Assembly: GCF_024298765.1 (NCBI RefSeq) | Contig: NZ_CP101210.1 | DNA from: Escherichia coli | Lineage (GTDB): Bacteria > Pseudomonadota > Gammaproteobacteria > Enterobacterales > Enterobacteriaceae | Strand: one strand, 5' to 3' | Length of the DNA stretch: 64,000 nt | Shown here: positions 1 to 64,000 of the stretch, in pieces | How the letters are laid out: each line of letters begins with the position of its first letter | Position numbering within the stretch: the stretch's first letter is position 1 | Notes under the pieces: generated by a model | The model's database searches: none | Told to the model about the DNA's origin: nothing | The model's input: only the letters and a program-made list of their open reading frames with translations | Position numbers and translations under genes: made by a program

Positions 1-92
1 GTGCAACATCGTGGTCCAACATACGTAAACCAGTATCGACAGGCAGTGTAAGGGTAAGGTGCTGGTGTTGCGCTCCTTAATAAGGAGAGCGG

Positions 93-182
93 ATGGACAC
101 GCTGACACAAAAGTTAACCGTGCTCATTGCTGTACTGGAGCTATTAGTGGCTCTGTTACGGTTGATTGATTTGTTGAAGTAA
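93..182 (+). CDS. 29-aa hydrophobic type I toxin-like peptide (ZorO/ZorP-like), copy 1
   Basis: ATG at 93 preceded by RBS AGGAGAG; translation MDTLTQKLTVLIAVLELLVALLRLIDLLK; single predicted TM helix; long leader; hairpin 206-225 downstream. Family assignment from memory of the EHEC zor-orz locus. Confidence 0.6.
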   Translation: MDTLTQKLTVLIAVLELLVALLRLIDLLK

Positions 183-205
183 CGGGCAAATTGAAACGCA
201 TCTAA

Positions 206-235
206 GGGGGAAAACCGCTTCCCCCTTTAATAAAA
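206..235 (+). terminator. Stem-loop (GGGGGAA/TTCCCCC) with short T-tract after peptide copy 1
   Basis: Perfect 7-bp inverted repeat 206-212/219-225, loop AACCGC, followed by TTTAATAAAA. Confidence 0.5.
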
Positions 236-379
236 TGATTACTGTTTTTATTAATTCATCATATAACTCATTTTTATTTATAAATTCATCGATTTTATAT
301 TCAACGCACCATTTGACCGGGATGTGAATATTTATGGTGGGCTATTGGCAAAAAATATCTGGAAAGTAGATCGCAGAAA

Positions 380-462
380 ATAAAAAAACCTGCTGGTGAG
401 GCAGGTTCTTTTATTTACTACTTTGATGTTAAGTTACTGATAGTGCAACATGGCATCTCAAC
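380..462 (-). ncRNA. Candidate antisense antitoxin sRNA (Orz-like), about 83 nt
   Basis: Minus-strand sigma70-like promoter (TTGCAA-17-TATAAT; -10 at plus coordinates 469-474), and an intrinsic terminator (hairpin 388-407 then T-run on the minus strand). The 5' part is complementary, with mismatches, to the motif GTGCAACATGGC...CTCAAC.AACG found in both peptide leaders (1-25, 607-631). Confidence 0.5.
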
Positions 463-468
463 GAACGA

Positions 469-519
469 ATTATAACCACCTCTGGACAGTGTTGCAATTA
501 AGATAATGAGATTTATAAT
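469..519. promoter_or_regulatory. Back-to-back sigma70-like promoters sharing one palindromic -35 (TTGCAA at 492-497)
   Basis: Plus strand: TTGCAA(492-497)-16 nt-TATAAT(514-519), predicted TSS near 527, giving a ~174-nt leader before the ATG at 701. Minus strand: same TTGCAA, 17-nt spacer, TATAAT (469-474 read on the minus strand). Confidence 0.5.
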
Positions 520-700
520 CCTGACTGTTGGGAAGTTGCGCCGGATCGAACCCATTTCAAGTCCTGGCTACCGGACGGGTGGTGCCGCAGGTAGTGCTCT
601 GATCCGGAGTGCAACATGGCGACTCAACAAACGTAAACCAGTATCGACAGGCAGTGTAAGGGTAAGGTGCTGGTGTTGCGCTCCTTAATAAGGAGAGCGG

Positions 701-790
701 ATGGACACGCTGACACAAAAGTTAACCGTGCTCATTGCCGTACTGGAGCTATTAGTGTCTCTGTTACGGTTGATTGATTTGTTGAAGTAA
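701..790 (+). CDS. 29-aa hydrophobic type I toxin-like peptide (ZorO/ZorP-like), copy 2
   Basis: Translation MDTLTQKLTVLIAVLELLVSLLRLIDLLK, one A>S change versus copy 1; same RBS and the same downstream hairpin at 814-833. The listed 60-aa ORF 506-688 is a frame artefact of the leader. Confidence 0.6.
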   Translation: MDTLTQKLTVLIAVLELLVSLLRLIDLLK

Positions 791-813
791 TGGGCAAATT
801 GAAACGCAACTAA

Positions 814-836
814 GGGGGAAAACCGCTTCCCCCTTT
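814..836 (+). terminator. Stem-loop after peptide copy 2
   Basis: Same GGGGGAA/TTCCCCC hairpin as at 206-225. Confidence 0.5.
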
Positions 837-842
837 AATAAA

Positions 843-1163
843 CTAATATTCTATTAGTTGGTTGAATATATTCTGTAGTTCACGATTAAAAATTGCTATT
901 ACAGTTTCAGGTGATTCACCTCGTAATTTCCGCTCATCAATACACTCATCTCTTATATAAATCAACGCATCATTTATTAGCGGGTCAGCATCTTCTCGAT
1001 CACGTTGATGAAATGTTGGACGTAGCCGGAATCGCTCCAGTCGATAGACGGAACCTGTAAATAATTCAGAGCATTTATGGATCTCAAGTCTGAAGGAAAA
1101 CGGATCTTCAGGTACAGGGACCTCATAATCGTAAATAGCAACCAGCTCTTTTTGCACGATCAT
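843..1163 (-). CDS. yehK: YehK, small uncharacterised protein
   Basis: 106-aa ORF; recalled as YehK from its position downstream of yehI and its length. Confidence 0.7.
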   Translation of the reverse strand: MIVQKELVAIYDYEVPVPEDPFSFRLEIHKCSELFTGSVYRLERFRLRPTFHQRDREDADPLINDALIYIRDECIDERKLRGESPETVIAIFNRELQNIFNQLIEY

Positions 1164-1223
1164 CGCTTTCCCCGCTGGTAAGTCGTGTTGATAACGGGCA
1201 GTTGCATCACTGCCCGCTGTGTT

Positions 1224-4200
1224 TTAATGGAAAATGACGTCAGGTGCGCTTAACGCCTCACTCAAATCAAACACATCAAGTTCGGCAAAAGTGACGGATT
1301 TATTGTCACTGTACACTCGAAGAGAACGGAAGCTCATTAGCGCTTTGCTATCAACATTGTAGTGGTTAAAACCGGGTGAAAACTTAAGGACCAGCCGGTA
1401 CTCACCCAGGTCATAGACAAATGCGTCCTCATAGCCTGACTCCCAGCCTTTGTATCGCATTCCCATAAGTTGCCCAACGGTAGCAGATTTACCTTCCCAG
1501 CGATTCAAACTATTACTGGCTGACTCGTCAGGCGTGAGCAGCACCGTGCGCCGTGTCAACTGGCGAAGTGGCGGTATAATTTCGTAATCGGCAAAAAGCT
1601 GGGCAAATTCACTGCGCATTTCTGCTGTCATTTCTAACGGGTGGGCAATGCCAATCAGAGCATCCGCAGGCAGGTCAATTGGCTCATCCTGCGCATTGCA
1701 GAACTCCCCCTCTGCGGCCACACGAAAGGCGTTGAGTAAACGACGCGGTTCATTTGCCGGATACACGCCCCATATGAATCGCTGGGTAACCAGGCGGGTA
1801 AAGGGATGATTAACAAACAGAGTATGAAAATCTGCCAGCGACCAGCGTCGGGTGGTACGTAGGGCAGCTTCAAGACGCGGGAGCAGGTTTTTGCTCACCT
1901 GAGTAGCATCTTTTTTTAGCCCTTTTAGTCGGGCCAGTGCCTCGGGCGCTTTCAGTTGATCGTCATCGGCGCGCAACCGGGGAACGCTTTTCTGGCGAAC
2001 GTTTTGCTGATCAAAGATAACCGGGTTGAGGTTTTCATCGAAGCGAACGGTAAACTGCCGGGGACCAAAATCAAAACTCAACGCCTGCGGATCATCAAGG
2101 CCCAGGGTTGGGACTAATCTGTCCGCTAGCTCTTCCTGGCTTAGCCCGCGATTTTCTGCGACCACCTGAAGAAATTCCGCCGCGTTATCACGTAAGGGGC
2201 GGGATTTAGCCCGTTGCGATATATGATGCAGCTGTATCAGCGCCATATCATTATTCATCAGGGTAAGGATGTTCAGGCCGCTGACAGCACGGGCAGATTT
2301 GCCTTCTTGTGGCCAGGCGAGGATCTGTGTCGTCAGATCCCGTGCCGTGCTTTCGTCACCAAAGAGACTTAACGCCAGAAATGCCCAGTTGTCTTTTGCG
2401 GGGGCACCAGCTTGTTGCCACGCAGTGAAGAGATCCCAGGCAAAAGCTGCCAGCGTTTGTGGCTGGCAGAACGTTTTCAGTTGTTCCAGCCCGCTATAAA
2501 AACGTCCCCCCTGGGTAAAGCGCAGCATTTCGCCGATAATTTCCAGAGCGTCACCGGTAACAGGCTGATTATTAGTGATAAGTCGAGGCCTGGACCACAT
2601 TGCCGGATGCCAGAAATCAGGGGCTTTTGGAATGCGTGCCGGGTAAATGTCCATTGGACCCTGTTTAAGCAACTGCTCCAGGGCAGACCATACATCTGTA
2701 CGCTGCCAGCGGTTTGCCACGGTTTGTAGCAATTCGCCATGTCCCTGTTCGTACAGTAAACGCAGGGCAAGTAATGCGGCTTCGCTATTATCGCTGGGTT
2801 TGGTAAAGACAAGAGGGATAAGTGCACTAGCCGTATGTTCCGGCCATTGTAAAATCCACTGGCGAGCCAGATCACGCTGCGCCGCGAAACGTCGCCAGAC
2901 GCGGGCAACAGGCAGCGCCAGTTCTGTTGCGCCAAAATTTAAAATTAACGGAAATGTTTCTTTTGGACGATGTGAAAAAGCCAACAGCAGACCTGGTAGC
3001 GCATCCAATCCGAGGATACTGAGAAAATAGTCCTCACCCGCGAACAGATGCTTTTTCTCAATGATACGCAGCCAGAAGGTCAAAGCCATCTCACGCGGCA
3101 ACTGTGCCAATAAATACAGGTTCCAGACACTCTTTTCCGGACGATAACGTGAGAAGTTGTCATTTTCCCATATGTTAATTAACGCTTCTATGTGACCGCT
3201 GCGGAGCGCCTGTTCTGCTAATTGTGCTTGCGGGGAGTTCCAGCCATTCAGGATCTCTTCAACCCGCCCCTGGTAGTAATGCCACTGAACAATGAGTGAA
3301 TTGCGTGCAGCATCCAGTTTTCCGGGGAGTATATAATTCAGAAACAGCCATACATCATCCCCAAAACCCAGTTCCTGTAATACAACTCGTCCACTTTTTT
3401 GTTCCATGCGTTCCGCAAGAGATTCCGTGCTGAAATAACGGGCAGACTCAGTGGCGGCAAGCCTCTCTTGTTCGCCTGGTTGCCAGTAAATTTGCGGAGT
3501 TAATTCGAGCGGTGCCAAATCAAGACGTGGAGCTGTCATTTTTTTCTTACTACGCCACGGTGGTGAAACGAGCATTTCAGGCAGACTGCTGTTATCGGTG
3601 CTATCAATAACCGGTTTTGGCGGTGCCGATAAATAACTATTCAGCACTGCCCTGGCTTGAGTACTTAACCACGGCATCACCCTTTCTGCTAGTTGTGGCT
3701 GCGATGCTATCAGCGTTTGTAACAGCGTACGCCAGTATTCATCGCGTGCTTTTTGCTGTGCAGGCAGCTTTTTGTCTTCGATGATTGGATAACCTGGGCG
3801 GGCTGGTGGTTCTTTTAACGCCAGCAGTTCTGCCAGTGCGGCGAGTGTCGCATGGGGGAAGTTTTTACTGTATTTAGCCACACGTTGCAGGCTGGGTTTG
3901 TTTTTATCAGCAACTAACAGCAAGGTGCGGATGACTTGCGGATGGTTAATTTGTACCAGCAGACTGCCGCAATCTTCTTTATGGGCATATATCGCGAGGC
4001 GCGGAACGGCTGCCAGTCCTTGTTCGCGCAAAAGGGCGGCGCAGGCCGCGTAGCCGAAGTGGTTTTCATGCGACATGTAGCTGGCTTCTCGATCGCTAAA
4101 TACGTCCAGGCCCCAGCATCGTTCGAGTTTTTTTACCGCCGTATTATCAGTAGCAATGACCTTTAACCACTCCTTTGAATGGAGACTTGACCGGGAGCTT

Positions 4201-4856
4201 TCAAGACTGGCGAGTTCATTGGCTATTTCAGGTTTTTCCGGGAGGAGTAGTGCAATAAAAGGACGGCGAATTTTGGGTATTCCTGGCAGTGCGGCAATGA
4301 GTTTGTCGGCGCAACGCTGCCAGCTGCTTTCCTCTGCCAGAGAGAGATGCTTACGCAGTCGGAGATCGAATTCGTTATAGGTTTCTGAGCGATAACCATA
4401 GCCATAATCCTCGTCCTGATACTGCAATGTCACTAGCAGAGGATCACTCTCATAACATCGTGTAATAAACTGGCGTGCAATCACCACCTCAGTCGCATAT
4501 TCCAGCCCCTCTTGTTGGACGATTTCGTCGAGCAACTGTTGGCTGTCCTTTTGCGCGATACAGGCTAGCACCGCCATTGTGCGGGCCGGGACTGAGGGTT
4601 TGTGTTCGCCGATCAAGTTGATGGCCTGCGTAATGGCGGACTGCCACTCCAGTGAAAAATTTTCATAACGCCAGACAATGTTTTTTTTCTTCTCAGCTTT
4701 TTGTAGCAATTCATCACCCAGTGTCTGAATGATGCTTTCAGTGATAACAGGCACCGGTTCGCCCGGCCAATTGCGATGGCTGAGTGGTGTTTTGCCTTTT
4801 TTATATTTCAGTTCCAGTTGAGCGTTATCCGCCAGCCACGGTAATTCCTTGTCCAT
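1224..4856 (-). CDS. yehI: YehI, large DUF4132-family protein (1210 aa), paralog of MolR without the N-terminal WGR region
   Basis: 1210-aa ORF; long blocks near-identical to the upstream ORF (e.g. FDLRLRKHLSLAEES...LIALLLPEKPEIA); 9-bp gap to molR suggests an operon. Confidence 0.85.
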   Translation of the reverse strand: MDKELPWLADNAQLELKYKKGKTPLSHRNWPGEPVPVITESIIQTLGDELLQKAEKKKNIVWRYENFSLEWQSAITQAINLIGEHKPSVPARTMAVLACIAQKDSQQLLDEIVQQEGLEYATEVVIARQFITRCYESDPLLVTLQYQDEDYGYGYRSETYNEFDLRLRKHLSLAEESSWQRCADKLIAALPGIPKIRRPFIALLLPEKPEIANELASLESSRSSLHSKEWLKVIATDNTAVKKLERCWGLDVFSDREASYMSHENHFGYAACAALLREQGLAAVPRLAIYAHKEDCGSLLVQINHPQVIRTLLLVADKNKPSLQRVAKYSKNFPHATLAALAELLALKEPPARPGYPIIEDKKLPAQQKARDEYWRTLLQTLIASQPQLAERVMPWLSTQARAVLNSYLSAPPKPVIDSTDNSSLPEMLVSPPWRSKKKMTAPRLDLAPLELTPQIYWQPGEQERLAATESARYFSTESLAERMEQKSGRVVLQELGFGDDVWLFLNYILPGKLDAARNSLIVQWHYYQGRVEEILNGWNSPQAQLAEQALRSGHIEALINIWENDNFSRYRPEKSVWNLYLLAQLPREMALTFWLRIIEKKHLFAGEDYFLSILGLDALPGLLLAFSHRPKETFPLILNFGATELALPVARVWRRFAAQRDLARQWILQWPEHTASALIPLVFTKPSDNSEAALLALRLLYEQGHGELLQTVANRWQRTDVWSALEQLLKQGPMDIYPARIPKAPDFWHPAMWSRPRLITNNQPVTGDALEIIGEMLRFTQGGRFYSGLEQLKTFCQPQTLAAFAWDLFTAWQQAGAPAKDNWAFLALSLFGDESTARDLTTQILAWPQEGKSARAVSGLNILTLMNNDMALIQLHHISQRAKSRPLRDNAAEFLQVVAENRGLSQEELADRLVPTLGLDDPQALSFDFGPRQFTVRFDENLNPVIFDQQNVRQKSVPRLRADDDQLKAPEALARLKGLKKDATQVSKNLLPRLEAALRTTRRWSLADFHTLFVNHPFTRLVTQRFIWGVYPANEPRRLLNAFRVAAEGEFCNAQDEPIDLPADALIGIAHPLEMTAEMRSEFAQLFADYEIIPPLRQLTRRTVLLTPDESASNSLNRWEGKSATVGQLMGMRYKGWESGYEDAFVYDLGEYRLVLKFSPGFNHYNVDSKALMSFRSLRVYSDNKSVTFAELDVFDLSEALSAPDVIFH

Positions 4857-4865
4857 GCTCTTTCC

Positions 4866-7800
4866 TTATTCAAACAGGGCTTCAATATCGTTAATTAGCT
4901 CGCTGGCGGTGATGGCATCGAGTACGGAGAACTGCGCTTCCTGTGTTGAATTACTCCCCCAGCCATAGCTTTCTGCTTTGCCTTCCCATAGCCACAGCTT
5001 GCTTAAGAGCTGCTCGGCACTCAGTTCGGCTGGCGACATGCCTACCGCAAAACCTTCGTCGATTTCCATGATTAACGACCAGCGACCGAGAGGTTTGATC
5101 ATCCAGCCGATCCAGCCTCCATCCTGCGGGGTGCCCTTTATCCAGCCTTTATTCGCCAGCCCCATGACCCGACCGCTCGGGCATTTTCTGCCTGCCCAGC
5201 GGGTCAGTTCGCTGGCGTTGCGCTCGGCTTCTGTCAGGGCGTAACTGTTACGGTCAAGCTGACGGAACGGTGGTAGCAGTTCGTAGTCGGCAAAAAGCTG
5301 ACCAAAGGCGGCAGCATCCGTCGGTGATATTTCCAGAACGTGAGGAATGCCAACAGAGATATCGCCTTCCGGCAGGGTGAAAAGATCATCGTCAGCGGTG
5401 CTGTAGCTGTTATCTTCCGCCACGCGGAAGCACGTCAGTAGCTGGTTTTCGGTGCTATAAACGCCCCAAATCAGACGGCGGGTTAAGTGGCGTACCAGTG
5501 GATGTTCAACCAGGAAGAGCTGAAAGTTTTCTGGCGACCAGCGGCGACGCAGGCACATGGCGGATTCCAGCCTTGCTACCTGCTGGGCGGCGACGGTACG
5601 CGCATCTTTTTTCAGCAGTTTGTAGCGGTTAACAGCATCGTTCGCCTGTGATTCATCATCGCTTTTGTTTGGTTTGGGCAGGTCTTTCAGACGGCTGCCG
5701 GAAGCGTCACGCACAAACGGTTTTAAGGTTTCATCAAAGCTGACGGTGAACTGGCGTGGGCCGAAATCCAGCAGCAACGAACCGTTATCATCCAGACCGA
5801 GATCTGGTGCTAACCGATCTTCAAGCTCCGCCACTGTCAGTTCGCGACTTTCGGCAATGTCGGCAATTTTCTCTTTCGCCCGCTCCTGTAATGCTTTGAA
5901 TTTCAGTTTCTGGGCAATGCCGTTAAGCTGCATCAGGGCTATATCACTACCGATAGCGGCGAGAATATCCAACCCAACGGTGGCGCGTTTATGCTGAGAT
6001 TCGCCAGGCCAGGCGCGGATTAATGGCGTCAGTTTGCGGGCGGTGTCATCGTTACCGAGAACGCCTAACGCAGTGAACGCCCAACTCTCTCTCGACGGCG
6101 CGCCAGCGGTCTGCCAGGCGGTAAACAGATCCCAGGCAAATTCAGCCAGTGAGTCGGCGGTACAGGCATCTTTCACCTGCAATAATCCCGGATACAGAGC
6201 CTCTTCCTGAGGGAAGCGGAGCATTTCGCCGAGGTGGAGGAGGGCGCTATCTGGCAGTGATTGGGCGTTTGCTTTTAATACCGGGCGCGTCCAGAGCGAT
6301 GGCTGATAAAAGGCCGGAAGAGTGGGGATTTTTGTCGGGTGATTATCTAAGGGATCGAGCGCAAGCAGAGCGTTCACCGCGTCGGTTACTTCCGGCTGGT
6401 TATAACGCCGGGCGATTTCTTGCAGTAATGGCTGATGACCGTTTTCGCTAAGCATACGCAAGGCAGCGCGGGCGTTATCCTGAGCTTCATCGGCTTTGCC
6501 GAGCGCAGCAGGCAGCAGGCCGGTAATGGCGTGTTCCGGGTATTTCAGCAGCCAGCTACGGGCGTCTTGTCGTAGAGTTTTGAGTTTGTTGAAGGCGCGG
6601 GCGACGGCAGGTGCCAGCTCACTCGCTGCGAAGTAATTCGTGATGGGCAAGGCTTCCTGTGGATAGCGTGCAAGTGAGTTTACTAACCCAGGTAACCCTT
6701 TGAGTCCAAAATGTAACATGGCGTATTCGGTATCGGTATGTGGAGATAGGGTAAGGGCATTCCATGCTTTTACTGCTTTCTCCAGCGGCAATGTTGTCAA
6801 AATCCCCAACTGCCAATAATGCCCGGTAGGTGAATGAAACACCTTAAATTCACTTAGTAAGGTTGAATAATCTTCATTTAGCCATGCCTCAACTACCGCT
6901 TCGGGAGCTTTAATATATGTACCAGCGATCCGTCGTTGAAAACCCATTCTTGCCAACAGGTTGGCAGTACTTTCTTCATGGCTAACCGTGATGTGTTTTG
7001 AATACCAGATATATTTCGCCAAAAGTTGATTACTGATTTCTTCTGTCAGATAACAGATTGGCTCAATGCCTAATGGCGCTAACTCCAGCACCGGAATCGT
7101 CGCTTTTTTCTTTTTCGAAAGCCATGGTGGGGAGACTACTATGGCAGGCAGTAGATCGGCGCAGGCATGGTTTGAGGGCTGTGTCAGTTGTTGCTGGCAT
7201 GATTTCAGTACGGCAACTGCGGGTGTCGAGAGCCAGGGAATGACCTGTTCTGCCAGTGCTGGTTGTGAGATAAGCATTGTCATTAGCATAATGCGCCAAC
7301 TGTTCTCTTCTTTTTGCCCAAGAAGTTCCGTCAGTGCCGCCATTGCTGCATGTGGGAACGCAGCAATGGCTTTCGTCATCCGATCGTGACAGCGTTTAGT
7401 TTGCCCGGCTACACGTATAAGCAGTGTCAATGCGAACGGATGATTGATATGACGCAACACATCGGCGCAGTAGTCACTTGCGGCATAGGGAGCAAATCGG
7501 GGCAGGGCTGCAACACCTTGCTCCTGTAATACGGTGGCTGACCATATCGCACCACAATAGTAATCATCAAAAATGGCATATGGCTCGTGATATTTTTCTA
7601 ATGAGGCAAGAATGTGCTCATCAGTCGCCACTATTTTTAACCACTCAAGCGAGGGTAATTTTTTTTGCCCCAGTAGACGCTGGGCAATTTCATGTGCAAT
7701 TTCTGGTTTTTCGGGTAATAACAAAGCAATTAATGGTTGCCGCCATTCTGGAATATGTGGAATTGCGGCAATAAGTTTTTGTGTACATTTTTGCCAGAGA

Positions 7801-8660
7801 GACTCTTCCGCCAGTGATAAATGTTTACGTAGGCGTAATTCAAATCTGGAATATTGCTCCAAGTAGTCAGGTGCAATGCCAGACGGCAGAATAATAATGA
7901 CATTATTCGCATAATCCCATTTAATATCAATCTGTTGAAGGTGTATTATTACATCAGTAGCATATTCCAGACCGCCCTCCTGGACGATCTGATCCATAAC
8001 ATCCTCACGCACTTTATATCTTGTGCATTTCATTTCAAGTGCCGTGAGTACAGCCATTACTGGTGATGGTAGCTGTGTTGTTTTCAGGCCGTCGATCTGA
8101 CTGATCGCCTGGGCGACGGTGTTTTGCCATTCTAAAGAACAGGCGCTGAAGTCAAATGTGGCTGTTTTATTATCCCGTTGCGACACACTACAGGCTAAGC
8201 GACGTAATTGGGTCAATTTGTCTGCTTGCTGAACAGGAACTCCGGGAAAGCGGCGATGACTTAACGTGGTGTGTACAACTTCGGGCGGAAAAACGACAGC
8301 AATATCTTTTGCCAGCCACGGTAAAACAGCATCTGTATTTTTGTCAGGCGCACGGGTTTCTGCTACGAAAGAGGGGTGTTCCTGAATAATGGTGAATAAG
8401 TCCGCTACCTTGAGAGAGCCCGTTACCGTTTGGGAAGGTTGCAAAGAATTATCCTTCGCTTGCTCCACATACCCCTTCTTCACCTTCTCCGCAATCAGCT
8501 TAAGCTCCGCTTTTGCCACTGCCGCAGCATCTGAAAAACTTTTTATCTGGCTTTGCCCTTTGGTGCCAACTTTTCCCCAACTGATATGCAACTCGTTTCC
8601 CTGTTGCTCAACTGCCCAGAATTTATGTGATTTTTCGTCCTGATAGATAAAGTGTCTCAT
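4866..8660 (-). CDS. molR: MolR (YehH), intact 1264-aa protein with N-terminal WGR-like domain
   Basis: N-terminus MRHFIYQDEKSHKFWAVEQQGNELHISWGKVGTKGQ fits the WGR-domain pattern; remainder paralogous to YehI. Reading frame uninterrupted here. Confidence 0.85.
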   Translation of the reverse strand: MRHFIYQDEKSHKFWAVEQQGNELHISWGKVGTKGQSQIKSFSDAAAVAKAELKLIAEKVKKGYVEQAKDNSLQPSQTVTGSLKVADLFTIIQEHPSFVAETRAPDKNTDAVLPWLAKDIAVVFPPEVVHTTLSHRRFPGVPVQQADKLTQLRRLACSVSQRDNKTATFDFSACSLEWQNTVAQAISQIDGLKTTQLPSPVMAVLTALEMKCTRYKVREDVMDQIVQEGGLEYATDVIIHLQQIDIKWDYANNVIIILPSGIAPDYLEQYSRFELRLRKHLSLAEESLWQKCTQKLIAAIPHIPEWRQPLIALLLPEKPEIAHEIAQRLLGQKKLPSLEWLKIVATDEHILASLEKYHEPYAIFDDYYCGAIWSATVLQEQGVAALPRFAPYAASDYCADVLRHINHPFALTLLIRVAGQTKRCHDRMTKAIAAFPHAAMAALTELLGQKEENSWRIMLMTMLISQPALAEQVIPWLSTPAVAVLKSCQQQLTQPSNHACADLLPAIVVSPPWLSKKKKATIPVLELAPLGIEPICYLTEEISNQLLAKYIWYSKHITVSHEESTANLLARMGFQRRIAGTYIKAPEAVVEAWLNEDYSTLLSEFKVFHSPTGHYWQLGILTTLPLEKAVKAWNALTLSPHTDTEYAMLHFGLKGLPGLVNSLARYPQEALPITNYFAASELAPAVARAFNKLKTLRQDARSWLLKYPEHAITGLLPAALGKADEAQDNARAALRMLSENGHQPLLQEIARRYNQPEVTDAVNALLALDPLDNHPTKIPTLPAFYQPSLWTRPVLKANAQSLPDSALLHLGEMLRFPQEEALYPGLLQVKDACTADSLAEFAWDLFTAWQTAGAPSRESWAFTALGVLGNDDTARKLTPLIRAWPGESQHKRATVGLDILAAIGSDIALMQLNGIAQKLKFKALQERAKEKIADIAESRELTVAELEDRLAPDLGLDDNGSLLLDFGPRQFTVSFDETLKPFVRDASGSRLKDLPKPNKSDDESQANDAVNRYKLLKKDARTVAAQQVARLESAMCLRRRWSPENFQLFLVEHPLVRHLTRRLIWGVYSTENQLLTCFRVAEDNSYSTADDDLFTLPEGDISVGIPHVLEISPTDAAAFGQLFADYELLPPFRQLDRNSYALTEAERNASELTRWAGRKCPSGRVMGLANKGWIKGTPQDGGWIGWMIKPLGRWSLIMEIDEGFAVGMSPAELSAEQLLSKLWLWEGKAESYGWGSNSTQEAQFSVLDAITASELINDIEALFE

Positions 8661-8761
8661 TCTGCATCCCTGTGATTTTATCCAGTTGAATGCAGATGCT
8701 ACCAGTATTTATGCGGGTTAGAGAGAGACAAAATCGCAAGAAAACAACTTTAGGAATTTAT

Positions 8762-8792
8762 AAAGAAAAGGCGCTGTCGATGCAGCGCCTTA
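8762..8792 (-). terminator. Intrinsic terminator downstream of metG
   Basis: Hairpin AAGGCGCTG...CAGCGCCTT at 8766-8791 followed on the minus strand by a T-rich run. Confidence 0.6.
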
Positions 8793-8800
8793 AAGGGGGA

Positions 8801-10834
8801 TTATTTCACCTGATGGCCTGGTTTAGCACCAGCATCCGGGCTTAACAGGAAGATATCTTTCCCGCCAGGACCAGCAGCCATTACCATGCCTTCGGAGATA
8901 CCAAAGCGCATTTTACGCGGTGCCAGGTTGGCCACCATAATGGTGTGACGCCCGATCAGTGCCTGCGGATCCGGGTAGGCAGAACGAATACCGGAGAAGA
9001 CATTGCGTTTTTCACCGCCGAGATCCAGTGTCAGGCGCAGCAGTTTGTCAGAACCTTCAACAAACTCTGCGTTTTCGATCAGCGCCACGCGCAGGTCAAC
9101 TTTTGCGAAGTCGTCAAAGGTGATGGTTTCCTGAATCGGATCATCTGCCAGTGGGCCAGTAACTGGCGCGGCAGCTGCTTTCACTTCTTCTTTAGACGCT
9201 TCCACCAGTGCTTCAACCTGCTTCATATCGATGCGGTTATACAGCGCTTTGAACGGATTCACTTTGTGGCCCAGCAGCGGTTGCTGGATACCATCCCAGG
9301 TCAGTTCTGTATTGAGGAATGCTTCTGCGCGCTCGGTCAGTTTCGGCAGTACCGGCTTCAGGTAAGTCATCAGCACGCGGAACAGGTTTATGCCCATTGA
9401 GCAAATTGCCTGCAGGTCGGCATCGCGGCCTTCCTGTTTTGCCACCACCCACGGAGCCTGCTCGTCGACATAGCGGTTAGCCAGATCAGCCAGCGCCATG
9501 ATTTCGCGCACTGCTTTACCAAATTCGCGGCTTTCCCACGCTTCACCAATCACTTCAGCGGCATCAGTGAAGGTTTTGTACAACTGCGGGTCAGCCAATT
9601 CGCTTGCCAGCACGCCGTCAAAACGCTTGTTGATAAAGCCCGCATTACGAGAGGCCAGGTTAACCACTTTGTTCACGATATCGGCATTCACACGCTGAAC
9701 GAAATCCTCCAGGTTGAGATCGATATCATCAATGCGCGAAGAGAGTTTCGCAGTGTAGTAGTAACGCAGGCTGTCAGCGTCAAAATGATTCAGCCAGGTG
9801 CTGGCTTTAATAAAGGTGCCGCGAGACTTGGACATCTTTGCGCCGTTCACCGTCACATAGCCATGAACAAACAGGTTGGTCGGCTTGCGGAAGTTGCTGC
9901 CTTCCAGCATGGCAGGCCAGAACAGGCTGTGGAAGTAAACAATATCTTTACCGATGAAGTGGTACAGCTCGGCGGTGGAGTCTTTCTTCCAGTATTCATC
10001 GAAGCTTACGCTGTCGCCGCGCTTGTCGCACAGATTCTTGAAAGAACCCATGTAGCCAATCGGTGCGTCCAGCCAGACGTAGAAATATTTGCCCGGCGCG
10101 TTCGGAATTTCAAAACCAAAGTATGGCGCGTCGCGGGAGATATCCCACTGTTGCAGGCCGGATTCAAACCACTCCTGCATTTTATTTGCCACCTGCTCCT
10201 GCAACGCACCGCTGCGGGTCCATGCCTGCAACATTTCGCTGAAAGAGGGCAGATCAAAGAAGAAGTGTTCAGAATCACGCATTACCGGCGTAGCGCCAGA
10301 AACCACCGATTTCGGCTCGATCAATTCAGTCGGGCTGTAGGTCGCGCCGCAGACTTCGCAGTTATCGCCGTATTGATCCGGGGATTTACATTTCGGGCAG
10401 GTGCCTTTCACAAAACGGTCCGGCAGGAACATGCCTTTTTCCGGATCGTACAGCTGAGAGATGGTGCGGTTTTTAATAAAACCGTTCTCTTTCAGGCGAG
10501 AGTAGATAAGTTCTGACAACTGGCGGTTCTCTTCGCTGTGCGTCGAGTGATAGTTGTCATAGCTGATGTTAAAGCCTGCGAAATCAGTCTGATGCTCCTG
10601 ACTCATTTCGCCAATCATCTGCTCCGGGGTGATACCAAGCTGCTGAGCTTTCAGCATGATCGGTGTACCGTGGGCATCGTCGGCGCAGATGAAGTTGACC
10701 TCGTGGCCGCGCATTCGCTGGTAACGGACCCAGACATCAGCCTGGATGTGCTCCAGCATATGGCCGAGGTGGATTGAGCCGTTAGCGTACGGCAGTGCGC
10801 ACGTCACCAGAATTTTCTTCGCGACTTGAGTCAT
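8801..10834 (-). CDS. metG: Methionine--tRNA ligase
   Basis: ORF translation contains [27 protein letters not shown] (HIGH-type motif) and a C-terminal tRNA-binding region; start trimmed to the ATG at 10834, giving 677 aa. Confidence 0.95.
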
Positions 10835-10965
10835 AGTAGGCATTACTTCTTAATAGTGAAAAGGGGTTAGATAGTACCAAATGGGAAAATGTTAAGTAAG
10901 TACTTCTCTATATTCTTCAGGTAAACTATCAGCTGATGGTTTATCTATACAAAAAAGGAGTCGGG

Positions 10966-12075
10966 ATGAACGAACAATCCCAGGCCAAATCACCAGAAGC
11001 CTTGCGCGCAATGGTCGCCGGGACACTGGCCAATTTTCAGCACCCAACCCTGAAGCATAACCTCACCACGCTGAAAGCGTTGCACCATGTCGCCTGGATG
11101 GACGACACGTTGCATGTGGAACTGGTTATGCCATTCGTCTGGCATAGCGCGTTTGAAGAGTTAAAAGAGCAATGTAGCGCCGAACTGCTGCGTATCACCG
11201 GGGCGAAAGCTATCGACTGGAAACTGTCGCACAATATCGCCACCTTAAAACGCGTGAAGAATCAGCCGGGTATTAATGGTGTGAAGAACATCATTGCGGT
11301 CAGTTCCGGTAAAGGCGGCGTGGGTAAATCCTCCACGGCGGTAAACCTGGCGCTGGCACTGGCGGCGGAAGGGGCGAAAGTCGGCATTCTGGACGCCGAT
11401 ATCTACGGCCCATCAATTCCCACCATGCTGGGCGCAGAAAATCAGCGTCCAACTTCGCCGGACGGTACCCATATGGCACCGATTATGTCTCATGGCCTGG
11501 CAACCAATTCAATTGGTTATCTGGTCACTGACGACAATGCGATGGTGTGGCGTGGACCGATGGCGAGCAAGGCGTTAATGCAGATGTTGCAGGAAACCTT
11601 GTGGCCGGATCTCGACTATCTGGTGCTTGATATGCCGCCAGGCACCGGTGACATTCAATTGACGCTGGCGCAAAACATTCCAGTAACTGGTGCAGTCGTG
11701 GTCACCACCCCGCAGGACATCGCGTTGATCGATGCGAAAAAAGGCATTGTGATGTTCGAGAAAGTCGAGGTTCCGGTGCTTGGTATTGTCGAGAACATGA
11801 GTGTGCATATTTGCAGTAACTGTGGTCACCATGAACCGATTTTCGGTACCGGTGGTGCAGAGAAACTGGCTGAAAAATACCACACACAGCTGCTGGGGCA
11901 GATGCCGTTACACATTTCCTTACGTGAGGATCTCGATAAAGGCACGCCAACGGTTATCAGCCGTCCGGAGAGCGAATTTACCGCTATCTACCGCCAGCTG
12001 GCTGACCGCGTTGCAGCTCAGCTCTACTGGCAGGGTGAAGTCATTCCAGGCGAGATTTCCTTCCGCGCGGTCTAA
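10966..12075 (+). CDS. apbC: Fe-S cluster carrier ATPase ApbC/Mrp
   Basis: P-loop SGKGGVGKS, CxxC motif; start set at MNEQSQ (10966), 369 aa; divergent from metG. Confidence 0.9.
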   Translation: MNEQSQAKSPEALRAMVAGTLANFQHPTLKHNLTTLKALHHVAWMDDTLHVELVMPFVWHSAFEELKEQCSAELLRITGAKAIDWKLSHNIATLKRVKNQPGINGVKNIIAVSSGKGGVGKSSTAVNLALALAAEGAKVGILDADIYGPSIPTMLGAENQRPTSPDGTHMAPIMSHGLATNSIGYLVTDDNAMVWRGPMASKALMQMLQETLWPDLDYLVLDMPPGTGDIQLTLAQNIPVTGAVVVTTPQDIALIDAKKGIVMFEKVEVPVLGIVENMSVHICSNCGHHEPIFGTGGAEKLAEKYHTQLLGQMPLHISLREDLDKGTPTVISRPESEFTAIYRQLADRVAAQLYWQGEVIPGEISFRAV

Positions 12076-12337
12076 CGCCTATTAACCATTCTGGTTATTC
12101 TTCATACACCGCAGAGATGTTACATTGATGCGGTGTATTAGTTTTTGCCGCATTAATGAACACTTATTTAATACTGCGAATATTCTGCGGACCTTCGTCC
12201 GAAACTCTACAAAGTCGATTGATCATACAGGCAATGCTTCATTATCATCCTTCGTGGCTGTGTAGTGGATGTACAGCTATAGTTTGTTATGCACTCATTC
12301 TATCCAGGCATAACCTTTACTACAGGGATAACGTTCA

Positions 12338-12619
12338 ATGAATAAGTATTGGCTGTCAGGAATTATTTTTCTTGCCTATGGATTGGCTTCTCCCGCATTC
12401 TCTTCAGAGACTGCCACATTAACGATTAATGGCAGGATCAGTCCCCCAACATGCAGTATGGCTATGGTTAATAGTCAACCACAACAGCATTGTGGTCAGT
12501 TAACGTATAATGTTGACACCCGTCATCAGGTTTCTTCGCCCGTCAAAGGTGTTACGACAGAAGTGGTTGTTGCAGGTAGCGATAGCAAACGTCGAATCGT
12601 GTTAAATCGCTACGATTAA
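12338..12619 (+). CDS. yehE: YehE, small secreted protein upstream of the yeh fimbrial operon
   Basis: 93-aa ORF with N-terminal signal peptide. Confidence 0.7.
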   Translation: MNKYWLSGIIFLAYGLASPAFSSETATLTINGRISPPTCSMAMVNSQPQQHCGQLTYNVDTRHQVSSPVKGVTTEVVVAGSDSKRRIVLNRYD

Positions 12620-12650
12620 TTTGGCAACCTGATTTTAATTGCATTTAGAA

Positions 12651-12690
12651 AGCCGAAATCATTTATATAAATGATTTCGGCTTTTTTATT
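12651..12690 (+). terminator. Intrinsic terminator after yehE
   Basis: 13-bp inverted repeat AGCCGAAATCATT/AATGATTTCGGCT followed by TTTTTT. Confidence 0.7.
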
Positions 12691-12911
12691 GATATCAACA
12701 ATACCATTTACATAAATCTACATTAATTAATAGATGCGATAAATAGTTAATACTCTTAAATATTTGTTGTATTTATATTGCATTGGTTAATTTATTTTAA
12801 ATCAATAAAACAATATGTTTACATTGCGGCAACTTTTTTGATGTGAGAAATTTGTTTCCAAGAGATACAGACTCTTAACAACCAAAAATAAATTTTATTA
12901 AGGAACATATT

Positions 12912-13454
12912 ATGAAACGTTCAATTATTGCTGCCGCTGTCTTTTCTTCTTTTTTTATGAGCGCTGGAGTATTTGCTGCAGACGTTGATACCGGAACATT
13001 AACCATTAAAGGAAATATTGCAGAATCTCCGTGTAAATTCGAAGCGGGTGGTGATTCAGTAAGTATTAATATGCCGACTGTACCAACCACTGTCTTTGAA
13101 GGTAAAGCTAAATATTCTACCTATGATGATGCAGTCGGTGTAACCAGCAGCATGTTAAAAATTAGCTGCCCGAAAGAAGTTGCTGGTGTAAAACTCTCGT
13201 TGATTACCAACGACAAAATAACCGGCAACGATAAGGCGATAGCCAGTAGCAACGATACCGTGGGTTACTATCTCTATTTAGGTGATAACAGCGATGTCCT
13301 GGATGTTTCTGCACCTTTTAATATTGAGAGTTATAAAACAGCGGAAGGTCAATATGCTATTCCGTTTAAAGCAAAATACCTGAAACTAACAGATAACTCA
13401 GTGCAATCAGGTGATGTGTTATCTTCTCTGGTTATGCGTGTGGCGCAGGATTAA
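12912..13454 (+). CDS. yehD: Fimbrial major subunit (chaperone-usher type)
   Basis: 180 aa, signal peptide, fimbrial subunit-like; first gene of yehDCBA. Confidence 0.85.
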   Translation: MKRSIIAAAVFSSFFMSAGVFAADVDTGTLTIKGNIAESPCKFEAGGDSVSINMPTVPTTVFEGKAKYSTYDDAVGVTSSMLKISCPKEVAGVKLSLITNDKITGNDKAIASSNDTVGYYLYLGDNSDVLDVSAPFNIESYKTAEGQYAIPFKAKYLKLTDNSVQSGDVLSSLVMRVAQD

Positions 13455-13488
13455 TAAATAAAATTGCAAGTTTCTCCAGGTAATAAAC

Positions 13489-14208
13489 ATGGCCGCTATC
13501 CCATGGCGGCCTTTTAATTTAAGAGGCATTAAAATGAAAGGATTATTATCTTTACTCATTTTTTCTATGGTCCTTCCTGCACATGCCGGAATTGTTATCT
13601 ACGGGACGCGCATTATTTACCCGGCAGAAAATAAAGAAGTTATGGTGCAGTTGATGAACCAGGGAAATCGTTCTTCGCTGCTGCAGGCGTGGATTGATGA
13701 TGGCGATACGTCGTTACCACCAGAAAAAATTCAGGTTCCTTTCATGTTAACGCCACCAGTTGCAAAAATAGGGGCAAATTCCGGGCAGCAAGTAAAAATC
13801 AAAATTATGCCGAATAAACTGCCCACTAATAAAGAAAGCATTTTTTATCTGAATGTTCTGGATATTCCACCAAATAGTCCAGAACAAGAAGGTAAGAATG
13901 CACTGAAGTTTGCGATGCAAAACAGAATCAAATTGTTTTACCGGCCGGCGGGTATTGCTCCGGTAAATAAAGCGACCTTTAAAAAGTTACTGGTAAATCG
14001 CAGTGGCAATGGATTGGTGATAAAAAATGACTCAGCTAATTGGGTGACGATTTCGGATGTCAAAGCTAATAATGTCAAAGTCAATTATGAAACTATAATG
14101 ATTGCCCCCTTAGAAAGTCAGAGTGTTAATGTCAAAAGTAATAATGCAAATAACTGGTATCTGACCATTATCGATGACCACGGCAACTATATTAGTGACA
14201 AAATTTAA
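13489..14208 (+). CDS. yehC: Periplasmic fimbrial chaperone
   Basis: 239 aa, PapD-like chaperone features (signal peptide, IYGTRIIYP motif). Confidence 0.85.
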   Translation: MAAIPWRPFNLRGIKMKGLLSLLIFSMVLPAHAGIVIYGTRIIYPAENKEVMVQLMNQGNRSSLLQAWIDDGDTSLPPEKIQVPFMLTPPVAKIGANSGQQVKIKIMPNKLPTNKESIFYLNVLDIPPNSPEQEGKNALKFAMQNRIKLFYRPAGIAPVNKATFKKLLVNRSGNGLVIKNDSANWVTISDVKANNVKVNYETIMIAPLESQSVNVKSNNANNWYLTIIDDHGNYISDKI

Positions 14209-14223
14209 TTGCAGGAGCTGCCT

Positions 14224-16704
14224 ATGTTGAGAATGACCCCACTTGCATCAGCAATCGTAGCGTTATTGCTCGGCATTGAAGCTTATGCAGCTGAAGAAAC
14301 CTTTGATACCCATTTTATGATAGGTGGAATGAAAGACCAGCAGGTTGCAAATATTCGTCTTGATGATAATCAACCCTTACCGGGGCAGTATGACATTGAT
14401 ATTTATGTCAATAAGCAATGGCGCGGGAAATATGAGATTATTGTTAAAGACAACCCGCAAGAAACATGTTTATCAAGAGAAGTTATCAAGCGGTTAGGCA
14501 TTAATAGCGATAACTTCGCCAGCGGTAAGCAATGTTTAACATTTGAGCAACTTGTTCAGGGTGGGAGCTATACCTGGGATATCGGGGTTTTTCGTCTCGA
14601 TTTCAGTGTCCCGCAGGCCTGGGTGGAAGAACTGGAAAGTGGCTATGTTCCACCGGAAAACTGGGAGCGGGGTATTAATGCGTTTTATACCTCTTATTAT
14701 GTGAGTCAGTATTACAGTGACTATAAAGCGTCGGGTAATAGTAAGAGTACATATGTACGTTTTAACAGCGGGTTAAATTTACTGGGGTGGCAACTGCATT
14801 CTGATGCCAGTTTCAGTAAAACAAATAACAATCCAGGGGTGTGGAAAAGCAATACCCTGTATCTGGAACGTGGATTTGCCCAACTTCTCGGCACGCTTCG
14901 CGTGGGTGATATGTACACATCAAGCGATATTTTTGATTCTGTTCGCTTCAGAGGTGTGCGGTTGTTTCGTGATATGCAGATGTTGCCTAACTCGAAACAA
15001 AATTTTACGCCACGGGTGCAGGGGATTGCTCAGAGTAACGCGCTGGTAACTATTGAACAGAATGGTTTTGTGGTTTATCAGAAAGAGGTTCCTCCTGGCC
15101 CGTTTGCGATTACAGATTTGCAGTTGGCCGGTGGTGGAGCAGATCTTGATGTCAGCGTGAAAGAGGCGGACGGTTCGGTAACCACCTATCTGGTGCCTTA
15201 TGCAGCGGTGCCAAATATGCTGCAACCCGGCGTGTCGAAATATGATTTTGCGGCGGGTCGTAGCCATATTGAAGGGGCGAGCAAACATAGTGATTTTGTC
15301 CAGGCGGGTTATCAGTATGGTTTTAATAACTTATTGACGTTGTATGGTGGCTCGATGGTTGCGAATAATTATTACGCGTTCACTCTGGGGACTGGCTGGA
15401 ATACACGCATTGGTGCCATTTCCGTCGATGCCACGAAGTCGCATAGTAAACAAGACAACGGCGATGTGTTTGACGGGCAAAGTTATCAAATTGCCTACAA
15501 CAAATTTGTGAGCCAAACGTCGACGCGTTTTGGTCTGGCGGCCTGGCGTTATTCGTCGCGTGATTACCGGACATTTAACGATCACGTTTGGGCAAACAAT
15601 AAAGATAATTATCGCCGTGATGAAAACGATGTCTATGACATTGCCGATTATTACCAGAATGATTTTGGTCGCAAAAATAGCTTTTCCGCCAATATGAGCC
15701 AGTCATTGCCAGAAGGTTGGGGGTCTGTGTCATTAAGTACGTTATGGCGAGATTACTGGGGGCGTAGCGGCAGTAGTAAGGATTATCAGTTGAGTTATTC
15801 CAACAACCTGCGACGGATAAGCTATACCCTCGCGGCAAGCCAGGCTTATGACGAGAATCATCATGAAGAGAAACGTTTTAATATTTTTATATCGATTCCC
15901 TTTGATTGGGGTGATGACGTTTCGACGCCTCGTCGGCAAATATATATGTCTAACTCAACGACGTTTGATGATCAGGGGTTTGCCTCAAATAATACGGGAT
16001 TATCAGGAACAGTAGGGAGTCGGGATCAGTTCAATTATGGTGTCAACCTGAGTCATCAACATCAGGGAAATGAAACGACAGCTGGGGCGAATTTGACCTG
16101 GAACGCGCCGGTGGCAACAGTGAATGGCAGTTATAGTCAGTCGAGTACTTATCGACAGGCTGGAGCCAGTGTTTCAGGGGGCATTGTCGCCTGGTCGGGT
16201 GGCGTTAATCTGGCGAACCGTCTTTCCGAAACGTTTGCTGTGATGAATGCGCCAGGAATTAAAGATGCTTATGTCAATGGGCAAAAATATCGCACAACAA
16301 ACCGTAATGGAGTGGTGGTATACGACGGAATGACACCTTATCGGGAAAATCACCTGATGCTGGATGTGTCGCAAAGCGATAGCGAAGCAGAATTACGTGG
16401 CAACCGGAAAATTGCCGCACCTTATCGCGGCGCGGTTGTACTGGTTAATTTTGATACCGATCAGCGCAAGCCCTGGTTTATAAAAGCGTTAAGAGCGGAT
16501 GGGCAACCATTAATGTTTGGTTATGAAGTCAATGATATCCATGGTCATAATATTGGCGTTGTCGGTCAGGGAAGCCAGTTATTTATTCGCACCAATGAAG
16601 TACCGCCATCGGTTAATGTGGCAATTGATAAGCAACAAGGACTTTCATGCACAATCACCTTCGGTAAAGAGATTGATGAAAGTAGAAATTATATTTGCCA
16701 GTAA
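14224..16704 (+). CDS. yehB: Outer-membrane fimbrial usher
   Basis: Usher-family protein; start set at the ATG at 14224 (RBS AGGAG at 14213-14217) rather than the upstream TTG, giving 826 aa. Confidence 0.9.
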   Translation: MLRMTPLASAIVALLLGIEAYAAEETFDTHFMIGGMKDQQVANIRLDDNQPLPGQYDIDIYVNKQWRGKYEIIVKDNPQETCLSREVIKRLGINSDNFASGKQCLTFEQLVQGGSYTWDIGVFRLDFSVPQAWVEELESGYVPPENWERGINAFYTSYYVSQYYSDYKASGNSKSTYVRFNSGLNLLGWQLHSDASFSKTNNNPGVWKSNTLYLERGFAQLLGTLRVGDMYTSSDIFDSVRFRGVRLFRDMQMLPNSKQNFTPRVQGIAQSNALVTIEQNGFVVYQKEVPPGPFAITDLQLAGGGADLDVSVKEADGSVTTYLVPYAAVPNMLQPGVSKYDFAAGRSHIEGASKHSDFVQAGYQYGFNNLLTLYGGSMVANNYYAFTLGTGWNTRIGAISVDATKSHSKQDNGDVFDGQSYQIAYNKFVSQTSTRFGLAAWRYSSRDYRTFNDHVWANNKDNYRRDENDVYDIADYYQNDFGRKNSFSANMSQSLPEGWGSVSLSTLWRDYWGRSGSSKDYQLSYSNNLRRISYTLAASQAYDENHHEEKRFNIFISIPFDWGDDVSTPRRQIYMSNSTTFDDQGFASNNTGLSGTVGSRDQFNYGVNLSHQHQGNETTAGANLTWNAPVATVNGSYSQSSTYRQAGASVSGGIVAWSGGVNLANRLSETFAVMNAPGIKDAYVNGQKYRTTNRNGVVVYDGMTPYRENHLMLDVSQSDSEAELRGNRKIAAPYRGAVVLVNFDTDQRKPWFIKALRADGQPLMFGYEVNDIHGHNIGVVGQGSQLFIRTNEVPPSVNVAIDKQQGLSCTITFGKEIDESRNYICQ

Positions 16705-16719
16705 TAGTCAGGTGGTTCT

Positions 16720-17754
16720 ATGGAAATTCGCATAATGCTATTTATATTAATGATGATGGTTATGCCTGTGAGCTATGCGGCATGTTATAGTGAGTTATCT
16801 GTTCAGCACAACTTGGTTGTTCAGGGGGATTTTGCACTTACTCAAACACAAATGGCGACATATGAGCATAATTTTAATGATTCGTCATGCGTAAGTACAA
16901 ATACTATCACCCCTATGAGCCCGTCGGATATTATTGTTGGACTTTATAACGATACCATAAAATTAAATTTACATTTTGAATGGACCAATAAAAACAACAT
17001 CACGTTGTCAAATAATCAGACCAGTTTCACCAGTGGTTATTCAGTTACGGTGACACCTGCGGCCAGTAATGCAAAAGTGAATGTTTCTGCGGGGGGCGGC
17101 GGTTCAGTGATGATTAATGGTGTTGCGACATTATCCAGTGCTTCATCATCGACACGCGGGAGTGCCGCAGTACAATTTCTACTGTGTTTATTAGGTGGCA
17201 AGTCATGGGATGCATGTGTAAATAGCTACAGAAATGCATTGGCACAAAATGCAGGTGTCTATTCCTTTAATCTGACATTGTCATACAACCCGATAACCAC
17301 AACCTGCAAACCGGACGATTTATTAATTACTTTAGACAGTATTCCCGTTTCACAATTACCAGCCACAGGTAACAAAGCAACAATAAATAGTAAACAAGGG
17401 GATATTATTCTGCGTTGTAAAAATTTATTAGGTCAACAAAATCAAACATCACGGAAAATGCAGGTGTATTTATCAAGTTCTGACTTGTTAACCAACAGCA
17501 ACACAATACTGAAAGGTGCGGAAGATAATGGCGTAGGATTTATTCTTGAAAGTAATGGTTCGTCAGTCACACTTTTAAATATCACTAACAGCAGTAAAGG
17601 ATACACAAATTTAAAAGAAATTGCGGCAAAGTCAAAACTTACAGATACAACGGTTTCAATTCCGATAACAGCCAGTTACTACGTCTACGATACAAACAAA
17701 GTTAAATCTGGCGCACTGGAGGCAACCGCATTAATCAACGTGAAATACGACTAA
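16720..17754 (+). CDS. yehA: Fimbrial adhesin-like subunit
   Basis: 344 aa, signal peptide; last gene of the operon. Confidence 0.8.
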   Translation: MEIRIMLFILMMMVMPVSYAACYSELSVQHNLVVQGDFALTQTQMATYEHNFNDSSCVSTNTITPMSPSDIIVGLYNDTIKLNLHFEWTNKNNITLSNNQTSFTSGYSVTVTPAASNAKVNVSAGGGGSVMINGVATLSSASSSTRGSAAVQFLLCLLGGKSWDACVNSYRNALAQNAGVYSFNLTLSYNPITTTCKPDDLLITLDSIPVSQLPATGNKATINSKQGDIILRCKNLLGQQNQTSRKMQVYLSSSDLLTNSNTILKGAEDNGVGFILESNGSSVTLLNITNSSKGYTNLKEIAAKSKLTDTTVSIPITASYYVYDTNKVKSGALEATALINVKYD

Positions 17755-17810
17755 TAACAAGCAAGACGAGCAAGTGGCTAATAATAAAAAATAACAAGGT
17801 GTCTGCATTT

Positions 17811-17837
17811 CCCCCTCATGATGAGGGGGCTTTTTTT
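17811..17837. terminator. Terminator shared by the convergent yehA and rcnB
   Basis: Hairpin CCCCCTCATGATGAGGGGG at 17811-17829 followed by CTTTTTTT; sits between the yehA stop (17754) and the rcnB stop (17836). Confidence 0.65.
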
Positions 17838-18174
17838 AGCGATGATAAAAAATCTCACCGTCGTAGGCTTTAATGATTTTACCGTCGGTGTCGCTGATCA
17901 ACACGTACGCGCCACCCATATAGGTCCAGTGCGTCCCGGCATCAGGCGCGGGCAGGTTACGTAACTGCCACTGCTTAATGTTGTACTCATCGGTGCGGTA
18001 CATCTCTGGGACGGTATCGCCTGGTTTGAAATGCTTAAAGTCAGCAATGAAACTGCTTAACTCATACTTAGAAATTCCCGAGGTATTGGTCGAACCCGCG
18101 GTGGCTGGTGCGGCCCAGGCGGCATTGGTAACCAGCAAAAGCGCACCCAGCAACATCTTATTTTTAATGGTCAT
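17836..18174 (-). CDS. rcnB: Periplasmic Ni/Co homeostasis protein RcnB
   Basis: Start trimmed to MTIKNKMLLGALLLVTNAAWA (signal peptide), 112 aa; downstream of rcnA. Confidence 0.85.
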   Translation of the reverse strand: MTIKNKMLLGALLLVTNAAWAAPATAGSTNTSGISKYELSSFIADFKHFKPGDTVPEMYRTDEYNIKQWQLRNLPAPDAGTHWTYMGGAYVLISDTDGKIIKAYDGEIFYHR

Positions 18175-18392
18175 AAACTCTCCACTTTGGGGATCTGTAA
18201 TATCAGTCGCATATCTTTCCTGCCATACAATATAACTGACAAGCGATATTTTGTTAGTGATCCCATGATTTCGTAAAAAGTGTAAATGAAAGGATGCCCT
18301 AAAAGCATCCTTAGCGAGCAGAGAGTCAGCGGAAATAGCTGATTTAAGAATCATCCTGGGCTGAAGATAACATGCAAGCCTAAAGGATTGAG

Positions 18393-19217
18393 TTATCGCA
18401 TTATGCCCATGAAGCCATGTACGCCCATATACACACCGACTAAGCCAATCAACAGACTGGAAAAATAGGGGGCGCGTTTAGCGAGAGTGTTAAATCCGCT
18501 CCAGCGTTTTGCGACCTGCTGAACGCTGATTGCTGCGCCAACGCCTACGGTGACAAGCGTTAACGCCAGGCCAATGCTGAAACTGACGACCAGTGTTGCG
18601 CCCAGTGTCAGGGCTTTCAACTGAATGCAAATCAACAGCACGGTAATTGCTGCCGGACAGGGGATAAGACCACCTGTTAAGCCAAATAACAAAATTTGCC
18701 AGTTGGTGACCTCTCTACCATCAAAGCGTCGTTTAATATCATTGGCATGGGCTCGTGCATGGGCATCCTGATACTCGCCATGTTCGTGATGGTGATGATG
18801 TCCATGGTCGTGGTGATCTTCGTGATCGTGGTGATGATGTTCATGATCATACTCGTGCATATTCTCCAGCCAGTTGCGTTCGCCGCGCCAGGTACGCCAG
18901 AACATCCAGAACGCGGTGCCAATAATGATCACTGCGGAAATCAGCTGGAGCCACGGTTCTGCTGATTGAGCAGTAAAGCGCTTGCTGATCACCATCCCGC
19001 CAAAGGCAATTAACCAGACCACTGCGGTATGCGAAATAGTTGCTGCCAGTCCGAGCATCACCGCCTGTTTAATGGTGCCTTTGATGGCGATGATAAACGC
19101 CGCCATCATCGTTTTTGAGTGCCCTGGTTCCAGGCCATGAAGCGCACCAAGTAAGATGGCGCTGGGGATGAAGAACCAGGCGTTTCCTTGCTGAAGAAGA
19201 GTTGTAAATTCGGTCAT
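18393..19217 (-). CDS. rcnA: Nickel/cobalt efflux protein RcnA
   Basis: 274-aa membrane protein with a histidine-rich loop HEYDHEHHHHDHEDHHDHGHHHHHEHGEY. Confidence 0.95.
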   Translation of the reverse strand: MTEFTTLLQQGNAWFFIPSAILLGALHGLEPGHSKTMMAAFIIAIKGTIKQAVMLGLAATISHTAVVWLIAFGGMVISKRFTAQSAEPWLQLISAVIIIGTAFWMFWRTWRGERNWLENMHEYDHEHHHHDHEDHHDHGHHHHHEHGEYQDAHARAHANDIKRRFDGREVTNWQILLFGLTGGLIPCPAAITVLLICIQLKALTLGATLVVSFSIGLALTLVTVGVGAAISVQQVAKRWSGFNTLAKRAPYFSSLLIGLVGVYMGVHGFMGIMR

Positions 19218-19254
19218 GATAATAATTCTTAGTATTAATTCGGCAATCTGATTC

Positions 19255-19289
19255 TACTCCCCCCCAGTACCTGATACTACCCCCCAGTA
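19255..19289. promoter_or_regulatory. Two RcnR operator sites (TACT-G/C tract-AGTA) in the rcnA-rcnR divergent promoter region
   Basis: TACTCCCCCCCAGTA (19255-19269) and TACTACCCCCCAGTA (19276-19289) read directly; matches the known RcnR operator architecture. Confidence 0.85.
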
Positions 19290-19337
19290 GATTAATAGTG
19301 CTATGATTTTTCATATTCTTGTTAACCAGGTGTTGCC

Positions 19338-19610
19338 ATGTCTCATACAATCCGTGATAAACAGAAACTGAAAGCGCGTGCCAGTAAGATTCAGGGCCAG
19401 GTCGTGGCGCTCAAGAAAATGCTCGACGAGCCGCACGAATGCGCTGCAGTTTTACAACAGATTGCTGCTATCCGTGGCGCGGTAAACGGTCTGATGCGGG
19501 AAGTGATTAAAGGTCATCTGACGGAACACATCGTTCACCAGGGGGATGAGCTAAAACGTGAAGAAGATCTGGATGTCGTTCTGAAGGTGCTGGATTCATA
19601 TATCAAATAA
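19338..19610 (+). CDS. rcnR: Ni/Co-responsive repressor RcnR (CsoR/RcnR family)
   Basis: 90-aa protein, divergent from rcnA. Confidence 0.95.
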
Positions 19611-19689
19611 TTTATTAACGCGATTGTAAAACTGCCGTTTTTCCTCGTTTACAACGCGTGCGCTGGACATTACCATCCTCCTCTGCGAT

Positions 19690-19832
19690 TTATCATCGCA
19701 ACCAAACGACTCGGGGTGCCCTTCTGCGTGAAGGCTGAGAAATACCCGTATCACCTGATCTGGATAATGCCAGCGTAGGGAAGTCACGGACCACCAGGTC
19801 ATTGCTTCTTCACGTTATGGCAGGAGCAAACT
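19690..19832 (+). ncRNA. TPP riboswitch (thi-box) in the thiM leader
   Basis: Conserved thi-box core CTGAGA within GGGGTGCCCTTCTGCGTGAAGGCTGAGAAATACCCGTATCACCTGATCTGGATAATGCCAGCGTAGGGAAG, directly upstream of thiM. Confidence 0.9.
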
Positions 19833-20621
19833 ATGCAAGTCGACCTGCTGGGTTCAGCGCAATCTGCGCACGCGTTACACCTTTTTCACCAACATTCCCC
19901 TCTTGTGCACTGCATGACCAATGATGTGGTGCAAACCTTTACCGCCAATACCTTGCTGGCGCTCGGTGCATCGCCAGCGATGGTTATCGAAACCGAAGAG
20001 GCCAGTCAGTTTGCGGCTATCGCCAGTGCCTTGTTGATTAACGTTGGCACACTGACGCAGCCACGCGCTCAGGCGATGCGTGCTGCCGTTGAGCAAGCAA
20101 AAAGCTCTCAAACACCCTGGACGCTTGATCCAGTAGCGGTGGGTGCGCTCGATTATCGCCGCCATTTTTGTCATGAACTTTTATCTTTTAAACCGGCAGC
20201 GATACGTGGTAATGCTTCGGAAATCATGGCATTAGCTGGCATTGCTAATGGCGGACGGGGAGTGGATACCACTGACGCCGCAGCTAACGCGATACCCGCT
20301 GCACAAACACTGGCACGGGAAACTGGCGCAATCGTCGTGGTCACTGGCGAGATGGATTATGTTACCGATGGACATCGTATCATTGGTATTCACGGTGGTG
20401 ATCCGTTAATGACCAAAGTGGTAGGAACTGGCTGTGCATTATCGGCGGTTGTCGCTGCCTGCTGTGCGTTACCAGGCGATACGCTGGAAAATGTCGCATC
20501 TGCCTGTCACTGGATGAAACAAGCCGGAGAACGCGCAGTCGCCAGAAGCGAGGGGCCAGGCAGTTTTGTTCCACATTTCCTTGATGCGCTCTGGCAATTG
20601 ACGCAGGAGGTGCAGGCATGA
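19833..20621 (+). CDS. thiM: Hydroxyethylthiazole kinase
   Basis: 262 aa; ThiM family; overlaps the thiD start by 4 bp. Confidence 0.95.
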
Positions 20622-21418
20622 AACGAATTAACGCTCTGACGATTGCCGGTACTGATCCGAGTGGTGGTGCGGGGATTCAGGCCGATCTTAAAACCTTCTC
20701 GGCACTTGGCGCTTATGGTTGCTCAGTTATTACTGCACTGGTGGCGCAAAATACCCGTGGCGTACAGTCGGTGTATCGCATTGAGCCTGATTTTGTCGCC
20801 GCCCAGCTCGATTCGGTGTTCAGCGATGTGCGAATCGATACCACTAAAATCGGTATGCTGGCGGAAACCGATATTGTTGAAGCGGTGGCAGAACGGTTGC
20901 AACGTTATCAGATCCAAAACGTGGTACTCGACACCGTTATGCTGGCAAAAAGCGGCGACCCGCTGCTTTCACCTTCGGCGGTTGCTACGCTGCGCAGTCG
21001 ATTATTGCCACAGGTTTCATTAATAACGCCAAACTTGCCCGAAGCTGCCGCCTTGCTCGACGCGCCACACGCGCGCACCGAACAGGAAATGCTGGAACAA
21101 GGGCGATCGCTGTTGGCGATGGGCTGTGGCGCAGTGCTAATGAAAGGTGGTCATCTGGATGATGAGCAAAGCCCGGACTGGCTGTTTACCCGCGAGGGTG
21201 AACAACGGTTTACCGCACCGCGCATTATGACCAAAAACACCCACGGCACTGGTTGTACACTCTCTGCGGCGTTGGCTGCACTACGCCCGCGCCATACAAA
21301 CTGGGCTGACACCGTACAGGAGGCAAAAAGCTGGCTTTCATCGGCGTTAGCCCAGGCCGACACGCTGGAAGTTGGTCACGGTATTGGTCCGGTTCACCAC
21401 TTCCACGCCTGGTGGTGA
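20618..21418 (+). CDS. thiD: Hydroxymethylpyrimidine / phosphomethylpyrimidine kinase
   Basis: 266 aa; ribokinase-like fold motifs. Confidence 0.95.
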
Positions 21419-21473
21419 GCACCGTACTATAGCTGCTTTGGTTATTGTCAGCCTTTGGCACTGACATTCAGGG

Positions 21474-22301
21474 ATGAAACCAATGCAGCTAAGAATTACC
21501 AGTCGAAAAAAACTCACCTCTCTATTATGCGCTCTTGGGCTAATTTCCATCGTTGCAATTTATCCGCGTCAGACGGTGAATTTTTTCTATTCGACAGCAG
21601 TTCAGATTACAGACTACATCCACTTCTACGGTTATCGCCCGGTTAAATCTTTCGCTATTCGCATTCCTGCCAGTTACACCATTCACGGAATAGATGTTTC
21701 GCGCTGGCAGGAGCGGATCGACTGGCAGCGGGTGGCAAAAATGCGCGACAACGGTATCCGCTTACAGTTTGCTTTTATTAAGGCGACGGAAGGCGAAAAG
21801 CTGGTGGACCCCTATTTTTCGCGTAACTGGCAACTAAGCCGCGAAAATGGCCTGCTGCGTGGGGCGTATCATTATTTCTCCCCGTCGGTATCCGCTTCAG
21901 TTCAGGCGAGATTATTTCTGCAAACGGTGGATTTCTCACAAGGCGATTTCCCTGCCGTGCTGGACGTAGAAGAACGGGGAAAATTATCGGCAAAAGAATT
22001 ACGCAAGCGGGTAAGTCAGTGGCTAAAAATGGTCGAAAAAAGTACGGGGAAAAAGCCGATTATTTACTCAGGAGCCGTTTTTTATCACACCAATCTGGCG
22101 GGCTATTTCAATGAATATCCGTGGTGGGTGGCTCACTACTATCAACGTCGTCCGGACAATGACGGAATGGCCTGGCGCTTCTGGCAGCATTCCGACCGTG
22201 GACAGGTAGATGGCATCAATGGTCCGGTGGATTTTAATGTATTTAATGGCACGGTGGAGGAGTTGCAGGCATTCGTTGATGGGATTAAAGAAACGCCTTA
22301 A
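21474..22301 (+). CDS. yegX: Glycoside hydrolase family 25 (lysozyme-like) protein YegX
   Basis: 275-aa ORF with N-terminal hydrophobic segment; the true start may be a few codons downstream. Confidence 0.8.
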   Translation: MKPMQLRITSRKKLTSLLCALGLISIVAIYPRQTVNFFYSTAVQITDYIHFYGYRPVKSFAIRIPASYTIHGIDVSRWQERIDWQRVAKMRDNGIRLQFAFIKATEGEKLVDPYFSRNWQLSRENGLLRGAYHYFSPSVSASVQARLFLQTVDFSQGDFPAVLDVEERGKLSAKELRKRVSQWLKMVEKSTGKKPIIYSGAVFYHTNLAGYFNEYPWWVAHYYQRRPDNDGMAWRFWQHSDRGQVDGINGPVDFNVFNGTVEELQAFVDGIKETP

Positions 22302-22352
22302 ATAAGAAGCAGTGATATACTCCCACCAGACTCCTCGGCAGGAAAAAGACAA

Positions 22353-23099
22353 ATGGAACAAGCGCATACCCAGCTGATTGCCCAACTGAACGAGCGTATT
22401 TTAGCGGCGGATAACACGCCGCTTTATATTAAGTTTGCCGAAACGGTAAAAAATGCCGTGCGCAGCGGGGTGCTGGAGCATGGCAATATTTTGCCCGGTG
22501 AGCGTGATTTAAGTCAGTTAACCGGCGTTTCGCGCATTACGGTGCGCAAGGCGATGCAGGCGCTGGAAGAAGAGGGTGTGGTGACGCGTTCGCGCGGTTA
22601 CGGCACGCAGATCAACAACATCTTCGAATACTCGTTGAAAGAAGCGCGAGGTTTTTCTCAGCAGGTGGTATTGCGCGGGAAAAAGCCCGATACGCTATGG
22701 GTTAACAAGCGTGTCGTGAAATGTCCCGAAGAAGTCGCGCAGCAGCTGGCGGTCGAAGCAGGAAGTGATGTCTTTTTGCTTAAGCGTATTCGCTATGTCG
22801 ATGAAGAAGCGGTATCGATTGAGGAATCGTGGGTTCCGGCGCATTTAATTCATGATGTTGATGCCATCGGGATTTCACTTTATGACTATTTCCGCAGCCA
22901 GCACATTTACCCACAACGTACGCGTTCCCGCGTTAGCGCCCGGATGCCGGATGCCGAGTTTCAGTCACATATTCAGTTAGATAGCAAAATACCGGTGCTG
23001 GTGATCAAGCAAGTGGCGCTTGACCAACAGCAACGGCCTATTGAGTACAGCATTAGCCACTGTCGCAGCGATCTATACGTTTTTGTGTGCGAGGAGTAG
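22353..23099 (+). CDS. yegW: GntR-family (HutC-like) transcriptional regulator YegW
   Basis: N-terminal winged-HTH, C-terminal UTRA-like region; 248 aa. Confidence 0.85.
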   Translation: MEQAHTQLIAQLNERILAADNTPLYIKFAETVKNAVRSGVLEHGNILPGERDLSQLTGVSRITVRKAMQALEEEGVVTRSRGYGTQINNIFEYSLKEARGFSQQVVLRGKKPDTLWVNKRVVKCPEEVAQQLAVEAGSDVFLLKRIRYVDEEAVSIEESWVPAHLIHDVDAIGISLYDYFRSQHIYPQRTRSRVSARMPDAEFQSHIQLDSKIPVLVIKQVALDQQQRPIEYSISHCRSDLYVFVCEE

Positions 23100-24038
23100 T
23101 TCCTCGCGCGTTGGCGCACAATCACCGCCCCGATGCCCGACAACCCACGACGCCACTGCATTGCCCAGTAATACGGCATCCGCCAGTGGCAGACCAGAGG
23201 CCAGCCCGGCAAGTACGCCACCGGCATGACTGTCGCCCGCCCCAATGGTGTCGACAACTTGCGTTGGAAATGCCGGAATGCAGCCAGAAGCGTCGTTGCT
23301 GAAATACCATGCGCCTTCTTTATCGAGACGAACGATCAACGGCGCGGCAAATTTCTCCTGCCATTGCTTGCCAAGTGTTGTTATCTCTGCGGATAAAGCA
23401 AAACGTTCGGCGGCAATCTCAGCCTCTTGACGATTGAGCGACACTAAAGGTCGACAGGCCATGATCCGCGCCAGTAATGCATCCGGGATATCGCCAATAC
23501 GTGGGCCAAAATCGATAAACGGCGTCACGTCTTGCAGCTCTTCCAGCCATTCCACTAACAATTCGCCGCAGGGCGAGGCCAGTTGATAACCGGAAAAATA
23601 GAGCAGGCTGCCAGGCGCAACGGTTAATCGCGCCAGCCACTGGCGATTCCACTGATTTTCAACACCGCTGAATGACATAAAAGTGCGTTCGCCATCCGGC
23701 TCAACCAGCGCCAGACACCAGCCGTTATCACCTTCGGCGTTATCGATCAGGCTGATTAAGCCCTCTTTTGCCATCCGGTTGCGAATAATCTCCGCCCACA
23801 CGCCCTGACCGAGCGGCAAGGCATTACCCGCTTCGATGCCGAGGCGCTTTAACGCCACGGCAATATTCAGTGCGCAGCCGCCAACGTTAACGCTCTGCTG
23901 CTTCAGTTCGATATCGCACCCACGCCAGGGGAGGGCATAAGCGTCGGCGATCACATCAATGACCGCCGCGCCGACGACCATCACCGGCTGACGCGAGGTT
24001 AATTCAGGCAGCAGCGTGTGTAATCGAGCGCCGCTCAT
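23073..24038 (-). CDS. yegV: PfkB-family sugar/nucleoside kinase YegV
   Basis: 321 aa; GAGD motif (DTIGAGDSHAGG) typical of the ribokinase family. Confidence 0.85.
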   Translation of the reverse strand: MSGARLHTLLPELTSRQPVMVVGAAVIDVIADAYALPWRGCDIELKQQSVNVGGCALNIAVALKRLGIEAGNALPLGQGVWAEIIRNRMAKEGLISLIDNAEGDNGWCLALVEPDGERTFMSFSGVENQWNRQWLARLTVAPGSLLYFSGYQLASPCGELLVEWLEELQDVTPFIDFGPRIGDIPDALLARIMACRPLVSLNRQEAEIAAERFALSAEITTLGKQWQEKFAAPLIVRLDKEGAWYFSNDASGCIPAFPTQVVDTIGAGDSHAGGVLAGLASGLPLADAVLLGNAVASWVVGHRGGDCAPTREELLLAHKNV

Positions 24039-25039
24039 ACCGCCTCCCGTTGTTGACGATATTTCGCCAGCGCTGTGGCATAGCGGTTGAAATCAAGCTG
24101 ATTTACCGCATCCAGTTCCGCCTTTAATGCAGGATCGATAGCGTTAACGCCATGCAACGCGCCGCAAATCGCCGTCGCCATAGCGCCGATGGTGTCTGTG
24201 TCGCCGCCAAGGTTAGCGCACAGGACGGCGCAGCGATTCGGGTCGGTTTGTGCCAGTTCAACCAGCGCAATGGCGCACGGAACGGACTCAATAGTGCTGG
24301 TACCTGCGCCAACGACCTGGTAAAGCTGTTCGCTGGCGGATTCGGTGCCGTCGGCATTGCGCACAATTTTCAGCGCAATCTCCAGACGTGCTGCCAGTGA
24401 GGCGCTGAAGGTAGTGATGCGTTTTTGCTGTGCATGTCGCGCAATTGAAGGCAGGGAATCAACAATCGCTGACCAGCTTTCTCCGTCAATGGCACGAGAA
24501 ATCGCCCATGCGATGACTACCGCACCTGCAACTGCCAGATCGGATTTATGGGTCGGGCTCGACGCCAGCGCCACATCATCAATAAAGGAATCAACATCAC
24601 GCGCCGGAAGCAAACAACCTAATGGCGAGACGCGCATCGCTGCGCCGTTGGTCACGCCGTTGTTTTCCAGTTCAGCAACGGGTTTACCGTCGCGAATGGC
24701 GTTAAGCGCAATCTTCGAGGTCGGACCTAGTACGTTTTTGTTAAAGGCGTCGAAACGCAGCGCCCAGTCGAGAATATTACGCCCAATCAGATCCGGATCG
24801 ATCTTGCCTTCACGTTCCAGTAACGCATCCGCCAGACACAGCGCCATCGAGGTATCGTCGGTGAATTCGGCGCGGTTAAAATAACAGGCCGCGTTATTCT
24901 CCTTTGGTCCAGGAAGAAAACGGTCAATCCAGCCAAAGTGTGCTTTAACGCGGCTGCGTGGCCAAAGCTCGGAGGGCATCCCCATCGCATCCCCTAACGC
25001 CTGCCCATAAAGAGCACCGAGAATACGTTCTGTTTTCAT
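24035..25039 (-). CDS. yegU: ADP-ribosylglycohydrolase-family protein YegU
   Basis: 334 aa; start overlaps the yegT stop, stop overlaps the yegV start. Confidence 0.8.
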   Translation of the reverse strand: MKTERILGALYGQALGDAMGMPSELWPRSRVKAHFGWIDRFLPGPKENNAACYFNRAEFTDDTSMALCLADALLEREGKIDPDLIGRNILDWALRFDAFNKNVLGPTSKIALNAIRDGKPVAELENNGVTNGAAMRVSPLGCLLPARDVDSFIDDVALASSPTHKSDLAVAGAVVIAWAISRAIDGESWSAIVDSLPSIARHAQQKRITTFSASLAARLEIALKIVRNADGTESASEQLYQVVGAGTSTIESVPCAIALVELAQTDPNRCAVLCANLGGDTDTIGAMATAICGALHGVNAIDPALKAELDAVNQLDFNRYATALAKYRQQREAV

Positions 25040-26313
25040 TTAACTTCCCCTTGTGTCAACGCAATATCGCGATCATCGACCTTGATAGCCGTAATTTCGT
25101 TGTCGGATTCGCGGAAAAAAATCATGAACAGCACGGCGATAATGGCAATCATCACCGCGCCGAAAGTCCACATCCCGGACCAGTTGAAAGTCAGTCCGTT
25201 TACCGGTTCCTGATAAGCGAACATCTTTTCCATCATCACACCGCCAAGACGATAGCCGAGCAAACTGCCGAAGCCCTGGCAGCAGAGCGTGATCAGCCCC
25301 TGCGCAGCGGTACGCATATGCACGGGGGCTTTTTTATCGACATAGATGTAAGCGGTAACGTAGTAAAAATCGTAACTTACGCCGTGAAGCAAAATACCGA
25401 GGAACAGTAACGCGTAGGTGAAATATTCATCCGCACTACCGTAAATAAAGAAGCCATAGCGGATCGCAGCGGTGACCAGACCAAGCAATAATACCTTTTT
25501 GATACCAAAGCGTTTAGTGAAAAACGGCAATGCCAGCATAAAGAAGATTTCAGAGAACTGGCCGAGCGTCATCCAGCCGGTGGCGTTTTTCATGCCAACT
25601 TCGGTCAGATAACCGTTGGCAAAGATGTAATAGAACGCTAGTGGCATCGCAAACAGGAATGAACAGAAGAAAAAGACGAGGAAGTTTTTATCGCGCAGCA
25701 GGATCAGCGCATCCAGGCCGAGCATGACTTTAATATCCATTTTGCCGGTGCTTTTTGGTGGCGTGTCGGGCAGGAAAAACGCAAACACACCGAGCAGAGC
25801 AGAACTTCCGGCGGTAATCAGCAGCGGGATGTTAGTCGGTGAGATATCGGCATACCCCAGTATTTGCGGCAAGAAACCACATGCCAGACCGGAGGCAATC
25901 CAGCCGATAGTGCCCATCACACGAATGCGCGGGAAATCACGCTCAACATCCGGCACGTTGGCAAAAGCGATGCTGTTAGTCAGCGCAATGGTCGGCATAT
26001 AGGTTAGCGAGTAGGCCAGCAGTAACGGGAAGAACCCGGCAAAAGTGGTCTGTTGCGCAGCGAAATACATCAGCAGCGCGCCTGCGAACATCAATACCGC
26101 CAGCACTTTCTGCGCCGAGAAAAAGCGGTCAGTGATGGAGCCAACCAGAATTGGCGACAGGATCGCCGCAATGGCGGTACAGGCATACGACCAGCCAATT
26201 TCTCCGGCACTAAAACCGCTTTTACTTAACCACAAGCACAATGGCACAAACCACGCGCCCCAGATAAACCATTCAACAAACATCATGAACGACAGCTTTG
26301 CTGTTGTTTTCAT
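25036..26313 (-). CDS. yegT: MFS nucleoside transporter-like protein YegT
   Basis: 425 aa, 12-TM profile, NupG/XapB-like. Confidence 0.85.
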   Translation of the reverse strand: MKTTAKLSFMMFVEWFIWGAWFVPLCLWLSKSGFSAGEIGWSYACTAIAAILSPILVGSITDRFFSAQKVLAVLMFAGALLMYFAAQQTTFAGFFPLLLAYSLTYMPTIALTNSIAFANVPDVERDFPRIRVMGTIGWIASGLACGFLPQILGYADISPTNIPLLITAGSSALLGVFAFFLPDTPPKSTGKMDIKVMLGLDALILLRDKNFLVFFFCSFLFAMPLAFYYIFANGYLTEVGMKNATGWMTLGQFSEIFFMLALPFFTKRFGIKKVLLLGLVTAAIRYGFFIYGSADEYFTYALLFLGILLHGVSYDFYYVTAYIYVDKKAPVHMRTAAQGLITLCCQGFGSLLGYRLGGVMMEKMFAYQEPVNGLTFNWSGMWTFGAVMIAIIAVLFMIFFRESDNEITAIKVDDRDIALTQGEVK

Positions 26314-26569
26314 CTTTTAATTCCTTCATGACAGGTAATGTAAGGTACGCGATGACAATACCACTTAATGATACCTTTTAAATACCTTTGCGGTGAAAAC
26401 TTGACCGCGCTAACATTTTTTCTGATGAATCGAGCCAACAGAAAACGCTGAAAAAACATCCAAAAGATGGAAAAACTCGCCCGTAACGACCAGGATTATG
26501 ATTGCCCGCAAAAGGCGGGCCAGGAAAATCCATAGCCGATATCCAATCGGAATTTACGGGAGCATAGTA

Positions 26570-27622
26570 ATGACAGATATTGCGCAGTTGCTTGGCAAAG
26601 ACGCCGACAACCTTTTACAGCACCGTTGTATGACTATTCCTTCTGACCAGCTTTATCTCCCCGGACATGACTACGTAGACCGCGTGATGATTGACAATAA
26701 TCGCCCGCCTGCGGTGTTACGTAATATGCAGACGTTGTACAACACCGGGCGTCTGGCTGGCACAGGATATCTTTCTATTCTGCCGGTTGACCAGGGCGTT
26801 GAGCACTCTGCCGGAGCTTCATTTGCTGCTAACCCGCTCTACTTTGACCCGAAAAACATTGTTGAACTGGCGATCGAAGCGGGCTGTAACTGTGTGGCGT
26901 CAACTTACGGCGTGCTGGCGTCGGTATCGCGGCGTTATGCGCATCGCATTCCATTCCTCGTCAAACTTAATCACAACGAGACGCTAAGTTACCCAAACAC
27001 CTACGATCAGACGCTGTATGCCAGCGTGGAGCAGGCGTTCAACATGGGCGCGGTGGCGGTTGGTGCGACTATCTATTTTGGCTCGGAAGAGTCACGTCGC
27101 CAGATTGAAGAAATTTCTGCGGCTTTTGAACGTGCGCACGAGCTGGGCATGGTGACAGTGCTGTGGGCCTATTTGCGTAACTCCGCCTTTAAGAAAGATG
27201 GCGTTGATTACCATGTCTCCGCCGACCTGACTGGTCAGGCGAACCATCTGGCGGCAACCATAGGTGCAGATATCGTCAAACAAAAAATGGCGGAAAATAA
27301 CGGCGGCTATAAAGCGATTAATTACGGTTATACCGACGATCGCGTGTACAGCAAGTTAACCAGCGAAAACCCGATTGATCTGGTGCGTTATCAGTTAGCT
27401 AACTGCTATATGGGCCGGGCTGGGTTGATAAACTCCGGCGGTGCTGCGGGCGGTGAAACTGACCTCAGTGATGCAGTGCGTACTGCGGTTATCAACAAAC
27501 GCGCTGGCGGAATGGGGCTGATTCTTGGACGTAAAGCGTTCAAGAAATCGATGGCTGACGGCGTGAAACTGATTAACGCCGTGCAGGACGTTTATCTCGA
27601 TAGCAAAATTACTATCGCCTGA
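26570..27622 (+). CDS. fbaB: Fructose-bisphosphate aldolase class I
   Basis: Start set at [10 protein letters not shown] (26570), 350 aa. Confidence 0.9.
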
Positions 27623-27644
27623 TACGCCTTATACGAACAACACC

Positions 27645-27766
27645 ACCCCGTAGGACGGATAAGGCGTTTACGCTGCATCCGGCAACCTATGCCTGATGCG
27701 ACGCTGAAGCGTCTTATCATGCCTACATAGCACTGCCACGTATGTTTACACCGCATCCGGCATAAA
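27645..27766. repeat. REP/BIME cluster (at least three REP units)
   Basis: Repeated REP-like palindromes GTAGGACGGATAAGGCG / GCATCCGGCA / GCCTGATGCGACGCTG / CCGCATCCGGCA. Confidence 0.8.
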
Positions 27767-27873
27767 AACACGCGCACTTTGCTACGGCTTCCCCCGGGAG
27801 GCCGTTTTTTTTGCCTGTCATTCTGGATTAATTTTCACATTGTCGTTTTTGTGATCGTTATCTCGACATTTAA

Positions 27874-28798
<925 letters not shown>

Positions 28799-28799
28799 T

Positions 28800-30073
<1,274 letters not shown>

Positions 30074-30082
30074 GGACGGTAT

Positions 30083-30535
30083 ATGACTAACCTGTTTGTT
30101 CGTAGCGGAATTTCTTTTGTCGATCGTAGCGAAGTTTTAACCCATATCGGTAATGAGATGCTCGCGAAAGGTGTGGTTTATGATACCTGGCCACAGGCAT
30201 TAATTGCCAGAGAAGCAGAATTCCCTACCGGGATAATGCTTGAGCAGCACGCCATTGCTATACCGCATTGTGAGGCGATTCATGCTAAGTCGTCAGCCAT
30301 TTATCTGTTAAGGCCAACAAATAAAGTTCATTTTCAGCAAGCGGATGATGATAACGACGTGGAGGTGTCGTTGGTTATTGCGTTGATTGTGGAAAATCCG
30401 CAGCAGCAATTGAAACTTTTACGCTGTTTATTTGGCAAGTTACAACAGCCCGATATCGTCGAGACACTAATTACTCTTCCTGAAACTCAGTTAAAGGAAT
30501 ACTTCACAAAGTATGTTTTAGATTCAGACGAATAA
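30083..30535 (+). CDS. gatA: PTS galactitol-specific EIIA
   Basis: 150 aa. Confidence 0.9.
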   Translation: MTNLFVRSGISFVDRSEVLTHIGNEMLAKGVVYDTWPQALIAREAEFPTGIMLEQHAIAIPHCEAIHAKSSAIYLLRPTNKVHFQQADDDNDVEVSLVIALIVENPQQQLKLLRCLFGKLQQPDIVETLITLPETQLKEYFTKYVLDSDE

Positions 30536-30565
30536 ATCCCTCTGTAACAATAAAAAGGACTATTT

Positions 30566-30850
30566 ATGAAACGCAAGATTATTGTCGCTTGCGGAGGCGC
30601 GGTTGCGACCTCTACGATGGCGGCGGAAGAAATTAAAGAGTTGTGTCAGAATCATAATATTCCTGTTGAATTAATCCAGTGTCGGGTTAATGAAATAGAA
30701 ACCTATATGGATGGTGTGCATTTGATATGCACCACTGCCAAAGTGGATCGTAGTTTTGGCGATATTCCGTTAGTTCACGGCATGCCTTTTATTTCTGGTG
30801 TCGGTATCGAAGCATTACAAAATAAAATTCTGACTATCTTACAGGGGTGA
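30566..30850 (+). CDS. gatB: PTS galactitol-specific EIIB
   Basis: 94 aa; active-site Cys near the N-terminus ([11 protein letters not shown]). Confidence 0.9.
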
Positions 30851-30853
30851 CCT

Positions 30854-32209
30854 ATGTTTTCAGAAGTCATGCGTTATATTCTCGACCTCGGCCCTACGGT
30901 GATGCTTCCGATTGTCATCATTATTTTTTCTAAAATATTAGGCATGAAGGCAGGCGATTGCTTTAAAGCGGGTCTGCATATCGGGATTGGCTTTGTTGGC
31001 ATTGGCCTTGTGATTGGCTTAATGCTGGATTCCATTGGCCCGGCGGCGAAAGCGATGGCGGAAAATTTCGACCTGAATCTGCATGTGGTCGATGTTGGCT
31101 GGCCGGGCTCTTCACCAATGACCTGGGCGTCGCAAATTGCGCTGGTGGCGATTCCGATTGCGATTCTGGTTAACGTGGCGATGTTACTGACCCGTATGAC
31201 GCGGGTGGTAAATGTTGATATCTGGAATATCTGGCATATGACCTTCACCGGCGCGTTGCTGCATCTGGCAACCGGTTCATGGATGATAGGGATGGCAGGT
31301 GTGGTAATTCACGCGGCGTTTGTTTATAAGCTCGGCGACTGGTTTGCCCGCGATACCCGAAATTTCTTTGAGCTGGAAGGTATTGCTATTCCGCACGGTA
31401 CGTCGGCGTATATGGGGCCGATTGCGGTGCTGGTCGATGCTATCATCGAGAAAATCCCAGGCGTTAACCGAATTAAATTTAGCGCCGACGATATTCAGCG
31501 CAAATTTGGTCCATTTGGCGAGCCTGTCACCGTGGGTTTTGTGATGGGGCTGATTATCGGCATCCTCGCGGGTTACGATGTCAAAGGTGTATTGCAGCTG
31601 GCGGTAAAAACGGCGGCAGTGATGCTGCTAATGCCACGGGTGATTAAACCCATCATGGATGGTTTAACGCCCATCGCTAAGCAGGCTCGTAGTCGTTTAC
31701 AGGCGAAGTTCGGCGGTCAGGAGTTCCTGATTGGCCTTGATCCGGCGTTGCTGCTGGGACATACGGCGGTGGTATCGGCAAGCCTGATTTTTATCCCACT
31801 CACCATTTTAATTGCTGTTTGTGTGCCGGGTAATCAGGTGCTGCCGTTTGGCGATCTTGCCACCATCGGCTTCTTCGTGGCGATGGCGGTCGCCGTGCAT
31901 CGTGGAAATCTGTTCCGCACCTTAATCTCGGGTGTCATCATTATGAGCATCACCCTGTGGATCGCGACGCAAACTATTGGTTTGCACACCCAACTGGCGG
32001 CTAATGCTGGGGCGTTAAAAGCCGGGGGTATGGTGGCTTCAATGGATCAGGGCGGTTCTCCCATTACCTGGTTACTGATTCAGGTTTTCTCCCCGCAAAA
32101 TATTCCCGGTTTCATTATTATCGGTGCAATTTATCTGACCGGTATTTTCATGACCTGGCGTAGAGCGCGTGGCTTTATTAAACAAGAGAAAGTCGTTCTC
32201 GCAGAATAA
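30854..32209 (+). CDS. gatC: PTS galactitol-specific EIIC
   Basis: 451-aa polytopic membrane protein. Confidence 0.9.
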   Translation: MFSEVMRYILDLGPTVMLPIVIIIFSKILGMKAGDCFKAGLHIGIGFVGIGLVIGLMLDSIGPAAKAMAENFDLNLHVVDVGWPGSSPMTWASQIALVAIPIAILVNVAMLLTRMTRVVNVDIWNIWHMTFTGALLHLATGSWMIGMAGVVIHAAFVYKLGDWFARDTRNFFELEGIAIPHGTSAYMGPIAVLVDAIIEKIPGVNRIKFSADDIQRKFGPFGEPVTVGFVMGLIIGILAGYDVKGVLQLAVKTAAVMLLMPRVIKPIMDGLTPIAKQARSRLQAKFGGQEFLIGLDPALLLGHTAVVSASLIFIPLTILIAVCVPGNQVLPFGDLATIGFFVAMAVAVHRGNLFRTLISGVIIMSITLWIATQTIGLHTQLAANAGALKAGGMVASMDQGGSPITWLLIQVFSPQNIPGFIIIGAIYLTGIFMTWRRARGFIKQEKVVLAE

Positions 32210-32256
32210 TTTTTACCTGAGGGGGAGGTTATCCCCCTTAACAATCAGGAGTTTTT

Positions 32257-33297
32257 ATGAAATCAGTGGTGAATGATACTGATGGTATCGTGCGCGTTGC
32301 AGAAAGCGTCATTCCTGAAATTAAACATCAGGATGAGGTGCGGGTAAAAATTGCCAGCTCGGGCTTATGTGGTTCCGATTTACCCAGGATATTTAAAAAT
32401 GGTGCACATTATTATCCAATAACGTTAGGCCATGAATTTAGCGGCTATATTGATGCGGTGGGATCCGGTGTTGATGATTTACACCCTGGCGATGCGGTTG
32501 CCTGTGTGCCGTTATTACCCTGTTTTACTTGTCCAGAGTGTCTGAAAGGGTTTTATTCCCAGTGCGCAAAATATGATTTTATTGGCTCGCGGCGTGATGG
32601 TGGATTTGCTGAATATATTGTCGTTAAGCGAAAAAATGTCTTTGCTCTACCCACGGATATGCCTATTGAGGATGGGGCTTTTATTGAGCCGATTACCGTT
32701 GGTCTGCATGCTTTTCATTTAGCGCAAGGTTGTGAGAATAAAAACGTTATTATTATTGGTGCCGGAACCATTGGCCTGCTGGCCATTCAGTGCGCTGTCG
32801 CGCTGGGAGCAAAGAGTGTGACGGCGATCGACATTAGTTCAGAAAAACTGGCACTGGCAAAATCTTTCGGTGCGATGCAAACATTTAACAGTAGCGAAAT
32901 GAGCGCGCCGCAAATGCAGAGCGTTTTACGCGAACTGCGCTTTAATCAGCTTATCCTCGAGACGGCTGGCGTACCGCAAACTGTCGAACTGGCGGTAGAG
33001 ATTGCCGGTCCTCATGCCCAACTGGCGCTGGTGGGCACGTTGCATCAGGATCTGCATTTAACATCGGCAACGTTTGGCAAAATATTGCGTAAAGAGCTGA
33101 CGGTTATCGGCAGTTGGATGAACTACTCCAGCCCTTGGCCGGGGCAGGAGTGGGAAACGGCGAGCCGGTTGCTGACAGAACGTAAGTTAAGCCTGGAGCC
33201 ATTAATCGCTCACCGTGGAAGCTTTGAAAGCTTCGCCCAGGCGGTGCGTGACATCGCTCGTAATGCTATGCCGGGCAAAGTGTTGCTCATTCCCTGA
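32257..33297 (+). CDS. gatD: Galactitol-1-phosphate 5-dehydrogenase (Zn-dependent MDR family)
   Basis: 346 aa; GHEFSG zinc-ligand motif and Rossmann GAGTIG. Confidence 0.9.
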   Translation: MKSVVNDTDGIVRVAESVIPEIKHQDEVRVKIASSGLCGSDLPRIFKNGAHYYPITLGHEFSGYIDAVGSGVDDLHPGDAVACVPLLPCFTCPECLKGFYSQCAKYDFIGSRRDGGFAEYIVVKRKNVFALPTDMPIEDGAFIEPITVGLHAFHLAQGCENKNVIIIGAGTIGLLAIQCAVALGAKSVTAIDISSEKLALAKSFGAMQTFNSSEMSAPQMQSVLRELRFNQLILETAGVPQTVELAVEIAGPHAQLALVGTLHQDLHLTSATFGKILRKELTVIGSWMNYSSPWPGQEWETASRLLTERKLSLEPLIAHRGSFESFAQAVRDIARNAMPGKVLLIP

Positions 33298-33396
33298 AAC
33301 CGCGGGCCAGCGTGATGCTGGCCCGGTATTGTGCAAAACAGATCATTCACCAATGGTCCCCCTTCGTTTACACTAGCCACAATTGAATATGGGTAA

Positions 33397-34176
33397 ATGA
33401 CGATGAATTCATTCGAGCGAAGGAATAAGATCATCCAATTAGTGAATGAACAGGGAACCGTGCTTGTTCAGGATCTGGCGGGAGTATTTGCTGCCTCGGA
33501 AGCGACAATCCGTGCCGATTTGCGCTTTCTCGAACAAAAAGGCGTGGTTACGCGCTTTCATGGCGGTGCGGCGAAAATAATGTCTGGTAATAGTGAAACC
33601 GAGACCCAGGAAGTCGGGTTTAAAGAGCGATTTCAGCTCGCCAGCGCGCCAAAAAACAGAATAGCGCAGGCGGCAGTCAAAATGATCCACGAAGGGATGA
33701 CCGTTATTCTCGACAGCGGAAGTACGACAATGCTTATCGCCGAAGGATTAATGACCGCCAAAAATATCACGGTGATTACCAACAGTCTCCCGGCAGCGTT
33801 TGCCCTTTCCGAAAATAAAGACATTACTCTGGTCGTCTGTGGTGGCACGGTCCGCCATAAAACGCGCTCGATGCATGGTTCCATTGCCGAGCGTTCATTA
33901 CAGGATATTAATGCCGATTTAATGTTTGTCGGTGCTGATGGTATTGATGCGGTTAATGGTATTACGACCTTTAATGAAGGTTATTCTATTAGCGGTGCGA
34001 TGGTCACAGCCGCTAATAAAGTGATTGCCGTTCTCGATTCATCGAAATTTAACCGTCGCGGTTTTAATCAGGTACTACCAATCGAAAAAATTGACATTAT
34101 TATTACCGATGATGCTGTGTCAGAGGTGGATAAACTGGCATTGCAGAAGACGCGGGTAAAATTAATTACGGTGTAG
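33397..34176 (+). CDS. gatR: DeoR-family repressor of the gat operon (intact)
   Basis: 259 aa, N-terminal HTH plus sugar-binding domain; uninterrupted here. Confidence 0.85.
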   Translation: MTMNSFERRNKIIQLVNEQGTVLVQDLAGVFAASEATIRADLRFLEQKGVVTRFHGGAAKIMSGNSETETQEVGFKERFQLASAPKNRIAQAAVKMIHEGMTVILDSGSTTMLIAEGLMTAKNITVITNSLPAAFALSENKDITLVVCGGTVRHKTRSMHGSIAERSLQDINADLMFVGADGIDAVNGITTFNEGYSISGAMVTAANKVIAVLDSSKFNRRGFNQVLPIEKIDIIITDDAVSEVDKLALQKTRVKLITV

Positions 34177-34185
34177 TATTGTTCT

Positions 34186-34222
34186 GTATGCCGGATAAGG
34201 TGTTTACACCGCATCCGGCATT
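34186..34222. repeat. REP element
   Basis: TGCCGGATAAGGTGTTTACACCGCATCCGGCA palindrome. Confidence 0.75.
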
Positions 34223-34257
34223 ACGGATTCTCCCTGGTTCAAGAGAGAATAGTTTGA

Positions 34258-35157
34258 TTAACGCAACAGTGGACAATCTGGTGGTAATCGACAACGCAAC
34301 GCTGCCGGAAGTATTTCAATATGAAAATTTTGCCCACTCAACGGTTCGCCATCAAGATTAAAGGTGATGTCGTGTGGTGCCTGAATATCAAACCACGACG
34401 AAGCGCCTTCGATAATATTCGGGTTATCTTCGTCAGATTTTAAGGTTGATACGAGAGCCGGAAGTATTTCATCGCCGGTAAAAATGCGCAGTTGCAGCAA
34501 GCCATCGTTAATTAACGCGTTCGGACACAATTGCTGACCGCCACCGGCCTGACGCCCGTTACCAATACCAATGACCAGGGCGTCACCTTGCCAGTGAAAG
34601 TTTTCACCGCGGATTTCACAACGGTCCGGTTGCAGAGTATCCATACGCATTAAGCCATGAATGATGTAAGAGACGCTACCCAGCGCGGCTTTTAATTTTT
34701 CCGGCGTTTCTGTGGTAATACGCGTCCCAAATCCGCCTGTCGCCATATTAATAAAACAGGTTTGTTTGTTGACCTGCGCCATATCTATCGCAATGGCGTC
34801 ACCGGCAATTGCCAGTTTCAGCGCCTTATCCAGTGCCTCAGGAATCCCTACACTGGTGGCAAAATCATTGGCGGTTCCTAATGGCAAAATTCCCAGCGCG
34901 GGTATGTCATCCCCCTCACACTGAATCAACGCCGTAGAAACTTCATTAATGGTGCCATCGCCACCACCGGCAATCACCGTTGCGACGCCCAACTTCCGGG
35001 CCTCCTCTACATATCGTGCGGCATCGCCTTTCTCCCAGGTGACCCGCACATGGATCGTCATTCCTTCCTCACGCAACAGCATAATTGCTTCGCGCAAGGG
35101 TAGATTGTCAGTACTTTTGCCATTAAGAATCAGTAAGCTGGCGGGAAATTCTGCCAT
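34258..35157 (-). CDS. yegS: Lipid kinase YegS (DAG-kinase-like fold)
   Basis: 299 aa; GGDGT motif (GGGDGTINE). Confidence 0.9.
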
Positions 35158-35562
35158 GATCGTATGTGCCTTTATGATTGGTCTGTAGATAGTGTAGAGC
35201 AGAAAACAAAAGGTGGAGTCAGAACAGGATGAAAGTCGGAGGATAAAAAGTCAGTTCAAGTATGGAGGATTCAGTGGTTACCACCAGGAGCTTGCAATGG
35301 GGACAGCGAATACTAACGGCTGCCACCGATAAATTTCAAAAAAGAGCATATACCTAATATTCAACTAAACAGTGGCATCTTCAATATAATATATTAAAGC
35401 CCCCATGGAGTTACCCTGAAGGGCCTCAATGTCCGTAATTCCTACTTATGTAGGAAATGTTGTACAGAACATTTATTATAATCCTATTCAATTATAATAA
35501 TCATGCCATTATTATATTTAAACACTAGAGAGTGTCGTTGGTATTTAATGGGGGAAGGTGAG

Positions 35563-35880
35563 ATGAAAAAGATAGCTGCTATATCATTAATTAGTATTTT
35601 TATTATGTCTGGTTGTGCTGTGCATAATGATGAGACAAGTATCGGTAAATTTGGTCTTGCATATAAAAGTAATATTCAGCGTAAACTTGATAACCAATAC
35701 TACACCGAAGCCGAAGCTTCTTTAGCCAGGGGTAGAATATCTGGTGCAGAAAATATAGTAAAAAATGATGCAACTCATTTCTGTGTTACTCAGGGCAAAA
35801 AAATGCAAATAGTTGAGCTGAAGACAGAAGGTGTAGGATTACATGGTGTCGCTCGTCTGACATTCAAATGTGGAGAGTGA
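35563..35880 (+). CDS. yegR: Small putative lipoprotein YegR
   Basis: Start set at MKKIAAISLISIFIMSGC (lipobox-like MSGC), 105 aa; RBS GGGGAAGGTGAG upstream. Confidence 0.75.
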   Translation: MKKIAAISLISIFIMSGCAVHNDETSIGKFGLAYKSNIQRKLDNQYYTEAEASLARGRISGAENIVKNDATHFCVTQGKKMQIVELKTEGVGLHGVARLTFKCGE

Positions 35881-36039
35881 GAATATTTTTTGGTAAGCGT
35901 CAAATATGCGCGTTCTGGCTGTGCGTAGCCGGAACCTGTGGGAGCACGATGCCGATAAGTGAAAGGCATCGTGCTATGAAGGAGGATTCTATCGATGTGG
36001 TCAATGGAAGACGGTTACCAGAGATAGGGCTTATGCATA

Positions 36040-36126
36040 AAAAAATAAGCCCGTGTAAGGGAGATTACACAGGCTAAGGAGGTGGTTCCTGGTACAGCTA
36101 GCATTTTATGGGTTATGTTTTTCAGC
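36040..36126 (-). ncRNA. cyaR: CyaR (RyeE) Hfq-dependent sRNA
   Basis: Minus-strand sequence GCTGAAAAACATAACCCATAAAATGCTAGCTGTACCAGGAACCACCTCCTTAGCCTGTGTAATCTCCCTTACACGGGCTTATTTTTTT matches the CyaR sequence as I remember it, including the terminator; lies immediately downstream of yegQ. Confidence 0.85.
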
Positions 36127-36160
36127 GAAACGGATGATAACCTTAATAAATGCAGCTGTA

Positions 36161-36176
36161 TGTGATCGGTTTCTAA
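36161..36176. promoter_or_regulatory. Candidate CRP site (TGTGA-N6-TCTAA) centred about -42 from the cyaR start
   Basis: Half-site TGTGA plus a degenerate second half; position fits a class II CRP promoter; CyaR is known to be CRP-activated. Confidence 0.45.
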
Positions 36177-36210
36177 GAATTTTCCATCCGGGAAAAATAA
36201 TCGAAATTAA

Positions 36211-37572
36211 TCACTTACCGTGTGGGTTACGCGTGGTTTCCCCGGAGAAATTACGCATCAGCAGAGCGTAATTGAGCTCAAGATCCTGCGGGACCGGGAG
36301 CCACACAGTATAACCATCGCCTGGTGCGACCGGCATCGCTTCACCTTTGGCGTTTTCCATGTGCTCAAGGGTAAAGTTAATGTTGCCTTGCGGCGTCATC
36401 AGCTCAAGGCTGTCGCCAACGGAGAATTTATTTTTCACCGCTACCGCCGCGAGGTCCCCCTTGCGCTCACCGGTAAACTCACCAACAAACTGCTGGCGGT
36501 CAGAAACTGAATAACCGTATTCGTAGTTCTGATAATCGTCGTGAGTATGACGACGCAGGAAACCTTCGGTATAGCCACGATGCGCCAGACCTTCCAGAGT
36601 TTCCAGCAGGCTGGTATCGAACGGTTTGCCCGCAGCGGCGTCATCGATAGCTTTACGGTAAACCTGTGCGGTGCGTGCGCAATAGTAGAAAGATTTAGTA
36701 CGGCCTTCGATTTTCAGCGAATGCACGCCCATTTTGGTCAGGCGTTCTACATGGGCGATGGCGCGCAGATCTTTCGAGTTCATGATGTAAGTGCCGTGCT
36801 CATCTTCAAACGCGGTCATATACTCGCCCGGACGCTGGGCTTCTTCGATCATAAACACTTTGTCGGTTGGCGCGCCGATACCCAGCGTCGGCTCAACATT
36901 TTGCACCGGAATCGGCTCGTACTTGTGTACGATGTTGCCAACGTCATCTTCTTTCCCTTCCTGGACGTTGTACTCCCAGCGGCAGGCGTTGGTGCAGGTA
37001 CCCTGGTTCGGATCGCGCTTGTTGATATAGCCAGAGAGCAGGCAGCGACCGGAGTAGGCCATGCACAGTGCGCCGTGAACGAAGATCTCGATCTCCATAT
37101 CCGGCACCTGATTGCGGATCTCTTCAATCTCTTCCAGCGACAGCTCGCGAGAGAGGATCACGCGGGTCAGGCCCATTTGCTGCCAGAATTTCACCGTCGC
37201 CCAGTTTACGGCGTTAGCCTGCACCGAGAGGTGGATCGGCATTTCAGGGAAGTGCTCACGCACCAGCATAATCAGCCCTGGATCGGACATAATCAGCGCA
37301 TCCGGCCCCATTTCCACCACCGGTTTCAGGTCACGGATAAAGGTTTTCAGCTTGGCGTTGTGCGGTGCAATGTTGACCACGACATAAAACTTTTTCCCCA
37401 GCGCGTGGGCTTCATTGATGCCGAGCTGAAGATTTTCGTGGTTGAATTCGTTGTTGCGCACACGCAGGGAGTAACGCGGCTGGCCCGCATAAACAGCATC
37501 TGCGCCATAAGCGAAAGCGTAACGCATATTTTTCAGCGTTCCCGCCGGGGAAAGGAGTTCCGGTTTAAACAT
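36211..37572 (-). CDS. yegQ: Peptidase U32-family protein YegQ (TrhP, tRNA ho5U34 hydroxylation)
   Basis: 453 aa; U32-family cysteine motifs. Confidence 0.85.
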   Translation of the reverse strand: MFKPELLSPAGTLKNMRYAFAYGADAVYAGQPRYSLRVRNNEFNHENLQLGINEAHALGKKFYVVVNIAPHNAKLKTFIRDLKPVVEMGPDALIMSDPGLIMLVREHFPEMPIHLSVQANAVNWATVKFWQQMGLTRVILSRELSLEEIEEIRNQVPDMEIEIFVHGALCMAYSGRCLLSGYINKRDPNQGTCTNACRWEYNVQEGKEDDVGNIVHKYEPIPVQNVEPTLGIGAPTDKVFMIEEAQRPGEYMTAFEDEHGTYIMNSKDLRAIAHVERLTKMGVHSLKIEGRTKSFYYCARTAQVYRKAIDDAAAGKPFDTSLLETLEGLAHRGYTEGFLRRHTHDDYQNYEYGYSVSDRQQFVGEFTGERKGDLAAVAVKNKFSVGDSLELMTPQGNINFTLEHMENAKGEAMPVAPGDGYTVWLPVPQDLELNYALLMRNFSGETTRNPHGK

Positions 37573-37718
37573 AATTCTCTCGTTCTGATGACAGGTCAGA
37601 TCCGCTTCACCTGATGAAGCGGTTAGGGGAGTGCCCCCACTTTAAGGGCGGGCATTGTAGCGCTGTGGGGGGATCTGGTAAAGCGCCGGACGCCAACAAC
37701 CCACGCCCGGCATCGTAA

Positions 37719-38051
37719 TTACGTATTGTCTTTCACCGTCTGGCTTGTGCCATTGGCTTTAACGGAGGCAATCCCGGTTTCACGAGATTGCGCGGTGGCG
37801 TACATCTGGCTGGAGCCGATAATTTGATGATTAGCGGCTTTCAGATTGAAATAGAATTTGCCGTTACTTGCCGTTTTTTTCTCATAGCGTTCTTCTTGCG
37901 GGCTGTTGCTACGCACCGACGCGATGCCCTTTTCCGCAGAGGCTTTTGAGGTATAAAGCTCGCTGGTGAGGATAGTCTCACCATTGCCCGCTTTTAGCAC
38001 AAACCGGAACTGATTATCACTGCTCTTACTGAGTTCAAACCAACCAGCCAT
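37719..38051 (-). CDS. yegP: YegP (UPF0339 tandem-repeat protein)
   Basis: Start set at MAGWFELS (38051), 110 aa; two internal repeats. Confidence 0.75.
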   Translation of the reverse strand: MAGWFELSKSSDNQFRFVLKAGNGETILTSELYTSKASAEKGIASVRSNSPQEERYEKKTASNGKFYFNLKAANHQIIGSSQMYATAQSRETGIASVKANGTSQTVKDNT

Positions 38052-38241
38052 AATGACTCCTTGATTGAAATTGTGTATCGAAAACAGCATCTAAAGGTGC
38101 TGTTTACCGATTAAAGTATGAGCGATTTTCTGATGCCTGCCAGGGCGGAGAGATAATGTCAGTTTGCTGACCATGCGTGGGATAATGTTGCCGGATCTGG
38201 TCTGAACGCCATCTCCGGCTAACAAAATAATGTCGCTAAAA

Positions 38242-38964
38242 CTAAACGATGCGGCAGGCGTCGGCTTCCCAGCGGTAACCGACGCCATAAACGGCGCGGA
38301 TAAATGACTGTTCGGCGTCGAGAGATTCCAGCTTGCGGCGCAGGTTTTTAATGTGGCTGTCGATGGTGCGGTCGGTTACTACGCGGTAGTCGTCATAAAG
38401 ATGATTGAGCAATTGCTCGCGGGAGAACACTTTTCCTGGTTCGTGAGAGAGCGTTTTCAGCAGACGAAATTCCGCAGGCGTCAGGTCAAGCATTTTACCG
38501 CGCCATGAAGCCTGAAAACGACCTTCGTCGATAATCAACGGGCTTTCAGCATCCTGTTGCTGCAACTCGCGCTGCGGTTTGCAACGGCGCAAAATGGTTT
38601 TGACGCGCGCTACCACTTCCCGTGGGCTGTACGGCTTACAGATATAATCATCTGCGCCAATCTCCAGCCCCAGCAGGCGATCGATCTCTTCGATTTTTGC
38701 CGTCACCATCACGATCGGAATGTCAGAAAAACGACGAATTTCCCGGCACAGCGTCAGGCCATCGGTGCCAGGGAGCATCAGATCTAACAGGATCAGATCC
38801 GGTGGTGTCTGGCGCACATACGGCAGTACCTGATCGCCGTGGCTGATAAGCGTCGGCGCATAGCTCGCAGCACGCAGATAATCAATGAGCAACTGCCCCA
38901 GCTTCGGTTCATCTTCCACGATCAAAATACGCGGTGTGTTTTCGTCGATTGGTAACTCGGTCAT
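38242..38964 (-). CDS. baeR: Two-component response regulator BaeR (OmpR family)
   Basis: 240 aa; receiver domain plus winged-helix. Confidence 0.95.
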
Positions 38965-40364
38965 ACTTCTCTCTGTAAATCCCGTTCCAGCGGTAACTCT
39001 ACTGTAATGCTTACCCCGCCAAAAGGCGAATGGGCAGCAATAATGCGACCATTATGTGCTTCAACAATGTTCAGGCAAATCGCCAGCCCCAGCCCGGAAC
39101 CGCCGCTGGCACGGTTGCGGGAACCTTCGGTGCGATAAAAACGTTCAAACAATTTTTGTAGCTGATCGTCACTGACACCTGGCGCACTGTCGGCAAAGGT
39201 CAGTCGCACCGTTTTGTCGCGCTGCCCGGCAGAGATTTGCAGGCTGCCGCCGCTGTCAGTGTAGCGCAGGCTGTTTTCCAGTAAGTTATTGAATAACTGC
39301 ATTAAACGGTCGCGATCGCCAAATACGGTAATACTGTCTGGCAGGGAAAATTGCAGTTTCAGGCCACGACTGGCGAATCGTTCGCGAAATGCGCCGCCCG
39401 CCACTTCCAGCAGTGGGATCAAATCTACCGGTGCTTTTTGATAGGCGAGAGCGCCTTCATCAGACATCGACAACTGATGGAGATCGTCAACCAGTTTGGT
39501 CAGTGTACCGACCTCCGCCTGTAAAGACGCCACCGTCTCCGGCGTGAATTTACGCACGCCATCCTGAATGGCTTCCAGTTCACCGCGCAGCACCGCTAAT
39601 GGCGTACGCAGTTCGTGAGAAATATCGGCCATAAAATCGCGCCGCATTTGCTGGTTTTTCTCCAGTGTGCTGGCAAGCTGGTTGAAGTCTTGCGCCAGTT
39701 TGCCCAGTTCATCTTCACTGGTGGGCGTTACGCGGGTAGTGAAATCGCCCGCCGCCAGTTTGTGCGTGCCATCGACAAGTCGTTTTACCGGTGCCAGTAA
39801 ACCGCGCGCCAGCAGAAAAGTGGCAAGTGCCGCGAGTAACGTTGCCAGGGCGACAATCAACCAGCTGGTTTGCCGCTGTTGTTTATCGAAATTGATATCA
39901 GTATTGCGCGTTAACCGCTCAACGGGGGAGGCGATCACCGCGCCCACTTCCGCACCGTTGACCAGAATGGGTCGCCGTGTACCGTCAGGTGGAATCGGCG
40001 CTCGTGGACCAACCAGCACTTTGTTGTTTTGATCAACCACCCAGAACTGGGTACGCCAGCCGTGCGGTGGCATACCCGGGCCGGGTTTATCTTCCGAATT
40101 ATCGTGTTCAAATGAACGCAGGATCTGAAAGACAAAGCGATCATTGTTGCGCAGGAAGCGCCAGTTGCCATGCTGCGCATACTGCTCGCCAAGCGCATCA
40201 CTTAACAGTTGTAATCGCTGTTCATTACCATGCTTGATGTAATCAATAAAGCCACGCTCAAAACTGATACGCACCGCCCAGTGCATACTGATCAGCAAGA
40301 CAATGCAGGTGGCGAAAATCGCCAGAAACAGTTTGCCGGTAATACCAGGTCGCCAGAACTTCAT
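38961..40364 (-). CDS. baeS: Sensor histidine kinase BaeS
   Basis: 467 aa; H-box [12 protein letters not shown] and ATPase motifs; stop overlaps the baeR start. Confidence 0.95.
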
Positions 40365-41776
40365 TGCGCGCTCCTTTTTCGCCGCGAAATAGCTACATTT
40401 TGATGCGTATCGTTCGGCACTCTGGCAAAGATGAACGCCGGAAGGGCGATGATAAACGCCATGCTAAGCCAGGTGTACATAAAGACGGTTTGTGTGGTGC
40501 CGCTGTCGACGCTGACATGCTGCGAACCAAAAAGTCCCAGCAACAGCCCGGCGATGGTGACGCCGATACTCATCGACAATTGCATAATCATCGACAGCAG
40601 GCTGTTTCCGCTGCTCGCCAGATTGTCCGGGAGATCTTTCAGCGTCAGGGTGTTCATGGAGGAGAAACGCGTCGAGTTGACCATCCCTTGTAAAAACAGG
40701 ACGAACGGCAAAACGTAGTACCAGCCCAGCAGAGCGGTAGTCATAAACAACAGGGTGACCAGCGACAGACCCAGCGTGGTCGCTACCAGTACCCGACGAT
40801 AACCAAAGCGATTCACCACCTGTACCACAATTCGCTTCATTCCCATGCTGCCAAGCACCATCGGGATCATCATCAGTCCGGCATGAAACGGCGAGAAACC
40901 GAGGCCAATTTGCAGGAAAACCGGTGTCATAAAGGGCAACATGCCACTGCCAATACGTCCGGCAAAGCTCCCCGCCAGGCCCAGCGAAAAGGTACGAGTA
41001 CGGAACAGTTTCAGACTGAACAGGGCACGGTTGTTATTTCTGGCGTGCAGCAGATAAAGCACCAGTGCCACCACGCCAACTGCGACCAGGCCTGCAATCG
41101 TCAGCGGCGATAAACCTGTACCTTTACTGCCGTCCAGCGCCAGGGTTAATACCGCCATGCCAACCGCCAGCAATAAAAATCCGGAGAGATCAAAGCGCCG
41201 CGTCTGCATGGTGTAGTTTGGCATTAACAGCAATGTGGCGATCGCACCGATAATCCCCACCGGAATGTTGATCAAAAAGATACAGTGCCACGATGCGTAC
41301 TCCACCAGCAGACCGCCGAGCGCCGGACCGAGCAGCGGACCGACCTGACCGGGTAACGTGACAAAGGTCATCGCCGCCATATATTGCTCGCGCGGTACGA
41401 TTTTCATCACCGTCAATCTGCCGACCGGCACCATCATCGCGCCGCCAACGCCCTGTAACGCGCGTGCCAGCAACAGTTCGTTCAGCGTGCCGGAAAGCGC
41501 GCAAAACAGTGAACCGAGAGTAAACAGCACGATGGCGGTAAAGAAAATATTGCGCACGCCGACTTTGTCCGCCAGCCAGCCGCTGGCGGGCAGCATCACC
41601 GCCACGGTCAGCACATAAGAGACAATGACCATGTGCATATGCAACGGACTTTCCCCGAGGCTTTGCGCCATTGAGGGAAGGGCGGTGTTTACGATGGTGG
41701 TGTCCAGCGACTGCATAAAGAAGCCGAAAGCCACAATCCACAATTGCCAACGGGTGCTGTCGGGAAGATCTGTCAT
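40361..41776 (-). CDS. mdtD: MFS transporter MdtD
   Basis: 471 aa, 14-TM MFS profile; stop overlaps the baeS start. Confidence 0.9.
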
Positions 41777-44700
41777 TTACTCGGTTACCGTTTGTTTAGG
41801 TTTACGCGAAAAACGCAGCCGCAGACGGTCGAAAAAGAGATACACCACCGGCGTGGTATACAGCGTAAGGAGCTGGCTCATTACCAGTCCGCCGACAATG
41901 GTGATCCCCAGGGGTTGCCGCAGCTCCGAGCCGTCGCCGCCCGACAATACCAGCGGCAGCGCACCAAACAGCGCCGCCAGGGTAGTCATCATAATCGGGC
42001 GAAAACGCAGCAGACAGGCCTGGAAAATAGCTTCCTGCGGCGTCAGGTTACCGTGCCGTTGGGCTTCAAGCGCAAAATCGACCATCATAATGGCGTTTTT
42101 CTTCACGATGCCGATTAATAGCATGATCCCTATCAGGGCGATTAGGCTGAACGGGGCATTGAACAGCTCCAGCGCCAACAGCGCTCCAACGCCCGCCGAG
42201 GGCAGGGTGGAGAGAATCGTCAGCGGATGTACGTAACTCTCGTAAAGGATACCCAGCACGATATACACCGTGGCGATGGCGGCGATAATCAGGATCACCT
42301 GCGAGTTCATCGTCTCCTGGAACACCTGCGCCGTGCCGGCAAAACTGCCGCGCACCGTCGAAGGCACACCAAGCTGGGTCATTGCGCGATCGATCGCCGC
42401 ACTGGCGTCCGAGAGCGATTTTCCGGTCGGCAGGTTAAACGAAATGGTCGAGGCCGCCGATAATCCCTGATGATTCACCGATAGTGGGGCATTCGCCGGT
42501 TGCCATTTAGCGAAATACGACAGCGGGATCGCTTTGCCTTCGTTATTGATAACGAACATTTTTTCCAGCGCACTGATGTCCTGGGTATAGCGCGGATCCA
42601 CTTCCATCACCACTTTATACTGGTTCATCGGCTGGTAAATGGTCGAGATTTGCCGCTGACCGAAGGCGTTATTTAACAGACTGTTGGCGGCTTGTACGTC
42701 GATTCCCAGCCGTGCCATGGTGTCGCGGTCGTAAACCAGATTCATCTCCGCGCCGTTATCCTGCTGATCGGAGTTCACGTCCGCCAGTTCCGGCAACGTC
42801 GCCAGTTTTTTGCGGATTTTCGGCTCCCATTCTCGCAGTGCCGCCAGGTCGTCGGATAACAACGTGTACTGGTAGCTGGCGTTCGACTGACGCCCACCAA
42901 CGCGAATATCCTGTACCGCCATCAGGAACAGATTCGCCCCCGGTTCTTTCGCCAGTTTTACGCGCAGACGGTCGATAATTTGCTGCGCCGTTTCGCTGCG
43001 TTCGTCGCGTGGCTTGAGGGTGATAAACATCATCCCGCTGTTCACTCGCGAACCGCCTGTAAAGCCGGTGACATTATCCACTGCCGGATCGTCACGGATA
43101 ATTTTCATGAAATCCTGCAACTTGCCGCGCATCGCCTGAAACGAAATACTCTGATCCGCCTGTATCCCGCCCATCAACACGCCGGTGTCCTGCTCCGGGA
43201 AGAAGGTTTTCGGGATCGAGATATATAGCCAGATATTCAAAGCAATGGTGCCAAGCAGCACCACGCCCACCAGACGGGTATGATTGAGCACCCATTTCAG
43301 TGACTTACCATAGCCTTGTTGCAGGGCTACCAACATGCGACCAAAACCACGCAGTCGCTTTTGCTCGCGCGGCTTGCTGGCTTTCAGCATCCAGCCACAC
43401 ATCATTGGCGTTAATGTCAGAGAAACCAGCAACGAAATACCAATGGCGACAGAAAGCGTCACGGCAAACTCGCGTAACAGTCGGCCCGGCAATCCGCCCA
43501 TCAACAGCAGCGGCAGGAACACCGCCACCAGTGACAGACTCATCGACAGCACCGTAAAGCCGACTTCGCGAGTACCTTGCAGTGCGGCTTGCAACGGTTT
43601 CATTCCCGCTTCCAGATGACGTGCAATGTTTTCCAGCACCACGATGGCGTCATCCACCACGAAACCAGTAGCAATGGTGAGCGCCATCAGCGAAAGATTA
43701 TTGAGACTGAATCCGCAAAGGTACATCGCCGCAAACGTACCAATCAGCGAAACCGGCACCGCAACGGCGGGAATAATAGTGGCGCGACCCGAGCGCAGGA
43801 ATAAAAAGACCACCAGAATCACCAGCGCCACCGAGATAATCAGCGTTTGTTCGACTTCCTCCAGCGAGGCGCGAATGGTGGGGGAGCGATCCTGGGCAAT
43901 TTGCAGATCAATCGCCGCCGGAATGGTCTCCTGCAACTCCGGTAATTTTGCCCGGATGCTGTCTACCGTCTGGATAATATTGGCTTCCGGCAGCTTGCGG
44001 ATCATCAGCAAAATAGCCGGTTTGGCGTTGGTCATCCCGGCGTTGCGCACATCCTGCACTGAGTCGGTCACCGTCGCCACATCGCCCAGACGAACCGCGC
44101 CGCCGTTGTTGTAGTGAATAATCAGCGGCTGATATTCAGCGGCGGTTTTCAGTTCATCGTTGGTCTGGATCTGCCAGCGGTGAGTGCCATCTTCCAGCGC
44201 CCCCTGCGGTTTACGCACGTTGGCATTGCTGATGGCAGTGCGTACGTCGTCCAGCGACACGCCCTGATTAAACAGCGCCTGCGGGTTCAGCCCGACGCGC
44301 ACGGCGGGCAGCGAGCTGCCGCCGACATCGACATCACCGACACCGTCGATTTGCGAAATCGTCGGAGCCAGCTGCGTCGAGGCGAAATCGTACAGTTCAC
44401 CCTGCGAATAAGTATCGGATGTCAGCGTGAGGATCATAATTGGCGCATCCGACGGGTTCGCTTTGCGATAGGTCGGGCGGCTGGGCATCCCACTGGGCAG
44501 CAAACTTTGTGCAGCGTTGATCGCCGCCTGCACATCACGCGCTGCGCCGTTGATATCCCGGTCAAAATCAAACTGCAAAATAATACGCGTGCTGCCGAGC
44601 GAACTGCTGGAGGTCATTTCACTGACTCCGGCAATGCGCCCAAGTGAGCGCTCCAGCGGCGTGGCAACGGAAGACGCCATTGTTTCTGGTGACGCACCGG

Positions 44701-44854
44701 GCAGCGAGGCGCTGACCATAATCACCGGAAAATCGACCTGCGGCAGCGGGGCGACCGGCAGCATACGGAAGCCCAGTATGCCGCACAGGGTAATGGCAAC
44801 CGACAGTAAAATCGTCGCCACCGGACGGTAAATGAAGAGGGCAAAAAACTTCAC
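41777..44854 (-). CDS. mdtC: RND multidrug efflux pump subunit MdtC
   Basis: 1025 aa, RND permease. Confidence 0.95.
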
Positions 44855-47800
44855 TTACGCCTCCTCTTCATGACGGGCAAAGCGGCTTTTGGTCCACAAT
44901 GCCAGGCGGTCGAACAGCAGATAAATCACCGGCGTGGTGAACAGCGTCAGCACCTGGCTGACAATCAGGCCGCCGACCATGCCGATACCTAACGGACGAC
45001 GCAGTTCCGCGCCGACCCCGGTACTCAACATCAGCGGCAGCGCGCCAAGCAGAGCCGCCAGGGTGGTCATCAGGATCGGACGAAAACGCAACAGACAAGC
45101 CTGGTAGATTGCATCGCGCGGCGACATGCCTTGCTCGCGCTCAGCAGCCAGCGCGAAGTCGATCATCATGATGGCGTTCTTCTTCACGATACCGATCAGC
45201 AAAATAATGCCGATAATCGCAATCACATCCAGTTCGCTACCGGCAATCATTAACGCCAGCAGGGCGCCAACACCTGCCGTGGGTAGCGTCGAGAGAATGG
45301 TGATCGGGTGAATAAAGCTCTCGTACAGAATGCCGAGCACGATATACATCGCCACCACCGCCGCGACAATCAGCCAGACAGTGCTGCCCAGCGCCGACTG
45401 GAAGGCGAGGGTGCTGCCCTGGAACTGCGTGGTGATATCCACCGGCAGATTCAGCGTCTTTTCGGTGTCCATAATCGCCTGCACCGCATCGCCCAGCGAA
45501 TAGTTATCTGGCACGTTAAAAGAGATGGTCGTTACCGGGAACTGATCCAGATGGTTGATGGAAAGCGGCGCAAAACGCTGTTCAACTTTGGCAATTGAGC
45601 TTAACGGCACCACGCCGCCGTCGCTGCTGGTCAGGCGAATGGTATCTAGCGCCGCAAGCCCTGGGGTATTTTCGGTGTTGTGCTCCAGCACCACGCGATA
45701 CTGGTTGGCCTGAGTATAAATAGTGGAAATCAGCCGCTGACCAAACGCGTTGTACAGGGCGTTATCGACATCCGCCATGCTGATCCCCAGACGGCTGGCG
45801 CTGTCGCGATCAACATTGACATACGCCACCAGCCCTTTGTCCTGCCAGTCGCTGGAGACATCAGAAAGCTGTGGCAGTTGCTGGAGTTTTTCCATCAACT
45901 GTGGCACCCAGGTACTGAGCGCATCCAGTGACGTGGCCTGCAAGGTAAACTGGTACTGGGTGCGGCTGACCTGAGTATCAATAGTCAGATCCTGCGTTGG
46001 TTGCAGGAAGAGATCGACGCCCGGCACTTTATCTACCGCCGTTTGCAGACGGGCGATGACTTTTTGCACCCGATCATCACGTTCATCCAACGGTTTGAGG
46101 TTGATTTGTAAACGTGCACTGTTCAGCGACGGGTTAGTGCCATCAACGCCAACAAATGAGGTCAGGCTTTGCACTGCCGGATCCTGCAAAATCACGTCCG
46201 CGACCTGGCGTTGTCGCTGGGCCATATTGGCAAAGGAGCTGGATTGCGGTGCCTGCAAAGTGCCCTGAATAATGCCATTGTCCTGTACCGGGAAGAAACC
46301 TTTCGGAATGAACACCCACAGCAGCACGCTAAGCAGCAGCGTGCTGAGTGCCACGCTTAAGGTCAGCCACGGATGATTCAGCACTTTCGCCAGTCCACGA
46401 CCATAGGCGGCGATTATCCTGTCGAACATTTTTTCCGAGGCACGGGAGAAGCGGTTCTGTTTACGCAACGACTCCTGGCTGAGCATCCGCGCGCACATCA
46501 TCGGTGTCAGGGTCAGCGACACCACCGCTGAGATCAAAATCGCTACCGCCAGGGTAATAGCAAATTCGCGGAACAGCCGCCCGACGATATCGCCCATAAA
46601 CAGCAGTGGGATCAACACCGCAATCAGTGAGAAGGTCAGCGAGATAATGGTAAAGCCGATTTCACCTGCGCCCTTGAGCGCCGCCGCCAACGGTTTTTCG
46701 CCTTTTTCGATATAGCGGGAAATGTTTTCGATCACCACGATGGCGTCATCGACCACGAATCCGGTGGCGATAGTTAACGCCATCAGTGTCAGGTTATTGA
46801 TTGAAAAATCGAGAAACACCATAACCGCGAAAGTGCCGATTAACGACAGCGGTACAGCAACACCGGGAATGATGGTCGCCGGAATATTGCGCAAAAACAG
46901 GTAGATAATCATGACTACCAGCGCGATAGCCATCATCAATTCAAACTGAGTATCATCGACGGATGCGCGGATATTGGTGGTGCGATCGGAAAGCACTGTC
47001 ACCTTCACCGATTTCGGCAGACTCTCGGTGAGCTGTGGCAGCATCTGCCGGATGCTGTCGGCGGTGGAGATAATGTTAGCACCGGGCTGGCGCTGAACAT
47101 TCATCACAATGGCCTGTTCTTTGTTCGCCCACGCGCCGAGCCAGCTGTTTTCTGCACCTTGCTCTACAGTTGCGACATCGCCCAGACGAATTGGCGCGCC
47201 GTTCTGGTAGGCGATGATTAGCTGGCGATACTCTTCGGCGGATTGCATCTGGTCGTTCGCGGAAAGCGTGACCGCACGGGAAGGGCCGTCGAGGCTACCT
47301 TTTGCCGAGTTAACGTTAGCGCCGGTAATGGCGGTGCGCACGGTTTCGCTGGTCAGGCCGAGGGCGGCAATCGCCTGAGCGTTAAGTTTGACGCGAACAG
47401 CCGGACGCTGACCGCCGGAAAGCGTCACCAGGCCGACGCCGGAAATCTGCGAGATTTTCTGCGCGACGCGGGTTTCCACCATATCTTCCACTTGCGTCAT
47501 CGGCATGGCGGTTGAGGTGACGGCGAGCGTCATGATCGGCGGATCTGCCGGGTTCACTTTGCTGTAAACCGGCGGGTTAGGCAGATCGCTCGGCAACAAG
47601 TTGGTCGCAGCGTTAATCGCGGCCTGCACTTCCTGCTCGGCGACATCGAGCGGTAATGTTAGCTGGAACTGCAAAGTGATAACTGACGCACCGCCGGAAC
47701 TTTGCGACGACATCTGTTTCAGGCCAGACATCTGCCCGAACTGGCGTTCTAGCGGCGCGGTAACGGCAGAGGTCATGACATCCGGGCTGGCACCTGGGTA

Positions 47801-47977
47801 GAGCGTGACCACCTGAATGGTCGGATAGTCCACTTCCGGCAGCGCCGAAACGGGCAGGGCGCGATAACCGATAATCCCGGCGAGTAAGATCGCCACCATC
47901 AGCAGCGTGGTGGCCACAGGACGCATAATAAACAGGCGCGACGGGCCGCCTGTGCTGCTCGGGGGTAACACCTGCAT
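44855..47977 (-). CDS. mdtB: RND multidrug efflux pump subunit MdtB
   Basis: 1040 aa, RND permease paralogous to MdtC. Confidence 0.95.
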
Positions 47978-49224
47978 CAGGAGAGTGCTCCTTTTTTCGC
48001 GTATTCGCGGCTGGTGGCTTTCTCTTCCGGAGTAGTGGCGCTCTGGGCTTCCACCACTTCCACTTTCGCCCCTTCGGTCAGGCGATCAATGCCGTCTGTC
48101 ACCACGCGATCGCCCGCAGAAATACCTGCACGGATCACCACTTTCTGACTGTCCTGAATGCCCGGCGTCACCAGATGTTTGCTGACCTTGTTTTCGCTAT
48201 TCAGCACCCAGACAAAATGGCCTTCATTGCCCATTTGCAGGGCGGCTGTTGGGATCACTACGGCGTTTTGTTCGGTGTCGACTAACATGCGCGCGTTAAC
48301 AAACTGATTGGGAAACAGCGCATCATCCTGATTATTAAAGCGTGCTTTCACTTTAATCGTACCGGTAGTGGCATCGATTTGGTTATCTAGACTTAACAGC
48401 GTGCCTTCACTTAATTTCTTCGAGTTGGTGCGATCCCAGGCTTCTACCACCAGCGGTTTTCCGGCTTTCTGCGCCTGCACTACGGTAGCGATATCGCTTT
48501 CCGGCAGGGTAAAGACTAAATCGATAGGATGCGTCTGGGTGATCACCACGATCCCGGTGGTATCACCACTGGAGATTTGGTTACCAACATCAACCTGCTT
48601 GAGACCAACGCGACCATCGACTGGTGCGGTAATCCGGCTCCAGTCGAGTTGCAGCTGCGCGCTGGCAACGCTTGCTTCATCAGCCTTAATGGTGCCTTCG
48701 GTTTCACTGACCAGCGCCTGTTGGGCATCCAGCTCCTGGCGGGAAACGAGATTGGTTTTTGCCAGTTGTTGATAACGCGCCAGGTCACGGCGGGCGTTGG
48801 CAAGCGTGGCTTTATCTTTTGCCAGTTGGCCCTGGGCTTGTGCTAATGCAACTTTGAACTGGCTGGGGTCAATTTCTGCCAGTAAATCGCCTGCTTTGAC
48901 CTGCTGGCCTTCCTGGAAATGTAACGCTATCAGTTGGCCGTCCACGCGGCTGCGCACCGTAACGGTATTAGCGGCGGTAATGGTGCCAAGCCCGGTGAGG
49001 TAACGCGGAACTGCCTGTTCTACGGCGGTCGCCGCCTGAACCGGGGCTAATGGGCCGGAACGCATACCACGTCGACCACCCGCTGGCGATTGCTGCGCTT
49101 GTTTCGTCGCCCCTGGGGCTGCACTCCGGGAGTCATTGCGGCCTTGCCAGAACCAGAATGCGGCGATGGCGGCGATAACCACCACGATTACGATTACCCA
49201 ACGGGATTTATAACTACCTTTCAT
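47977..49224 (-). CDS. mdtA: Membrane fusion (periplasmic adaptor) protein MdtA
   Basis: Start set at [12 protein letters not shown] (49224), 415 aa; the listed ORF extends 49 codons upstream with no RBS. Confidence 0.9.
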
Positions 49225-49277
49225 CGTTAAGAGTTTCTCTTCCTGAAACGTTTCGCGGAATGATACTAGTGTAGCCA

Positions 49278-49295
49278 GCCAATAAGGGAGAAAAA
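49278..49295 (-). promoter_or_regulatory. BaeR box upstream of mdtA
   Basis: Minus strand reads TTTTTCTCCCTTATTGGC, matching the BaeR consensus TTTTTCTCCATDATTGGC at 16 of 18 positions, about 55 bp upstream of the mdtA start. Confidence 0.75.
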
Positions 49296-49444
49296 TGGAG
49301 GAATTATGAAACACTGTCGGGAATCGTCTGAATGACGGGCACATTTGCGAGCACGCATCCAGTAATAACACAGGAAACTATTTTATCTACGCGTTAGCGA
49401 TAGACTGCTTGCATGGCGAAAGGAGGTAAGCCGCAGATTTCAGC

Positions 49445-49590
49445 CGGATGCTGAAACGGGAAAGCCCCTCCCGAGGAAGGGGCCTTAAATAAGGAAAGGG
49501 TCATGATGAAGCTACTCATCATCGTGGTGCTCTTAGTCATAAGCTTCCCCGCTTACTAAGACTACCAGGGCGGGGGAAACCCCGCTCTAC
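49445..49590 (-). ncRNA. sibB: SibB-like antisense sRNA (antitoxin of ibsB)
   Basis: Minus-strand promoter TTGACA-17-TACTTT downstream of the ibsB stop, and hairpin GCCCCT...AGGGGC at about 49465-49485 as terminator; fully overlaps ibsB. Ends are approximate. Confidence 0.5.
49503..49559 (+). CDS. ibsB: Ibs type I toxin peptide (18 aa)
   Basis: RBS AAGGAAAGGG then ATGATG...; translation MMKLLIIVVLLVISFPAY. Confidence 0.75.
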   Translation: MMKLLIIVVLLVISFPAY

Positions 49591-49847
49591 CCTCACTCCT
49601 GAAAGTATGCCTTCACGATAAGATTGTCAATCCGCAGGCTTTGTAGTCTGCGATCCTGCCAGCAAATATTCTTTGCGAGTCGTTACGCAATAATCACAGA
49701 GGAAACTATTTTATTCACGCGTTAGCGATAGACTGCATTCAGGGCGAAAGGAGGTAAGCCGATGATTTCAGCGGGACGCTGAAACGGGAAAGCCTCTCCC
49801 TGTACTGCACCCATTTTGTTGGACGATGAAATGGAATAGCCCCTAAT

Positions 49848-50369
49848 ATGTCAAAGCCAAAATACCCTTTTGAAAAGCGCCTTGAAGTCGTGAATCACTA
49901 CTTCACAACTGATGATGGTTACAGGATCATCTCGGCACGTTTTGGTGTCCCCCGAACCCAGGTCAGGACATGGGTTGCCCTCTATGAAAAACATGGAGAA
50001 AAAGGTTTAATTCCCAAACCTAAAGGCGTTAGTGCTGATCCAGAGTTGCGTATTAAGGTCGTGAAAGCTGTGATCGAGCAGCACATGTCCCTTAATCAGG
50101 CTGCTGCTCACTTTATGCTTGCTGGTAGTGGTTCTGTAGCCAGGTGGCTGAAGGTCTATGAAGAGCGCGGAGAAGCTGGTTTACGCGCGCTCAAGATTGG
50201 CACCAAAAGAAACATTGCAATATCAGTTGATCCAGAAAAAGCGGCATCAGCATTGGAGCTGTCAAAAGACCGACGCATTGAGGATCTTGAAAGGCAAGTT
50301 CGATTTCTTGAAACGCGGCTTGTGTATCTAAAAAAGCTGAAAGCCTTAGCTCATCCCACGAAAAAGTGA
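49848..50369 (+). CDS. insJ: IS150 OrfA (InsJ) transposase DNA-binding subunit
   Basis: 173 aa, HTH-containing IS3-family OrfA. Confidence 0.9.
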   Translation: MSKPKYPFEKRLEVVNHYFTTDDGYRIISARFGVPRTQVRTWVALYEKHGEKGLIPKPKGVSADPELRIKVVKAVIEQHMSLNQAAAHFMLAGSGSVARWLKVYEERGEAGLRALKIGTKRNIAISVDPEKAASALELSKDRRIEDLERQVRFLETRLVYLKKLKALAHPTKK

Positions 50370-51217
50370 AAGTACTCAACGAGCTAAGGCAGTTTTATCC
50401 TCTTGATGAGCTTCTCAGGGCTGCGGAGATACCGCGCAGTACGTTTTATTACCATCTAAAGGCTCTCAGCAAGCCTGACAAGTATGCGGACGTTAAAAAG
50501 CGTATTGGTGAGATTTATCATGAGAATAGAGGCCGATACGGATACCGTAGGGTAACGCTGTCTCTTCATCGAGAAGGGAAACAGATTAACCATAAAGCTG
50601 TTCAGCGCCTGATGGGAATCCTCTCACTGAAGGCAGCGATTAAGGTCAAGCGATACCGCTCTTACAGAGGAGAGGTAGGGCAAACCGCCCCCAATGTTCT
50701 CCAAAGAGATTTCAAGGCTACGCGGCCAAACGAGAAGTGGGTTACCGATGTTACTGAATTTGCAGTCAATGGGCGCAAGCTGTATTTGTCTCCAGTAATA
50801 GATCTCTTCAACAACGAAGTTATTTCTTACAGCCTTTCGGAAAGACCAGTGATGAACATGGTCGAGAATATGCTCGATCAGGCATTCAAAAAGCTTAATC
50901 CTCACGAGCATCCTGTTCTGCACTCTGACCAGGGATGGCAGTATCGTATGAGAAGATATCAAAATATCCTTAAAGAACATGGTATTAAACAAAGCATGTC
51001 CAGAAAAGGCAATTGTCTGGATAATGCTGTGGTGGAGTGTTTCTTTGGAACCTTAAAGTCGGAGTGTTTTTATCTTGATGAGTTCAGTAATATAAGCGAG
51101 CTGAAGGATGCTGTTACGGAATATATTGAATACTACAACAGCAGAAGAATTAGCCTGAAATTAAAAGGTCTGACTCCAATTGAATATCGGAATCAGACCT
51201 ATATGCCTCGTGTTTAA
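50366..51217 (+). CDS. insK: IS150 OrfB (InsK) transposase catalytic subunit (DDE)
   Basis: 283 aa, DDE/integrase core; normally expressed as an OrfAB fusion by -1 frameshifting. Confidence 0.9.
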
Positions 51218-51243
51218 CTGTCCAACTTTTTGGGGTCAGTACA

Positions 51244-51400
51244 CCCGGAGAAGAGGGCTTTTAATAAGGAAAGGGTTATGATGAAGCACGTCATCATACT
51301 GGTGATACTCTTAGTGATTAGCTTCCAGGCTTACTAAGAACACCAGGGGGAGGGGGAAACCTCTCCCTAACCCTCACTCCTGAAATTATGTCACTCCGCC
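51244..51400 (-). ncRNA. sibA: SibA-like antisense sRNA, 3' region interrupted by IS150
   Basis: Minus-strand promoter TTGACA-17-TAATTT downstream of the ibsA stop; its expected terminator (by comparison with the sibB copy) is where IS150 sits. Ends are approximate. Confidence 0.4.
51278..51337 (+). CDS. ibsA: Ibs type I toxin peptide (19 aa), separated from its native leader by IS150
   Basis: RBS AAGGAAAGGG then ATGATG...; translation MMKHVIILVILLVISFQAY. Confidence 0.7.
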   Translation: MMKHVIILVILLVISFQAY

Positions 51401-51557
51401 CTTAGTGTCAATCGACGGCTCTCCGTTCTTGCGAGGCGAATAGCAAAATTTTCTGCGCCGCCGGGCCTAATTCTGAAAGTTTCTTCGTTTGTTCTTATTT
51501 CATTATTGCAGTCGGTATGATACCGGACCTCAATAATTCTCTAAGAAAGGATTTCTT

Positions 51558-52217
51558 ATGAGCGAACAAATCACGTTTGCCACCAGCGATTTTGCCAGTA
51601 ACCCGGAACCACGTTGCCCCTGCATTTTGCTGCTGGATGTTTCTGGCTCGATGAGCGGCAGACCTATTAATGAACTTAACGCCGGATTGGTGACCTTTCG
51701 TGATGAACTGCTTGCCGATCCGCTGGCTTTAAAAAGAGTGGAACTCGGCATTGTGACGTTCGGCCCGGTGCATGTGGAACAACCCTTTACCAGCGCCGCT
51801 AACTTTTTCCCGCCCATCCTGTTTGCCCAGGGGGATACGCCAATGGGGGCCGCCATTACCAAAGCCCTGGATATGGTTGAAGAGAGGAAACGTGAGTACC
51901 GCGCAAATGGTATTTCGTATTATCGCCCGTGGATTTTCCTGATCACCGATGGCGCTCCAACCGATGAGTGGCAGGCTGCCGCCAACAAAGTGTTTCAGGG
52001 GGAAGAAGATAAGAAGTTTGCCTTCTTTTCCATCGGTGTTCAGGGGGCGGATATGAAGACGCTGGCACAAATCAGCGTTCGTCAGCCTTTGCCTCTGCAA
52101 GGATTACAATTCCGTGAACTGTTTAGCTGGTTATCCAGTTCGCTGCGTTCGGTTTCCCGCTCCACGCCGGGAACGGAAGTTGTGCTGGAAGCGCCAAAAG
52201 GCTGGACGTCAGTGTGA
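51558..52217 (+). CDS. yegL: von Willebrand factor A (vWA) domain protein YegL
   Basis: 219 aa; MIDAS-like DxSxS motif ([11 protein letters not shown]). Confidence 0.85.
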
Positions 52218-52975
52218 GCTGGCGTCTGGTTTATGCATCCGCTGTTGGAACGTCGCACATTAGCGCTGATTTACCTTGTCAGGATGCCTGCCAGATGCAG
52301 GTTGCCTGGTTAAACGATCAGCAACCATTACTGGTGATGTTTCTTGCTGATGGTGCAGGCAGCGTCTCGCAGGGTGGCGAAGGCGCGATGCTCGCCGTCA
52401 ATGAAGCGATGGCTTATATGTCGCAAAAAGTGCAGGGTGGGGAATTGGGGCTTAATGATATCCTCGCCACGGATATTGTGCTGACTATTCGTCAGCGACT
52501 TTTTGCCGAGGCAGAGGCCAAAGAATTAGCGGTTCGCGATTTTGCCTGCACGTTTATGGGATTGATTTCATCGGCTAATGGCACCTTGATTATGCAGATT
52601 GGCGATGGCGGCGTGGTGGTAGATTTCGGTCATGGTCTGCAATTGCCGCTTACGCCGATGGTGGGTGAATATGCCAATATGACGCACTTCATTACCGATG
52701 AAGATGCCGTTTCCAGACTGGAAACTTTCACCAGCACTGAGCGTGTGCATAAAGTTGCAGCATTTACGGATGGTATCCAGCGACTGGCGTTAAATATGTT
52801 GGATAATTCTCCACATGTGCCTTTCTTTACCCCGTTTTTCAATGGACTGGCGTCAGCAACGCAGGAACAACTCGATTTATTACCTGAATTGTTAAAGCAG
52901 TTTTTGTCCAGCCCAGCGGTAAACGAGCGTACCGATGATGATAAAACGTTAGCACTGGCGCTGTGGGCAGAGTGA
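52214..52975 (+). CDS. pphC: PP2C-family Ser/Thr protein phosphatase PphC (YegK)
   Basis: 253 aa; start overlaps the yegL stop. Confidence 0.8.
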
Positions 52976-53039
52976 GTTTCTCATGGCGGTTGAAGACAAC
53001 AATTCAACCGCCAGTTTAAACAATAAATATAACGGCTGA

Positions 53040-53501
53040 TTAGCGAACTAATTTTGCTCTAAGCTCGTCGGCTTCTTCTTTTGGATAGGTGACCAATAAA
53101 GGATCAATGGTATAACCGCCGTAAATTTTATCCCCGCGCGTATACATCCAGTCTGAAATATCTTCTTTCTTGATTTTCCACTCCTGGCCATATTCTACGT
53201 TTGTAACAATACCAGGGTCATTGCTGATTACGCCAATAAACATGCCGTTAGAATAAGTGACATCCGTGAGCCAGAAATGCTCGGTTCTTCCGTGATCGGT
53301 TATCGGGGCTTTGACTGCGAAAGTATCGGCATCTTTTTTATTCATAACCTCGATGAATTTATCGGTTTCTTTCCGCGCATGTTTAATCGCGTCAGACATC
53401 GCTTGTTTATCATAACCTTCTGTCACTAACGTATCCGAAACTTCACTAAAGCCCGCGGTAGTAAAAAATAGCAGGCTCAACATGAGTAATATCTTTTTCA
53501 T
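53040..53501 (-). CDS. yegJ: YegJ, secreted DUF2314-like protein
   Basis: 153 aa with signal peptide. Confidence 0.75.
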   Translation of the reverse strand: MKKILLMLSLLFFTTAGFSEVSDTLVTEGYDKQAMSDAIKHARKETDKFIEVMNKKDADTFAVKAPITDHGRTEHFWLTDVTYSNGMFIGVISNDPGIVTNVEYGQEWKIKKEDISDWMYTRGDKIYGGYTIDPLLVTYPKEEADELRAKLVR

Positions 53502-53536
53502 TTTTTCTCCAGAATCTCTGTGTAGTAAAAGTTAGG

Positions 53537-54730
<1,194 letters not shown>

Positions 54731-54897
54731 TTAGCAAAACCTGTGGAAGTGAATCATTATCAGGTTGGAATTGAATTGTATCCTGATGAAATTACATTAT
54801 CATTTTTATTCTTGAGTGGGCTCTTCCCATATAGAAATAATTATAATGGGCAGTGTTATTATTCATTGAAATATAATATTGCTGCCCTTGAAACATT

Positions 54898-56844
54898 ATG
54901 AAGACAAATATAAAAGTATTTACATCAACAGGTGAAATGACCACTCTCGGTCTTGAACTGGGCAAAGGCGGTGAAGGCGCGGTTTATGATATCAATGAGT
55001 TTGTCGATAGCGTCGCCAAGATTTATCACACGCCGCCACCCGCCTTAAAACAGGACAAACTTGCCTTTATGGCTGCGACAGCTGACGCGCAATTGTTGAA
55101 TTATGTCGCCTGGCCGCAGGCAACGCTTCACGGTGGACGAGGCGGAAAAGTTATCGGTTTTATGATGCCAAAAGTTTCTGGTAAAGAACCGATTCATATG
55201 ATCTATAGCCCGGCACATCGTCGTCAACGTTACCCTCATTGGGCGTGGGATTTTCTACTCTATGTTGCGCGCAATATTGCTTCATCTTTTGCTACGGTTC
55301 ACGAGCACGGGCACGTCGTGGGTGACGTAAACCAGAACAGTTTTATGGTAGGTCGCGACAGCAAAGTGGTGTTGATTGATAGCGACTCCTTTCAGATTAA
55401 CGCCAATGGCACACTGCATTTATGCGAAGTCGGCGTGTCGCATTTTACGCCGCCAGAGCTACAAACCTTGTCGTCATTTGTCGGCTTTGAACGCACAGAA
55501 AATCACGATAATTTTGGCCTTGCGTTGCTGATTTTTCACGTCTTGTTTGGTGGCCGGCATCCTTATTCTGGTGTGCCGCTTATCTCTGATGCGGGTAATG
55601 CGCTGGAGACGGATATTACCCATTTCCGTTATGCCTACGCGTCAGATAATCAGCGACGTGGTTTAAAACCGCCGCCACGATCGATTCCGCTATCGATGTT
55701 ACCGAGTGATGTTGAAGCCATGTTTCAGCAGGCATTCACGGAAAGTGGCGTGGCAACCGGGCGTCCGACGGCTAAAGCGTGGGTAGCGGCACTTGATTCT
55801 CTGCGCCAACAGTTAAAGAAATGTACCGTTTCGGCAATGCATGTTTATCCCGGTCATTTGGCTGACTGCCCATGGTGTGCGCTGGATAATCAAGGTGTTA
55901 TCTATTTTATTGATCTCGGCGAAGAGGTCATTACCACCGGCGGGGATTTTGTGCTGGCAAAAGTCTGGGCGATGGTGATGGCGTCAGTAGCACCGCCAGC
56001 ATTGCAACTGCCATTACCCGATCATTTCCCACCGACTGGCAGGCCGCTTCCTTTAGGCCTGTTACGGCGCGAATACATCATTCTGCTTGAGATCGCACTG
56101 TCAGCATTATCGCTGCTGCTTTGCGGCCTTCAGGCAGAACCGCGTTATATTATTTTGGTTCCTGTGCTGGCGGCTATCTGGATTATTGGCAGTCTGACAA
56201 GCAAAGCGTACAAAGCAGAAGTTCAGCAACGCCGTGAGGCATTTAATCGTGCGAAAATGGACTATGACCATTTAGTCCGCCAGATCCAGCAGGTAGGCGG
56301 CCTGGAAGGTTTTATCGCCAAACGGACGATGCTCGAAAAAATGAAGGACGAAATTCTCGGGTTACCGGAAGAAGAGAAACGCGCTCTGGCAGCACTTCAT
56401 GACACTGCAAGGGAACGGCAGAAGCAGAAGTTTCTGGAGGGATTTTTTATTGATGTTGCCTCTATTCCCGGCGTTGGCCCTGCGCGTAAAGCGGCGTTAC
56501 GGTCTTTTGGTATTGAAACAGCCGCAGACGTTACCCGTCGTGGCGTTAAGCAAGTGAAAGGGTTTGGCGACCATCTGACCCAGGCGGTTATCGACTGGAA
56601 AGCGAGCTGTGAACGCCGTTTTGTGTTCAGGCCGAATGAAGCGATAACGCCAGCAGACAGACAAGCGGTAATGGCGAAAATGACCGCCAAACGACATCGG
56701 CTGGAATCGACGTTGACTGTCGGCGCGACAGAGTTGCAGCGATTCCGCCTTCATGCTCCAGCACGGACCATGCCGTTGATGGAACCTTTACGTCAGGCGG
56801 CAGAAAAACTGGCTCAGGCGCAGGCAGATTTAAGCCGCTGCTGA
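54898..56844 (+). CDS. yegI: Eukaryote-like Ser/Thr protein kinase YegI
   Basis: 648 aa; N-terminal kinase-like domain (glycine-rich LGKGGEGAVY, catalytic-loop-like HVVGDVNQNSFMV), central TM segments, C-terminal domain. Confidence 0.8.
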   Translation: MKTNIKVFTSTGEMTTLGLELGKGGEGAVYDINEFVDSVAKIYHTPPPALKQDKLAFMAATADAQLLNYVAWPQATLHGGRGGKVIGFMMPKVSGKEPIHMIYSPAHRRQRYPHWAWDFLLYVARNIASSFATVHEHGHVVGDVNQNSFMVGRDSKVVLIDSDSFQINANGTLHLCEVGVSHFTPPELQTLSSFVGFERTENHDNFGLALLIFHVLFGGRHPYSGVPLISDAGNALETDITHFRYAYASDNQRRGLKPPPRSIPLSMLPSDVEAMFQQAFTESGVATGRPTAKAWVAALDSLRQQLKKCTVSAMHVYPGHLADCPWCALDNQGVIYFIDLGEEVITTGGDFVLAKVWAMVMASVAPPALQLPLPDHFPPTGRPLPLGLLRREYIILLEIALSALSLLLCGLQAEPRYIILVPVLAAIWIIGSLTSKAYKAEVQQRREAFNRAKMDYDHLVRQIQQVGGLEGFIAKRTMLEKMKDEILGLPEEEKRALAALHDTARERQKQKFLEGFFIDVASIPGVGPARKAALRSFGIETAADVTRRGVKQVKGFGDHLTQAVIDWKASCERRFVFRPNEAITPADRQAVMAKMTAKRHRLESTLTVGATELQRFRLHAPARTMPLMEPLRQAAEKLAQAQADLSRC

Positions 56845-56855
56845 GCCATTTTCTT

Positions 56856-64000: not shown

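Follow-up and report, generated by a model that had tools for sequence, protein, structure and literature searches.

The yehL-yehK intergenic region of a non-K-12 Escherichia coli very probably holds part of the known tandem zor/orz toxin-antitoxin array, with a complete unit that fits the zorQ/orzQ class

The first 847 nucleotides of the window (the whole 64-kb stretch of E. coli DNA analysed here) correspond to the yehL-yehK intergenic region of non-K-12 E. coli and adjoin intact yehK (843-1163) and yehI (1224-4856) genes. Within it, 1-239 and 609-847 form a direct repeat, with 95% identity between the two 239-nt copies. The earlier note, which read the region as a Zor/Orz-like type I toxin-antitoxin locus, had placed two near-identical units at about 1-235 and 600-840, and only their limits needed adjustment. 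Each repeat carries a short ORF on the plus strand and a small RNA gene lies between them on the minus strand; the upstream unit is cut by the window edge and the downstream unit (382-847) is complete. The features are listed below, with plus-signed positions counted from the zor transcription start.

1-92, plus strand: 3' part of the zor 5' UTR of the upstream unit, a zorP-type leader beginning at about +83, with the Orz target at 1-20
82-87, plus strand: ribosome-binding site (RBS) AAGGAG of the upstream unit, from the sequence
93-182, plus strand: zor ORF of the upstream unit, 29 aa plus stop, peptide identical to ZorO (T3, A20)
204-227, plus strand: putative terminator hairpin of the upstream zor mRNA with a weak U-tract, UUUAAUAAA (-14.6 kcal/mol, z = -3.24)
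382-462, minus strand: orz sRNA, 81 nt, Q-type, 5'-GUUGAGAUGCCAUGUUGCACU... (Rfam RF02083 OrzO-P; start at 462 by homology)
469-474, minus strand: -10 hexamer TATAAT of the orz promoter (promoter scan; kept in 13/13 units)
492-497, both strands: palindromic -35 hexamer TTGCAA common to both divergent promoters, the same six bases being listed on both strands
514-519, plus strand: -10 hexamer TATAAT of the zor promoter (promoter scan; kept in 13/13 units)
527-700, plus strand: zor 5' UTR of the downstream unit, zorQ-type, 174 nt (start at 527 by homology)
599-628 (+73..+102), plus strand: EAP or putative ribosome-standby region (positions from PMC5397157)
606-611, plus strand: GGAGTG motif of the putative standby site (motif from PMC11264685)
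608-628 (+82..+102), plus strand: Orz target site, from its pairing with the sRNA
690-695 (+164..+169), plus strand: RBS AAGGAG of the downstream unit, inside a local hairpin in the minimum-free-energy (MFE) fold
701-790, plus strand: zor ORF of the downstream unit, 29 aa plus stop, ZorO with A20S (the ZorQ of the literature)
812-835, plus strand: putative terminator hairpin of the downstream zor mRNA (-14.6 kcal/mol, z = -3.26)

The two transcription starts, 462 and 527, were placed by homology; that of the sRNA was set 7 nt after the -10 hexamer and checked by the published V1 triplets at +9..+11.

One 29-aa peptide per unit, with an A/S variant, had been described from the sequence, and the ORFs at 93-182 and 701-790 do differ by A20S. 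The peptide from 93-182 (+), MDTLTQKLTVLIAVLELLVALLRLIDLLK, is identical to ZorO of O157:H7 Sakai at 29/29 residues, and that from 701-790 is the same peptide with A20S and matches at 28/29. Sakai belongs to the EDL933 lineage in which the system was defined. Both peptides fall within the known Zor set (the ZorO sequence or its T3S/A20S variants), and scanning both of them against NCBIfam returned no family match. The claim that both units end in the same hairpin stands as well, 204-227 and 812-835 being identical to each other; the consensus terminator scan did not call the hairpin at 204-227 on the plus strand.

Between the two copies, where a minus-strand unit of about 83 nt had been proposed, lies the 81-nt sRNA at 382-462. 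Rfam model RF02083 (OrzO-P) matches 382-455 (-) over its full length (model positions 1-76) with 91.7 bits against a gathering score of 60 (E = 5.9e-15). The sRNA folds at -20.8 kcal/mol (z = -3.45), its antisense seed comprises nucleotides +1..+21, and its terminator stem at 387-407 is followed by U7. Sub-threshold Rfam matches to ohsC, STnc370 and the Thr and Trp leaders were rejected as terminator-driven similarity; the ohsC model, for example, gave a weak 33.6 bits, below its gathering score of 50. That the sRNA has a near-consensus promoter and a strong terminator is borne out by this stem and U-tract and by a -35 TTGCAA separated by a 17-nt spacer from a -10 TATAAT. From the same -35, a 16-nt spacer leads to the -10 of the divergent zor promoter. 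All 13 units compared, from 10 genomes, have the same -35, the same two -10 hexamers and the same RBS. Divergent sRNA and toxin genes with conserved promoters, and an AAGGAG RBS after a 174-nt UTR, are among the features that define the Zor/Orz family.

It is vanishingly improbable that the repeats, short ORFs and complementarity arose by chance in an AT-rich intergenic region. ORFs of 29 aa are generally common, 25 of 20 aa or longer being listed for the opening 1.5 kb of the window, and nothing else speaks for such a reading; it is refuted by the Rfam match (E-value above), the repeat identity, the complete absence of seed-target matches in 100 shuffles of the window, and the literature, in which identical sequences have already been the subject of published experiments. 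The variable sites of the ORF across alleles (n = 5) likewise argue against chance, three being synonymous and two conservative (T/S, A/S).

The locus occupies the same yehK-yehL chromosomal slot as in O157:H7 Sakai, and this position between yehK and yehL is itself one of the defining features of the family. As far as features testable in silico can tell, the locus is a member of Zor/Orz, since all of them were found: the above-threshold OrzO-P match, the peptide identities to Sakai ZorO and the chromosomal slot, together with the gene arrangement described above and a 5' sRNA end complementary to the leader about 60 nt above the RBS. We therefore hold with high confidence that window 1-847 represents the yehK-proximal two-thirds of a tandem array of the known zor/orz type I toxin-antitoxin locus in E. 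coli, as the earlier note had proposed at the level of the family. Window 1-1200, which covers the yehL-yehK gap plus yehK, is 100% identical to many E. coli genomes. The same gap was compared from Sakai, MG1655 and E24377A; the last of these is identical to the window over 1-1200, departs beyond the first ~1.7 kb, and shows 71 mismatches within 1-5200. For several other E. coli genomes, a frameshift or an internal stop is flagged in the neighbouring genes (yehK in genomes L008 and L009; yehL and yehM in L011). Neither the zor ORFs nor the orz sRNA are annotated in the RefSeq records inspected (among them Sakai, E24377A and 30 spread matches), and for this reason the locus will keep being "rediscovered" by sequence scans.

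Assignment of the two units to alleles draws on the published V1 triplets, which are GAA in OrzO and ACG in OrzP (PMC3919570). The Sakai sRNAs reproduce both triplets, and Sakai thus carries orzP/zorP (peptide T3S) on the yehL side and orzO/zorO on the yehK side in the orientation of the window. In MG1655, a lone sRNA identical to Sakai OrzP was found. The earlier note had stated that K-12 MG1655 lacks the locus, and this has to be corrected, since an orphan orzP, published as OrzPmg (PMC11264685), is retained there.

The promoter and sRNA of the first unit, expected upstream of position 1, were located in a genome identical over window 1-1200. There, the missing promoter is found directly 5' together with the remainder of the leader (L001, 3887-4000), and a second orz sRNA lies directly upstream of position 1. 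Apart from 1 nt outside the seed, this off-window sRNA has the sequence of OrzP. It contains the letters GAA and was considered as OrzO; the assignment was rejected because V1 at +9..+11 reads ACG, the OrzP triplet. The target region of the upstream leader is identical to that of the Sakai zorP leader. To judge from these comparisons, the upstream unit is a zorP-type leader joined to a ZorO peptide (T3, not the S3 of ZorP), with its OrzP-like sRNA lying off the window.

In the complete unit, V1 of the sRNA reads GCC, neither GAA nor ACG. An O allele was ruled out for this sRNA by V1 (not GAA) and by its poor predicted pairing with zorO, the longest run against the Sakai zorO leader being 7 pairs at -19.1 kcal/mol. 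With a seed that is neither O nor P and a peptide carrying A20S, by which ZorQ is defined, unit 382-847 fits a third allele class, zorQ/orzQ, named in a 2024 mSystems survey (PMC11264685). The earlier match of the window to the zorO-orzO/zorP-orzP locus was thus right as to the family, although the two copies would be a zorP-type unit encoding the ZorO peptide and a zorQ/orzQ-type unit. The Q-type sRNA plus leader is at least 99% identical in ~788 of 5,426 complete E. coli genomes (~15%), with ~305 further complete genomes in the 95-99% band, and is 87-90% identical to the other types.

Pairing was judged by the published repression rule, under which a duplex needs either an unbroken run of 15 or more pairs or a total of 17 or more with a single internal mismatch. 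A 6(1)11 mutant of OrzO represses experimentally (PMC3919570). The in-window sRNA (+1..+21) pairs with 628..608 as 6(1)14, giving 20 pairs including one G.U at -37.5 kcal/mol, at a site 61 nt upstream of the RBS. At the DNA level, 608-628 has two mismatches to the sRNA seed; at the RNA level, one of the two is a G.U pair. The duplex therefore has an A-A mismatch at +7 and a G.U at +8, and because of these its longest uninterrupted run is 14 pairs, not 15. Against the upstream leader (1-20), the same sRNA forms a weaker duplex of 13 pairs at -25.7 kcal/mol. The 5' end of the sRNA had been described as antisense to both leaders; similarity exists at both sites, but only the downstream site satisfies the published pairing rule. 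In the comparison of O, P and Q types, all cognate sRNA/leader pairs pass the rule and all non-cognate pairs fail, with cognate duplexes at -31 to -34 kcal/mol and cross-type duplexes at -16 to -27.5 kcal/mol.

A comparison of the three types (13 units, 10 genomes) revealed compensatory double changes at +5, +6, +9, +10 and +11 of the seed, and the flanking seed-target pairs are invariant across the 13 units. Within the limits of sequence analysis, such changes are good evidence, and they support the view that cognate pairing is under selection. Since seeds and targets have changed together, the prediction is that each sRNA represses its own neighbour only; the in-window sRNA would repress the downstream copy and no other. 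This pattern suggests that allele divergence keeps the tandem copies from cross-talk, as is already in the literature for O and P. Seed position +7 (window 456) is mismatched in the natural cognate pairs of P, Q and Q' and fully paired in O only, where Q' denotes a fourth variant (E. coli BCE049) with the sRNA 5' end GUUGGGGCGCCAUGUUGCAU, a Q-type target and a ZorO peptide. A codon-degenerate Zor scan over one genome per species gave 3 matches, all of them representatives of other Escherichia species; no distant relatives for the co-variation analysis were among them.

The uninterrupted run of 14, just under the 15-nt continuous threshold, is one reason to consider that the locus is a genuine zor/orz relative that has decayed functionally, with a non-toxic A20S peptide or a non-repressing Q seed, and persists as a neutral remnant. 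Decay of the locus does occur, for in about 30% of E. coli the toxin gene is gone and orz alone remains (PMC11264685), and the searchable literature has the Q allele as a catalogue entry. Against this, the Q duplex satisfies the alternative rule of at least 17 pairs with one mismatch and is as stable as the O and P cognates, seed and target have co-varied, and A20S is conservative in a hydrophobic helix. Moreover, promoters, RBS, ORF length and terminators are intact and identical to those of functional alleles, and the Q allele is conserved at 99% or above in the ~788 complete genomes. Taken together, we consider decay highly improbable and a working toxin-antitoxin locus the better reading.

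A different question is whether the Orz sRNA has a second role, regulating other mRNAs in trans, that accounts for part of its retention. The authors of PMC11264685 raise this possibility themselves; in MG1655 and in about 30% of E. coli, orzP persists in the absence of zor, perfectly conserved and expressed. Yet no trans target has been reported, a search of the 64-kb window found no further seed-target match (21 nt, up to 3 mismatches), and the seed changes together with the leader beside it, an argument for the neighbour being the target under selection in the Q, P and O alleles. A trans role seems unlikely on this balance.

How repression of the neighbouring zor mRNA may work in the Q allele was reconstructed by homology, taking the experimentally characterised zorO-orzO as the model. 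The 174-nt UTR, the RBS (+164..+169) and the target (+82..+102) fall exactly where they were published for zorO (PMC5397157). The MFE fold of the full-length leader reproduces the RBS hairpin and pairs 541-548 (+15..+22) with 599-606 (+73..+80), a stretch reported to be protected in the full-length RNA only (PMC5397157). Whole-leader fold energies are indistinguishable from those of shuffled sequences (z = -1.6 and -1.7), and the MFE fold of the leader lacking its first 28 nt does not leave the EAP region open, this region being re-paired locally. Hence, only individual helices that agree with published probing data were used.

Each unit has two divergent sigma-70 promoters, one for a zor mRNA and one for an Orz sRNA of about 81 nt. 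The zor mRNA comprises the 174-nt leader, the ORF for a 29-aa alpha-helical inner-membrane toxin and a 3' hairpin. With the RBS presumably locked in its hairpin, the full-length mRNA would be poorly translated because +15..+22 pairs with +73..+80. Loss of the first 28 nt would open +73..+102, the probable ribosome standby site. There, the single-stranded 5' end of Orz may pair with +82..+102, and little toxin would be made because this pairing would block standby loading and trigger RNase III-dependent decay. Any Zor toxin that is produced would depolarise the membrane and deplete ATP. Toxicity, membrane localisation and depolarisation have been published for ZorO (PMC3919570, PMC9860968, PMC6669753), and the toxicity of the overproduced peptide, its rescue by the sRNA and a partial dependence on RNase III are published for zorO-orzO only (PMC3919570, PMC5397157). 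The Q allele appears in the searchable literature as catalogued bioinformatically only (PMC11264685), and by analogy we infer that ZorQ (A20S) is toxic and repressed by its Q-type sRNA.

Two further ideas are offered tentatively, and we would put them on the doubtful side. First, the Q pair may be a third fully orthogonal class, with no cross-repression by OrzP or OrzO, in which the +7 mismatch perhaps tunes repression. Second, the shared -35 may make initiation of toxin and antitoxin mutually exclusive; if so, it would couple zor and orz through RNA polymerase binding on one DNA molecule and add a layer of control. The one paper checked for promoter coupling (PMC3919570) does not mention the -35 palindrome.

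The window also holds a second type I toxin-antitoxin locus, ibs/sib. Rfam SIB_RNA matches at 49488-49630 (-) with 142 bits and at 51263-51411 (-) with 149.5 bits, and both matches are overlapped on the plus strand by ibs-like short ORFs, MMKLLIIVVLLVISFPAY and MMKHVIILVILLVISFQAY, as in the known ibs/sib pairs. Between the two Sib antitoxin RNAs sits an IS3-family element of 1,443 bp (49801-51243, in the context 49488-51411), flanked by a CCC/CCC duplication and with the ends TGTACTGCACCC... and ...GGGGTCAGTACA; its ORF 50366-51217 matches transpos_IS3 at 348 bits. The element lies inside the hairpin 'gaaagcctctccc | cccggagaagagggcttt', which belongs to the 3' end of the second Sib RNA and likewise to the 5' region of its ibs toxin gene, and because of this the locus looks IS-disrupted. 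Ordinary features of an E. coli chromosomal region include a TPP riboswitch at 19702-19798 (+) (71.2 bits), naRNA4 at 27653-27723 (+) (64.5 bits) and the CyaR sRNA at 36043-36128 (-) (100.7 bits). No tRNA genes were found within the 64-kb window.

The zor/orz locus of the window is nothing new in kind and has little discovery value, as publications from 2010 to 2024 already cover the family, how it works, which allele classes it has and where it occurs. The coordinates given here are usable as an annotation of the locus, and the natural co-variation of seed and target among O, P and Q provides a ready orthogonality series for testing rules of sRNA target discrimination.

Among known systems, the downstream unit stands closest to the zorQ/orzQ class (PMC11264685), with which it shares A20S, a seed that is neither O nor P, the yehK-yehL slot, the promoters, the 174-nt leader and the RBS; no difference was detected at the level of description given in that survey. 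With zorO-orzO of EDL933/Sakai (PMC3919570, PMC5397157), the window shares the Rfam family, the divergent sRNA, the UTR, the target position, the RBS hairpin and the yehK slot, and the ZorO peptide in full for the upstream unit and at all but one residue for the downstream unit. The difference lies in the seed, where OrzO reads GUUGGUACGAA at +5 to +11 and the in-window sRNA reads GUUGAGAUGCC, with the target changed to match; the O cognate duplex has 18 continuous pairs, whereas the Q duplex in the window has its internal +7 mismatch. OrzO is accordingly predicted not to repress the downstream leader, nor the in-window sRNA to repress zorO. Compared with zorP-orzP of EDL933/Sakai and OrzPmg of MG1655, the upstream unit has the target of Sakai zorP and encodes T3 where ZorP has S3, and the in-window sRNA is not OrzP. 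Beyond the family, the toxins and sRNAs of tisB/istR-1, shoB/ohsC and dinQ/agrB are unrelated in sequence to zor/orz. No LexA/SOS control of zor is known. These systems nevertheless resemble zor/orz in having an sRNA gene divergent from the toxin gene, a short pairing (~18-21 nt) far above a closed RBS, and a long processed 5' UTR with a probable ribosome standby site (PMC5397157).

Follow-up and report, generated by a model that had tools for sequence, protein, structure and literature searches.

The zor-orz locus was discovered in Escherichia coli EDL933 (Fozo et al. 2010, PMC2887945), where small RNAs (sRNAs) of ~85 nt were detected and the start of each of the two mRNAs and two sRNAs was located by primer extension. 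The zorO/orzO pair of EDL933 was later established as a true toxin–antitoxin (TA) pair, the toxicity of Zor and the rescue by Orz both having been demonstrated, and the first 18 nt of OrzO were found to be enough for repression (Wen et al. 2014, PMC3919570). The zorO mRNA carries a 5′ untranslated region (UTR) of 174 nt (Wen et al. 2017, PMC5397157). In these studies control of the locus is attributed to pairing by the 5′ end of Orz, to RNase III, and to the delta-28 processing of the UTR (PMC3919570, PMC5397157). A survey of 2,439 loci has since defined O, P, and Q types; its Table 3 gives a −35 of TTGCAA and a −10 of TATAAT for zor and orz alike, with −35 percentages that are equal for the two genes, 99.4 for each in full loci and 99.7 for each in orz-only loci (Shore et al. 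2024, PMC11264685). The available text of the zor-orz papers, figures aside, contains no discussion of a single hexamer serving both promoters or of the consequence of such an arrangement, and a non-exhaustive search of the literature returned nothing relevant on a shared palindromic −35 at divergent promoters.

Three other loci, shoB-ohsC, tisAB-istR, and dinQ-agrAB, are like zor-orz in combining a small hydrophobic toxin and a long, processed 5′ UTR with a divergent sRNA of ~80 nt that pairs by its 5′ end. Their promoters are laid out differently. In shoB-ohsC of K-12 the −35 hexamers (GTGACC at 914..909 and TTGTAA at 984–989 of record L016) are ~70 bp apart and the starts ~143 bp apart, in agreement with Table 2 of PMC11264685. 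In tisAB/istR-2 of K-12 the −35 regions are ~10 bp apart and the starts ~81 bp apart, and a LexA box is present; IstR-1 is transcribed from a promoter of its own. At dinQ, the promoter overlaps a pair of LexA operators (PMC3567139). In our own reading of the dinQ/agrA sequence, the dinQ promoter lies ~10 bp from the TTGCAA of agrA, and the hexamer is not coincident. LexA boxes are evident in the SOS-type toxin promoters of tisAB and dinQ; at zor none was found in 440–560. An exactly coincident −35 is thus specific to zor-orz among the four E. coli divergent-antitoxin loci compared.

Interference between polymerases at close back-to-back σ70 promoters is familiar from lambda PR/PRM, with starts 82 bp apart, from crp and its divergent promoter, and from aroP P1/P3. 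In these cases the interference is exploited by way of a regulator (CI, CRP, and TyrR), and the −35 elements of the lambda promoters are separate. The zor-orz promoters are likewise divergent and close, but no regulator is known for them. The bidirectional promoters described by Warman, Grainger, and colleagues resemble zor-orz in another respect, in that a symmetric core element is read on both strands; binding of one polymerase excludes the other, as would probably be so at zor-orz, and competition is a possible regulatory layer. Those promoters, however, have the −10 in common, with starts about 10, 18, or 23 bp apart, whereas zor-orz shares the −35. With separate −10s and starts 65 bp apart, zor-orz lies outside the class as defined (a shared −10, with starts about 7–25 bp apart), and separate divergent promoters are explicitly placed outside it (Warman et al. 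2026, PMC12825309).

The Second zor-orz Copy in the Window

The window, that is, the whole 64-kb stretch of E. coli DNA that was analysed, contains the 3′ part of one zor-orz copy (copy 1) and the entire second copy (copy 2, Q type). Positions 469–519 are the promoter core of this second, zorQ/orzQ-type copy of a known type I TA locus. The two open reading frames (ORFs) encode 29-aa peptides with the sequence MDTLTQKLTVLIAVLELLV(A/S)LLRLIDLLK, and Rfam family RF02083 (OrzO-P) matches the minus strand at 455..382 with 91.7 bits (gathering score 60). The locus is followed by yehK (843–1163) and yehI (1224–4856), both on the minus strand; in matching genomes yehL is found upstream of zor-orz, and the yehK/yehI–yehL position expected for the locus is the one observed. 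Of 5426 complete E. coli genomes, 5231 contain a match to a 121-bp query spanning the promoter core. In its position between yehK and yehL, its 29-aa toxin, its RF02083 match, its 174-nt UTR, and its hexamers, the window agrees with the described zor-orz, and no structural difference was found. The initial annotation had taken a plus-strand promoter for a peptide mRNA and a minus-strand promoter for an sRNA to be a TA pair, and this is indeed the zor-orz system. The promoter elements in the window are already known from publication, and the locus has been studied experimentally. In RefSeq/PGAP the zor ORFs and the orz sRNA are unannotated in all E. coli records opened, including that of K-12 MG1655, which contrasts with the experimental evidence and with the existence of an Rfam family.

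The 5′ UTR of copy 1 (1–92) extends past the start of the window. In a record from the same strain (L001, in which 2802 corresponds to window position 1), the orz gene and dual promoter of copy 1 are found ~100–150 bp upstream of the window, with the promoter core at 2650–2700. The copy-1 zor UTR contains a 12-nt tandem duplication, GGTGGTGCTGCA (L001 2760–2790; alignment columns 211–222), which accounts for its length of 186 nt versus 174.

Transcription starts were assigned to the Q allele from homologous alleles, primer extension having been carried out in EDL933. The published 174-nt UTR, counted back from the start codon (701−174), and the absence of indels relative to EDL933 zorO between the −10 and the ATG place the zor start at G527, eight nt downstream of the −10. 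On the orz side, the primers used to clone orzO and orzP (EF541, CCAGCCGTGGTTATAATGACGTCGTTGGAACACG; EF537; EF976; PMC3919570, supplement) put the AatII site GACGTC exactly at the native 6-nt discriminator, so that the sRNA begins GTTGG..., and its start by homology is G462, seven nt after TATAAT. The two starts, 462(−) and 527(+), are separated by 65 bp. Initiation had been predicted near both positions, and the prediction agrees with the published mapping in the EDL933 homologues, as given by the 174-nt UTR and the orzO/orzP primers.

Table 1. Features of the zor-orz region, in window coordinates
Feature	Position	Strand	Remarks
zor copy 1 ORF, 29 aa, identical to ZorO	93..182	+	ORF list, script
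Orz antitoxin sRNA, orzQ-type allele, ~82 nt	381..462	−	5′ end G462; 3′ end after U-run at ~381
orz terminator hairpin	387..407		terminator-like on plus strand too
Orz 5′ pairing region, nt 1–20	443..462	−	complementary to zor 5′ UTR 608–628
orz promoter −10 hexamer, TATAAT on minus strand	469..474	−	reading and scan; invariant in 10 distinct alleles
orz-side spacer, 17 bp	475..491		length fixed, sequence hypervariable between allele types
TTGCAA, palindromic −35 common to both promoters	492..497		4/6 consensus in either orientation
zor-side spacer, 16 bp	498..513		fixed length, variable middle, conserved GAGATT beside −10
zor promoter −10 hexamer, TATAAT	514..519	+	reading, scan, script, allele comparison
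zor 5′ UTR, 174 nt, from G527	527..700	+	Orz target ~608–628; RBS AAGGAG 690–695
zor copy 2 ORF, 29 aa, MDTLTQKLTVLIAVLELLVSLLRLIDLLK; published ZorQ variant (A20S)	701..790	+	ORF list; ZorQ per PMC11264685
GC-rich hairpin after zor stop codon, putative zor terminator	812..835	+	yehK follows on opposite strand

K-12 carries an orz-only allele with a P-type core (NC_000913.3 2204345–2204395; record L003, 1128–1300), in which the full dual promoter and ~28 nt of the zor UTR are kept. The retained length of UTR equals that of the piece which, as published, delta-28 processing cuts from zorO, and the orphan zor promoter reads into the 3′ end of yehK in the antisense direction. The predicted starts of this core are 2204402(+) and about 2204337(−). 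Term-seq 3′ ends are recorded on the plus strand at 2204446 and 2204485 (Adams 2021, supplement). Measured from the predicted start at 2204402 to the second of these, OrzP has a length of 84 nt, which fits northern blots. The 3′ end at 2204446(+) lies inside OrzP and implies a short form of ~45 nt that keeps the pairing region. Among the 3′ ends of Adams 2021, none was found on the minus strand near the remnant zor promoter of K-12.

The predicted fold of Orz consists of a 5′ tail, a small hairpin, and the terminator. The terminator hairpin at 387–407 is probably bidirectional, and may insulate the dual promoter from read-through of the upstream zor copy 1. With RNAduplex, the Orz that starts at 462 pairs with positions 81–103 of the downstream zor UTR at −34.4 kcal/mol, compared with −22.6 kcal/mol for the UTR of copy 1; the sRNA of copy 1 shows the mirror preference. 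The stronger duplex has 6 + 13 pairs with one internal mismatch, in keeping with the published pairing rule, which calls for 15 or more contiguous pairs, or for 17 or more where there is one mismatch. By predicted pairing, the Orz of the window is the cognate antitoxin of copy 2 zor. The 5′ UTRs of zor (window 570–600), tisB, and dinQ contain a common motif, AAGTCCTGG(C/T)...ACGGGTGGTGCCG, located in K-12 at 484–515 of record L028 for tisB and at 507–543 of record L029, minus strand, for dinQ. As far as sequence comparison goes, this indicates that the three toxin leaders are homologous; the motif is probably a known 5′ structure or standby element.

The Shared −35 Hexamer and Its Conservation

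Direct reading, a promoter scan, and a script agree on the arrangement ATTATA-N17-TTGCAA-N16-TATAAT at 469–519, and so bear out the initial description of a palindromic TTGCAA lying 16 bp from TATAAT on the plus strand and 17 bp from TATAAT on the minus strand. Within the hexamer, the TTG of each promoter is the CAA of the opposite one. In the promoter scan the zor-side (+) and orz-side (−) promoters each match the consensus at 10 of 12 positions. On both strands the spacing falls in the 16–18 bp range of σ70 promoters and the start, as taken from the homologues, comes 6–8 nt after the −10. In the 64-kb window the complete 51-bp pattern is found a single time, and it appears in none of 100 dinucleotide-preserving shuffles, even with two mismatches permitted. 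Under a relaxed criterion of at least 9/12 consensus positions, the window holds 35 promoter-like sites on the plus strand and 39 on the minus strand, and only the pair at 469–519 uses one −35 hexamer for both strands; any pair with a shared −35 appeared in 5 of 200 first-order Markov simulations. The back-to-back promoters at 469–519 are real and not the product of chance.

Cores from other genomes were collected by anchoring on the flanking transcribed sequence rather than on the hexamers themselves. The sources were the window, 15 E. coli records across identity bands, E. whittamii (two copies), and two other Escherichia species taken from a GTDB-wide scan with a 19-mer from the orz terminator; ten distinct 51-bp cores from four Escherichia species were obtained. 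Besides E. coli, the scan returned three Escherichia species only, apart from chance matches in unrelated phyla. Across the ten cores, none of the 18 hexamer columns is variable, compared with 20 of the 33 spacer columns (Fisher p = 1e-5), and the spacer lengths are 17 and 16 in every case. Between O and P types, as many as 8 of the 17 and 4 of the 16 spacer positions differ, and among the O, P, and Q types and the Escherichia species the spacers appear to diverge more than does much of the transcribed flank. For the variability at 475–491 and 498–513, both relaxed constraint and a tuning of promoter strength are conceivable.

TTGCAA is fixed at six of six positions in all ten cores. In a typical −35 most of the constraint is borne by TTG (PMC3247240), and since the TTG of each promoter is the CAA of the other, fixation of all six positions is what would be expected of a hexamer used on both strands. 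The bases adjoining TTGCAA vary, so that no alternative conserved −35 is available; in these ten alleles TTGCAA, which the initial annotation had assigned as −35 to both promoters, is the sole conserved candidate for either. The combination of invariant hexamers and spacing with diverging spacers shows that the elements matter, though it is not proof of an interaction between the promoters. Conservation of the hexamers within the genus is partly a matter of phylogenetic inertia and of gene conversion between paralogues, but the variable spacers argue against these as the full explanation. The promoter pair is a real, conserved, and functional feature.

In the O type only, the palindrome around TTGCAA is extended, to CACTCCATTGCAATTCAGTG (record L002, 1783–1802), in which 9 of 13 positions are symmetric; the P and Q types each have 5 of 13. 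The extended symmetry was considered as a conserved operator and rejected on account of this restriction to the O type. It could be an allele-specific protein site.

In K-12 the −35 elements of agrA and agrB are also TTGCAA (record L029, 628–633 and 859–864), with 17-bp spacers and starts at the annotated positions. The Orz region of the window gives a weak match, of 33.6 bits, to the Rfam model of ohsC. Together, the TTGCAA of agrA and agrB and the ohsC match suggest that the divergent antitoxin sRNAs of E. coli may share ancestry down to the promoter.

One natural allele departs from the common design. In E. coli Z1323CEC0015 (NZ_CP148423.1), an insertion sequence (IS) with a frameshifted integrase-core CDS lies in the zor-side spacer, right after TTGCAATTCAGTG (record L027, 6140–6165 and 7235–7275). 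In this strain orz retains its −10, its spacer, and TTGCAA; zor retains only its −10, and the end of the IS provides TACACA at the position of the zor −35. As read from its sequence, the allele is a natural uncoupling of the zor and orz promoters. The possibility that it represents a toxin-only allele was rejected, orz being intact beyond the IS.

Polymerase Occupancy and Its Possible Consequences

The following mechanism is proposed. A minus-strand σ70 promoter (TATAAT at 474..469, 17-bp spacer) would start the ~82-nt Orz at 462, a plus-strand σ70 promoter (TATAAT at 514–519, 16-bp spacer) would start the zor mRNA at 527, and both would use the palindromic TTGCAA at 492–497 as their −35. Polymerase on the antitoxin promoter would partly occlude the toxin promoter, and this occlusion would add a modest transcriptional bias to a control that is mainly post-transcriptional. 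Two constitutive promoters would thus be in competition, with no regulated reciprocal switch between them. Taken as a whole, from the identity of the locus and its two promoters to an occlusion that favours orz and to competition rather than switching, this reading seems quite probable.

If a canonical open-complex footprint of −55 to +20 is assumed, polymerase at zor would cover 472–546 and polymerase at orz 443–517. The overlap of 46 bp (472–517) contains the entire shared hexamer and part of each promoter's −10. Because no more than 65 bp separate the starts, and two σ region 4 domains would need the same six base pairs in opposite orientations, one polymerase at a time is expected, and on this model simultaneous occupancy of the zor and orz promoters is likely to be sterically excluded. 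As to which promoter would prevail, the A+T content at −60 to −40 is 76% for orz and 57% for zor, and the orz −10 is partially extended, with a G at −14, whereas the zor −10 lacks an extension. The orz promoter would be the stronger by virtue of its optimal 17-bp spacer, as against 16 bp, its G at −14, and its A+T-richer upstream flank. The orz orientation is therefore probably favoured, a judgment made from consensus rules only.

How much occlusion would result depends on how often the promoters are occupied, and here the bidirectional promoters are instructive. At five E. coli promoters with a shared −10, basal activity was too low for competition, which appeared only when one direction was strongly activated (Warman et al. 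2026, PMC12825309). Given that result, occlusion at zor-orz may be negligible. It is possible that the promoters are independent in practice, with the shared hexamer no more than a compact layout, occupancy brief, and control entirely post-transcriptional. Such independence would be in line with the finding, at the same five promoters, that a knock-down of one direction did not raise the output of the other (PMC12825309), and with the fact that all documented regulation of zor-orz, namely Orz pairing, RNase III, and delta-28 processing, acts at the RNA level. The perfect −10s and near-optimal spacing, however, argue that zor and orz would be stronger than typical basal promoters, and with such −10s they may be more active than the bidirectional promoters of Warman et al. 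The invariance of the 17/16 geometry and of the six hexamer positions, despite diverging spacers, also speaks against it to the extent that it shows the elements to matter, if not to interact. We give independence somewhat less than an even chance.

The initial annotation went further in the opposite direction and proposed that the shared −35 could be a hard-wired either/or switch that makes transcription of toxin and antitoxin reciprocal. Anticorrelated bursts and cell-to-cell heterogeneity would then be possible. The likely steric exclusion is consistent with such a switch, and polymerase interference is known to change expression noise at bidirectional promoters (PMC12825309). The levels of Orz sRNAs are high during exponential growth and drop in stationary phase, and differing expression of zorO and orzO with carbon source is mentioned by the authors (PMC2887945, PMC3919570). 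Against it, a factor that would tip the balance is not known; a recent review describes zor-orz regulation as still undeciphered and names no regulator that flips the balance (2025, PMC11951105). No LexA box (CTG-N10-CAG) and no CRP site were found in 440–560, the best CRP-like match having 4 of 10 mismatches. Among the relatives, tisAB and dinQ are regulated, but with LexA boxes and separate −35 elements, and competition requires high occupancy. Since no regulator and no anticorrelation are known and competition is seen only at high activity, a hard-wired reciprocity goes beyond the evidence and is unsupported, and a switch of this kind seems unlikely. It is similarly doubtful that the conserved 17/16 geometry around one palindromic −35 turns each initiation into a choice between toxin and antitoxin, in the manner of a stochastic toggle with anticorrelated bursts and heterogeneous toxin expression.

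A coupling of opposite sign can also be imagined, in which the shared element, and negative supercoiling arising between the close divergent promoters, tie toxin transcription to antitoxin transcription. Silencing or mutation of the −35 of the antitoxin promoter would then weaken the toxin promoter as well, as a fail-safe. By construction, any change in TTGCAA alters both promoters, and the −35 conservation figures of zor and orz in Table 3 of PMC11264685 are identical. Topological coupling of divergent bacterial promoters is documented (PMC5175336), and reciprocal stimulation is mentioned in the abstract of the bioRxiv version of Warman et al. On the other hand, the changes in Orz level with growth phase were reported without matching zor data, and the linkage is breakable: in Z1323CEC0015 the IS has cut zor off from the common −35, and the hexamer stays with orz. 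Protective coupling is therefore considered quite improbable.

Given their perfect −10s, either promoter, or both, might depend little on a −35. An equally improbable reading, that TTGCAA is truly used by one promoter only while the other runs from its perfect −10 and nothing is functionally shared, could appeal to the mere 4/6 consensus match of the hexamer and to the tolerance of consensus −10 promoters for a weak −35 (PMC12825309, introduction), but it is set against the invariance of both palindrome halves and both spacer lengths in ten alleles whose flanks vary, and against an extended −10 that is partial at orz (G at −14) and absent at zor.

Implications for Type I Toxin–Antitoxin Control

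In its present form the finding recovers promoter elements already in print and contributes a simple hypothesis that is amenable to mutagenesis. Its only novelty is the proposal that polymerases exclude one another at the shared −35, which is sterically plausible. The toggle reading, if it were true, would mean that type I TA systems have a level of transcriptional control not described so far, and that symmetric promoters with a shared −35 form a second class beside those with a shared −10. Under the preferred reading, in which occlusion modestly favours the antitoxin, a real competition caused by the shared −35 would likewise add a transcriptional layer to a system that is understood only at the RNA level, and the rules of symmetric promoters would then extend from a shared −10 to a shared −35.

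Follow-up and report, generated by a model that had tools for sequence, protein, structure and literature searches.

MolR and YehI of Escherichia coli belong to a conserved five-gene MoxR-vWA ATPase operon and may be its damage-induced adaptors

MolR and YehI, two very large proteins encoded in tandem next to metG in an E. coli isolate, are DUF4132 members of one conserved operon of five genes that recurs across phyla. The preliminary description had treated the pair as a self-contained two-gene module; the functional unit is instead the DUF4132 protein or proteins together with YehL, YehM, YehP, and YehQ. With D standing for the DUF4132 gene and L, M, P, and Q for the four yeh genes, 51 of the 74 loci (Proteobacteria and a Mycolicibacterium) have all four next to D and co-oriented with it, so that the check for co-conservation with yehLMPQ proposed in that description comes out strongly positive. 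The gene order is D-L-M-P-Q, or L-M-P-Q-D in Burkholderia. Seven further loci are partial, mostly cut by contig ends, and 16 are without L, M, P, or Q; additional copies in Massilia or Duganella account for 13 of these. Annotation also shows the operon on one plasmid each of Bacillus mycoides, Streptomyces, and Iodobacter, and the total span is Proteobacteria, Actinobacteria, and Firmicutes, with Deinococcus added for the DUF4132 gene, whose family has 8721 clusters at 50% identity. No other neighbor family is conserved around the operon. In the source strain, yehLMPQ is found 1.2 kb beyond yehK, outside the window, which is the whole stretch of 64,000 nucleotides that was analyzed. The explanation we prefer, at nearly but not quite an even call, is that MolR and YehI are interchangeable subunits, induced by damage, that act as adaptors or sensors, bind nucleic acid, and serve a MoxR-vWA remodeling motor. 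The features are collected in Table 1.

Table 1. Features of the molR-yehI region, by position in the window
Feature	Coordinates	Strand	Basis or description
metG intrinsic terminator (upstream gene)	8768..8791	minus	9-bp stem, 6 GC pairs, T-run
metG-molR intergenic region with putative molR promoter	8661..8767	minus	sequence
LexA (SOS) box AACTGGATAAAATCACAGGG, CTG-N10-CAG	8668..8687	minus	7 nt upstream of molR ATG
molR (tandem copy B)	4866..8660	minus	intact ORF and translation, 1264 aa; WGR, alpha-solenoid, DUF4132
WGR domain of MolR, aa 6-69	8454..8645	minus	Pfam PF05406, E = 3.5e-17
MolR alpha-helical solenoid, aa ~110-955	5796..8333	minus	first two thirds are the family's variable part
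MolR conserved C-terminal alpha/beta module	4869..5699	minus	DUF4132 aa 988-1173 and beta-rich tail aa 1174-1264
molR-yehI spacer with ribosome-binding site	4857..4865	minus	9 nt, TAA-GGAAAGAGC-ATG
yehI (tandem copy C)	1224..4856	minus	intact ORF and translation, 1210 aa; WGR-less paralog
DUF4132 of YehI, aa 954-1138	1443-1997	minus	Pfam E = 3.1e-45
yehK, 106-aa ORF	843..1163	minus	60 nt downstream of yehI; annotated yehK
Terminator-like hairpin after yehK	812..835	minus	10-bp stem AAGGGGGAAGCGGTTTTCCCCCTT

The two large genes are intact, co-oriented, and 9 nt apart, as first described, and a Shine-Dalgarno-like AGGA sits within the spacer ahead of the yehI ATG. The stretch is 100% identical to E. 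coli 2014C-4587. BLASTP joins MolR to YehI with 698 bits, E = 0, and 449/1187 identical positions, a score that puts their paralogy beyond doubt. The extended near-identical blocks reported between them were an overstatement, however, for proteins that are about 40% identical: global identity is 41%, or 38-41% from MolR residue 110 on, no identical run exceeds 13 aa (LRLRKHLSLAEES), 40-aa windows reach at most 30/40 identities, and exact matches in the DNA extend to no more than 14 nt. From these values the duplication is old; this comparison of identity and exact matches gives no sign of recent gene conversion, and by these measures MolR and YehI are ancient paralogs. MolR has 91.5% amino-acid identity with copy B in an E. 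coli strain that has three copies. The two-copy state here is derived, through loss of a third paralog still carried by 30% of E. coli. The statement that molR is split in K-12 is also correct, in that MG1655 has in its place yehF, a 274-aa WGR fragment, and the pseudogene yehH.

Profile searching bears out the WGR domain claimed for MolR. The motif is W28-G29-K30, reading WGR in most homologs, the region matches the WGR of Protein Data Bank (PDB) ID: 2ra8 at E = 1.7e-25 and that of PARP3 at E = 1e-3, and the predicted fold, a beta-sheet plus helix, agrees with the sequence. YehI has no WGR by Pfam scan. Both proteins match DUF4132 (PF13569), as the profile search suggested at the outset was meant to establish, MolR with E = 2.6e-52 over model positions 1-179 of 179. 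In Pfam-A scans of MolR and YehI only WGR and DUF4132 are significant, the remaining listed matches having i-E of at least 0.17, and for MolR these scans include no PARP catalytic or regulatory domain. Mean pairwise identity in the MolR family is 62% for the WGR, 34% for the N-terminal solenoid, 64% for the C-terminal HEAT part, 62% for the DUF4132 region (aa 956-1173), and 43.5% for the tail (aa 1174-1264). The C-terminal module has many invariant polar residues across the family and an AF2 pLDDT of 91.8 in MolR, and it finds no significant match among solved structures (best Foldseek E = 0.14; nothing by sequence profile against PDB). MolR, YehI, and YehP gave no match to an enzymatic or effector domain. 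A fusion to a histidine kinase is seen in one metagenomic variant.

Some records carry the name MolR family transcriptional regulator. We rejected that identity, as no such domain is found by Pfam or NCBIfam, and the initial view that the molybdate regulator name lacks domain support holds, with no HTH or molybdenum-related domain in Pfam; the neighbors are metG and yeh genes, whereas a molybdenum-related context would be expected for such a regulator.

YehL is a MoxR-type AAA+ ATPase, YehM is DUF5682, YehP is a vWA/MIDAS protein, and YehQ is a double SWIM zinc finger. YehL matches AAA_5 with E = 6e-34, in the PDB it comes closest by sequence to midasin AAA modules (E = 1e-9), and it is extremely conserved. 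YehP has 378 aa, a conserved DxSxS MIDAS motif, and no propeller; its homologs are annotated VWA_CoxE/VWA_2. YehM, for which a TraB/Tiki-type hydrolase was considered, has no NCBIfam match at E ≤ 10, and its N-terminal profile aligns only weakly by hhalign to the TraB-family E. coli YbaP (probability 0.2%, E = 0.31), with a shared VV.G..H motif in register. The Walker A motif GEPGTAKS of YehL, the MIDAS motif DQSGS of YehP, and both SWIM CxC..CxH motifs of YehQ are at least 90% conserved, and from this retention the MoxR-vWA motor looks active.

The preliminary description also likened the pair to stress or defense modules, and the stress half of that comparison stands, the defense half being no more than a possibility. 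The LexA box before molR occurs once in the window as an exact match (0 expected by chance), and the same box stands 6-7 nt before the first DUF4132 gene in an Escherichia sp., Klebsiella oxytoca, and K. grimontii, where chance would give 0.005 per locus. MolR is listed as LexA-regulated under 'known SOS box' in Table 1 of PMC6590174, alongside ydjM, yebG, ybfE, dinD, and others; unlike these it is by far the largest SOS-controlled protein of the list and part of a multi-component ATPase system. SOS control of molR-type genes seems to be restricted to Escherichia and Klebsiella. In Deinococcus, DRA0166 (DUF4132) and DR2173 (WGR) are DdrO/IrrE regulon members whose protein levels rise with mitomycin C (PMC8533742). 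The K-12 molR promoter is directly activated by BglJ-RcsB and has no H-NS repression (PMC3950696). YehK, which has no family match in NCBIfam or PADLOC and is restricted to Escherichia loci, is probably the last gene of a molR-yehI-yehK transcript, and the hairpin after it sets the DUF4132 genes apart from yehLMPQ in E. coli.

In the mechanism we propose, DNA damage would lead to LexA cleavage and de-repression of molR-yehI-yehK, and the PARP-type WGR of MolR would dock on DNA ends, nicks, or another nucleic-acid structure. A client protein or nucleoprotein might be held by the variable solenoid, the MIDAS site of YehP would capture the conserved HEAT-plus-DUF4132 module, and the YehL ring would use ATP to remodel or extract the bound complex, as Midasin, CbbQ-CbbO, and chelatases do. 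YehI, lacking a WGR, could be an alternative adaptor for the same motor with another client or localization. Several D genes beside one LMPQ set are in keeping with many adaptors for a single motor, and the purifying selection on the genes, the conservation of the WGR and C-terminal half around a variable solenoid, and the link to DNA damage also speak for this reading. The nearest points of comparison differ from this design. PARP1, PARP2, and PARP3 detect DNA breaks with a WGR, but MolR is without their catalytic, helical regulatory, and zinc-finger domains, and its putative output is an AAA+/vWA motor rather than ADP-ribosylation, the DNA binding of the MolR WGR being a prediction. Midasin/Rea1 and the chelatases (BchI/D/H, CobS/T/N) likewise combine a dynein-type AAA_5 ATPase, a MIDAS domain, and a large, mainly helical partner, but here the parts are separate polypeptides with no ribosome-assembly or tetrapyrrole context. 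In the Snider and Houry classification, as cited in PMC3893208, YehL of this locus is the type member of a MoxR AAA+ subfamily and vWA-paired like other subfamilies; as represented there, the scheme names the ATPase only and assigns no function. The obligatory link of YehL to WGR-DUF4132 proteins, and the expansion of these, have no description in the literature searched.

Several observations count against a damage-responsive motor. The system has no nuclease, ligase, or other repair enzyme, and K-12 has no known repair defect. No LexA-type boxes were found upstream of the operon outside Escherichia and Klebsiella. Transcription of the D genes in E. coli is separate from that of yehLMPQ, with a terminator and the zor-orz locus in between, and yehLM is H-NS-silenced. 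Breakage is frequent: molR is split in K-12, an O157-like strain has neither copy A nor molR intact, and other strains have a broken yehL or yehM. Finally, sensor-like genes that multiply in tandem are seen more typically in conflict systems than in repair.

The main rival is a role in conflict with phages or plasmids, which we regard as possible though rather doubtful: the WGR-solenoid-DUF4132 proteins would be a diversifying sensor repertoire for invader nucleic acid or proteins, the MoxR-vWA pair would be the switch, as proposed for MoxR-vWA ternary systems, and SOS control would link the system to invading DNA or to the induction of prophages. Those ternary systems (VMAP, iSTAND, FtsH, and beta-propeller types; Kaur et al. 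2020, PMC7159879) also have MoxR AAA+ and vWA genes in one operon with a large third component, whose middle is all-alpha and variable and whose C-terminal alpha+beta domain is conserved, and they too occur in several paralogous versions per genome. Tandem arrays with a variable center and conserved C-terminal module fit the VMAP logic of that paper. YehL faintly matches Pfam bpMoxR, from which it follows that the Pfam library contains Kaur-derived families, and Pfam scans nonetheless find no VMAP, iSTAND, FtsH, or propeller family, the third component here being WGR-solenoid-DUF4132. In further differences, our system has two extra fixed components, the DUF5682 and SWIM proteins, its vWA protein carries no effector domains, and duplication affects the third component rather than whole systems. 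That paper has no mention of WGR, SWIM, DUF4132, or YehL.

The variation at the locus can be read toward conflict in several respects. The DUF4132 gene is the sole duplicated component beside a single LMPQ set, with D genes numbering 2-3 in Escherichia and Klebsiella and reaching ~8 in Massilia. Its dN is about ten times that of the neighbor metG, allele classes within E. coli differ by 9-12% in amino acids, with copy A up to 12-13% different in DNA, and there is presence/absence and pseudogene polymorphism. Operon flanks are unrelated between taxa, a type I R-M system lies next to the copy on the Iodobacter plasmid, and a solo Massilia copy is found among Rhs/T6SS toxin and SUKH/SUFU immunity genes. 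Against this, dN/dS is 0.18-0.32 over ~1200 codons, well below 1 gene-wide and therefore a sign of continued purifying selection on molR and yehI, the extreme conservation of YehL is unusual for an arms-race component, and the locus holds a fixed core position between metG and yehR in 5421/5426 E. coli genomes. None of the 5027 models of PADLOC-DB 2.0 gives a family for MolR, YehI, YehK, YehL, YehM, YehP, YehQ, or YehR, there is no recognizable effector or toxin domain, YehP being a bare vWA protein, and homologs number none in phages and 27 in plasmid records, mostly megaplasmids or mislabeled chromosomes.

It is improbable that the system is an assembly or cofactor-insertion chaperone like CoxDEF, NorQD, CbbQO, or chelatases, with DUF4132 proteins as scaffolds for maturing enzyme complexes, possibly molybdoenzymes, to which the old name alludes. 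ModE is the real molybdate regulator of E. coli, which counts against it, as does the WGR and SWIM content, pointing to nucleic acid and not to metal centers. Characterized MoxR-vWA pairs are indeed maturation factors (PMC3893208, PMC7159879), the sizes (~360 aa AAA+, ~380 aa vWA, ~1250 aa large subunit) resemble those of chelatases, the only NCBIfam match of YehP is a cobaltochelatase model at E = 5e-4, and the original molR mutant is described as having a molybdate-utilization phenotype (Lee 1990, as cited in PMC8533742). But no client enzyme gene is conserved beside the operon, neither Pfam nor PDB profile searches match the large subunit to CobN or Mg-chelatase H, no CobN/BchH-type or cofactor-binding domain is found in Pfam scans of MolR and YehI, SOS and RDR control is unexpected for cofactor insertion, and molybdenum genes are not co-regulated in Deinococcus (PMC8533742).

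That the locus is an eroding remnant without current function in E. coli, intact here in a lineage not yet decayed, would account for the pseudogenes in K-12, O157-like, and other strains, the IS1 and TnMB1860 insertions (PMC9334617), the deletion of the region without harm in the reduced-genome strain DGF-298 (PMC10652928), and the apparent use of yehI as a neutral integration site, judging by titles of engineering papers, yet this too is unlikely when ~86% of complete genomes retain 80% or more of the two-gene region uninterrupted, purifying selection continues, the LexA box is common to two genera, and YehL, YehP, and YehQ retain their catalytic and metal-binding motifs.

MolR has been among the E. 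coli SOS genes since 2000 under a misleading name, and it escaped study, probably because laboratory K-12 carries a pseudogene only. Its intact form is now placed in a five-component ATPase system, and the coupling of a PARP-type WGR sensor to a MoxR-vWA motor is a concrete, testable proposal, one suited to natural isolates whose locus is intact, the source of the window among them, rather than to K-12. A wider conjecture, toward which we are more skeptical than toward damage-induced adaptors, is that WGR-solenoid-DUF4132 and YehLMPQ form an undescribed pan-bacterial surveillance machine for nucleic acid or chromatin, in which a single MoxR-vWA-DUF5682-SWIM motor might be fed by PARP-like WGR sensors, arrayed in expandable sets and differing in their solenoids, the machine being switched on by damage through LexA in enterobacteria and DdrO in Deinococcus, and acting as innate immunity against invading DNA or as an extractor of lesion-trapped proteins. 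If the coupling of WGR sensor to motor holds, the system would either extend the bacterial response to DNA damage by a new branch or represent a new class of immunity whose sensor arrays can expand.

The two large genes are intact, co-oriented ORFs with a 9-nt spacer that carries a ribosome-binding site, and the ORFs, the translations and the spacer all agree on this point with the preliminary description. E. coli 2014C-4587, which is 100% identical to the window, has them annotated as a DUF4132 protein and yehI. The same description spoke of near-identical blocks shared between them, which is an overstatement. BLASTP aligns MolR with YehI at 698 bits and 38% identity across 1187 columns, global identity is 41%, and identical runs reach at most 13 aa. 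They are clear paralogs from an old duplication; gene conversion in the recent past is rejected for molR and yehI because the longest DNA word common to both is only 14 nt.

Coordinates of the features at the locus
Feature	Location	Strand	Evidence or remark
OrzO-P match	window 382-455	minus	Rfam
yehK	window 843-1163	minus	ORF, 106 aa
yehI	window 1224-4856	minus	ORF, 1210 aa
molR	window 4866-8660	minus	ORF, 1264 aa
LexA box AACTGGATAAAATCACAGGG (CTG-N10-CAG)	window 8668-8687	minus	sequence match, 7 nt before molR ATG
copy A, example	locus L006, 19303-23100	minus	1265 aa; E. coli NMBU_W05E18, between metG and molR

The WGR domain proposed for MolR is present at aa 6-69 (Pfam, E = 3.5 × 10−17), with additional support from a sequence match to solved WGR structures and from the predicted fold, and both proteins have a full DUF4132 close to the C-terminus. 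The molybdate regulator label, already doubted, is without support. AlphaFold2 models built from family alignments are confident, with pLDDT 83 over aa 1-780 and 92 over aa 770-1264. They place the WGR first; aa 69-109 form a disordered linker, after which come an extended alpha-solenoid that includes a few hairpins and an alpha/beta module composed of DUF4132 plus a beta-rich tail. Conservation along the protein is bimodal. Among 99 full-length homologs, mean pairwise identity is 62% in the WGR, 34% in the N-terminal solenoid, 41% in the middle, 64% in the C-terminal HEAT section and 62% in DUF4132. The D1001/D1002 loop is nearly invariant and is a candidate ligand of the MIDAS site. A homolog search with full-length MolR has matches in Escherichia only, and served to define allele classes; PADLOC and NCBIfam searches gave nothing informative.

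The pair belongs to a larger unit. In the source strain, molR-yehI-yehK is followed, after a terminator and a 1.2-kb spacer, by yehL (AAA+), yehM (DUF5682), yehP (vWA) and yehQ (SWIM). With one genome taken for each species, a search by an 8-sequence alignment (one of 32 sequences being too diverse) yielded 74 loci, which belong to Enterobacterales, Burkholderiales, Xanthomonadales, Neisseriales, one deltaproteobacterium and one Mycolicibacterium. Searching the ORFs of each locus with the E. coli proteins found the full L, M, P and Q set directly adjoining the DUF4132 gene (D), co-oriented and tightly packed, in 51 of the 74. A partial set was found in 7, mainly at contig ends, and none of the four in 16, consisting of 13 additional Massilia/Duganella copies and 3 very short contigs. 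Gene order is D-L-M-P-Q, or L-M-P-Q-D in Burkholderia; the operon is also annotated on Bacillus mycoides, Streptomyces and Iodobacter plasmids and occurs on metagenomic contigs, one of them ordered L-D-M-P-Q. The neighborhoods of the scanned loci hold no recurrent families beyond the five genes. The DUF4132 gene and LMPQ are conserved together, so the lack of co-conservation that was to count against the preliminary description is not observed. Its two-gene module is redrawn: the paralog pair is real, but the unit has five components rather than two.

YehL, the type member of a named, uncharacterized MoxR subfamily (PMC3893208), matches AAA_5 with E = 6 × 10−34, and its best PDB matches are midasin AAA modules. 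The YehL Walker A, the YehP DxSxS MIDAS and both YehQ CxC..CxH SWIM motifs are at least 90% conserved, and by these motifs the YehL, YehP and YehQ motor parts look functional. The N-terminal third of YehM, encoded outside the window at 7059-9338 (minus) of the source-strain locus L001, carries the motifs GIRHHSP and VVCGGWHAP, both highly conserved and similar to the GxxH pair of TraB/Tiki-type hydrolases; an hhalign comparison with YbaP is nonsignificant, though the second motif aligned. On the 77-kb mobilizable Iodobacter fluviatilis plasmid pl1, the five-gene operon (L087, 20699-24356) has IS elements on both sides, and directly after it comes a type I restriction-modification system that includes a PDDEXK nuclease. 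A metagenome contig (L089, 6883-12213) has a 1776-aa variant in which HisKA/HATPase_c precedes WGR-DUF4132 in one ORF, with a response-regulator gene before it and the MoxR gene after it; this fusion could be real or could be a run-through of gene calling.

Only the D gene multiplies. Escherichia and Klebsiella have two or three copies, and Massilia has arrays of up to about eight D ORFs plus solo copies, always with one LMPQ set. WGR is present in 79 of 100 full-length D copies; single-copy operons almost always have a WGR-bearing D, and the WGR-less copies are additional tandem paralogs. One solo WGR-DUF4132 gene of Massilia frigida (10001-13792 in loci L007/L044) has no LMPQ nearby, and its neighbors are T6SS/Rhs toxin genes (PAAR-like, DUF2169, Tox-GHH2, RHS) and SUKH (SMI1_KNR4) and SUFU-type immunity genes; Rhs genes are recurrent near Burkholderia operons too.

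Of 5426 complete E. coli genomes, 1644 have a third paralog, copy A, situated between metG and molR. It is WGR-bearing and 47% identical to MolR, and its alleles across lineages are only 87-88% identical in DNA. The outgroups (E. whittamii, other species of Escherichia, K. oxytoca and K. spallanzanii) likewise have three D copies. Over its first 90 nt, molR in the window matches copy A at 94% identity and copy B, the molR type, at 87%, and from nt 180 it is B-like; K-12 yehF has the same chimeric 5′ end. Because the outgroups have three copies and molR starts A-like and continues B-like, the two-gene state of the window is the product of an A/B recombinational deletion inside the WGR-coding region.

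Decay is common. As the preliminary description had it, molR is split in K-12 MG1655; yehF and the pseudogene yehH stand in its place. An O157-like strain has disrupted versions of both copy A and molR, other strains have a broken yehL or yehM, and IS1 and TnMB1860 insertions (PMC9334617) occur at the locus. Intact molR and yehI alleles have dN/dS of 0.18-0.32 versus 0.01-0.03 for metG, and are under purifying selection despite that decay. High nucleotide divergence as a specialty of molR is only partly true, dS being similar from metG to yehQ and also high in metG and yehLMPQ (0.14-0.20); the trait specific to molR and yehI is a raised dN, about ten-fold that of metG.

Between the D genes and yehLMPQ, E. 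coli has two further elements. The first, yehK, is confined to Escherichia loci in the scanned set, has no family matches beyond its own orthologs, and is probably co-transcribed with molR-yehI. The second, the yehK-yehL spacer (window 1-842; L001 10438-11619), contains a tandem pair of units, about 610 bp apiece, each with one Rfam OrzO-P antitoxin sRNA match (100 and 92 bits). This is the zorO-orzO/zorP-orzP type I toxin-antitoxin locus (PMC2887945), which physically parts the DUF4132 genes from yehLMPQ. K-12 is missing about 880 bp of it and retains only the remnant nearest yehL. Window ~12000-14500, which covers yehE and the beginning of the fimbrial operon yehDCBA, has 36-40% G+C versus about 50% in its flanks.

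The LexA box ahead of molR keeps its position in Klebsiella and another Escherichia species, with 0.005 matches expected per locus, and PMC6590174 lists molR as LexA-regulated, its SOS box being known. Independently of this, DRA0166 (DUF4132) and DR2173 (WGR) of Deinococcus radiodurans are DdrO/IrrE damage-regulon targets, induced at the protein level by mitomycin C (PMC8533742). In other lineages, the sequence ahead of the operon was searched for LexA-type motifs in their beta-proteobacterial, Xanthomonas, Geobacter and Gram-positive forms, and none was found. Control by damage was therefore acquired on two or more occasions and is not universal. The K-12 molR promoter is also directly activated by BglJ-RcsB (PMC3950696), and yehLM is de-repressed in an hns/stpA mutant (PMC3686432).

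PHROGs gives enormous scores for every yeh protein. We reject these as phage evidence because the E. coli proteins and the profiles are nearly the same in sequence, because a 426-aa WGR fragment and a 509+243-aa YehM split among the profiles match the pseudogene fragments of O157-like strains, and because the INPHARED phage genomes contain no homolog. The likely source is a mis-delimited prophage with chromosomal DNA swept in. Users of phrog_20839, 36602, 30700, 33984, 31592, 29006 and 36295 should be aware that these families closely reproduce, at near-identity, E. coli YehI, MolR fragments, YehM fragments, YehP, YehQ and YehK.

Already on record are the genes, their domains, the placement of molR in the SOS regulon and the YehL subfamily; the searchable literature yielded no description of the five-component system as one unit, of DUF4132 proteins as its multiplying, variable component, or of the convergence of damage regulation. 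Paralogy, domains, the conserved five-gene operon, duplication of D only, the variable middle with conserved ends and the LexA box are direct observations. The main alternative to what we propose from them is that the genes form a conflict system akin to the MoxR-vWA ternary systems (PMC7159879). The sensor-array architecture of the D genes, the polymorphism of the locus and the anecdotal Massilia toxin/immunity and Iodobacter restriction-modification neighbors speak for it, but no component has a PADLOC match, there are no effector domains and no phage copies, and the position in E. coli is core-genome; we consider it rather unlikely. A cofactor-insertion chaperone, or neutral erosion of the locus, is less likely.

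We class the WGR-DUF4132/YehLMPQ system as a variant of the MoxR-vWA multi-component systems. That MolR and YehI belong to it is much more secure than the composite model we tentatively offer, whose chances we put a little short of even. MolR and YehI would be exchangeable adaptor or sensor subunits, the conserved C-terminal module docking on a YehP-YehL (vWA-MoxR) motor and the WGR and solenoid choosing a nucleic-acid-associated target, which the motor, by analogy with Midasin, CbbQ-CbbO and chelatases, would then remodel.

Follow-up and report, generated by a model that had tools for sequence, protein, structure and literature searches.

The yehE-yehD intergenic region

The region analyzed here corresponds exactly to the spacer between yehE and yehD, a segment of 292 bp delimited by the stop codon of yehE, which ends at 12619, and the ATG of yehD, which begins at 12912. 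Positions refer to the window, that is, the whole 64,000-nt stretch of Escherichia coli DNA under analysis. A previous sequence-only reading of the window had placed the region at 12620-12911, and these limits coincide with both codons. On the basis of predicted open reading frames (ORFs) and the K-12 annotation, the gene order across the locus is metG, apbC/mrp (to 12075), yehE, yehD, yehC, yehB, yehA and rcnB/rcnA. E. coli strain 120899 is 99.9% identical to the window over 12300-13000, and the K-12 spacer is 98.3% identical, matching the window at 287 of 292 positions with five substitutions and no indels. H15 and H27 correspond to genomes in which yeh is deleted. The features of the locus, with the evidence used to place them, are the following:

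8801-10843, minus strand: metG
12338-12619, plus strand: yehE (DUF2574 / YehE family, 93 aa), the gene upstream of the spacer (ORF; RefSeq annotation of strain 120899 and K-12)
12571-12927, no strand: K-12 promoter island 2190229_357 mapped to the window (PMC3661553 Table 1; converted via the ArcA site as anchor)
12649-12687, plus strand: yehE intrinsic terminator, a perfect 36-bp palindrome (16-bp stem, 4-nt loop) with a T6 run (fold, covariation)
12689-12761, no strand: variable AT-rich spacer, probable bulk H-NS binding platform (alignment; H-NS binding drawn from the literature)
12762-12911, plus strand: conserved core holding the candidate yehD promoter, operator sites and presumed 5′ untranslated region (conservation)
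12792-12805, no strand: FNR-like box TTATT-TTAA-ATCAA (pattern searches)
12793-12835, minus strand: ArcA-P binding site published for K-12, direct repeats with 11-bp phasing (PMC3798270, mapped by sequence)
12796-12825, plus strand: candidate yehD sigma-70 promoter, -35 TTTAAA (12796-12801), 18-bp spacer, -10 TACATT (12820-12825) (relaxed scan)
12872-12881, plus strand: conserved block CTCTTAACAA in the presumed 5′ untranslated region (alignment A3, described below)
12900-12905, plus strand: Shine-Dalgarno AAGGAA of yehD, containing the GGA core of the EHEC CsrA site (sequence; invariant in alignment A3)
12912-13454, plus strand: yehD, major fimbrial subunit and first gene of yehDCBA (ORF and annotations)

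Base composition and sequence motifs

The spacer is 76.4% A+T, or 77.7% when counted from the terminator onward, compared with an average of 49.6% for the window, and constitutes the sole 292-bp stretch above 70% A+T within the 64-kb window, approximately 4.5 SD over the mean. The extreme AT-richness previously noted is therefore genuine, and the value of roughly 80 percent attached to it is reduced to the 76.4% measured here. TpA steps occur in the spacer at 0.12 per bp, as compared with 0.047. The ATTTA/TTTAA motifs reported as repeated are likewise present (ATTTA five times, TTTAA twice, TAAAT six times and TTAAA twice), but not in excess of what composition dictates: the pentamers together number 15, versus 10.7 +/- 3.7 in dinucleotide-preserving shuffles of the spacer (p = 0.15). 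These motifs reflect composition and do not make up a repeat family, and a search for direct repeats in the spacer returned nothing beyond short two-copy chance families.

Transcription termination downstream of yehE

The palindrome downstream of yehE spans 12649-12684, starting 30 nt past the stop codon, and its T-run extends to 12687. It folds with a free energy of -24.5 kcal/mol (z = -5.7 versus shuffles). Among 10 distinct Escherichia sequences, 98.1% of the alignment cells are paired and four stem pairs display compensatory double changes, a level of pairing and covariation matched by 0 of 500 shuffles. Salmonella presents hairpins of wholly different stem sequence, again with a T-run, at the equivalent place. 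The element hence combines a stable stem-loop and a T-run 3′ of the stop codon, as expected of an intrinsic terminator, with its structure kept and its sequence not. A consensus promoter/terminator scan missed it. BLAST searches also suggested a second genomic copy of the spacer in each genome, which was discarded upon recognizing it as the palindrome matching itself on the opposite strand. The strong hairpin, the T-run and the covarying stem give sequence-level support to the earlier suggestion that a terminator directly after yehE argues against read-through, and to the prediction that it would block read-through into yehD.

The alternative that yehE and yehDCBA belong to a single operon, with the yehE promoter driving most yehD transcription and an intercistronic hairpin serving as attenuator or stabilizing the RNA, appears unlikely. 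The term "yehEDCBA operon" is used in a protein-occupancy study (bioRxiv 10.1101/2024.06.20.599902), Elpers and Hensel cloned the Yeh cluster from the yehE ATG onward (primer in PMC7098969), yehE-yehD synteny is retained in Salmonella and the spacer lacks a strong consensus promoter. Nevertheless, the 16-bp stem and its T6 run have the canonical form of a strong terminator, which compensatory changes have kept. Plasmid-borne yehD operons without yehE still carry the core, the yehE homologue of Enterobacteriaceae bacterium UBA5654 lies on the opposite strand, and the ArcA site and the candidate FNR box are located in the core, with none placed upstream of yehE. Furthermore, the yeh locus of EHEC yields one transcript by RT-PCR, and this unit, complemented with its endogenous promoter, encompasses the four genes Z3276-Z3279 (PMC11287998).

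A conserved promoter-proximal core

To assess conservation, the spacer was aligned across 12 Escherichia sequences, which included several E. coli lineages, E. albertii, E. whittamii and two further Escherichia species. Mean pairwise identity of the core in Escherichia is 90.9%, reaching 94-96% at 12798-12877, and thus exceeds the 90% of the adjacent housekeeping gene apbC. Across 11 Escherichia sequences, the segment preceding the core (12689-12761) averages 65.5% pairwise identity, and no other part of the 2.5-kb region around it is as low. In addition, the allele in the window was compared with the divergent O157-like, E1V33 and E. albertii alleles. Identity to these alleles is 45-64% at the four-fold degenerate sites of yehE and yehD, 65-68% in the distal spacer and 88-91% in the core. 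The difference between the core and the four-fold degenerate sites denotes strong purifying selection on the core. Conversely, the distal spacer lies near the four-fold degenerate sites, which indicates that it drifts almost neutrally; 12689-12761 would thus appear to be evolving with little constraint while remaining AT-rich.

The core is single-copy, and 5303 of 5426 complete E. coli genomes cover at least 80% of it. Among the 5325 matching E. coli records, only 11 fall below 90% identity to the core; for the whole spacer, 1435 records drop to 80-90% identity. Elsewhere, the core is recognizable ahead of Salmonella stcA, of the yehD homologue in UBA5654 (60% YehD identity) and of yehD-like operons carried by two plasmids, one a Klebsiella IncU KPC plasmid and the other an IncFIB plasmid of E. 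coli. IS1 stands in place of yehE and the distal spacer in these two plasmid copies, and the core is left in place.

An alignment of eight sequences (A3), including Salmonella, the plasmid copies and UBA5654, resolves a series of near-invariant blocks within the core: TTTTAAATCAATAAAACA (12794-12811), TTTACATTGCGG (12818-12829), CTCTTAACAA (12872-12881) and the Shine-Dalgarno TTAAGGAA. Each of these blocks differs in one or two of the eight sequences. The stc locus of Salmonella enterica has a like architecture, with apbC, a DUF2574 gene, a hairpin terminator with a T-run and a spacer preceding stcA. Its spacer is 278 bp long and 73-76% A+T, and its core is 75-80% identical to that of the window, whereas the terminator stem and the distal spacer are completely different in sequence and the subunit gene has diverged. 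The sequence-only reading missed this strongly conserved promoter-proximal half, which carries a published ArcA site and candidate FNR and CsrA sites.

Origin of the locus

The spacer had been described as belonging to a horizontally acquired operon. In terms of composition the description holds: the segment from yehE to yehA has 41.3% G+C, which is atypical against 50.4% for the window, and composition-based predictors flag the locus as foreign (PMC3661553 Table 1). In terms of distribution it does not, the locus being ancestral to Escherichia and Salmonella. The order apbC, yehE, yehD is also found in E. albertii, E. whittamii, two further Escherichia species and Salmonella, and Wurpel et al. 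consider Yeh core-associated and ancestral, and assign it to Stc in Salmonella (PMC3559732). No tRNA gene was located within 30 kb of the locus and no integrase gene was found among the neighboring genes. Of the properties that define a recent island, the locus consequently displays atypical composition, but neither a patchy distribution nor mobility genes or tRNA genes at its borders.

Horizontal movement does occur in other ways. From yehE to yehC, the O157-like allele and that of Escherichia sp. E1V33 share 99% identity, as against only 88.8% in apbC, and IS1-flanked copies are carried on plasmids.

Candidate promoter and operator sites

The best plus-strand match in a relaxed promoter scan (TTTAAA-18-TACATT) shares only 8 of 12 positions with the sigma-70 consensus, and a stricter scan found no plus-strand promoter in the spacer. 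Its hexamers and 18-bp spacing are retained in Salmonella, the plasmid copies and UBA5654. With low to moderate confidence, we propose that this element may be the yehD promoter, with a predicted start near 12832. The literature searched gave no mapped yehD start site, and PMC3798270 lists 'no TSS' for it.

The candidate promoter is overlapped by a published site for one regulator and a candidate site for a second. A K-12 ArcA-P site, AAGTTGCCGCAATGTAAACACATTGTTTTATTGATTTAAAACA, scoring 12.3 bits and supported by a ChIP-seq peak in one replicate, has been published (PMC3798270 supplementary files), and its reverse complement matches the window at 41 of the 43 positions in 12793-12835. Repeats 1 to 3 of this site (12793-12824) are conserved across genera in alignment A3. 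In sequence, the window therefore presents the 11-bp-phased direct repeats of an ArcA-P operator overlapping the candidate promoter, the binding itself being documented in the K-12 literature. The yehDCBA operon belongs to the ArcA-repressed set, with a 5.4-fold change in the arcA comparison (PMC3798270), and a separate screen also lists YehD among the targets of ArcA (PMC6134199).

According to PMC2690998, the region upstream of yehD is bound by FNR in vivo. The FNR-like box at 12792-12805, which is also conserved across genera in alignment A3, is the obvious candidate for the bound site, agreeing with TTGAT-N4-ATCAA at 8 of 10 positions in the window and at 9 of 10 in K-12 (TTGTT-TTAA-ATCAA). 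A second FNR-like box (12685-12698, one mismatch) is not conserved between strains and is thus probably a chance occurrence, and a tentative CRP site around TGTGAGAAATTTGTTT was set aside, its left half alone fitting by eye.

The variable distal spacer and H-NS silencing

In line with what is expected of an H-NS-silenced promoter region, the spacer is the most AT-rich 292-bp stretch of the window (76.4% versus 49.6%). The H-NS motif TCGATAAATT yields only 8/10 matches, at 12612, 12725-12734 (minus strand) and 12736-12745 (plus strand). The two adjacent matches fall in the non-conserved part of the spacer, and matches of this quality are what an AT-rich stretch would yield. The K-12 counterpart of the region is the promoter island 2190229_357 yehD/yehE, bound by H-NS in the Kahramanoglou and Oshima ChIP data (PMC3661553); it is positive in two of three H-NS ChIP datasets and absent from that of Grainger (PMC3661553 Table 1). 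It is one of 78 such islands, characterized by closely packed promoter-like signals, by binding of RNA polymerase and by very little output (PMC3661553). The window is in keeping with this listing of its K-12 counterpart, since a crude relaxed scan finds dense promoter-like sites in the spacer (seven, against 1.9 +/- 2.3 per 292 bp in the window, placing it in the top 3.7%); under a stricter promoter scan, the spacer showed no enrichment in promoter sites.

Published expression data indicate how this locus behaves. The yehDCBA operon has been assigned to the H-NS regulon, and its expression goes up 3.6-fold when SlyA is overproduced (PMC5797941), a work that cites Korea et al. 2010 for both the H-NS repression and the cryptic status of yeh. 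Among promoter-GFP fusions in MG1655, yehD included, strong expression was obtained from the slyA fusion only, and the yehD-GFP fusion gave no robust response to SlyA (PMC7417354). BolA overproduction raises yehD and yehC (PMC4337573). The locus lies within a static extended protein-occupancy domain, and loss of occupancy alone fails to induce yehDCBA (both from bioRxiv 10.1101/2024.06.20.599902), implying that H-NS is not the whole mechanism. Moreover, a yeh-lacZ fusion of EHEC O157 is expressed in static LB, more strongly at 28 C, as PMC7098969 relates from Low et al. 2006, and silencing is hence neither absolute nor universal. The proposal of H-NS silencing put forward from the sequence is supported, its backing being entirely published K-12 work (PMC3661553, PMC5797941, bioRxiv 10.1101/2024.06.20.599902) on a spacer that differs at 5 of 292 positions.

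Similar behavior has been described for other cryptic chaperone-usher operons. The upstream regions of yadN, elfA/ycb and sfmA are likewise AT-rich spacers listed as H-NS-bound promoter islands, and these operons are reported, as is yehDCBA, to be H-NS-repressed and SlyA-inducible. The yad promoter increases over 100-fold in a CFT073 hns mutant, and Yad responded to human serum whereas Yeh did not (both PMC13245861). The yehD core has no sequence similarity to the yadN, elfA/ycb and sfmA upstream regions, being single-copy in E. coli genomes, and within this group reports of ArcA and FNR binding were found for yehD only in the literature searched.

These data also bear on whether the spacer could be a compositional relic of a foreign island, passively silenced by H-NS and with nothing regulatory beyond its AT-richness. 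Its extreme A+T, the 41% G+C of the operon, the calls of composition-based island predictors and the near-neutral distal half are all compatible with such an origin. We nonetheless regard it as very improbable, given that the proximal 150 bp are conserved far above synonymous sites, across genera and on plasmids, that the published ArcA site and candidate FNR and CsrA sites lie in this proximal core, and that the locus is ancestral rather than recently acquired.

The presumed 5′ untranslated region

If transcription starts near 12832, yehD mRNA would have a leader of about 80 nt. Within this leader, the CTCTTAA of CTCTTAACAA is invariant in all eight A3 sequences, and the last three bases of the block differ in the IncFIB plasmid copy only. 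In EHEC 86-24, CsrA shifts the yeh 5′ untranslated region in gel assays in a manner that requires GG residues, the bound GGA-containing site lying beside the start codon (PMC11287998). By analogy, CsrA probably acts at the Shine-Dalgarno GGA of the allele in the window.

The conservation of the core could alternatively stem from a structured regulatory RNA (riboswitch or sRNA) or from a small leader peptide. In the list of an entropy-based riboswitch scan (PMC4448311), the K-12 counterpart of ~12762-12861 takes 21st place, and a 22-codon TTG ORF (12778-12846) lies inside the core. Against this, the consensus fold of the 5′ untranslated region is weak (-4.9 kcal/mol) and shows no covariation, the single-sequence fold is unremarkable (z = -0.3) and no conserved fold is predicted around CTCTTAACAA. 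Rfam searches (E up to 1) returned no family near threshold, only sub-threshold chance miRNA and snoRNA hits on the palindrome. The leader hence has neither the covarying structure nor the Rfam match of a riboswitch or structured 5′ untranslated region. The TTG ORF lacks a Shine-Dalgarno and its three E. coli substitutions are all non-synonymous. Either version of this explanation is extremely unlikely. Small ORFs of 22-29 codons were also rejected as a class, having no ribosome-binding sites and no coding-like substitution pattern.

Phase variation, whether through an invertible element of the fim kind or a Dam/Lrp switch of the pap kind, is almost certainly not a function of the spacer: phase variation is frequent in fimbrial operons, fimS and the pap switch likewise lie in regulatory spacers ahead of the gene for the major subunit in chaperone-usher operons and an imperfect 15-nt inverted repeat (12684-12698 / 12796-12810) surrounds 97 bp, but, unlike fimS and pap, the spacer has zero GATC sites and thus no GATC pairs, its left repeat arm is not conserved between strains, both arms are merely FNR-like half-palindromes, no recombinase gene is adjacent, and a query with 12699-12795 inverted gave no full-length match above 87.6%, that is, no inverted form, in 5324 genomes.

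An integrated view of yehDCBA control

Taken together, these results make it very probable that the spacer is the control region of the cryptic yehDCBA fimbrial operon, built from a terminator, a variable segment that is probably an H-NS platform, and a core that is conserved and probably holds the promoter. The present analysis itself provides the base composition, the structure and covariation of the terminator, the conservation and the mapping of the ArcA site. In the proposed mechanism, the terminator at 12649-12687 would end the yehE transcript and leave yehD relying mainly on its own promoter. The variable segment (12689-12761), the AT-rich core and the low-GC operon would jointly offer a surface for an H-NS filament that holds the promoter closed and keeps the operon nearly silent under laboratory conditions, until relieved by counter-silencers such as SlyA. 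For these proteins, as for ArcA, FNR and CsrA, binding and effects are taken from K-12 or EHEC papers. ArcA repeats 1 to 3 and the FNR-like box would overlie the promoter and tie expression to oxygen and redox state, and their covering of the promoter fits repression by occlusion under low oxygen; we infer where transcription starts, which hexamers direct it and at which box FNR binds. An unstructured 5′ untranslated region of ~80 nt would follow, with the Shine-Dalgarno GGA as the CsrA target.

The region is an ordinary one, everything essential about it having already been published for K-12 and EHEC, and the sequence-only reading was largely right, save for its claim of acquisition and for treating the spacer as uniform. 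Our analysis makes a modest addition, namely that the distal half drifts while the proximal 150 bp are under strong purifying selection across genera and travel with the plasmid copies. The locus is of small importance, as a textbook-style case of E. coli quieting an ancestral, seldom-used adhesin operon; the conserved core nevertheless shows where to mutate when seeking the signal that induces Yeh fimbriae.

The conservation of the core exceeds the known sites, notably in the 18-mer TTTTAAATCAATAAAACA and in CTCTTAACAA, which are kept, with one or two substitutions in single sequences, in E. coli, Salmonella, UBA5654 and the IS1-mobilized plasmid copies. It is conceivable, if rather doubtful, that this excess marks a site for a dedicated activator or RNA-binding factor. 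Loss of nucleoid-protein occupancy is not enough by itself to induce yeh, and a dedicated factor could therefore be the missing switch-on signal; if it exists, its action at the core could be what turns on this cryptic fimbria.

Differences from the K-12 promoter island

The K-12 yehD/yehE promoter island 2190229_357 (Panyukov and Ozoline 2013, PMC3661553), with the ArcA-P site of Park et al. 2013 (PMC3798270), is the same locus and has the terminator, the core, the ArcA repeats and the Shine-Dalgarno sequence in common with the window. One of the five substitutions that separate them, G to A at 12794, falls in ArcA repeat 3 and in the left half of the FNR-like box, and the A present in the window weakens both (the box to 8/10). 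On the minus strand, the same substitution converts TAAAAC into TAAAAT, which is closer to a -10-like hexamer than the K-12 sequence.

Comparison of the yeh locus among genomes

From yehE to yehC, the O157-like E. coli strain ERL06-2497 (L003) and Escherichia sp. E1V33 (L012), which belongs to a different species, share 98.6-99.6% identity, whereas in the adjacent apbC gene the two are just 88.8% identical and the L003 copy is that of a typical E. coli, with 99.1% identity to the window. This pattern of high identity in yeh and low identity in apbC indicates that recombination has replaced the yeh allele, one breakpoint lying in the apbC-yehE spacer. Such replacement also accounts for the 1435 E. 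coli records that fall in the 80-90% identity band for the yehE-yehD spacer.

The yeh locus is absent from some E. coli genomes, with the spacer missing in about 100 of 5426. E. coli OW1E2 carries an IS3-family element after apbC in place of yeh (L006, 1537-2747), and its homology to the window ends 36 bp into the query. Enterobacteriaceae bacterium UBA5654 (L013, 2246-3000) encodes a GC-rich yehE homologue, 38% identical, that is transcribed in the opposite direction to yehD and separated from it by a 482-bp spacer, which is AT-rich (72%) only in its yehD-proximal 260 bp.

Plasmid-borne operons

Chaperone-usher operons with a yehD-like gene were found immediately 3' of IS1 on two plasmids, the K. 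pneumoniae IncU KPC plasmid p11420-KPC (L015, 3240-8120) and the E. coli IncFIB plasmid pA320_p0 (L016, 3195-8118). Both retain the conserved promoter core and lack yehE and the distal spacer. Several other records in the plasmids collection (among matches H40-H50), ranging from 0.3 to 4.9 Mb and originating from E. coli and Salmonella, contain chromosomal metG, apbC and yeh or its Salmonella counterpart stc; these are evidently chromosomes or chromosome fragments mislabelled at source.

Sequence features of the window

The conserved core (12762-12911), which comprises the putative yehD promoter and 5' untranslated region, has matches of at least 99% identity in about 216 E. coli records. The window carries a G-to-A variant at 12794, inside the FNR-like box as well as ArcA repeat 3, at a position that is G in K-12 and even in the nearest strain, 120899. 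On the minus strand, the A creates a better -10-like element, TAAAAT, 16 bp from TAAACA.

Upstream of yehE, the segment 12238-12357 is 93-97% conserved across Escherichia. Together with the two features listed here, it delimits a region (12219-12357) that probably serves as promoter and leader of yehE.

12219-12248, promoter-like TTGATC-18-TATCAT, upstream of yehE
12254-12280, hairpin, upstream of yehE

The gap between yehD and yehC contains, at 13491-13511, the GC-rich hairpin GGCCGCTATCCCATGGCGGCC with TTTTAATTTA after it, which resembles the attenuator common 3' of major-subunit genes. The K-12 annotation places the yehC start within this hairpin, at 13489, for a product of 239 aa, and RefSeq PGAP places it at 13534, preceded by a good AAGAGG ribosome-binding site, for a product of 224 aa; the longer version is probably wrong.

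The 11-kb K-12 locus contains five FNR boxes with at most one mismatch against 0.7 expected, a count attained by none of 200 shuffles; the shuffling took no account of local AT-richness, which leaves the significance of this excess uncertain. The yehB coding region holds a box that fits the FNR consensus perfectly, TTGATGATAATCAA, at 14360-14373 of the window, and at 4762-4775 of the compared locus L002.

Follow-up and report, generated by a model that had tools for sequence, protein, structure and literature searches.

The window, which is the whole 64-kb stretch of Escherichia coli DNA that was analysed, carries the three genes of a nickel and cobalt efflux locus:

17836 to 18174, minus strand: rcnB (112 aa), downstream of rcnA; its product is a periplasmic protein that assists efflux
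18393 to 19217, minus strand: rcnA (yohM), 274 aa, a NicO-family permease for the efflux of Ni and Co
19338 to 19610, plus strand: rcnR, 90 aa, a CsoR/RcnR-family repressor that responds to Ni(II) and Co(II), divergent from rcnA

RcnA matches the Pfam NicO profile PF03824 with an E value of 2e-69 (234.4 bits, cut-off 27.7), and the match is full-length, as residues 13-273 correspond to profile positions 1-285 of 287. RcnR matches PF02583 (E 3.5e-21, 75.8 bits, cut-off 22.8), and RcnB matches the RcnB profile PF11776 (E 7e-19). Several complete E. coli genomes contain the 1218 bp spanning rcnA and rcnR at 100% identity, in regions annotated as rcnA/rcnR, and of 5426 complete E. coli genomes 5369 have this region. 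The repressor is annotated as WP_000019944.1 in nearly all E. coli genomes retrieved, and genomes of O157:H7 and O111:H8 have an annotated rcnB in the corresponding place. The Pfam matches, together with the complete identity to annotated rcnA and rcnR, therefore identify the known rcnR-rcnA-rcnB Ni/Co efflux locus, and the sequence-only reading, which had named rcnA and rcnR from the letters of the window, was right in doing so. The RcnR translation carries His3, Cys35, His60 and His64, which we take to be the metal-ligand set of this repressor.

With rcnR divergent upstream and rcnB downstream, rcnA shares with rcnR an intergenic region of 120 bp. The K-12 locus rcnR-rcnA-rcnB (yohL-yohM-yohN) has the same genes, the same order, the same divergent layout and the same 120-bp intergenic region with both operators; in the K-12-type locus L012 the intergenic sequence is identical to that of the window, and the DNA identity over the 1218 bp is 98.9%. 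Export of and resistance to Ni(II) and Co(II) are known for K-12 RcnA, according to the literature cited in PMC7055735. Taken together, we put the probability at roughly 90% that the window holds an ordinary E. coli rcnR-rcnA-rcnB Ni/Co efflux module, with a loop in RcnA whose length varies in frame by slippage and with operators that are nearly constant. In such a module, RcnA would act as an inner-membrane exporter of the NicO family.

The most conspicuous part of RcnA is a histidine-rich segment:

18771 to 18857, minus strand: HEYDHEHHHHDHEDHHDHGHHHHHEHGEY, RcnA residues 121-149, with 16 His, 4 Asp and 5 Glu

This segment is the core of a 66-residue central loop (residues 109-174), which contains 18 His and is enclosed by hydrophobic stretches, with 7 K/R flanking it. 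Sixteen of the 22 histidines of RcnA fall in residues 121-149 (binomial P ~3e-19 at 2.3% His). A topology prediction for the NicO family has put the central loop in the cytoplasm (PMC11247825), and the cytoplasmic location that had been proposed for the loop in the window fits both this prediction and the K/R-rich flanks. The peptide quoted by the sequence-only reading is an exact match within 18740-18860, but it holds 16 histidines and not 17 as had been counted. A count of 17 is right for other alleles, among them the K-12-type loop MHGHDYEHHHHDHEHHHDHG... (L012), and it is also quoted for E. coli RcnA in PMC11247825. The two alleles differ accordingly in the loop, which reads MHEYDHEHHHHDHEDHH... 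with 16 His in the window and MHGHDYEHHHHDHEHHH... with 17 His in the K-12 type, while both proteins are 274 aa long. As a low-complexity run of His, Asp and Glu, the loop is probably disordered and is presumed to bind Ni and Co.

At the DNA level, the loop of the window is an imperfect repeat, for which Tandem Repeats Finder gave periods of 18, 21 and 9 with 64-78% matches, and 11-14% indels for the periods 18 and 21. The same program returned no perfect head-to-tail array in the allele of the window, while perfect arrays do occur in other alleles; compared with the O157-type or Salmonella alleles, that of the window is less prone to slippage.

The loop is bracketed by the two primer sites of an established E. 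coli typing locus, CVN007:

18589 to 18609, plus strand: CVN007 reverse primer site (ACCAGTGTTGCGCCCAGTGTC), exact match, 0 expected by chance
18937 to 18957, minus strand: CVN007 forward primer site (ACCGTGGCTCCAGYTGATTTC), exact match

On the window, this primer pair yields a 369-bp amplicon around the His loop. The primers are given in Table 1 of PMC8143711 as part of a generic E. coli typing scheme, which goes back to Lindstedt 2007 as cited in PMC8143711 and PMC3407997. By the formula in PMC8143711, the amplicon of the window corresponds to 'allele 3', as (369-314)/18 is ~3. Our literature search found no statement placing CVN007 in rcnA, so that the link comes from the primer mapping presented here, which ties CVN007 explicitly to the RcnA loop. 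CVN014 had first been suspected as the rcnA locus, and the primer table showed CVN007 instead.

The length of the loop was measured on the 369-bp stretch between these primer sites (18589-18957), and frequencies were taken from two systematic 60-row samples and from exact-match counts among ~5,360 complete E. coli genomes. With exact primer sites, samples among these ~5,360 genomes gave 14 in-frame length classes, from 333 to 450 bp. A systematic sample of 60 of 5363 genomes gave 48 amplicons in the 369-bp class, to which about 81% of the sample belong, in line with the 87% of isolates reported to carry CVN007 'allele 3' (PMC3407997). The same 60-genome sample contained nine in-frame variants (+6, -3, +15, +24, -15, -21, +57, +27 and +33), one 1-bp frameshift and one copy truncated by IS3, and the other 60-row sample, drawn on the whole 1218 bp, added variants of -36 and +81. 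The frameshift traces to a single assembly, CFSAN061772, which is present in both 60-row samples.

At the protein level, counting loop residues between WLEN and QDAHA, the loops at 18 loci of complete E. coli genomes measure 18-57 residues and contain 8-29 His; among these loci is that of an E. coli strain in which the 30-residue class is present as well. Among the best 120 protein clusters, 42 different loops of 23-56 residues were counted, and over the retrieved loci and these clusters the His content ranges from 8 to 32, i.e., four-fold.

The way in which the loop changes can be read from alleles whose repeats are perfect. Amplicons of the O157:H7 type measure 396, 402, 408, 414, 426 and 450 bp, all differing in steps of 6 bp, and their alleles carry a perfect (GACCAC)n array encoding (Asp-His)n with n = 6, 7, 8, 9, 11 and 15. 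The length variants within O157:H7 show no other difference, as their 98.7-98.8% identity is wholly due to the gap. In other alleles, (CACGAG)n occurs with n = 4 or 5 (L020, and L006 and L022), CATGAT is duplicated in the loop of E2348/69, and L004 has lost 36 bp, namely what lies between two CACGAACAT repeats in the K-12-type allele. The 6-bp steps of (GACCAC)n inside the O157:H7 clone indicate replication slippage, and slippage is strongly inferred as the mechanism by which the loop changes in length. The loop DNA consists of CAY/GAN hexamers (CAC-GAC, CAC-GAG and CAT-GAT) and longer imperfect repeats, in which whole codons are probably gained or lost by slippage, together with deletion between short direct repeats, while selection would purge frameshifts; the loop is therefore a variable-number repeat that stays in frame.

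Besides slippage, two other sources of the length differences were considered. Recombination might shuffle a few old rcnA haplotypes, with slippage playing a minor part. There are indeed two haplotype families, ending in ...HGEY and ...HGDNEEY, separated by many linked substitutions with 90-95% DNA identity over the amplicon, and the allele of strain G12 (L008) has several flanking intergenic SNPs as well. However, the array of the near-clonal O157:H7 genomes differs in steps of exactly 6 bp and in nothing else, the 36 bp lost in L004 are those between two direct repeats, and single-unit mutation of the corresponding Salmonella repeat, STTR5, occurred within 50 generations in culture. Recombination between the ...HGEY and ...HGDNEEY haplotypes adds diversity, but it cannot explain 6-bp steps in one clone, and an account in which it does most of the work is improbable. 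Some alleles are old divergent haplotypes with many substitutions, which could spread by recombination rather than by slippage.

The second source, i.e., sequencing or assembly errors in repeats and homopolymers, is highly improbable as a general account of the length differences. The differences in the loop amount to 3-81 bp in multiples of 3, recur in many independent assemblies and are shared within lineages; moreover, loop lengths have routinely been measured by PCR as CVN007 and STTR5. Sequencing error cannot explain the variation of the loop, but some single-base calls at the operators discussed below may be due to it.

Length polymorphism of this loop is already known and is exploited for strain typing in E. 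coli, Salmonella and Klebsiella. In Salmonella, STTR5 has been reported as a CACGAC repeat inside yohM with single-unit changes within 50 generations (PMC5183578, PMC1781188), and a 54-nt (HD)9 block was lost from rcnA in passaged Salmonella (PMC6760104). STTR5 of Salmonella enterica thus shares with the O157-type (GACCAC)n array the gene, the loop and the hexamer (CACGAC, encoding His-Asp), and it likewise changes in frame and by single units. In S. Typhimurium, the array is highly mutable and long, with a median of 10 units and a maximum of 26, whereas the allele of the window has no perfect array and a single loop length is common to most E. coli. Typing locus 27 of Klebsiella pneumoniae has been described as a 6-bp repeat in rcnA with 0-19 copies (PMC3948817); it is a variable repeat of the same unit length in the orthologous gene, but with a different hexamer (CATGGT as published). 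The CVN007 scheme counts units of 18 bp, whereas the real changes are of 3, 6 and longer multiples of 3. More distantly, RcnA of cable bacteria has been reported to carry an expanded His loop of 100-123 residues with 33-53 His (PMC11247825), so that the same loop of the same family varies there in length and His content; in that case it is a large fixed expansion between distant taxa, and not a change of copy number within a species as in E. coli.

The intergenic region between rcnA and rcnR contains two candidate RcnR operators, listed without strand:

19255 to 19269: RcnR operator site 1, TACTCCCCCCCAGTA, TACT-C7-AGTA, with C7 at 19259-19265, nearest rcnA
19275 to 19289: RcnR operator site 2, TACTACCCCCCAGTA, TACT-A-C6-AGTA, with C6 at 19280-19285, nearest rcnR

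The C7 tract lies where it had been placed from the sequence, and the C6 tract starts one base earlier than the 19281-19285 given for it. The two sites stand in a 20-bp register and are the only TACT-N7-AGTA matches in the 64-kb window; a search for TACTNCCCCCCAGTA gave 2 matches against 0.00 expected from 100 shuffles. Two TACT-G6-N-AGTA sites for RcnR have been described in the rcnR-rcnA intergenic region, and apo-RcnR binds the operator while Ni or Co releases it (PMC7055735, PMC3902906). Read on the opposite strand, both sites of the window fit the published TACT-G6-N-AGTA, as expected for a tandem RcnR operator; this is also the sequence recognised by E. coli RcnR among the type-1 operators of the CsoR/RcnR family. 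Following what the literature has established, apo-RcnR seated on these two sites, 20 bp apart, would repress both divergent genes. A promoter scan of the intergenic region gave two hits, neither of them credible, as in one the -10 element stops 2 nt short of the rcnA start codon and the other extends over the start of rcnR.

The operators are nearly constant. In a comparison over 95 bp, the band of at least 99% identity holds 3727 of 5345 genomes, which are identical to the window or carry a single one-base insertion, and most of the remaining genomes differ by flanking substitutions. The C-tracts vary in about 2.7% of genomes, leaving ~97% unchanged. By exact-match counts, C6 at site 1 occurs in 118 genomes and C7 at site 2 in 26, both figures being underestimates owing to flanking SNPs. 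The C7/C7 and three-operator alleles were found with longer flanks, and queries of 65 and 84 nt returned no match, likely due to low-complexity masking that left no 28-base seed. In the O157:H7 genome NE 1092-2, and in this genome only, a 20-bp tandem duplication creates a third site, and in one strain (L004) the AGTA of site 2 has become GGTA.

The sequence-only reading, which had pointed to length variation between strains, would have been refuted by its absence from both the loop and the operator tracts. Since both vary, it stands. The loop varies widely and in frame, and the operators, which it had called repeat-prone as well, are better called strongly conserved. Nor does the locus resemble a phase-variable contingency locus, as the loop stays in frame and the operator tracts are 6-7 bp long, unchanged in ~97% of genomes and conserved across genera.

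The latter point comes from a cross-species pattern scan with one genome per species, in which the counts were taken from at least 16 tandem-site loci beside rcnR, so that they describe a sample and not a census; most matches of the scan arose by chance and were left out. In each of the 16 species among the matches listed, the pair of sites adjoins an rcnR homologue with 63-99% identity. The species sampled include Citrobacter, Enterobacter, Pluralibacter, Edwardsiella, Shewanella and Vibrio. Site 1 has C7 in 14 of the 16 species sampled, the distance from TACT to AGTA is 7 bp in 29 of 32 sites, and the same pair of C7 and A-C6 stands beside rcnR in 11 of the 16, as far as Vibrio. The exceptions in tract length were C6 in Citrobacter sp. 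R56 and C8 in Enterobacter sp. R1(2018); in Enterobacter sp. MGH 24, the gap from TACT to AGTA at site 1 is 10 bp, and 7 bp results only from an overlapping TACT. Half-site spacing in the CsoR/RcnR family is 6-9 bp, and the 6 bp of site 1 in O111 differ from the 7 bp of most rcnR-linked sites in the sample. The conservation of spacing across genera argues that the tracts are under constraint and not free to slip, and the operators would accordingly be held at a fixed geometry, with rare one-base variants.

Among these variants, C6 at site 1 is best supported in O111. All genomes with a visible O111 serotype carry it, among them the RefSeq strain 11128, as does an O111:H8 strain picked via a separate query, and the names and accessions of the O111 strains suggest several independent sources, which speaks against sequencing error. 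As a rough baseline for error, 4 of 5228 genomes (11 at the very most) had an exact one-base deletion in a control C6 tract in yehI, compared with the 118 genomes with C6 at site 1 of the operator; the control is imperfect because the two tracts differ in length, and its flanks are polymorphic. The C6 allele of O111 is therefore taken here as real and lineage-fixed. Elsewhere, the calls are less secure. The O157:H7 strains EC4115 (C6) and TW14359 (C7) differ by one C alone, since they share their rcnA allele and the rest of the intergenic region is identical; the K-12 laboratory derivatives DTU-1 and ER2683 have C6, though the K-12-type L012 has C7; SS17, TT12B and Z1814 are further sporadic cases; and the three-operator allele is a singleton. 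The assembly OSUCMP42NDM is short of one base both in the operator tract and in the control coding C6 tract, so that some of the variation at the operators may come from sequencing error. As sporadic C6 does not follow descent, the scattered cases would be either very recent slippage or homopolymer miscalls.

A further possibility, though an unlikely one, is that the variation is adaptive, with loop copy number and operator tract length setting Ni/Co buffering or efflux and basal rcnA expression according to niche. In the two 60-row samples, 19 of the 20 length-variant rows are in frame, but change in frame only is also expected if frameshifts are simply removed. In favour of tuning, the His content ranges four-fold, and the literature on Salmonella reports a drift of STTR5 to mid-range lengths and speculates on function; our literature search found no functional study of loop or tract length, and one length accounts for 81% of the E. 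coli sampled. Furthermore, the loop of Enterobacter sp. Bisph1 is almost without His, and Vibrio has a different insert of ~90 residues, so that loop content differs widely between related genera, which suggests weak constraint. For the operators, C6 is apparently fixed in O111 and lies off the spacing kept across genera, which makes an effect on regulation plausible, but operator variants are rare and partly doubtful. Slippage within an otherwise ordinary efflux locus remains the preferred reading.

Given the constraint on the tracts, the O111 C6 allele may plausibly be a regulatory variant, judging from the sequence comparison. It is rather doubtful that the operator variants as a group (C6 in O111, C7 at site 2 in 26 genomes and the three-site allele in one O157:H7) are real regulatory alleles that shift the basal expression of rcnA and rcnR and, together with the loop repeats, tune Ni/Co handling by lineage, even though each of them alters a half-site spacing or a number of sites that is otherwise kept from Escherichia to Vibrio. 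If this were true, simple-sequence changes would tune Ni/Co homeostasis in a heritable way that differs from one E. coli lineage to another.

Beyond confirmation, the locus is of little import in itself, as everything in it, from the genes to the His-rich loop and the two operators, is textbook knowledge. Because the CVN007 primers map to either side of the RcnA loop, existing typing data can be read again as a record of natural variation in a presumed metal-binding segment. As well, the shortened site 1 of O111 offers a ready natural variant for how RcnR reads half-site spacing.

The RcnR operator carries three sites in the O157:H7 strain NE 1092-2, against the usual two, through a 20-bp duplication, and this strain is the sole carrier of such an arrangement among 5360 genomes.

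L017 (locus of NE 1092-2) 1944-2083: 20-bp tandem duplication (TACTACCCCCCAGTACCTGA) at the RcnR operators

Operator site 1 also differs within O157:H7, being C7 in strain TW14359 (L146) and C6 in strain EC4115 (L147), while the two strains have their rcnA allele in common and an intergenic region that is identical save for this one C. Both strains presumably derive from one 2006 outbreak and, if this is true, the one-C difference would come from slippage in the very recent past or from an error in sequencing.

A few strains have lost rcnA or carry a broken copy of it. An IS1 element in MS20675 (L013) occupies the place of rcnA, of rcnB and of part of rcnR and the yeh fimbrial genes. In 81EVA (H240) rcnA is interrupted by an IS3 element, and in CFSAN061772 (L001) it carries a 1-bp frameshift directly past the His loop. 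Any match to the rcnA-rcnR stretch of the window was absent from 57 of 5426 genomes. Among the 5380 matching places of this stretch, one is located on a plasmid rather than on the chromosome.

Among RcnA orthologues, the His/Asp run is missing from the central loop in Vibrio (L031 and L068), Edwardsiella hoshinae (L119) and Enterobacter sp. R1 (L086), where the loop is a non-repetitive insert of about 90 residues with the conserved motifs VVDTGHG...RF.LRTL...GYLES...GH..H.HDF, which looks like a folded domain. In addition, the RcnA loop of Enterobacter sp. Bisph1 (L037) is nearly without His.

The annotation of matching genomes, such as that of the locus L014, places a riboswitch and thiM after rcnR:

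window ~19702-19798: TPP riboswitch, directly downstream of rcnR
window ~19833-20621: thiM, downstream of rcnR with the TPP riboswitch

The genes that come after rcnR in O157:H7 (L017) are instead one for an outer-membrane protein and a hypothetical one, and thiM is absent from the next ~2 kb fetched past rcnR.

The window also contains a long C run in dgcE, a diguanylate cyclase gene, which is thereby broken into two overlapping ORFs.

window 62134-62143: C10 run in dgcE, inside ORFs 59238..62261 and 62023..62556, minus strand

This run is either a slipped long homopolymer or a miscall. A genome with an identical 111-bp stretch around the run has its dgcE annotated as "frameshifted", while the K-12-type strain RR1 reads AACACCCCCC, in frame and one base shorter than the window. 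Of the 39 sampled rows that matched over the full length, 35 likewise lack one base relative to the window, a 40th row being only a partial match and left outside this count.

Follow-up and report, generated by a model that had tools for sequence, protein, structure and literature searches.

The yegT-yegU-yegV operon of Escherichia coli, repressed by GgaR (YegW), is predicted to provide inducible uptake and breakdown of a non-canonical riboside, of which a pyridine riboside (nicotinamide and/or nicotinic-acid riboside) would be the likeliest. This reading, to which we assign a probability of about 0.45, is drawn from sequences and gene neighborhoods. A pyridine riboside is suggested by the PnuC, NrtR-like/PncB, isochorismatase, nic-cluster, and purine nucleoside phosphorylase (PNP) neighbors of related cassettes, and a riboside-type substrate by the RbsK residues retained in YegV together with the undetectable binding and transport of canonical nucleosides by YegT. 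Much of the interpretation of the locus is already published, including the operon, the repressor, the GgaR name, and the YegT structure, and the enzymes are still termed "putative". New here are the exclusion of yegX, the predicted GGTAT operator, the YegU-YegV fusions, the transporter swaps, and the pyridine-related partners.

Organization of the Locus

The analyzed window is a 64-kb stretch of the E. coli chromosome. All five open reading frames of the original prediction (yegX, yegW, yegV, yegU, and yegT) were confirmed at the positions in Table 1, and the core locus of 5.4 kb is found at a coverage of at least 80% in 5420 of the 5426 complete E. coli genomes. The family calls made earlier for YegT, YegU, YegV, and YegW are borne out by strong Pfam and NCBIfam profile matches, which keep YegU and YegT in their proposed families. 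Both junctions inside the operon are 4-nt ATGA overlaps, preceded by GGGGAAG at yegT/yegU and by GGGAGG at yegU/yegV, in agreement with the translational coupling proposed for the three genes. As published experiments demonstrate, they form one operon, transcribed as a single 3.3-kb mRNA that is derepressed ~30-fold in a yegW mutant (PMC10819704). Genes yegV and yegW converge and share 27 nt at their coding 3′ ends, which leaves no space for separate terminators, and PMC12288877 includes the two in its list of convergent pairs (excludon candidates).

The original prediction had also grouped yegX with the cassette, an assignment that is not supported. Among the loci examined, yegX is confined to Escherichia, and no locus from outside this genus has it between thiD and yegW; yegW directly abuts thiD in ~70 other Enterobacterales species, and Pectobacterium and Pantoea carry yegTUVW without yegX. 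We infer from these observations that yegX is only a neighbor, inserted between thiD and yegW in the Escherichia lineage, and that it lies outside the conserved unit of yegT-U-V and yegW. The K-12 annotation of yegX begins 9 nt later, giving 272 aa. A hydrophobic segment at the YegX N-terminus, read by eye, suggests that the protein may be secreted.

Table 1. Features of the yeg locus, in positions of the 64-kb window.
Feature	Position	Strand	Description	Basis
yegX	21474..22301	+	GH25 muramidase/endolysin-like	PF01183 1e-54; PHROG endolysin families
yegW (ggaR)	22353..23099	+	HutC-subfamily GntR repressor, convergent with yegV	Pfam GntR wHTH and UTRA
yegV/yegW overlap	23073..23099	.	Convergent coding 3′-end overlap, 27 nt	Coordinates and sequence
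yegV	23073..24038	-	PfkB-family kinase	PF00294 2.5e-56
yegU	24035..25039	-	ARH/DraG-fold (ADP-ribosylglycohydrolase family) enzyme	PF03747 (ADP_ribosyl_GH) 2e-66
yegT	25036..26313	-	NHS (nucleoside:H+ symporter, MFS) permease, first gene of the operon	Profile matches
GGTAT-N6-GGTAT inside yegT	25491..25508	-	Second GGTAT element (ORF nt 806-823)	Motif scan
fbaB-yegT spacer	26314..26569	.	Divergent intergenic region	Presupposes the 350-aa fbaB start at 26570
Predicted GgaR operator	26334..26390	-	GGTAT repeats	Conserved GGTAT block
yegTUV promoter candidate	26368..26397	-	Sigma-70-like, TTCACC-18-TATCAT	Consensus scan only

GgaR and Its Predicted Operator

YegW was renamed GgaR in 2024, when ChIP-chip, EMSA, Northern, and RT-qPCR experiments characterized it as a single-target repressor (PMC10819704); K-12 RefSeq uses the same name. 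The original prediction had missed both the characterization and the name. The best NCBIfam similarity of the protein is to PhnF and HutC, both below the cut-offs. The sole genomic ChIP peak of GgaR is in the fbaB/yegT spacer, and fbaB expression is unaffected by GgaR (PMC10819704). Together with the single mRNA and its derepression, this binding confirms the co-transcription and the repression by a convergent HutC-type GntR protein that had been proposed.

The conserved GGTAT repeats that overlap the yegT promoter candidate are predicted to be the GgaR operator. The array has three direct GGTAT units (26386-26382, 26375-26371, and 26362-26358; spacings of 11 and 13 nt), after which come the inverted units GTACC (26348-26344) and TTACC (26338-26334). 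When 82 distinct yegT upstream regions are aligned, this is the top-conserved block, with most columns at least 95% identical, and it falls in the 190-bp probe-2, the fragment that GgaR binds in PMC10819704. The candidate -10 element, which reads TATTAT in most other species of the alignment, overlaps GGTAT unit 2. GgaR bound to the repeats would cover the -10 element and the transcription start, and could be released once an ADP-sugar-like or phosphorylated pathway ligand occupies its UTRA domain. With at most 2 mismatches to AAGGTATN5AGGTAT allowed, the window contains a single further hit, the element inside yegT. This element lies in the published probe-5 (ORF 571-869), to which GgaR bound once the protein concentration was raised (PMC10819704), and is a candidate for a weaker second GgaR site, with a conservation not distinguishable from coding constraint. 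Like GgaR, the HutC/UTRA-type GntR repressors NagR, TreR, PhnF, and FrlR combine a wHTH with a UTRA domain and repress a single adjacent operon; they use one short palindrome, whereas the predicted GgaR operator is a direct GGTAT array with two inverted units.

Transporter, Hydrolase, and Kinase

YegT matches Pfam Nuc_H_symport at 2e-183 and TIGR00889 at 652 bits against a cut-off of 446. Its crystal structure appeared in 2025 in a study in which binding of U, A, C, or G was not detected by ITC (PMC11979927), and no transport of gemcitabine, xanthosine, uridine, or cytidine was detectable (PMC11241209). That neither binding nor transport of canonical nucleosides could be detected is in line with the non-canonical substrate of the original prediction.

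YegU shares with ARH3, DraG, and MJ1187 a full-length PF03747 match, the two-metal site (TDDT, GGDTDT), the ARH3-type Glu, the NGAAMR loop, and the TH motif. The nearest solved structures are MJ1187 (2e-29) and ARH3 (2e-16), and the protein is closer to ARH3 than to DraG. Among 40 homologues, hardly any variation is seen at H164 or at the metal-site residues T60-D61-D62-T63 and D280/D282/T283, and E24 is equivalent to the ARH3 catalytic E41. In contrast to ARH3, YegU is without the pair that we take to be adenine-stacking, ARH3 F143 and Y149, with which N and V are aligned. Unlike these three relatives, YegU is encoded in an operon with a transporter and a kinase, and its own relatives are fused to PfkB proteins, which implies a free small-molecule substrate; no ARH-family activity on a substrate of this kind is described in the literature searched. 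YegU is proposed to be a glycosidase that would free the aglycone from a riboside or a 5′-phosphoriboside.

The top NCBIfam match of YegV is ribokinase, at just 82 bits against a cut-off of 300. In the alignment with RbsK, D16, G41-G42, N46, N187/E190, and D255 are retained in YegV and N14, K43, and E143 are replaced; the retained residues are presumably the ribofuranose-diol binders and the catalytic base of PfkB kinases. YegV is proposed to act as a 5′-kinase for ribose or a riboside. The ATGA overlap, the fusions in both orders, and the genomic adjacency of the two genes suggest that YegU and YegV are functionally coupled.

Gene Neighborhoods of YegU-YegV Relatives

The YegU-YegV pair occurs elsewhere as ARH::PfkB and as PfkB::ARH fusions, and of 80 diverse metagenomic loci, 58 have a PfkB gene adjoining that for the ARH protein. 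The transporter beside this constant ARH-PfkB(-GntR) core varies among NHS, NCS1, PotD/ThiB-like ABC, ECF, and PnuC types. ARH>PfkB>PnuC operons were found on five contigs; their PnuC passes the NCBIfam equivalog TIGR01528 "nicotinamide riboside transporter" (149 bits against 42), and their ARH proteins share 42-45% identity with YegU. On a Lactiplantibacillus plantarum plasmid, ARH-NCS1-PfkB lies 306 bp past a block of an NrtR-like Nudix protein, PncB (683 bits), and an isochorismatase whose top match is nicotinamidase. In seven loci the ARH gene is directly preceded by a co-oriented isochorismatase-family gene, although these in-operon isochorismatases do not reach the cut-off of the nicotinamidase model. 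A complete nicotinate-degradation cluster, with a RefSeq-named 2,5-dihydroxypyridine 5,6-dioxygenase among its products, is found in Pantoea sp. At-9b and P. dispersa, and true orthologues of yegTUVW (75% identity) come directly after it. Two further cassettes hold PNPs of the DeoD and PunA types; PNP is a known nicotinamide riboside-cleaving enzyme (PMC9667316). Such pyridine-linked neighborhoods are a minority, most cassettes being without an informative neighbor. Since the ARH proteins of these loci, Pantoea excepted, are just 35-45% identical to YegU, their equal function is assumed. The original prediction had held that the substrate cannot be read from sequence; this stands for the single locus, but is too pessimistic once the neighborhoods of relatives are compared.

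Proposed Pathway and Alternative Explanations

In the proposed pathway, YegT would import the riboside by proton symport, YegV would phosphorylate the ribose 5′-OH with ATP as donor, and YegU, as a two-metal ARH-fold hydrolase, would cut the bond at ribose C1, the latter two steps being possible in either order. The net products would be ribose-5-phosphate, which could enter the pentose-phosphate pathway, and nicotinamide or nicotinate, which could be salvaged by PncA/PncB or, in Pantoea, degraded by the nic pathway encoded alongside. Several points count against a pyridine riboside. Nicotinamide riboside is a beta-riboside, whereas characterized ARH enzymes cut alpha-linked ADP-ribosyl bonds, and E. 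coli is already equipped with PnuC/NadR for this compound. The nic-cluster adjacency in Pantoea may be a single historical event. Moreover, ADP-glucose is the one GgaR effector reported so far, and the phenotype described is an accumulation of glycogen (PMC10819704).

It is possible, though on the whole unlikely, that the same kind of cassette serves another unusual riboside or sugar conjugate, such as a modified RNA nucleoside, a nucleoside antibiotic, or an alpha-riboside. The fusions, the transporter displacement, and the ribokinase-like YegV fit such a substrate equally, pyridine-related neighbors are missing from most cassettes, and the NCS1, ECF, ABC, and PnuC families each include other vitamin or base transporters; the recurrence of the PnuC equivalog and of NrtR-like/PncB, isochorismatase, and nic-cluster neighbors in unrelated lineages would then be unexplained. 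These neighbors are equally unaccounted for by an O-ribosylated purine nucleoside, e.g., 2′-O-alpha-ribosyladenosine from poly(ADP-ribose), pRib-AMP, or tRNA Ar(p), which we regard as highly improbable. YegU would here cut a ribose-ribose bond like ARH3, giving ribose for YegV and adenosine for PNP, which would suit the resemblance to ARH3 with its conserved catalytic Glu, the two PNP types, the alpha linkage of known ARH substrates, and the response of GgaR to an adenine-containing ADP-sugar. However, the presumed adenine-stacking residues are replaced in YegU, and the compound is scarce in nature.

In the published model, yegTUV imports or makes ADP-glucose and GgaR senses glucose status to limit glycogen accumulation. 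In EMSA, 10-100 µM ADP-glucose frees GgaR from DNA, while ADP and glucose do not; the ggaR mutant accumulates 2-3 times more glycogen, and its growth on glucose minimal medium is poor; and yegV deletion lowered glycogen in an earlier screen, as cited in the same paper (PMC10819704). We nevertheless consider the model quite improbable. An enzymatic step from YegT, YegU, or YegV to ADP-glucose was never proposed, and an ARH-fold hydrolase with a sugar kinase would consume rather than make an ADP-sugar. The GgaR ligand set comprised only these three compounds, leaving out ADP-ribose, NAD, NMN, and ribosides, and the glycogen and growth phenotypes could be indirect results of overexpressing a permease, kinase, and glycosidase 30-fold. 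The identified cassette partners elsewhere are vitamin/nucleobase-type transporters and NAD/niacin genes, with no glycogen gene among them. A regulatory role of YegU as a DraG-like protein de-ADP-ribosylase, with functionally unrelated neighbors, is scarcely credible. The family name and the profile matches to DraG and Tri1 would suit it, but the scores are far under the equivalog cut-offs (80 against 337 and 69 against 490, respectively), and both the PfkB operons and fusions and the linkage to small-molecule importers, constant across phyla, point to a metabolic role.

Comparison with Known Systems

The riboside uptake and breakdown proposed for yegTUV resembles pseudouridine catabolism by E. 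coli psuK-psuG-psuT (yeiC-yeiN-yeiM), likewise three genes for a nucleoside-family transporter, a PfkB kinase, and a ribosyl-base-cleaving enzyme; the psu pathway yields ribose-5-phosphate and a base, and YegV aligns with PsuK over the PfkB core. The glycosidase folds are, however, unrelated, PsuG not being of the ARH fold, the transporters differ (CNT in psu, NHS in yeg), and the substrate and the order of the kinase and glycosidase are established for psu only. The ribose-utilization (rus) loci of Bacteroidetes also join ribokinase(s) and a transporter to a variable set of ribose-releasing enzymes, among them ADP-ribosylglycohydrolases with a proposed role in freeing ribose from NAD- or ADP-ribose-type sources (bioRxiv 10.1101/574913). 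These are ribose-induced SusC/D-type PULs with accessory ADP-ribosylglycohydrolase genes, whereas yegTUVW is a compact inner-membrane importer/hydrolase/kinase unit under a GntR/UTRA repressor.

If the proposed substrate is right, the cassette also parallels PnuC-NadR salvage, which couples nicotinamide riboside import to an intracellular kinase, and PnuC stands in for YegT in the five ARH-PfkB operons described above. NadR converts nicotinamide riboside to NMN and NAD with the glycosidic bond intact, whereas the yeg-type module has a glycosidase. If this reading is true, the module would deliver the free base to PncA/PncB or to nic catabolism and the ribose to central metabolism.

Gene organization and limits of the conserved unit

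The genes of this region of the Escherichia coli chromosome are arranged in the order rcnR-thiM-thiD-yegX-yegW-yegV-yegU-yegT-fbaB. The original prediction, made by a model from the sequence alone, had grouped yegX, yegW, and yegVUT as one cassette with an undefined substrate; its five open reading frames are confirmed at their positions, and profile searches return the families that it had named for all of them, including those of YegU and YegT. The start and stop codons of yegT, yegU, and yegV are joined in ATGA overlaps at both junctions, with Shine-Dalgarno-like GGGGAAG and GGGAGG sequences upstream, which bears out the proposed translational coupling, and the coding ends of yegV and yegW overlap tail-to-tail by 27 nt. 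A published list of convergent transcript overlaps ('excludons') includes the yegV-yegW pair (PMC12288877). The 5.4-kb stretch is carried at a coverage of at least 80% by 5420 of 5426 complete E. coli genomes, and the K-12 RefSeq record names yegW as GgaR while YegU, YegV, and YegX are still 'putative'.

Positions of the yeg genes and of the predicted regulatory elements upstream of yegT
Feature	Position	Strand	Assignment or basis
yegX	21474-22301	+	GH25 by profile search
yegW (ggaR)	22353-23099	+	GntR winged helix-turn-helix and UTRA by profile search
yegV	23073-24038	-	PfkB by profile search
yegU	24035-25039	-	ADP-ribosylglycohydrolase by profile search
yegT	25036-26313	-	Nucleoside:H+ symporter by profile search
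GGTAT units of predicted operator	26386-26382, 26375-26371, 26362-26358	- (yegT strand)	Upstream alignment
Inverted GTACC of predicted operator	26348-26344		Upstream alignment
Inverted TTACC of predicted operator	26338-26334		Upstream alignment
Sigma-70-like promoter candidate, TTCACC-18-TATCAT	26397-26368		Sole such candidate in the spacer

Sequence divergence is uneven within the four-gene unit. Across loci L001-L090 from other genomes, identity to the E. coli proteins of the window is 83-95% for YegT, about 80-93% for YegW, 77-91% for YegU, and 62-84% for YegV, the fastest-evolving member. Among the matches of the DNA similarity search, the PLSDB 'plasmid' records of 4.8-4.9 Mb with the yeg locus (H12, H13, and H16) are evidently misfiled E. 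coli chromosomes.

The inclusion of yegX in the cassette did not survive comparison across species. One genome per species was scanned, and tblastn on the 80 Enterobacterales loci recovered found yegX only in Escherichia (E. coli and E. whittamii; loci L012-L014). The order in Salmonella and Klebsiella is fbaB / yegT-U-V / yegW / thiD-thiM, with yegX absent, and thiD lies 35-60 bp from yegW in more than 60 other species that lack yegX. In Pantoea and Pectobacterium, yegT-U-V-W is present without fbaB, thiDM, and yegX, so that neither in the 80 Enterobacterales loci nor in the cassettes of these two genera does yegX co-occur with the cassette genes across species. Hence yegX is a lineage-specific insertion next to the cassette and does not belong to the conserved unit. 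A partnership of YegX with the cassette, for example in a pathway for a peptidoglycan-derived substrate, was rejected in view of this Escherichia-only insertion and of the likeness of YegX to phage endolysin families (PHROGs). YegX carries an N-terminal hydrophobic segment, and its gene, inserted between thiD and yegW, has a G+C content of about 0.49, compared with about 0.55 in thiD; yegX resembles a lysis gene that has been domesticated or left as a remnant.

Control of yegTUV by GgaR and a predicted operator

YegW has the architecture of the HutC subfamily, with an N-terminal GntR winged helix-turn-helix domain (PF00392, 3e-16) and a C-terminal UTRA domain (PF07702, 2e-36). Its regulatory role is already published. 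Saito et al. (2024) renamed it GgaR and established it as a repressor of the adjacent operon by ChIP-chip, EMSA, Northern, and RT-qPCR analyses (PMC10819704). The sole genomic ChIP-chip peak lies at the fbaB/yegT spacer, and GgaR binds a probe spanning 190 bp upstream of yegT and, more weakly, a fragment covering nt 571-869 of the yegT ORF; the DNA-binding assay on the yegT upstream region that the original prediction proposed had therefore already been done by others, with binding found (PMC10819704). Co-transcription is likewise established, since yegTUV forms one 3.3-kb mRNA, which is undetectable in the wild type and about 30-fold up in the yegW mutant, and fbaB expression is unchanged in the mutant (PMC10819704). 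GgaR is released from DNA in vitro by 10-100 µM ADP-glucose, ADP and glucose being without effect, and the yegW mutant shows more glycogen and poor growth on glucose minimal medium (PMC10819704).

Alignment of 82 distinct yegT upstream regions yields a predicted operator. On the yegT strand, the block with the highest conservation reads AAAGGTATTTAAAAGGTAT..TGGTAT..GTACC..TTACC..CTGTCATGAAGG, and the -10 element of the promoter candidate overlaps the second GGTAT unit, so that a bound repressor would occlude RNA polymerase. When the whole 64-kb window was searched for AAGGTATN5AGGTAT with up to 2 mismatches, two matches were obtained, with about 0.7 expected by chance: the spacer site and a site at 25491-25508 (nt 806-823 of the yegT ORF). 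The latter falls in the 299-bp fragment weakly bound by GgaR in the work of Saito et al., for which the chance estimate is roughly 0.003; its conservation ranks 187 of 1258 windows, a rank that is confounded by coding constraint. The predicted GGTAT operator accounts for both published GgaR-binding regions.

A GC-rich hairpin (GCCCGCCTTTTGCGGGC) is present at 26493-26531, on the fbaB-proximal side of the fbaB-yegT spacer. The upstream alignment shows this hairpin to be partly conserved among Enterobacterales, and it may belong to the fbaB 5′ region. The mechanical ORF of fbaB starts at 26498 (374 aa), and the 350-aa homologues of Salmonella and Klebsiella correspond to a start at 26570; the intergenic span of 26314-26569 in the original prediction presupposes the shorter form.

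Active-site residues of YegU and YegV

YegU matches the ADP-ribosylglycohydrolase (ARH) family over its full length (PF03747; 224.9 bits against a cut-off of 26.2, residues 8-302). Among solved structures, MJ1187 (2e-29) and ARH3 (2e-16) come closest, with DraG also among the PDB relatives, and such sequence matches are enough to establish the fold of YegU; it scores far below the cut-offs of the DraG and Tri1 equivalog models. Residues T60-D61-D62-T63 and D280/D282/T283 align with the metal site of ARH3 (T76-D77-D78-T79 and D314/D316/T317), and these binuclear metal-site residues are invariant or at least 90% conserved in 40 homologues, in which H164 and the TNGAAMR loop are near-invariant. 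E24 aligns with the catalytic E41 of ARH3 and is glutamate in 28 of the 40 family members, the others having mostly Q (6) or S (4). The adenosine-site residues F143 and Y149 of ARH3, the adenine-stacking pair of the ADP-ribose site, are not kept in the alignment with YegU, where N and V stand in their place across a 3-residue deletion. YegU therefore has the sequence-level features of the ARH family except that of the adenosine site; with the metal site kept, it appears to be a functional hydrolase of the ARH type, acting on a substrate that is probably without the adenosine part of ADP-ribose.

YegV is a PfkB kinase (PF00294, 2.5e-56). Residues D16, G41-G42, N46, N187/E190 (NxxE), and D255 (the catalytic Asp of GAGD) of the ribokinase RbsK, the ribofuranose-diol and catalytic residues of PfkB kinases, are unchanged throughout the alignment with YegV-type kinases. 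RbsK N14, K43, and E143, the contacts to free ribose, are replaced in YegV by V, C (in a conserved GGC), and A, respectively. These replacements, together with a score of 82 bits against a cut-off of 300 for the ribokinase equivalog (TIGR02152), led us to reject a plain ribokinase; the residues of YegV would fit a kinase acting on a riboside, or on ribose in another binding mode. Literature searches returned no functional study of YegU or YegV, and those on ADP-ribosylglycohydrolase together with PfkB, nucleoside, or nicotinamide riboside gave no paper that assigns a free-riboside activity to the ARH family; YegV was still an uncharacterised sugar kinase in a 2025 preprint.

A constant hydrolase-kinase core with exchangeable transporters

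[quoted passage not shown] In its 3.1-Å structure, the uridine-contacting residues of NupG are not conserved, and isothermal titration calorimetry detected no significant binding of U, A, C, or G (PMC11979927). In a transport study, gemcitabine, xanthosine, uridine, and cytidine were not detectably taken up by YegT (PMC11241209). YegT is an NHS member without the usual substrates of the family.

One large protein search returned only relatives at least 82% identical; another, over 1.8 billion representative proteins, gave 234 YegU relatives at E≤1e-30. All eight proteins checked in the range of about 600-760 aa fuse ARH with PfkB, and either order occurs (ARH::PfkB or PfkB::ARH). Gene contexts were taken from public contigs, annotated plasmids, and 80 metagenomic loci, the last collected with a family-consensus query followed by all-ORF clustering with filtering of antisense shadow ORFs. 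In the metagenomic set, the ARH gene is adjoined by PfkB in 58 of the 80 loci and has a GntR gene nearby in 42. The importer is a YegT-type NHS protein in enteric-like loci and an NCS1 permease in about 28 metagenomic loci as well as in Plesiomonas, Lactobacillaceae plasmids, and Paraburkholderia; PotD/ThiB-like ABC systems, ECF modules, and PnuC also occur around the ARH-PfkB core. Such non-orthologous transporter displacement around a constant hydrolase-kinase(-GntR) core is the hallmark of a small-molecule utilisation pathway and not the pattern expected of a protein de-ADP-ribosylase. From these contexts we infer that YegU and YegV work together and that the transporter is interchangeable.

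Some ARH loci depart from this arrangement. A variant cluster (L117, L121, L141, and L151; also L109 and L115) comprises, in this order, GntR, a small protein of ~176 aa, an AIR-synthase-related protein (272 aa, PurM/ThiL superfamily), EcfA, EcfT, and ARH, with PfkB absent. The ARH gene is followed by large proteins, one of which resembles a TonB-dependent receptor, and a CNT transporter is also found in L115 and L141; a different ATP-using protein may take the place of the kinase. In Enterococcus raffinosus (L098) and Listeria monocytogenes (L101), ARH homologues 31-35% identical to YegU and without PfkB lie directly after genes for a PRD antiterminator and for a PTS IIABC protein of the beta-glucoside type; they probably make up a distinct subfamily whose substrate is a glycoside phosphorylated by the PTS.

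Neighbourhoods pointing towards pyridine ribosides

Five contigs show the order ARH>PfkB>PnuC. Their PnuC matches Pfam NMN_transporter (3.6e-49) and, with 149 bits, passes the NCBIfam equivalog 'nicotinamide riboside transporter PnuC' (cut-off 42), and their ARH proteins, 42-45% identical to YegU, rank among its closest relatives beyond the YegU-type clade of gamma-proteobacteria. A plasmid of Lactiplantibacillus plantarum carries ARH-NCS1-PfkB 306 bp downstream of genes for a Nudix protein whose best match is the ADP-ribose-responsive NAD regulator NrtR, for PncB (683 bits), and for an isochorismatase whose best match is nicotinamidase; nrtR-pncA-pncB is a known type of NAD-salvage locus in lactobacilli (PMC2330246). 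In six metagenomic loci and one fusion-protein locus, the same-strand gene directly before ARH also belongs to the isochorismatase family, usually in the order NCS1>isochorismatase>ARH>PfkB. In addition, true yegT-U-V-W orthologues (75% identity) of Pantoea sp. At-9b and P. dispersa directly follow a nic-type gene set, which includes a RefSeq-named 2,5-dihydroxypyridine 5,6-dioxygenase, a MarR regulator, 2Fe-2S and molybdopterin hydroxylase subunits, an FAD monooxygenase, an alpha/beta hydrolase, an Asp/Glu-racemase-type isomerase, an isochorismatase-type amidase, and an MFS transporter. By the nic genes of Pseudomonas putida, we take this set to be a complete nicotinate-degradation cluster. 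Two cassettes contain purine nucleoside phosphorylases, one DeoD-type (358 bits) and one PunA-like, and this enzyme class is described as cleaving nicotinamide riboside (PMC9667316). These five kinds of neighbour are mutually independent and specific, and point towards pyridine ribosides, a substrate class that would explain why neither binding nor transport of normal nucleosides is seen for YegT.

The NAD and niacin gene linkage is seen in relatives, the neighbours in E. coli itself being fbaB and thiDM, and the pyridine-linked neighbours are a minority of all contexts and, outside Pantoea, belong to distant homologues. The adjacency to thiDM and the thiamine transporters within the NCS1, PnuC, ECF, and ABC families hinted at a thiamine-related substrate. 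This idea was set aside because neither Pectobacterium and Pantoea nor any of the distant cassettes keep that adjacency, and because thiamine offers no ribosyl bond to an ARH and ribokinase-like pair.

Proposed pathway and alternative substrates

Collectively, yegTUV is likely an operon for the uptake and breakdown of a non-canonical riboside (probability about 0.75-0.8). That the riboside is a pyridine riboside falls somewhat short of an even chance. According to this proposal, GgaR would keep the promoter shut through the GGTAT array until released by a pathway ligand, YegT would import the pyridine riboside, and YegV and YegU would jointly convert it to ribose-5-phosphate and nicotinamide or nicotinate; the base could then enter PncA/PncB salvage, or nic catabolism in Pantoea. 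As to whether phosphorylation comes before or after cleavage, we lean slightly towards the kinase acting first, because YegU keeps phosphate-loop motifs, PfkB is paired with the facilitator PnuC, and UTRA repressors tend to sense phosphorylated intermediates.

A more specific and more tentative form of the pyridine-riboside proposal would make YegU the founder of a widespread ARH-fold group acting on free nicotinamide riboside (NR), nicotinic-acid riboside (NaR), or their 5′-phosphates NMN and NaMN, rather than on ADP-ribosylated macromolecules. The operon would then be a second, GgaR-controlled route for vitamin-B3 ribosides in E. coli and in many bacteria associated with the gut, dairy, or plants, splitting them to niacin and ribose-5-phosphate, and the ADP-glucose effect would reflect cross-reaction of GgaR with an ADP-ribose- or NMN-like ligand. 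This function might also correspond to the NMN glycohydrolase activity of E. coli, which has long been an orphan.

The same cassette could instead act on a different unusual riboside, which we consider unlikely. The published model, in which ADP-glucose and glycogen metabolism are the target, draws on the release of GgaR by ADP-glucose and on the glycogen phenotype; however, the EMSA panel held three compounds, without ADP-ribose, NAD, or NMN, any of which ADP-glucose may mimic, and the phenotypes come from a mutant overexpressing the operon about 30-fold, and the model seems improbable. Ribosyl-adenosine as the substrate would fit ARH3-like chemistry and the phosphorylases of some cassettes, but it is at odds with the NAD and niacin neighbours, and is even harder to credit.

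Relation to known systems and significance

The closest functional analogue is the pseudouridine operon psuKGT, which likewise combines a transporter, a PfkB kinase, and a glycosidase; its glycosidase has a fold unrelated to YegU, and in psuK/psuG phosphorylation precedes cleavage. A recurrent pairing of ribokinase and ADP-ribosylglycohydrolase has also been noted in the rus loci of Bacteroidetes. The original prediction is thus partly supported, being right on the families, coupling, and regulator, wrong on yegX, and unaware that the regulation was published; the cassette and its regulation being already known, the observation itself adds nothing new. The remaining novelty lies in the biochemistry of the core E. 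coli operon and in a testable substrate hypothesis from the neighbourhoods, which narrow the possible substrates to NR, NaR, and their phosphates and make ADP-ribose or NMN candidate ligands of GgaR. If the pyridine-riboside proposal is true, free-riboside cleavage would be a new chemistry for the ARH fold, and the lack of observed binding or transport of normal nucleosides by YegT would have a reason. The glycogen phenotype behind the name GgaR would need re-examination. Furthermore, the pathway would represent bacterial degradation of nicotinamide riboside, with a bearing on how gut and food bacteria process a widely used NAD precursor.

Follow-up and report, generated by a model that had tools for sequence, protein, structure and literature searches.

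The gatR gene in the 64-kb stretch of E. coli DNA analysed here (the window) is very probably the ordinary, ancestral and functional allele of the gat operon repressor gene, directly following an intact gatYZABCD block whose expression would be inducible, with K-12 and BL21 as the exceptions. The initial annotation had described gatR as one uninterrupted ORF for a DeoR-family repressor, had put forward that the K-12 gene is disrupted by an IS element that makes the gat operon constitutive, and had suggested that a REP cluster between fbaB and gatY may matter for insulation of the operon when gatR is intact. Our analysis bore out the first two of these statements and argued against the third. 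The features of the locus are collected in Table 1.

Table 1 Features of the gat locus and its flanks in the window (positions are those of the window).
Feature	Position	Strand	Remarks
REP/BIME cluster downstream of fbaB	27651-27762	+	Units 27651-27684, 27691-27726 and 27741-27762
Intrinsic terminator	27784-27813	+	9-bp stem and 4-nt loop (27784-27805), T8 run; between REPs and gatY promoter
gatY control region	27850-27898	+	CRP and operator assignments putative
CRP-like site TGTGATCGTTATCTCG	27850-27865		Centre near -41.5; putative, read from the sequence
gatY -35 hexamer, TCGACA	27863-27868		18-nt spacer to -10 hexamer
Candidate GatR operator	27873-27898		Putative; overlaps gatY -10, contains AAAACAAATCATT
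gatY -10 hexamer, CATTAT	27887-27892		
gatYZABCD structural genes, whole block	27928-33297	+	All six open
gatY	27928-28782	+	Open
gatZ	28811-30073	+	Open
gatA	30083-30535	+	Open
gatB	30566-30850	+	Open
gatC	30854-32209	+	Open, 451 aa
gatD	32257-33297	+	Open
gatD-gatR spacer	33298-33396	+	Identical to K-12 and HS
GC-rich hairpin in gatD-gatR spacer	33303-33325		9 bp, T-run absent
Motif AAAACAGATCATT in gatD-gatR spacer	33335-33347		Common to gatY promoter
Candidate sigma-70 gatR promoter	33346-33351 (TTCACC), 33369-33374 (TACACT)		Putative; 17-nt spacer
gatR CDS	33397-34176	+	Maximal ORF 259 aa; stop codon 34174-34176
HTH_DeoR domain, GatR N-terminal	33418-33576	+	Residues 8-60; PF08220, 60.5 bits, cut-off 21
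Empty 9-bp target site of the IS1 of BL21/BLR-type B strains	33628-33636	+	From comparison with BLR(DE3)
DeoRC sensor/oligomerisation domain, GatR C-terminal	33649-34110	+	Residues 85-238; PF00455
GAC, empty target site of K-12 IS3E	33699-33701	+	Duplicated on either side of IS3E in MG1655
Single REP-type palindromic unit between convergent gatR and yegS	34190-34220	+	Hairpin -27.1 kcal/mol, z = -5.2

The ORF listing of the window gave a single 259-aa ORF with an ATG start on the plus strand at gatR, and inspection of the sequence found no element inserted within it. Further Pfam analysis of its product detected an N-terminal helix-turn-helix domain and a C-terminal DeoRC domain (PF00455, 174.2 bits against a cut-off of 31.8, E = 2.5e-51), the combination that marks the DeoR/GlpR family, and the C-terminal region also matched the structure of the C-terminal domain of E. 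coli DeoR (7L6L, E = 1.9e-11). The presence of both domains, each above its cut-off, indicates that the ORF is a genuine gene and excludes a chance ORF, so that both the uninterrupted 259-aa ORF and its assignment to the DeoR family were confirmed. The gene starts with two in-frame ATGs (ATG ACG ATG), the second of which, at 33403, gives a protein of 257 aa and is the start chosen by RefSeq for MG1655 and by PGAP for other genomes. The only purine-rich stretch upstream is GGGT at 33391-33394; its spacing, 8 nt to the second ATG and 2 nt to the first, would favour the 257-aa form. In the public protein collection, the exact 259-aa and 257-aa sequences each occur on 1000 contigs or more, and the records for the exact GatR sequence are titled 'DeoR family galactitol utilization operon repressor'.

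An NCBIfam search with GatR returned no equivalog at cut-off, and a GatR-specific model was absent from the matches. The best matches were AgaR (NF040755, 232.9 bits) and SrlR (NF007753, 226.3 bits), as might be expected if the gene were a differently specialised DeoR paralogue equivalent to one of these, with no role as galactitol repressor. However, both scores fall short of the curated cut-offs (260 and 350 bits, respectively), K-12 AgaR, which has the same two-domain architecture, shares just 38% identity with GatR over 254 residues, and the gene is 100% identical to the gatR of K-12 and of HS and lies in the gat operon. An AgaR or SrlR identity is therefore extremely improbable, being refuted by the identity and synteny results. 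The gene is named gatR on the strength of its position and its identity to the reference, with the family models playing no part.

The genes on the plus strand are ordered fbaB, gatY, gatZ, gatA, gatB, gatC, gatD and gatR, followed by the convergent yegS; gatR thus follows gatYZABCD in the same orientation, with gatD before it and yegS after it. All structural genes of the window operon have the lengths of their K-12 counterparts. The gatC of MG1655 is a pseudogene with a 2-bp frameshift (an extra GG at about nucleotide 915), whereas that of the window is intact, and the MG1655 reference is thus atypical at two points of the gat operon, gatR and gatC. For gatY, an ATG at 27922 would lengthen the protein to 286 aa; several strains have GTG at this position, and the annotation starts the gene at the conserved ATG at 27928 (284 aa). 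Within the gatD-gatR spacer, the candidate gatR promoter has 8 of 12 matches as judged by eye and falls under the scan threshold.

In MG1655, gatR is annotated as pseudogene b4498, two fragments split by an IS3E of 1258 bp (2170171-2171428). Window positions 33253-33701 and 33699-34276 aligned to the two K-12 flanks at 100% identity with an overlap of 3 bp, which identifies the GAC in the overlap as the site duplicated by IS3E. IS3E interrupts the codon for Thr100 (257-aa numbering), at the beginning of the sensor domain. Joined together, the two K-12 fragments give exactly the window protein, and the window gatR is the K-12 sequence minus IS3E and one GAC copy. The alignment to K-12 therefore confirmed the statement that gatR is IS-disrupted in that strain. 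Correspondingly, E. coli GatR, intact in HS, EC3132 and most natural isolates and represented in K-12 by b4498, is the same gene in the same place between gatD and yegS, and the K-12 allele differs from that of the window in the IS3E and the second GAC copy. The gatR of BLR(DE3) was interrupted independently by an IS1, which duplicated 9 bp (window 33628-33636). Since K-12 has IS3E and BL21-type strains have a separate IS1, these two workhorse lineages have lost gatR independently. Both alleles are the same kind of event as other IS-inactivated repressors of laboratory strains, such as finO::IS3 of the F plasmid, in which an IS insertion abolishes the repressor and leads to constitutive expression; in contrast, the window keeps the undisturbed state. 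E. coli HS shows no difference from the window inside gatR, and the 105-nt stretch between the gatD stop codon and the gatR start used by RefSeq and PGAP is also nucleotide-identical in the two.

Among 5426 complete E. coli genomes, gatR was matched in 5109 and lay in one contiguous place in 4756 (~88%), a count in which insertions shorter than ~980 bp are merged into one place and which includes 35 genomes with the BL21-type gatR/IS1 junction. A 90-nt probe for the K-12 gatR/IS3E junction was found complete in 348 of the genomes, which explain almost all of the 353 genomes whose gatR match is only partial, and the 40 junction matches listed were overwhelmingly named K-12 laboratory strains or derivatives, for example MG1655, C600, J53 and DH5alpha. 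Of the 30 listed matches to the BL21-type junction, 29 were BL21-type B laboratory strains; the other, the human isolate Ec-U5, matched as two joined pieces only. The features under the Ec-U5 match (NZ_CM192144.1, 543039-543188) are a DeoR-family regulator and an IS1-like element, and in this isolate an IS1 may have inserted separately, in nature, within or next to gatR. Among natural isolates, many lineages retain gatR, O157:H7 included. These data indicate that intact gatR is the species norm and that the disrupted state is a peculiarity of laboratory lineages. Within K-12, strain NCM3722 has been reported to have an undisrupted gatR, so the insertion is not universal even there (PMC3045373), and the gat locus has been called an IS hotspot in MG1655 and W3110 (PMC9997739). 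The significance that the initial annotation had implied for an intact gatR was thus not upheld, as the gene is contiguous in most genomes and its disruption is a feature of laboratory lineages. Intact gatR is the normal state of a well-known gene and was already known as such; its finding confirms that the strain has the genes of the wild-type galactitol regulatory circuit, has little significance past correct annotation and prompts no new biological question. In their gat regulation, K-12 and BL21 are atypical, a point to bear in mind when findings on gut colonisation or metabolism from laboratory strains are carried over to natural isolates.

Published papers state that the gatR insertion makes gat expression constitutive in MG1655 (PMC5850726; PMC3045373; bioRxiv 10.64898/2026.01.05.697630), and gat expression is higher in MG1655 than in NCM3722, for which the authors blame the disruption of gatR (PMC3045373). 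Sousa et al. replaced the MG1655 pseudogene by the gatR of HS and obtained a regulated gat operon, and constitutive mutants of MG1655 with the HS gatR emerged in mice by new IS insertions in gatR (PMC5850726). The MG1655 element is termed 'IS1' in one sentence of that paper and IS3E in the genome annotation and the 2026 preprint. In LF82 and CFT073, silencing of gatR was beneficial in the mouse gut, which was taken by the authors as active repression in these strains (bioRxiv 10.64898/2026.01.05.697630). These reports, above all the restoration of regulation by the HS allele, substantiate the statement that the disruption renders gat constitutive in K-12. Because the gatR and spacer of the window are the HS allele that restored regulation in MG1655, we strongly infer that gat expression and galactitol catabolism are regulated and inducible in this strain.

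The mechanism proposed here is drawn mostly from the protein family and from the experiments on the identical allele. The N-terminal helix-turn-helix of GatR would recognise an operator in the gatY promoter, most likely the one that overlaps the -10 hexamer (~27873-27898), and may bind in front of gatR as well. Occupancy by GatR would occlude the gatY -10 and thereby block transcription. Uptake of galactitol by the GatABC phosphotransferase system would yield a phosphorylated pathway intermediate, which, as is typical for DeoR-family repressors, may bind the DeoRC domain and release GatR, and the gatY promoter would probably be activated by CRP bound around -41.5. Expression of the gat genes in the strain would thus be inducible. 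In another genus, the GatR of Salmonella Typhimurium is likewise a DeoR-type repressor of gat promoters, although the gat cluster there is presumably organised differently from that of E. coli. Deletion of the helix-turn-helix of this GatR is reported to abolish repression (PMC7972205, citing Nolle et al. 2017).

The operator was sought through AgaR, the DeoR-family repressor of the E. coli N-acetylgalactosamine/galactosamine operon. The AgaR and GatR systems both serve phosphotransferase-system/tagatose-bisphosphate pathways and have paralogous enzymes, GatY/KbaY and GatZ/KbaZ. As query we used what we take to be the AgaR operator consensus; the consensus string itself had no match in a full-text literature search. 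On the K-12 aga locus it gave six matches (0.04 expected), all in the agaR-kbaZ and agaA-agaS control regions, and its sole match in the window (0.17 expected per window) was at 27875-27898, on the gatY -10. In the aga control regions, several of the operator copies are strong, with 0-1 mismatches; the gat promoter has a single weak copy, which departs from this consensus of a paralogue at three positions. The 13-mer AAAACAAATCATT (27873-27885) within the candidate operator recurs with 12 of 13 positions identical as AAAACAGATCATT beside the weak candidate gatR promoter, a motif sharing of only modest significance that was reached by 4 of 300 shuffles. One base inside the candidate operator and motif is polymorphic (C/A/G) among the 11 strains aligned. 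The assignment of an operator at the gatY -10 is weak, and the shared motif may serve as a lead.

Across E. coli, the gatY control region varies far more than the genes next to it. Over 27780-27935 (156 nt), 73 genomes were at least 99% identical to the window, 978 were 95-99% identical, 3378 were 90-95% identical and 263 were 80-90% identical; for the gatR region every best match was at least 95% identical, and the flanking coding sequence was mostly 95-100% identical. The window allele is therefore a minority one (73 of 5426 genomes at 99% or more, with the majority in the 90-95% band), and from the terminator to the start codon of gatY it differs at about 10 positions from the allele of K-12 and HS, with which the regulation experiments were done, including a -35 of TCGACA where K-12 has TCGATA and one position within the candidate operator. 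With such an allele, regulation of gat might be unlike that of K-12 or HS, that is leaky, constitutive or non-inducible, in spite of the intact gatR ORF. However, when 11 diverse E. coli alleles were aligned, the stretch from 27839 through the gatY -10 hexamer proved invariant or nearly so, with the differences clustering in the terminator loop, the spacer just past the T-run and the 5' leader. Moreover, the -35 allele of the window is also that of most strains compared, its allele at the operator position occurs in other strains as well, and both fit their respective consensus no worse than those of K-12. Regulation altered in this way is thus quite unlikely. Because the promoter core is conserved, the diversity upstream of gatY is regarded as haplotype recombination in a poorly constrained spacer. 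It is conceivable, with a slightly better though still low chance, that the gatY control region stands out within E. coli as a cis-regulatory segment of unusual polymorphism and that the window allele, with its consensus-like -35 and a C in the candidate operator, tunes repression or induction under the same GatR; if true, this would be natural cis-regulatory tuning at a locus under strong, fluctuating gut selection. Inducible expression under an intact, ordinary GatR remains the preferred reading for the strain. In strain 11899A_LBHALD, the -10 hexamer, the leader and the gatY start are lost, and this strain may be a natural gat-negative one.

The REP cluster that the initial annotation had placed at 27645-27766 between fbaB and gatY does exist, with its units mapped within 27651-27762. 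Three REP/BIME-type units were found in the cluster and a fourth at 34190-34220 (0.01 expected by chance), 27653-27723 matches Rfam naRNA4 above its gathering score (64.5 against 59.5 bits), and 27623-27815 folds at -66.7 kcal/mol (z = -4.5). Three palindromes with a stable fold and a recognised RNA family would be compatible with a cluster that shields gat from transcription out of fbaB and is of specific importance in strains with an intact gatR, but its distribution argues otherwise. The cluster is identical base for base in K-12, where gatR is broken, and in HS, and so the REPs are not linked to the state of gatR. It is missing in Ecol_867 and EC-10, where fbaB ends ~80 nt ahead of the same terminator and the gatY promoter is normal. 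Furthermore, the REPs are separated from the promoter by a canonical intrinsic terminator, which is kept in all 11 strains compared; it is evidently the boundary that sets gat apart from fbaB, and the obvious insulator. An insulating role of the REP cluster is thus very unlikely, and the suggestion to that effect found no support. The REPs here more likely stabilise the 3' end of the fbaB mRNA. In strain 23CRST031, an IS1397-family transposase gene ends ~130 bp upstream of the conserved stretch of terminator and promoter, which, judged from the gene coordinate, is roughly at the position of the REP cluster of the window; IS1397 targets BIMEs.

Other elements were observed elsewhere in the window. 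An IS3-family element of 1443 bp (49801-51243), missing from K-12 and flanked by a 3-bp target duplication, has two overlapping ORFs, the second of which scores 348 bits to an IS3-family transposase model; by size and N-terminal sequence we take it to resemble IS150. A sib/ibs type I toxin-antitoxin module flanks it on either side (SIB RNA at 49488-49630 and 51263-51411), and its position roughly coincides with the 3' end annotated for K-12 sibA. In the yegJ-yegI intergenic region, an IS5-family element of 1195 bp (53536-54730) with a 4-bp target duplication and a 326-aa transposase (366.8 bits) is missing from both K-12 and HS. Mobile IS elements of the IS3 and IS5 families are therefore present within 20 kb of the intact gatR. 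The K-12 cryptic prophage remnant PR-X (ogrK and yegZ, ~610 bp) is missing at 36040-36057, where the two K-12 flanks of PR-X join with an 18-bp overlap beside cyaR (36043-36128, minus strand), and this place looks like an empty attachment site at the 3' terminus of the gene for the CyaR sRNA. The cyaR locus of HS is likewise without ogrK. At the beginning of the window, positions 1-846 contain an OrzO-P antitoxin RNA (382-455, minus strand; Rfam RF02083, 91.7 bits) and align partly to the K-12 yehK-yehL spacer (345-560, 84% identity); this is presumably a zor-orz type I toxin-antitoxin locus that is missing from K-12. The thiMD genes are preceded by the TPP riboswitch expected at this locus (19702-19798, plus strand; Rfam RF00059, 71.2 bits).
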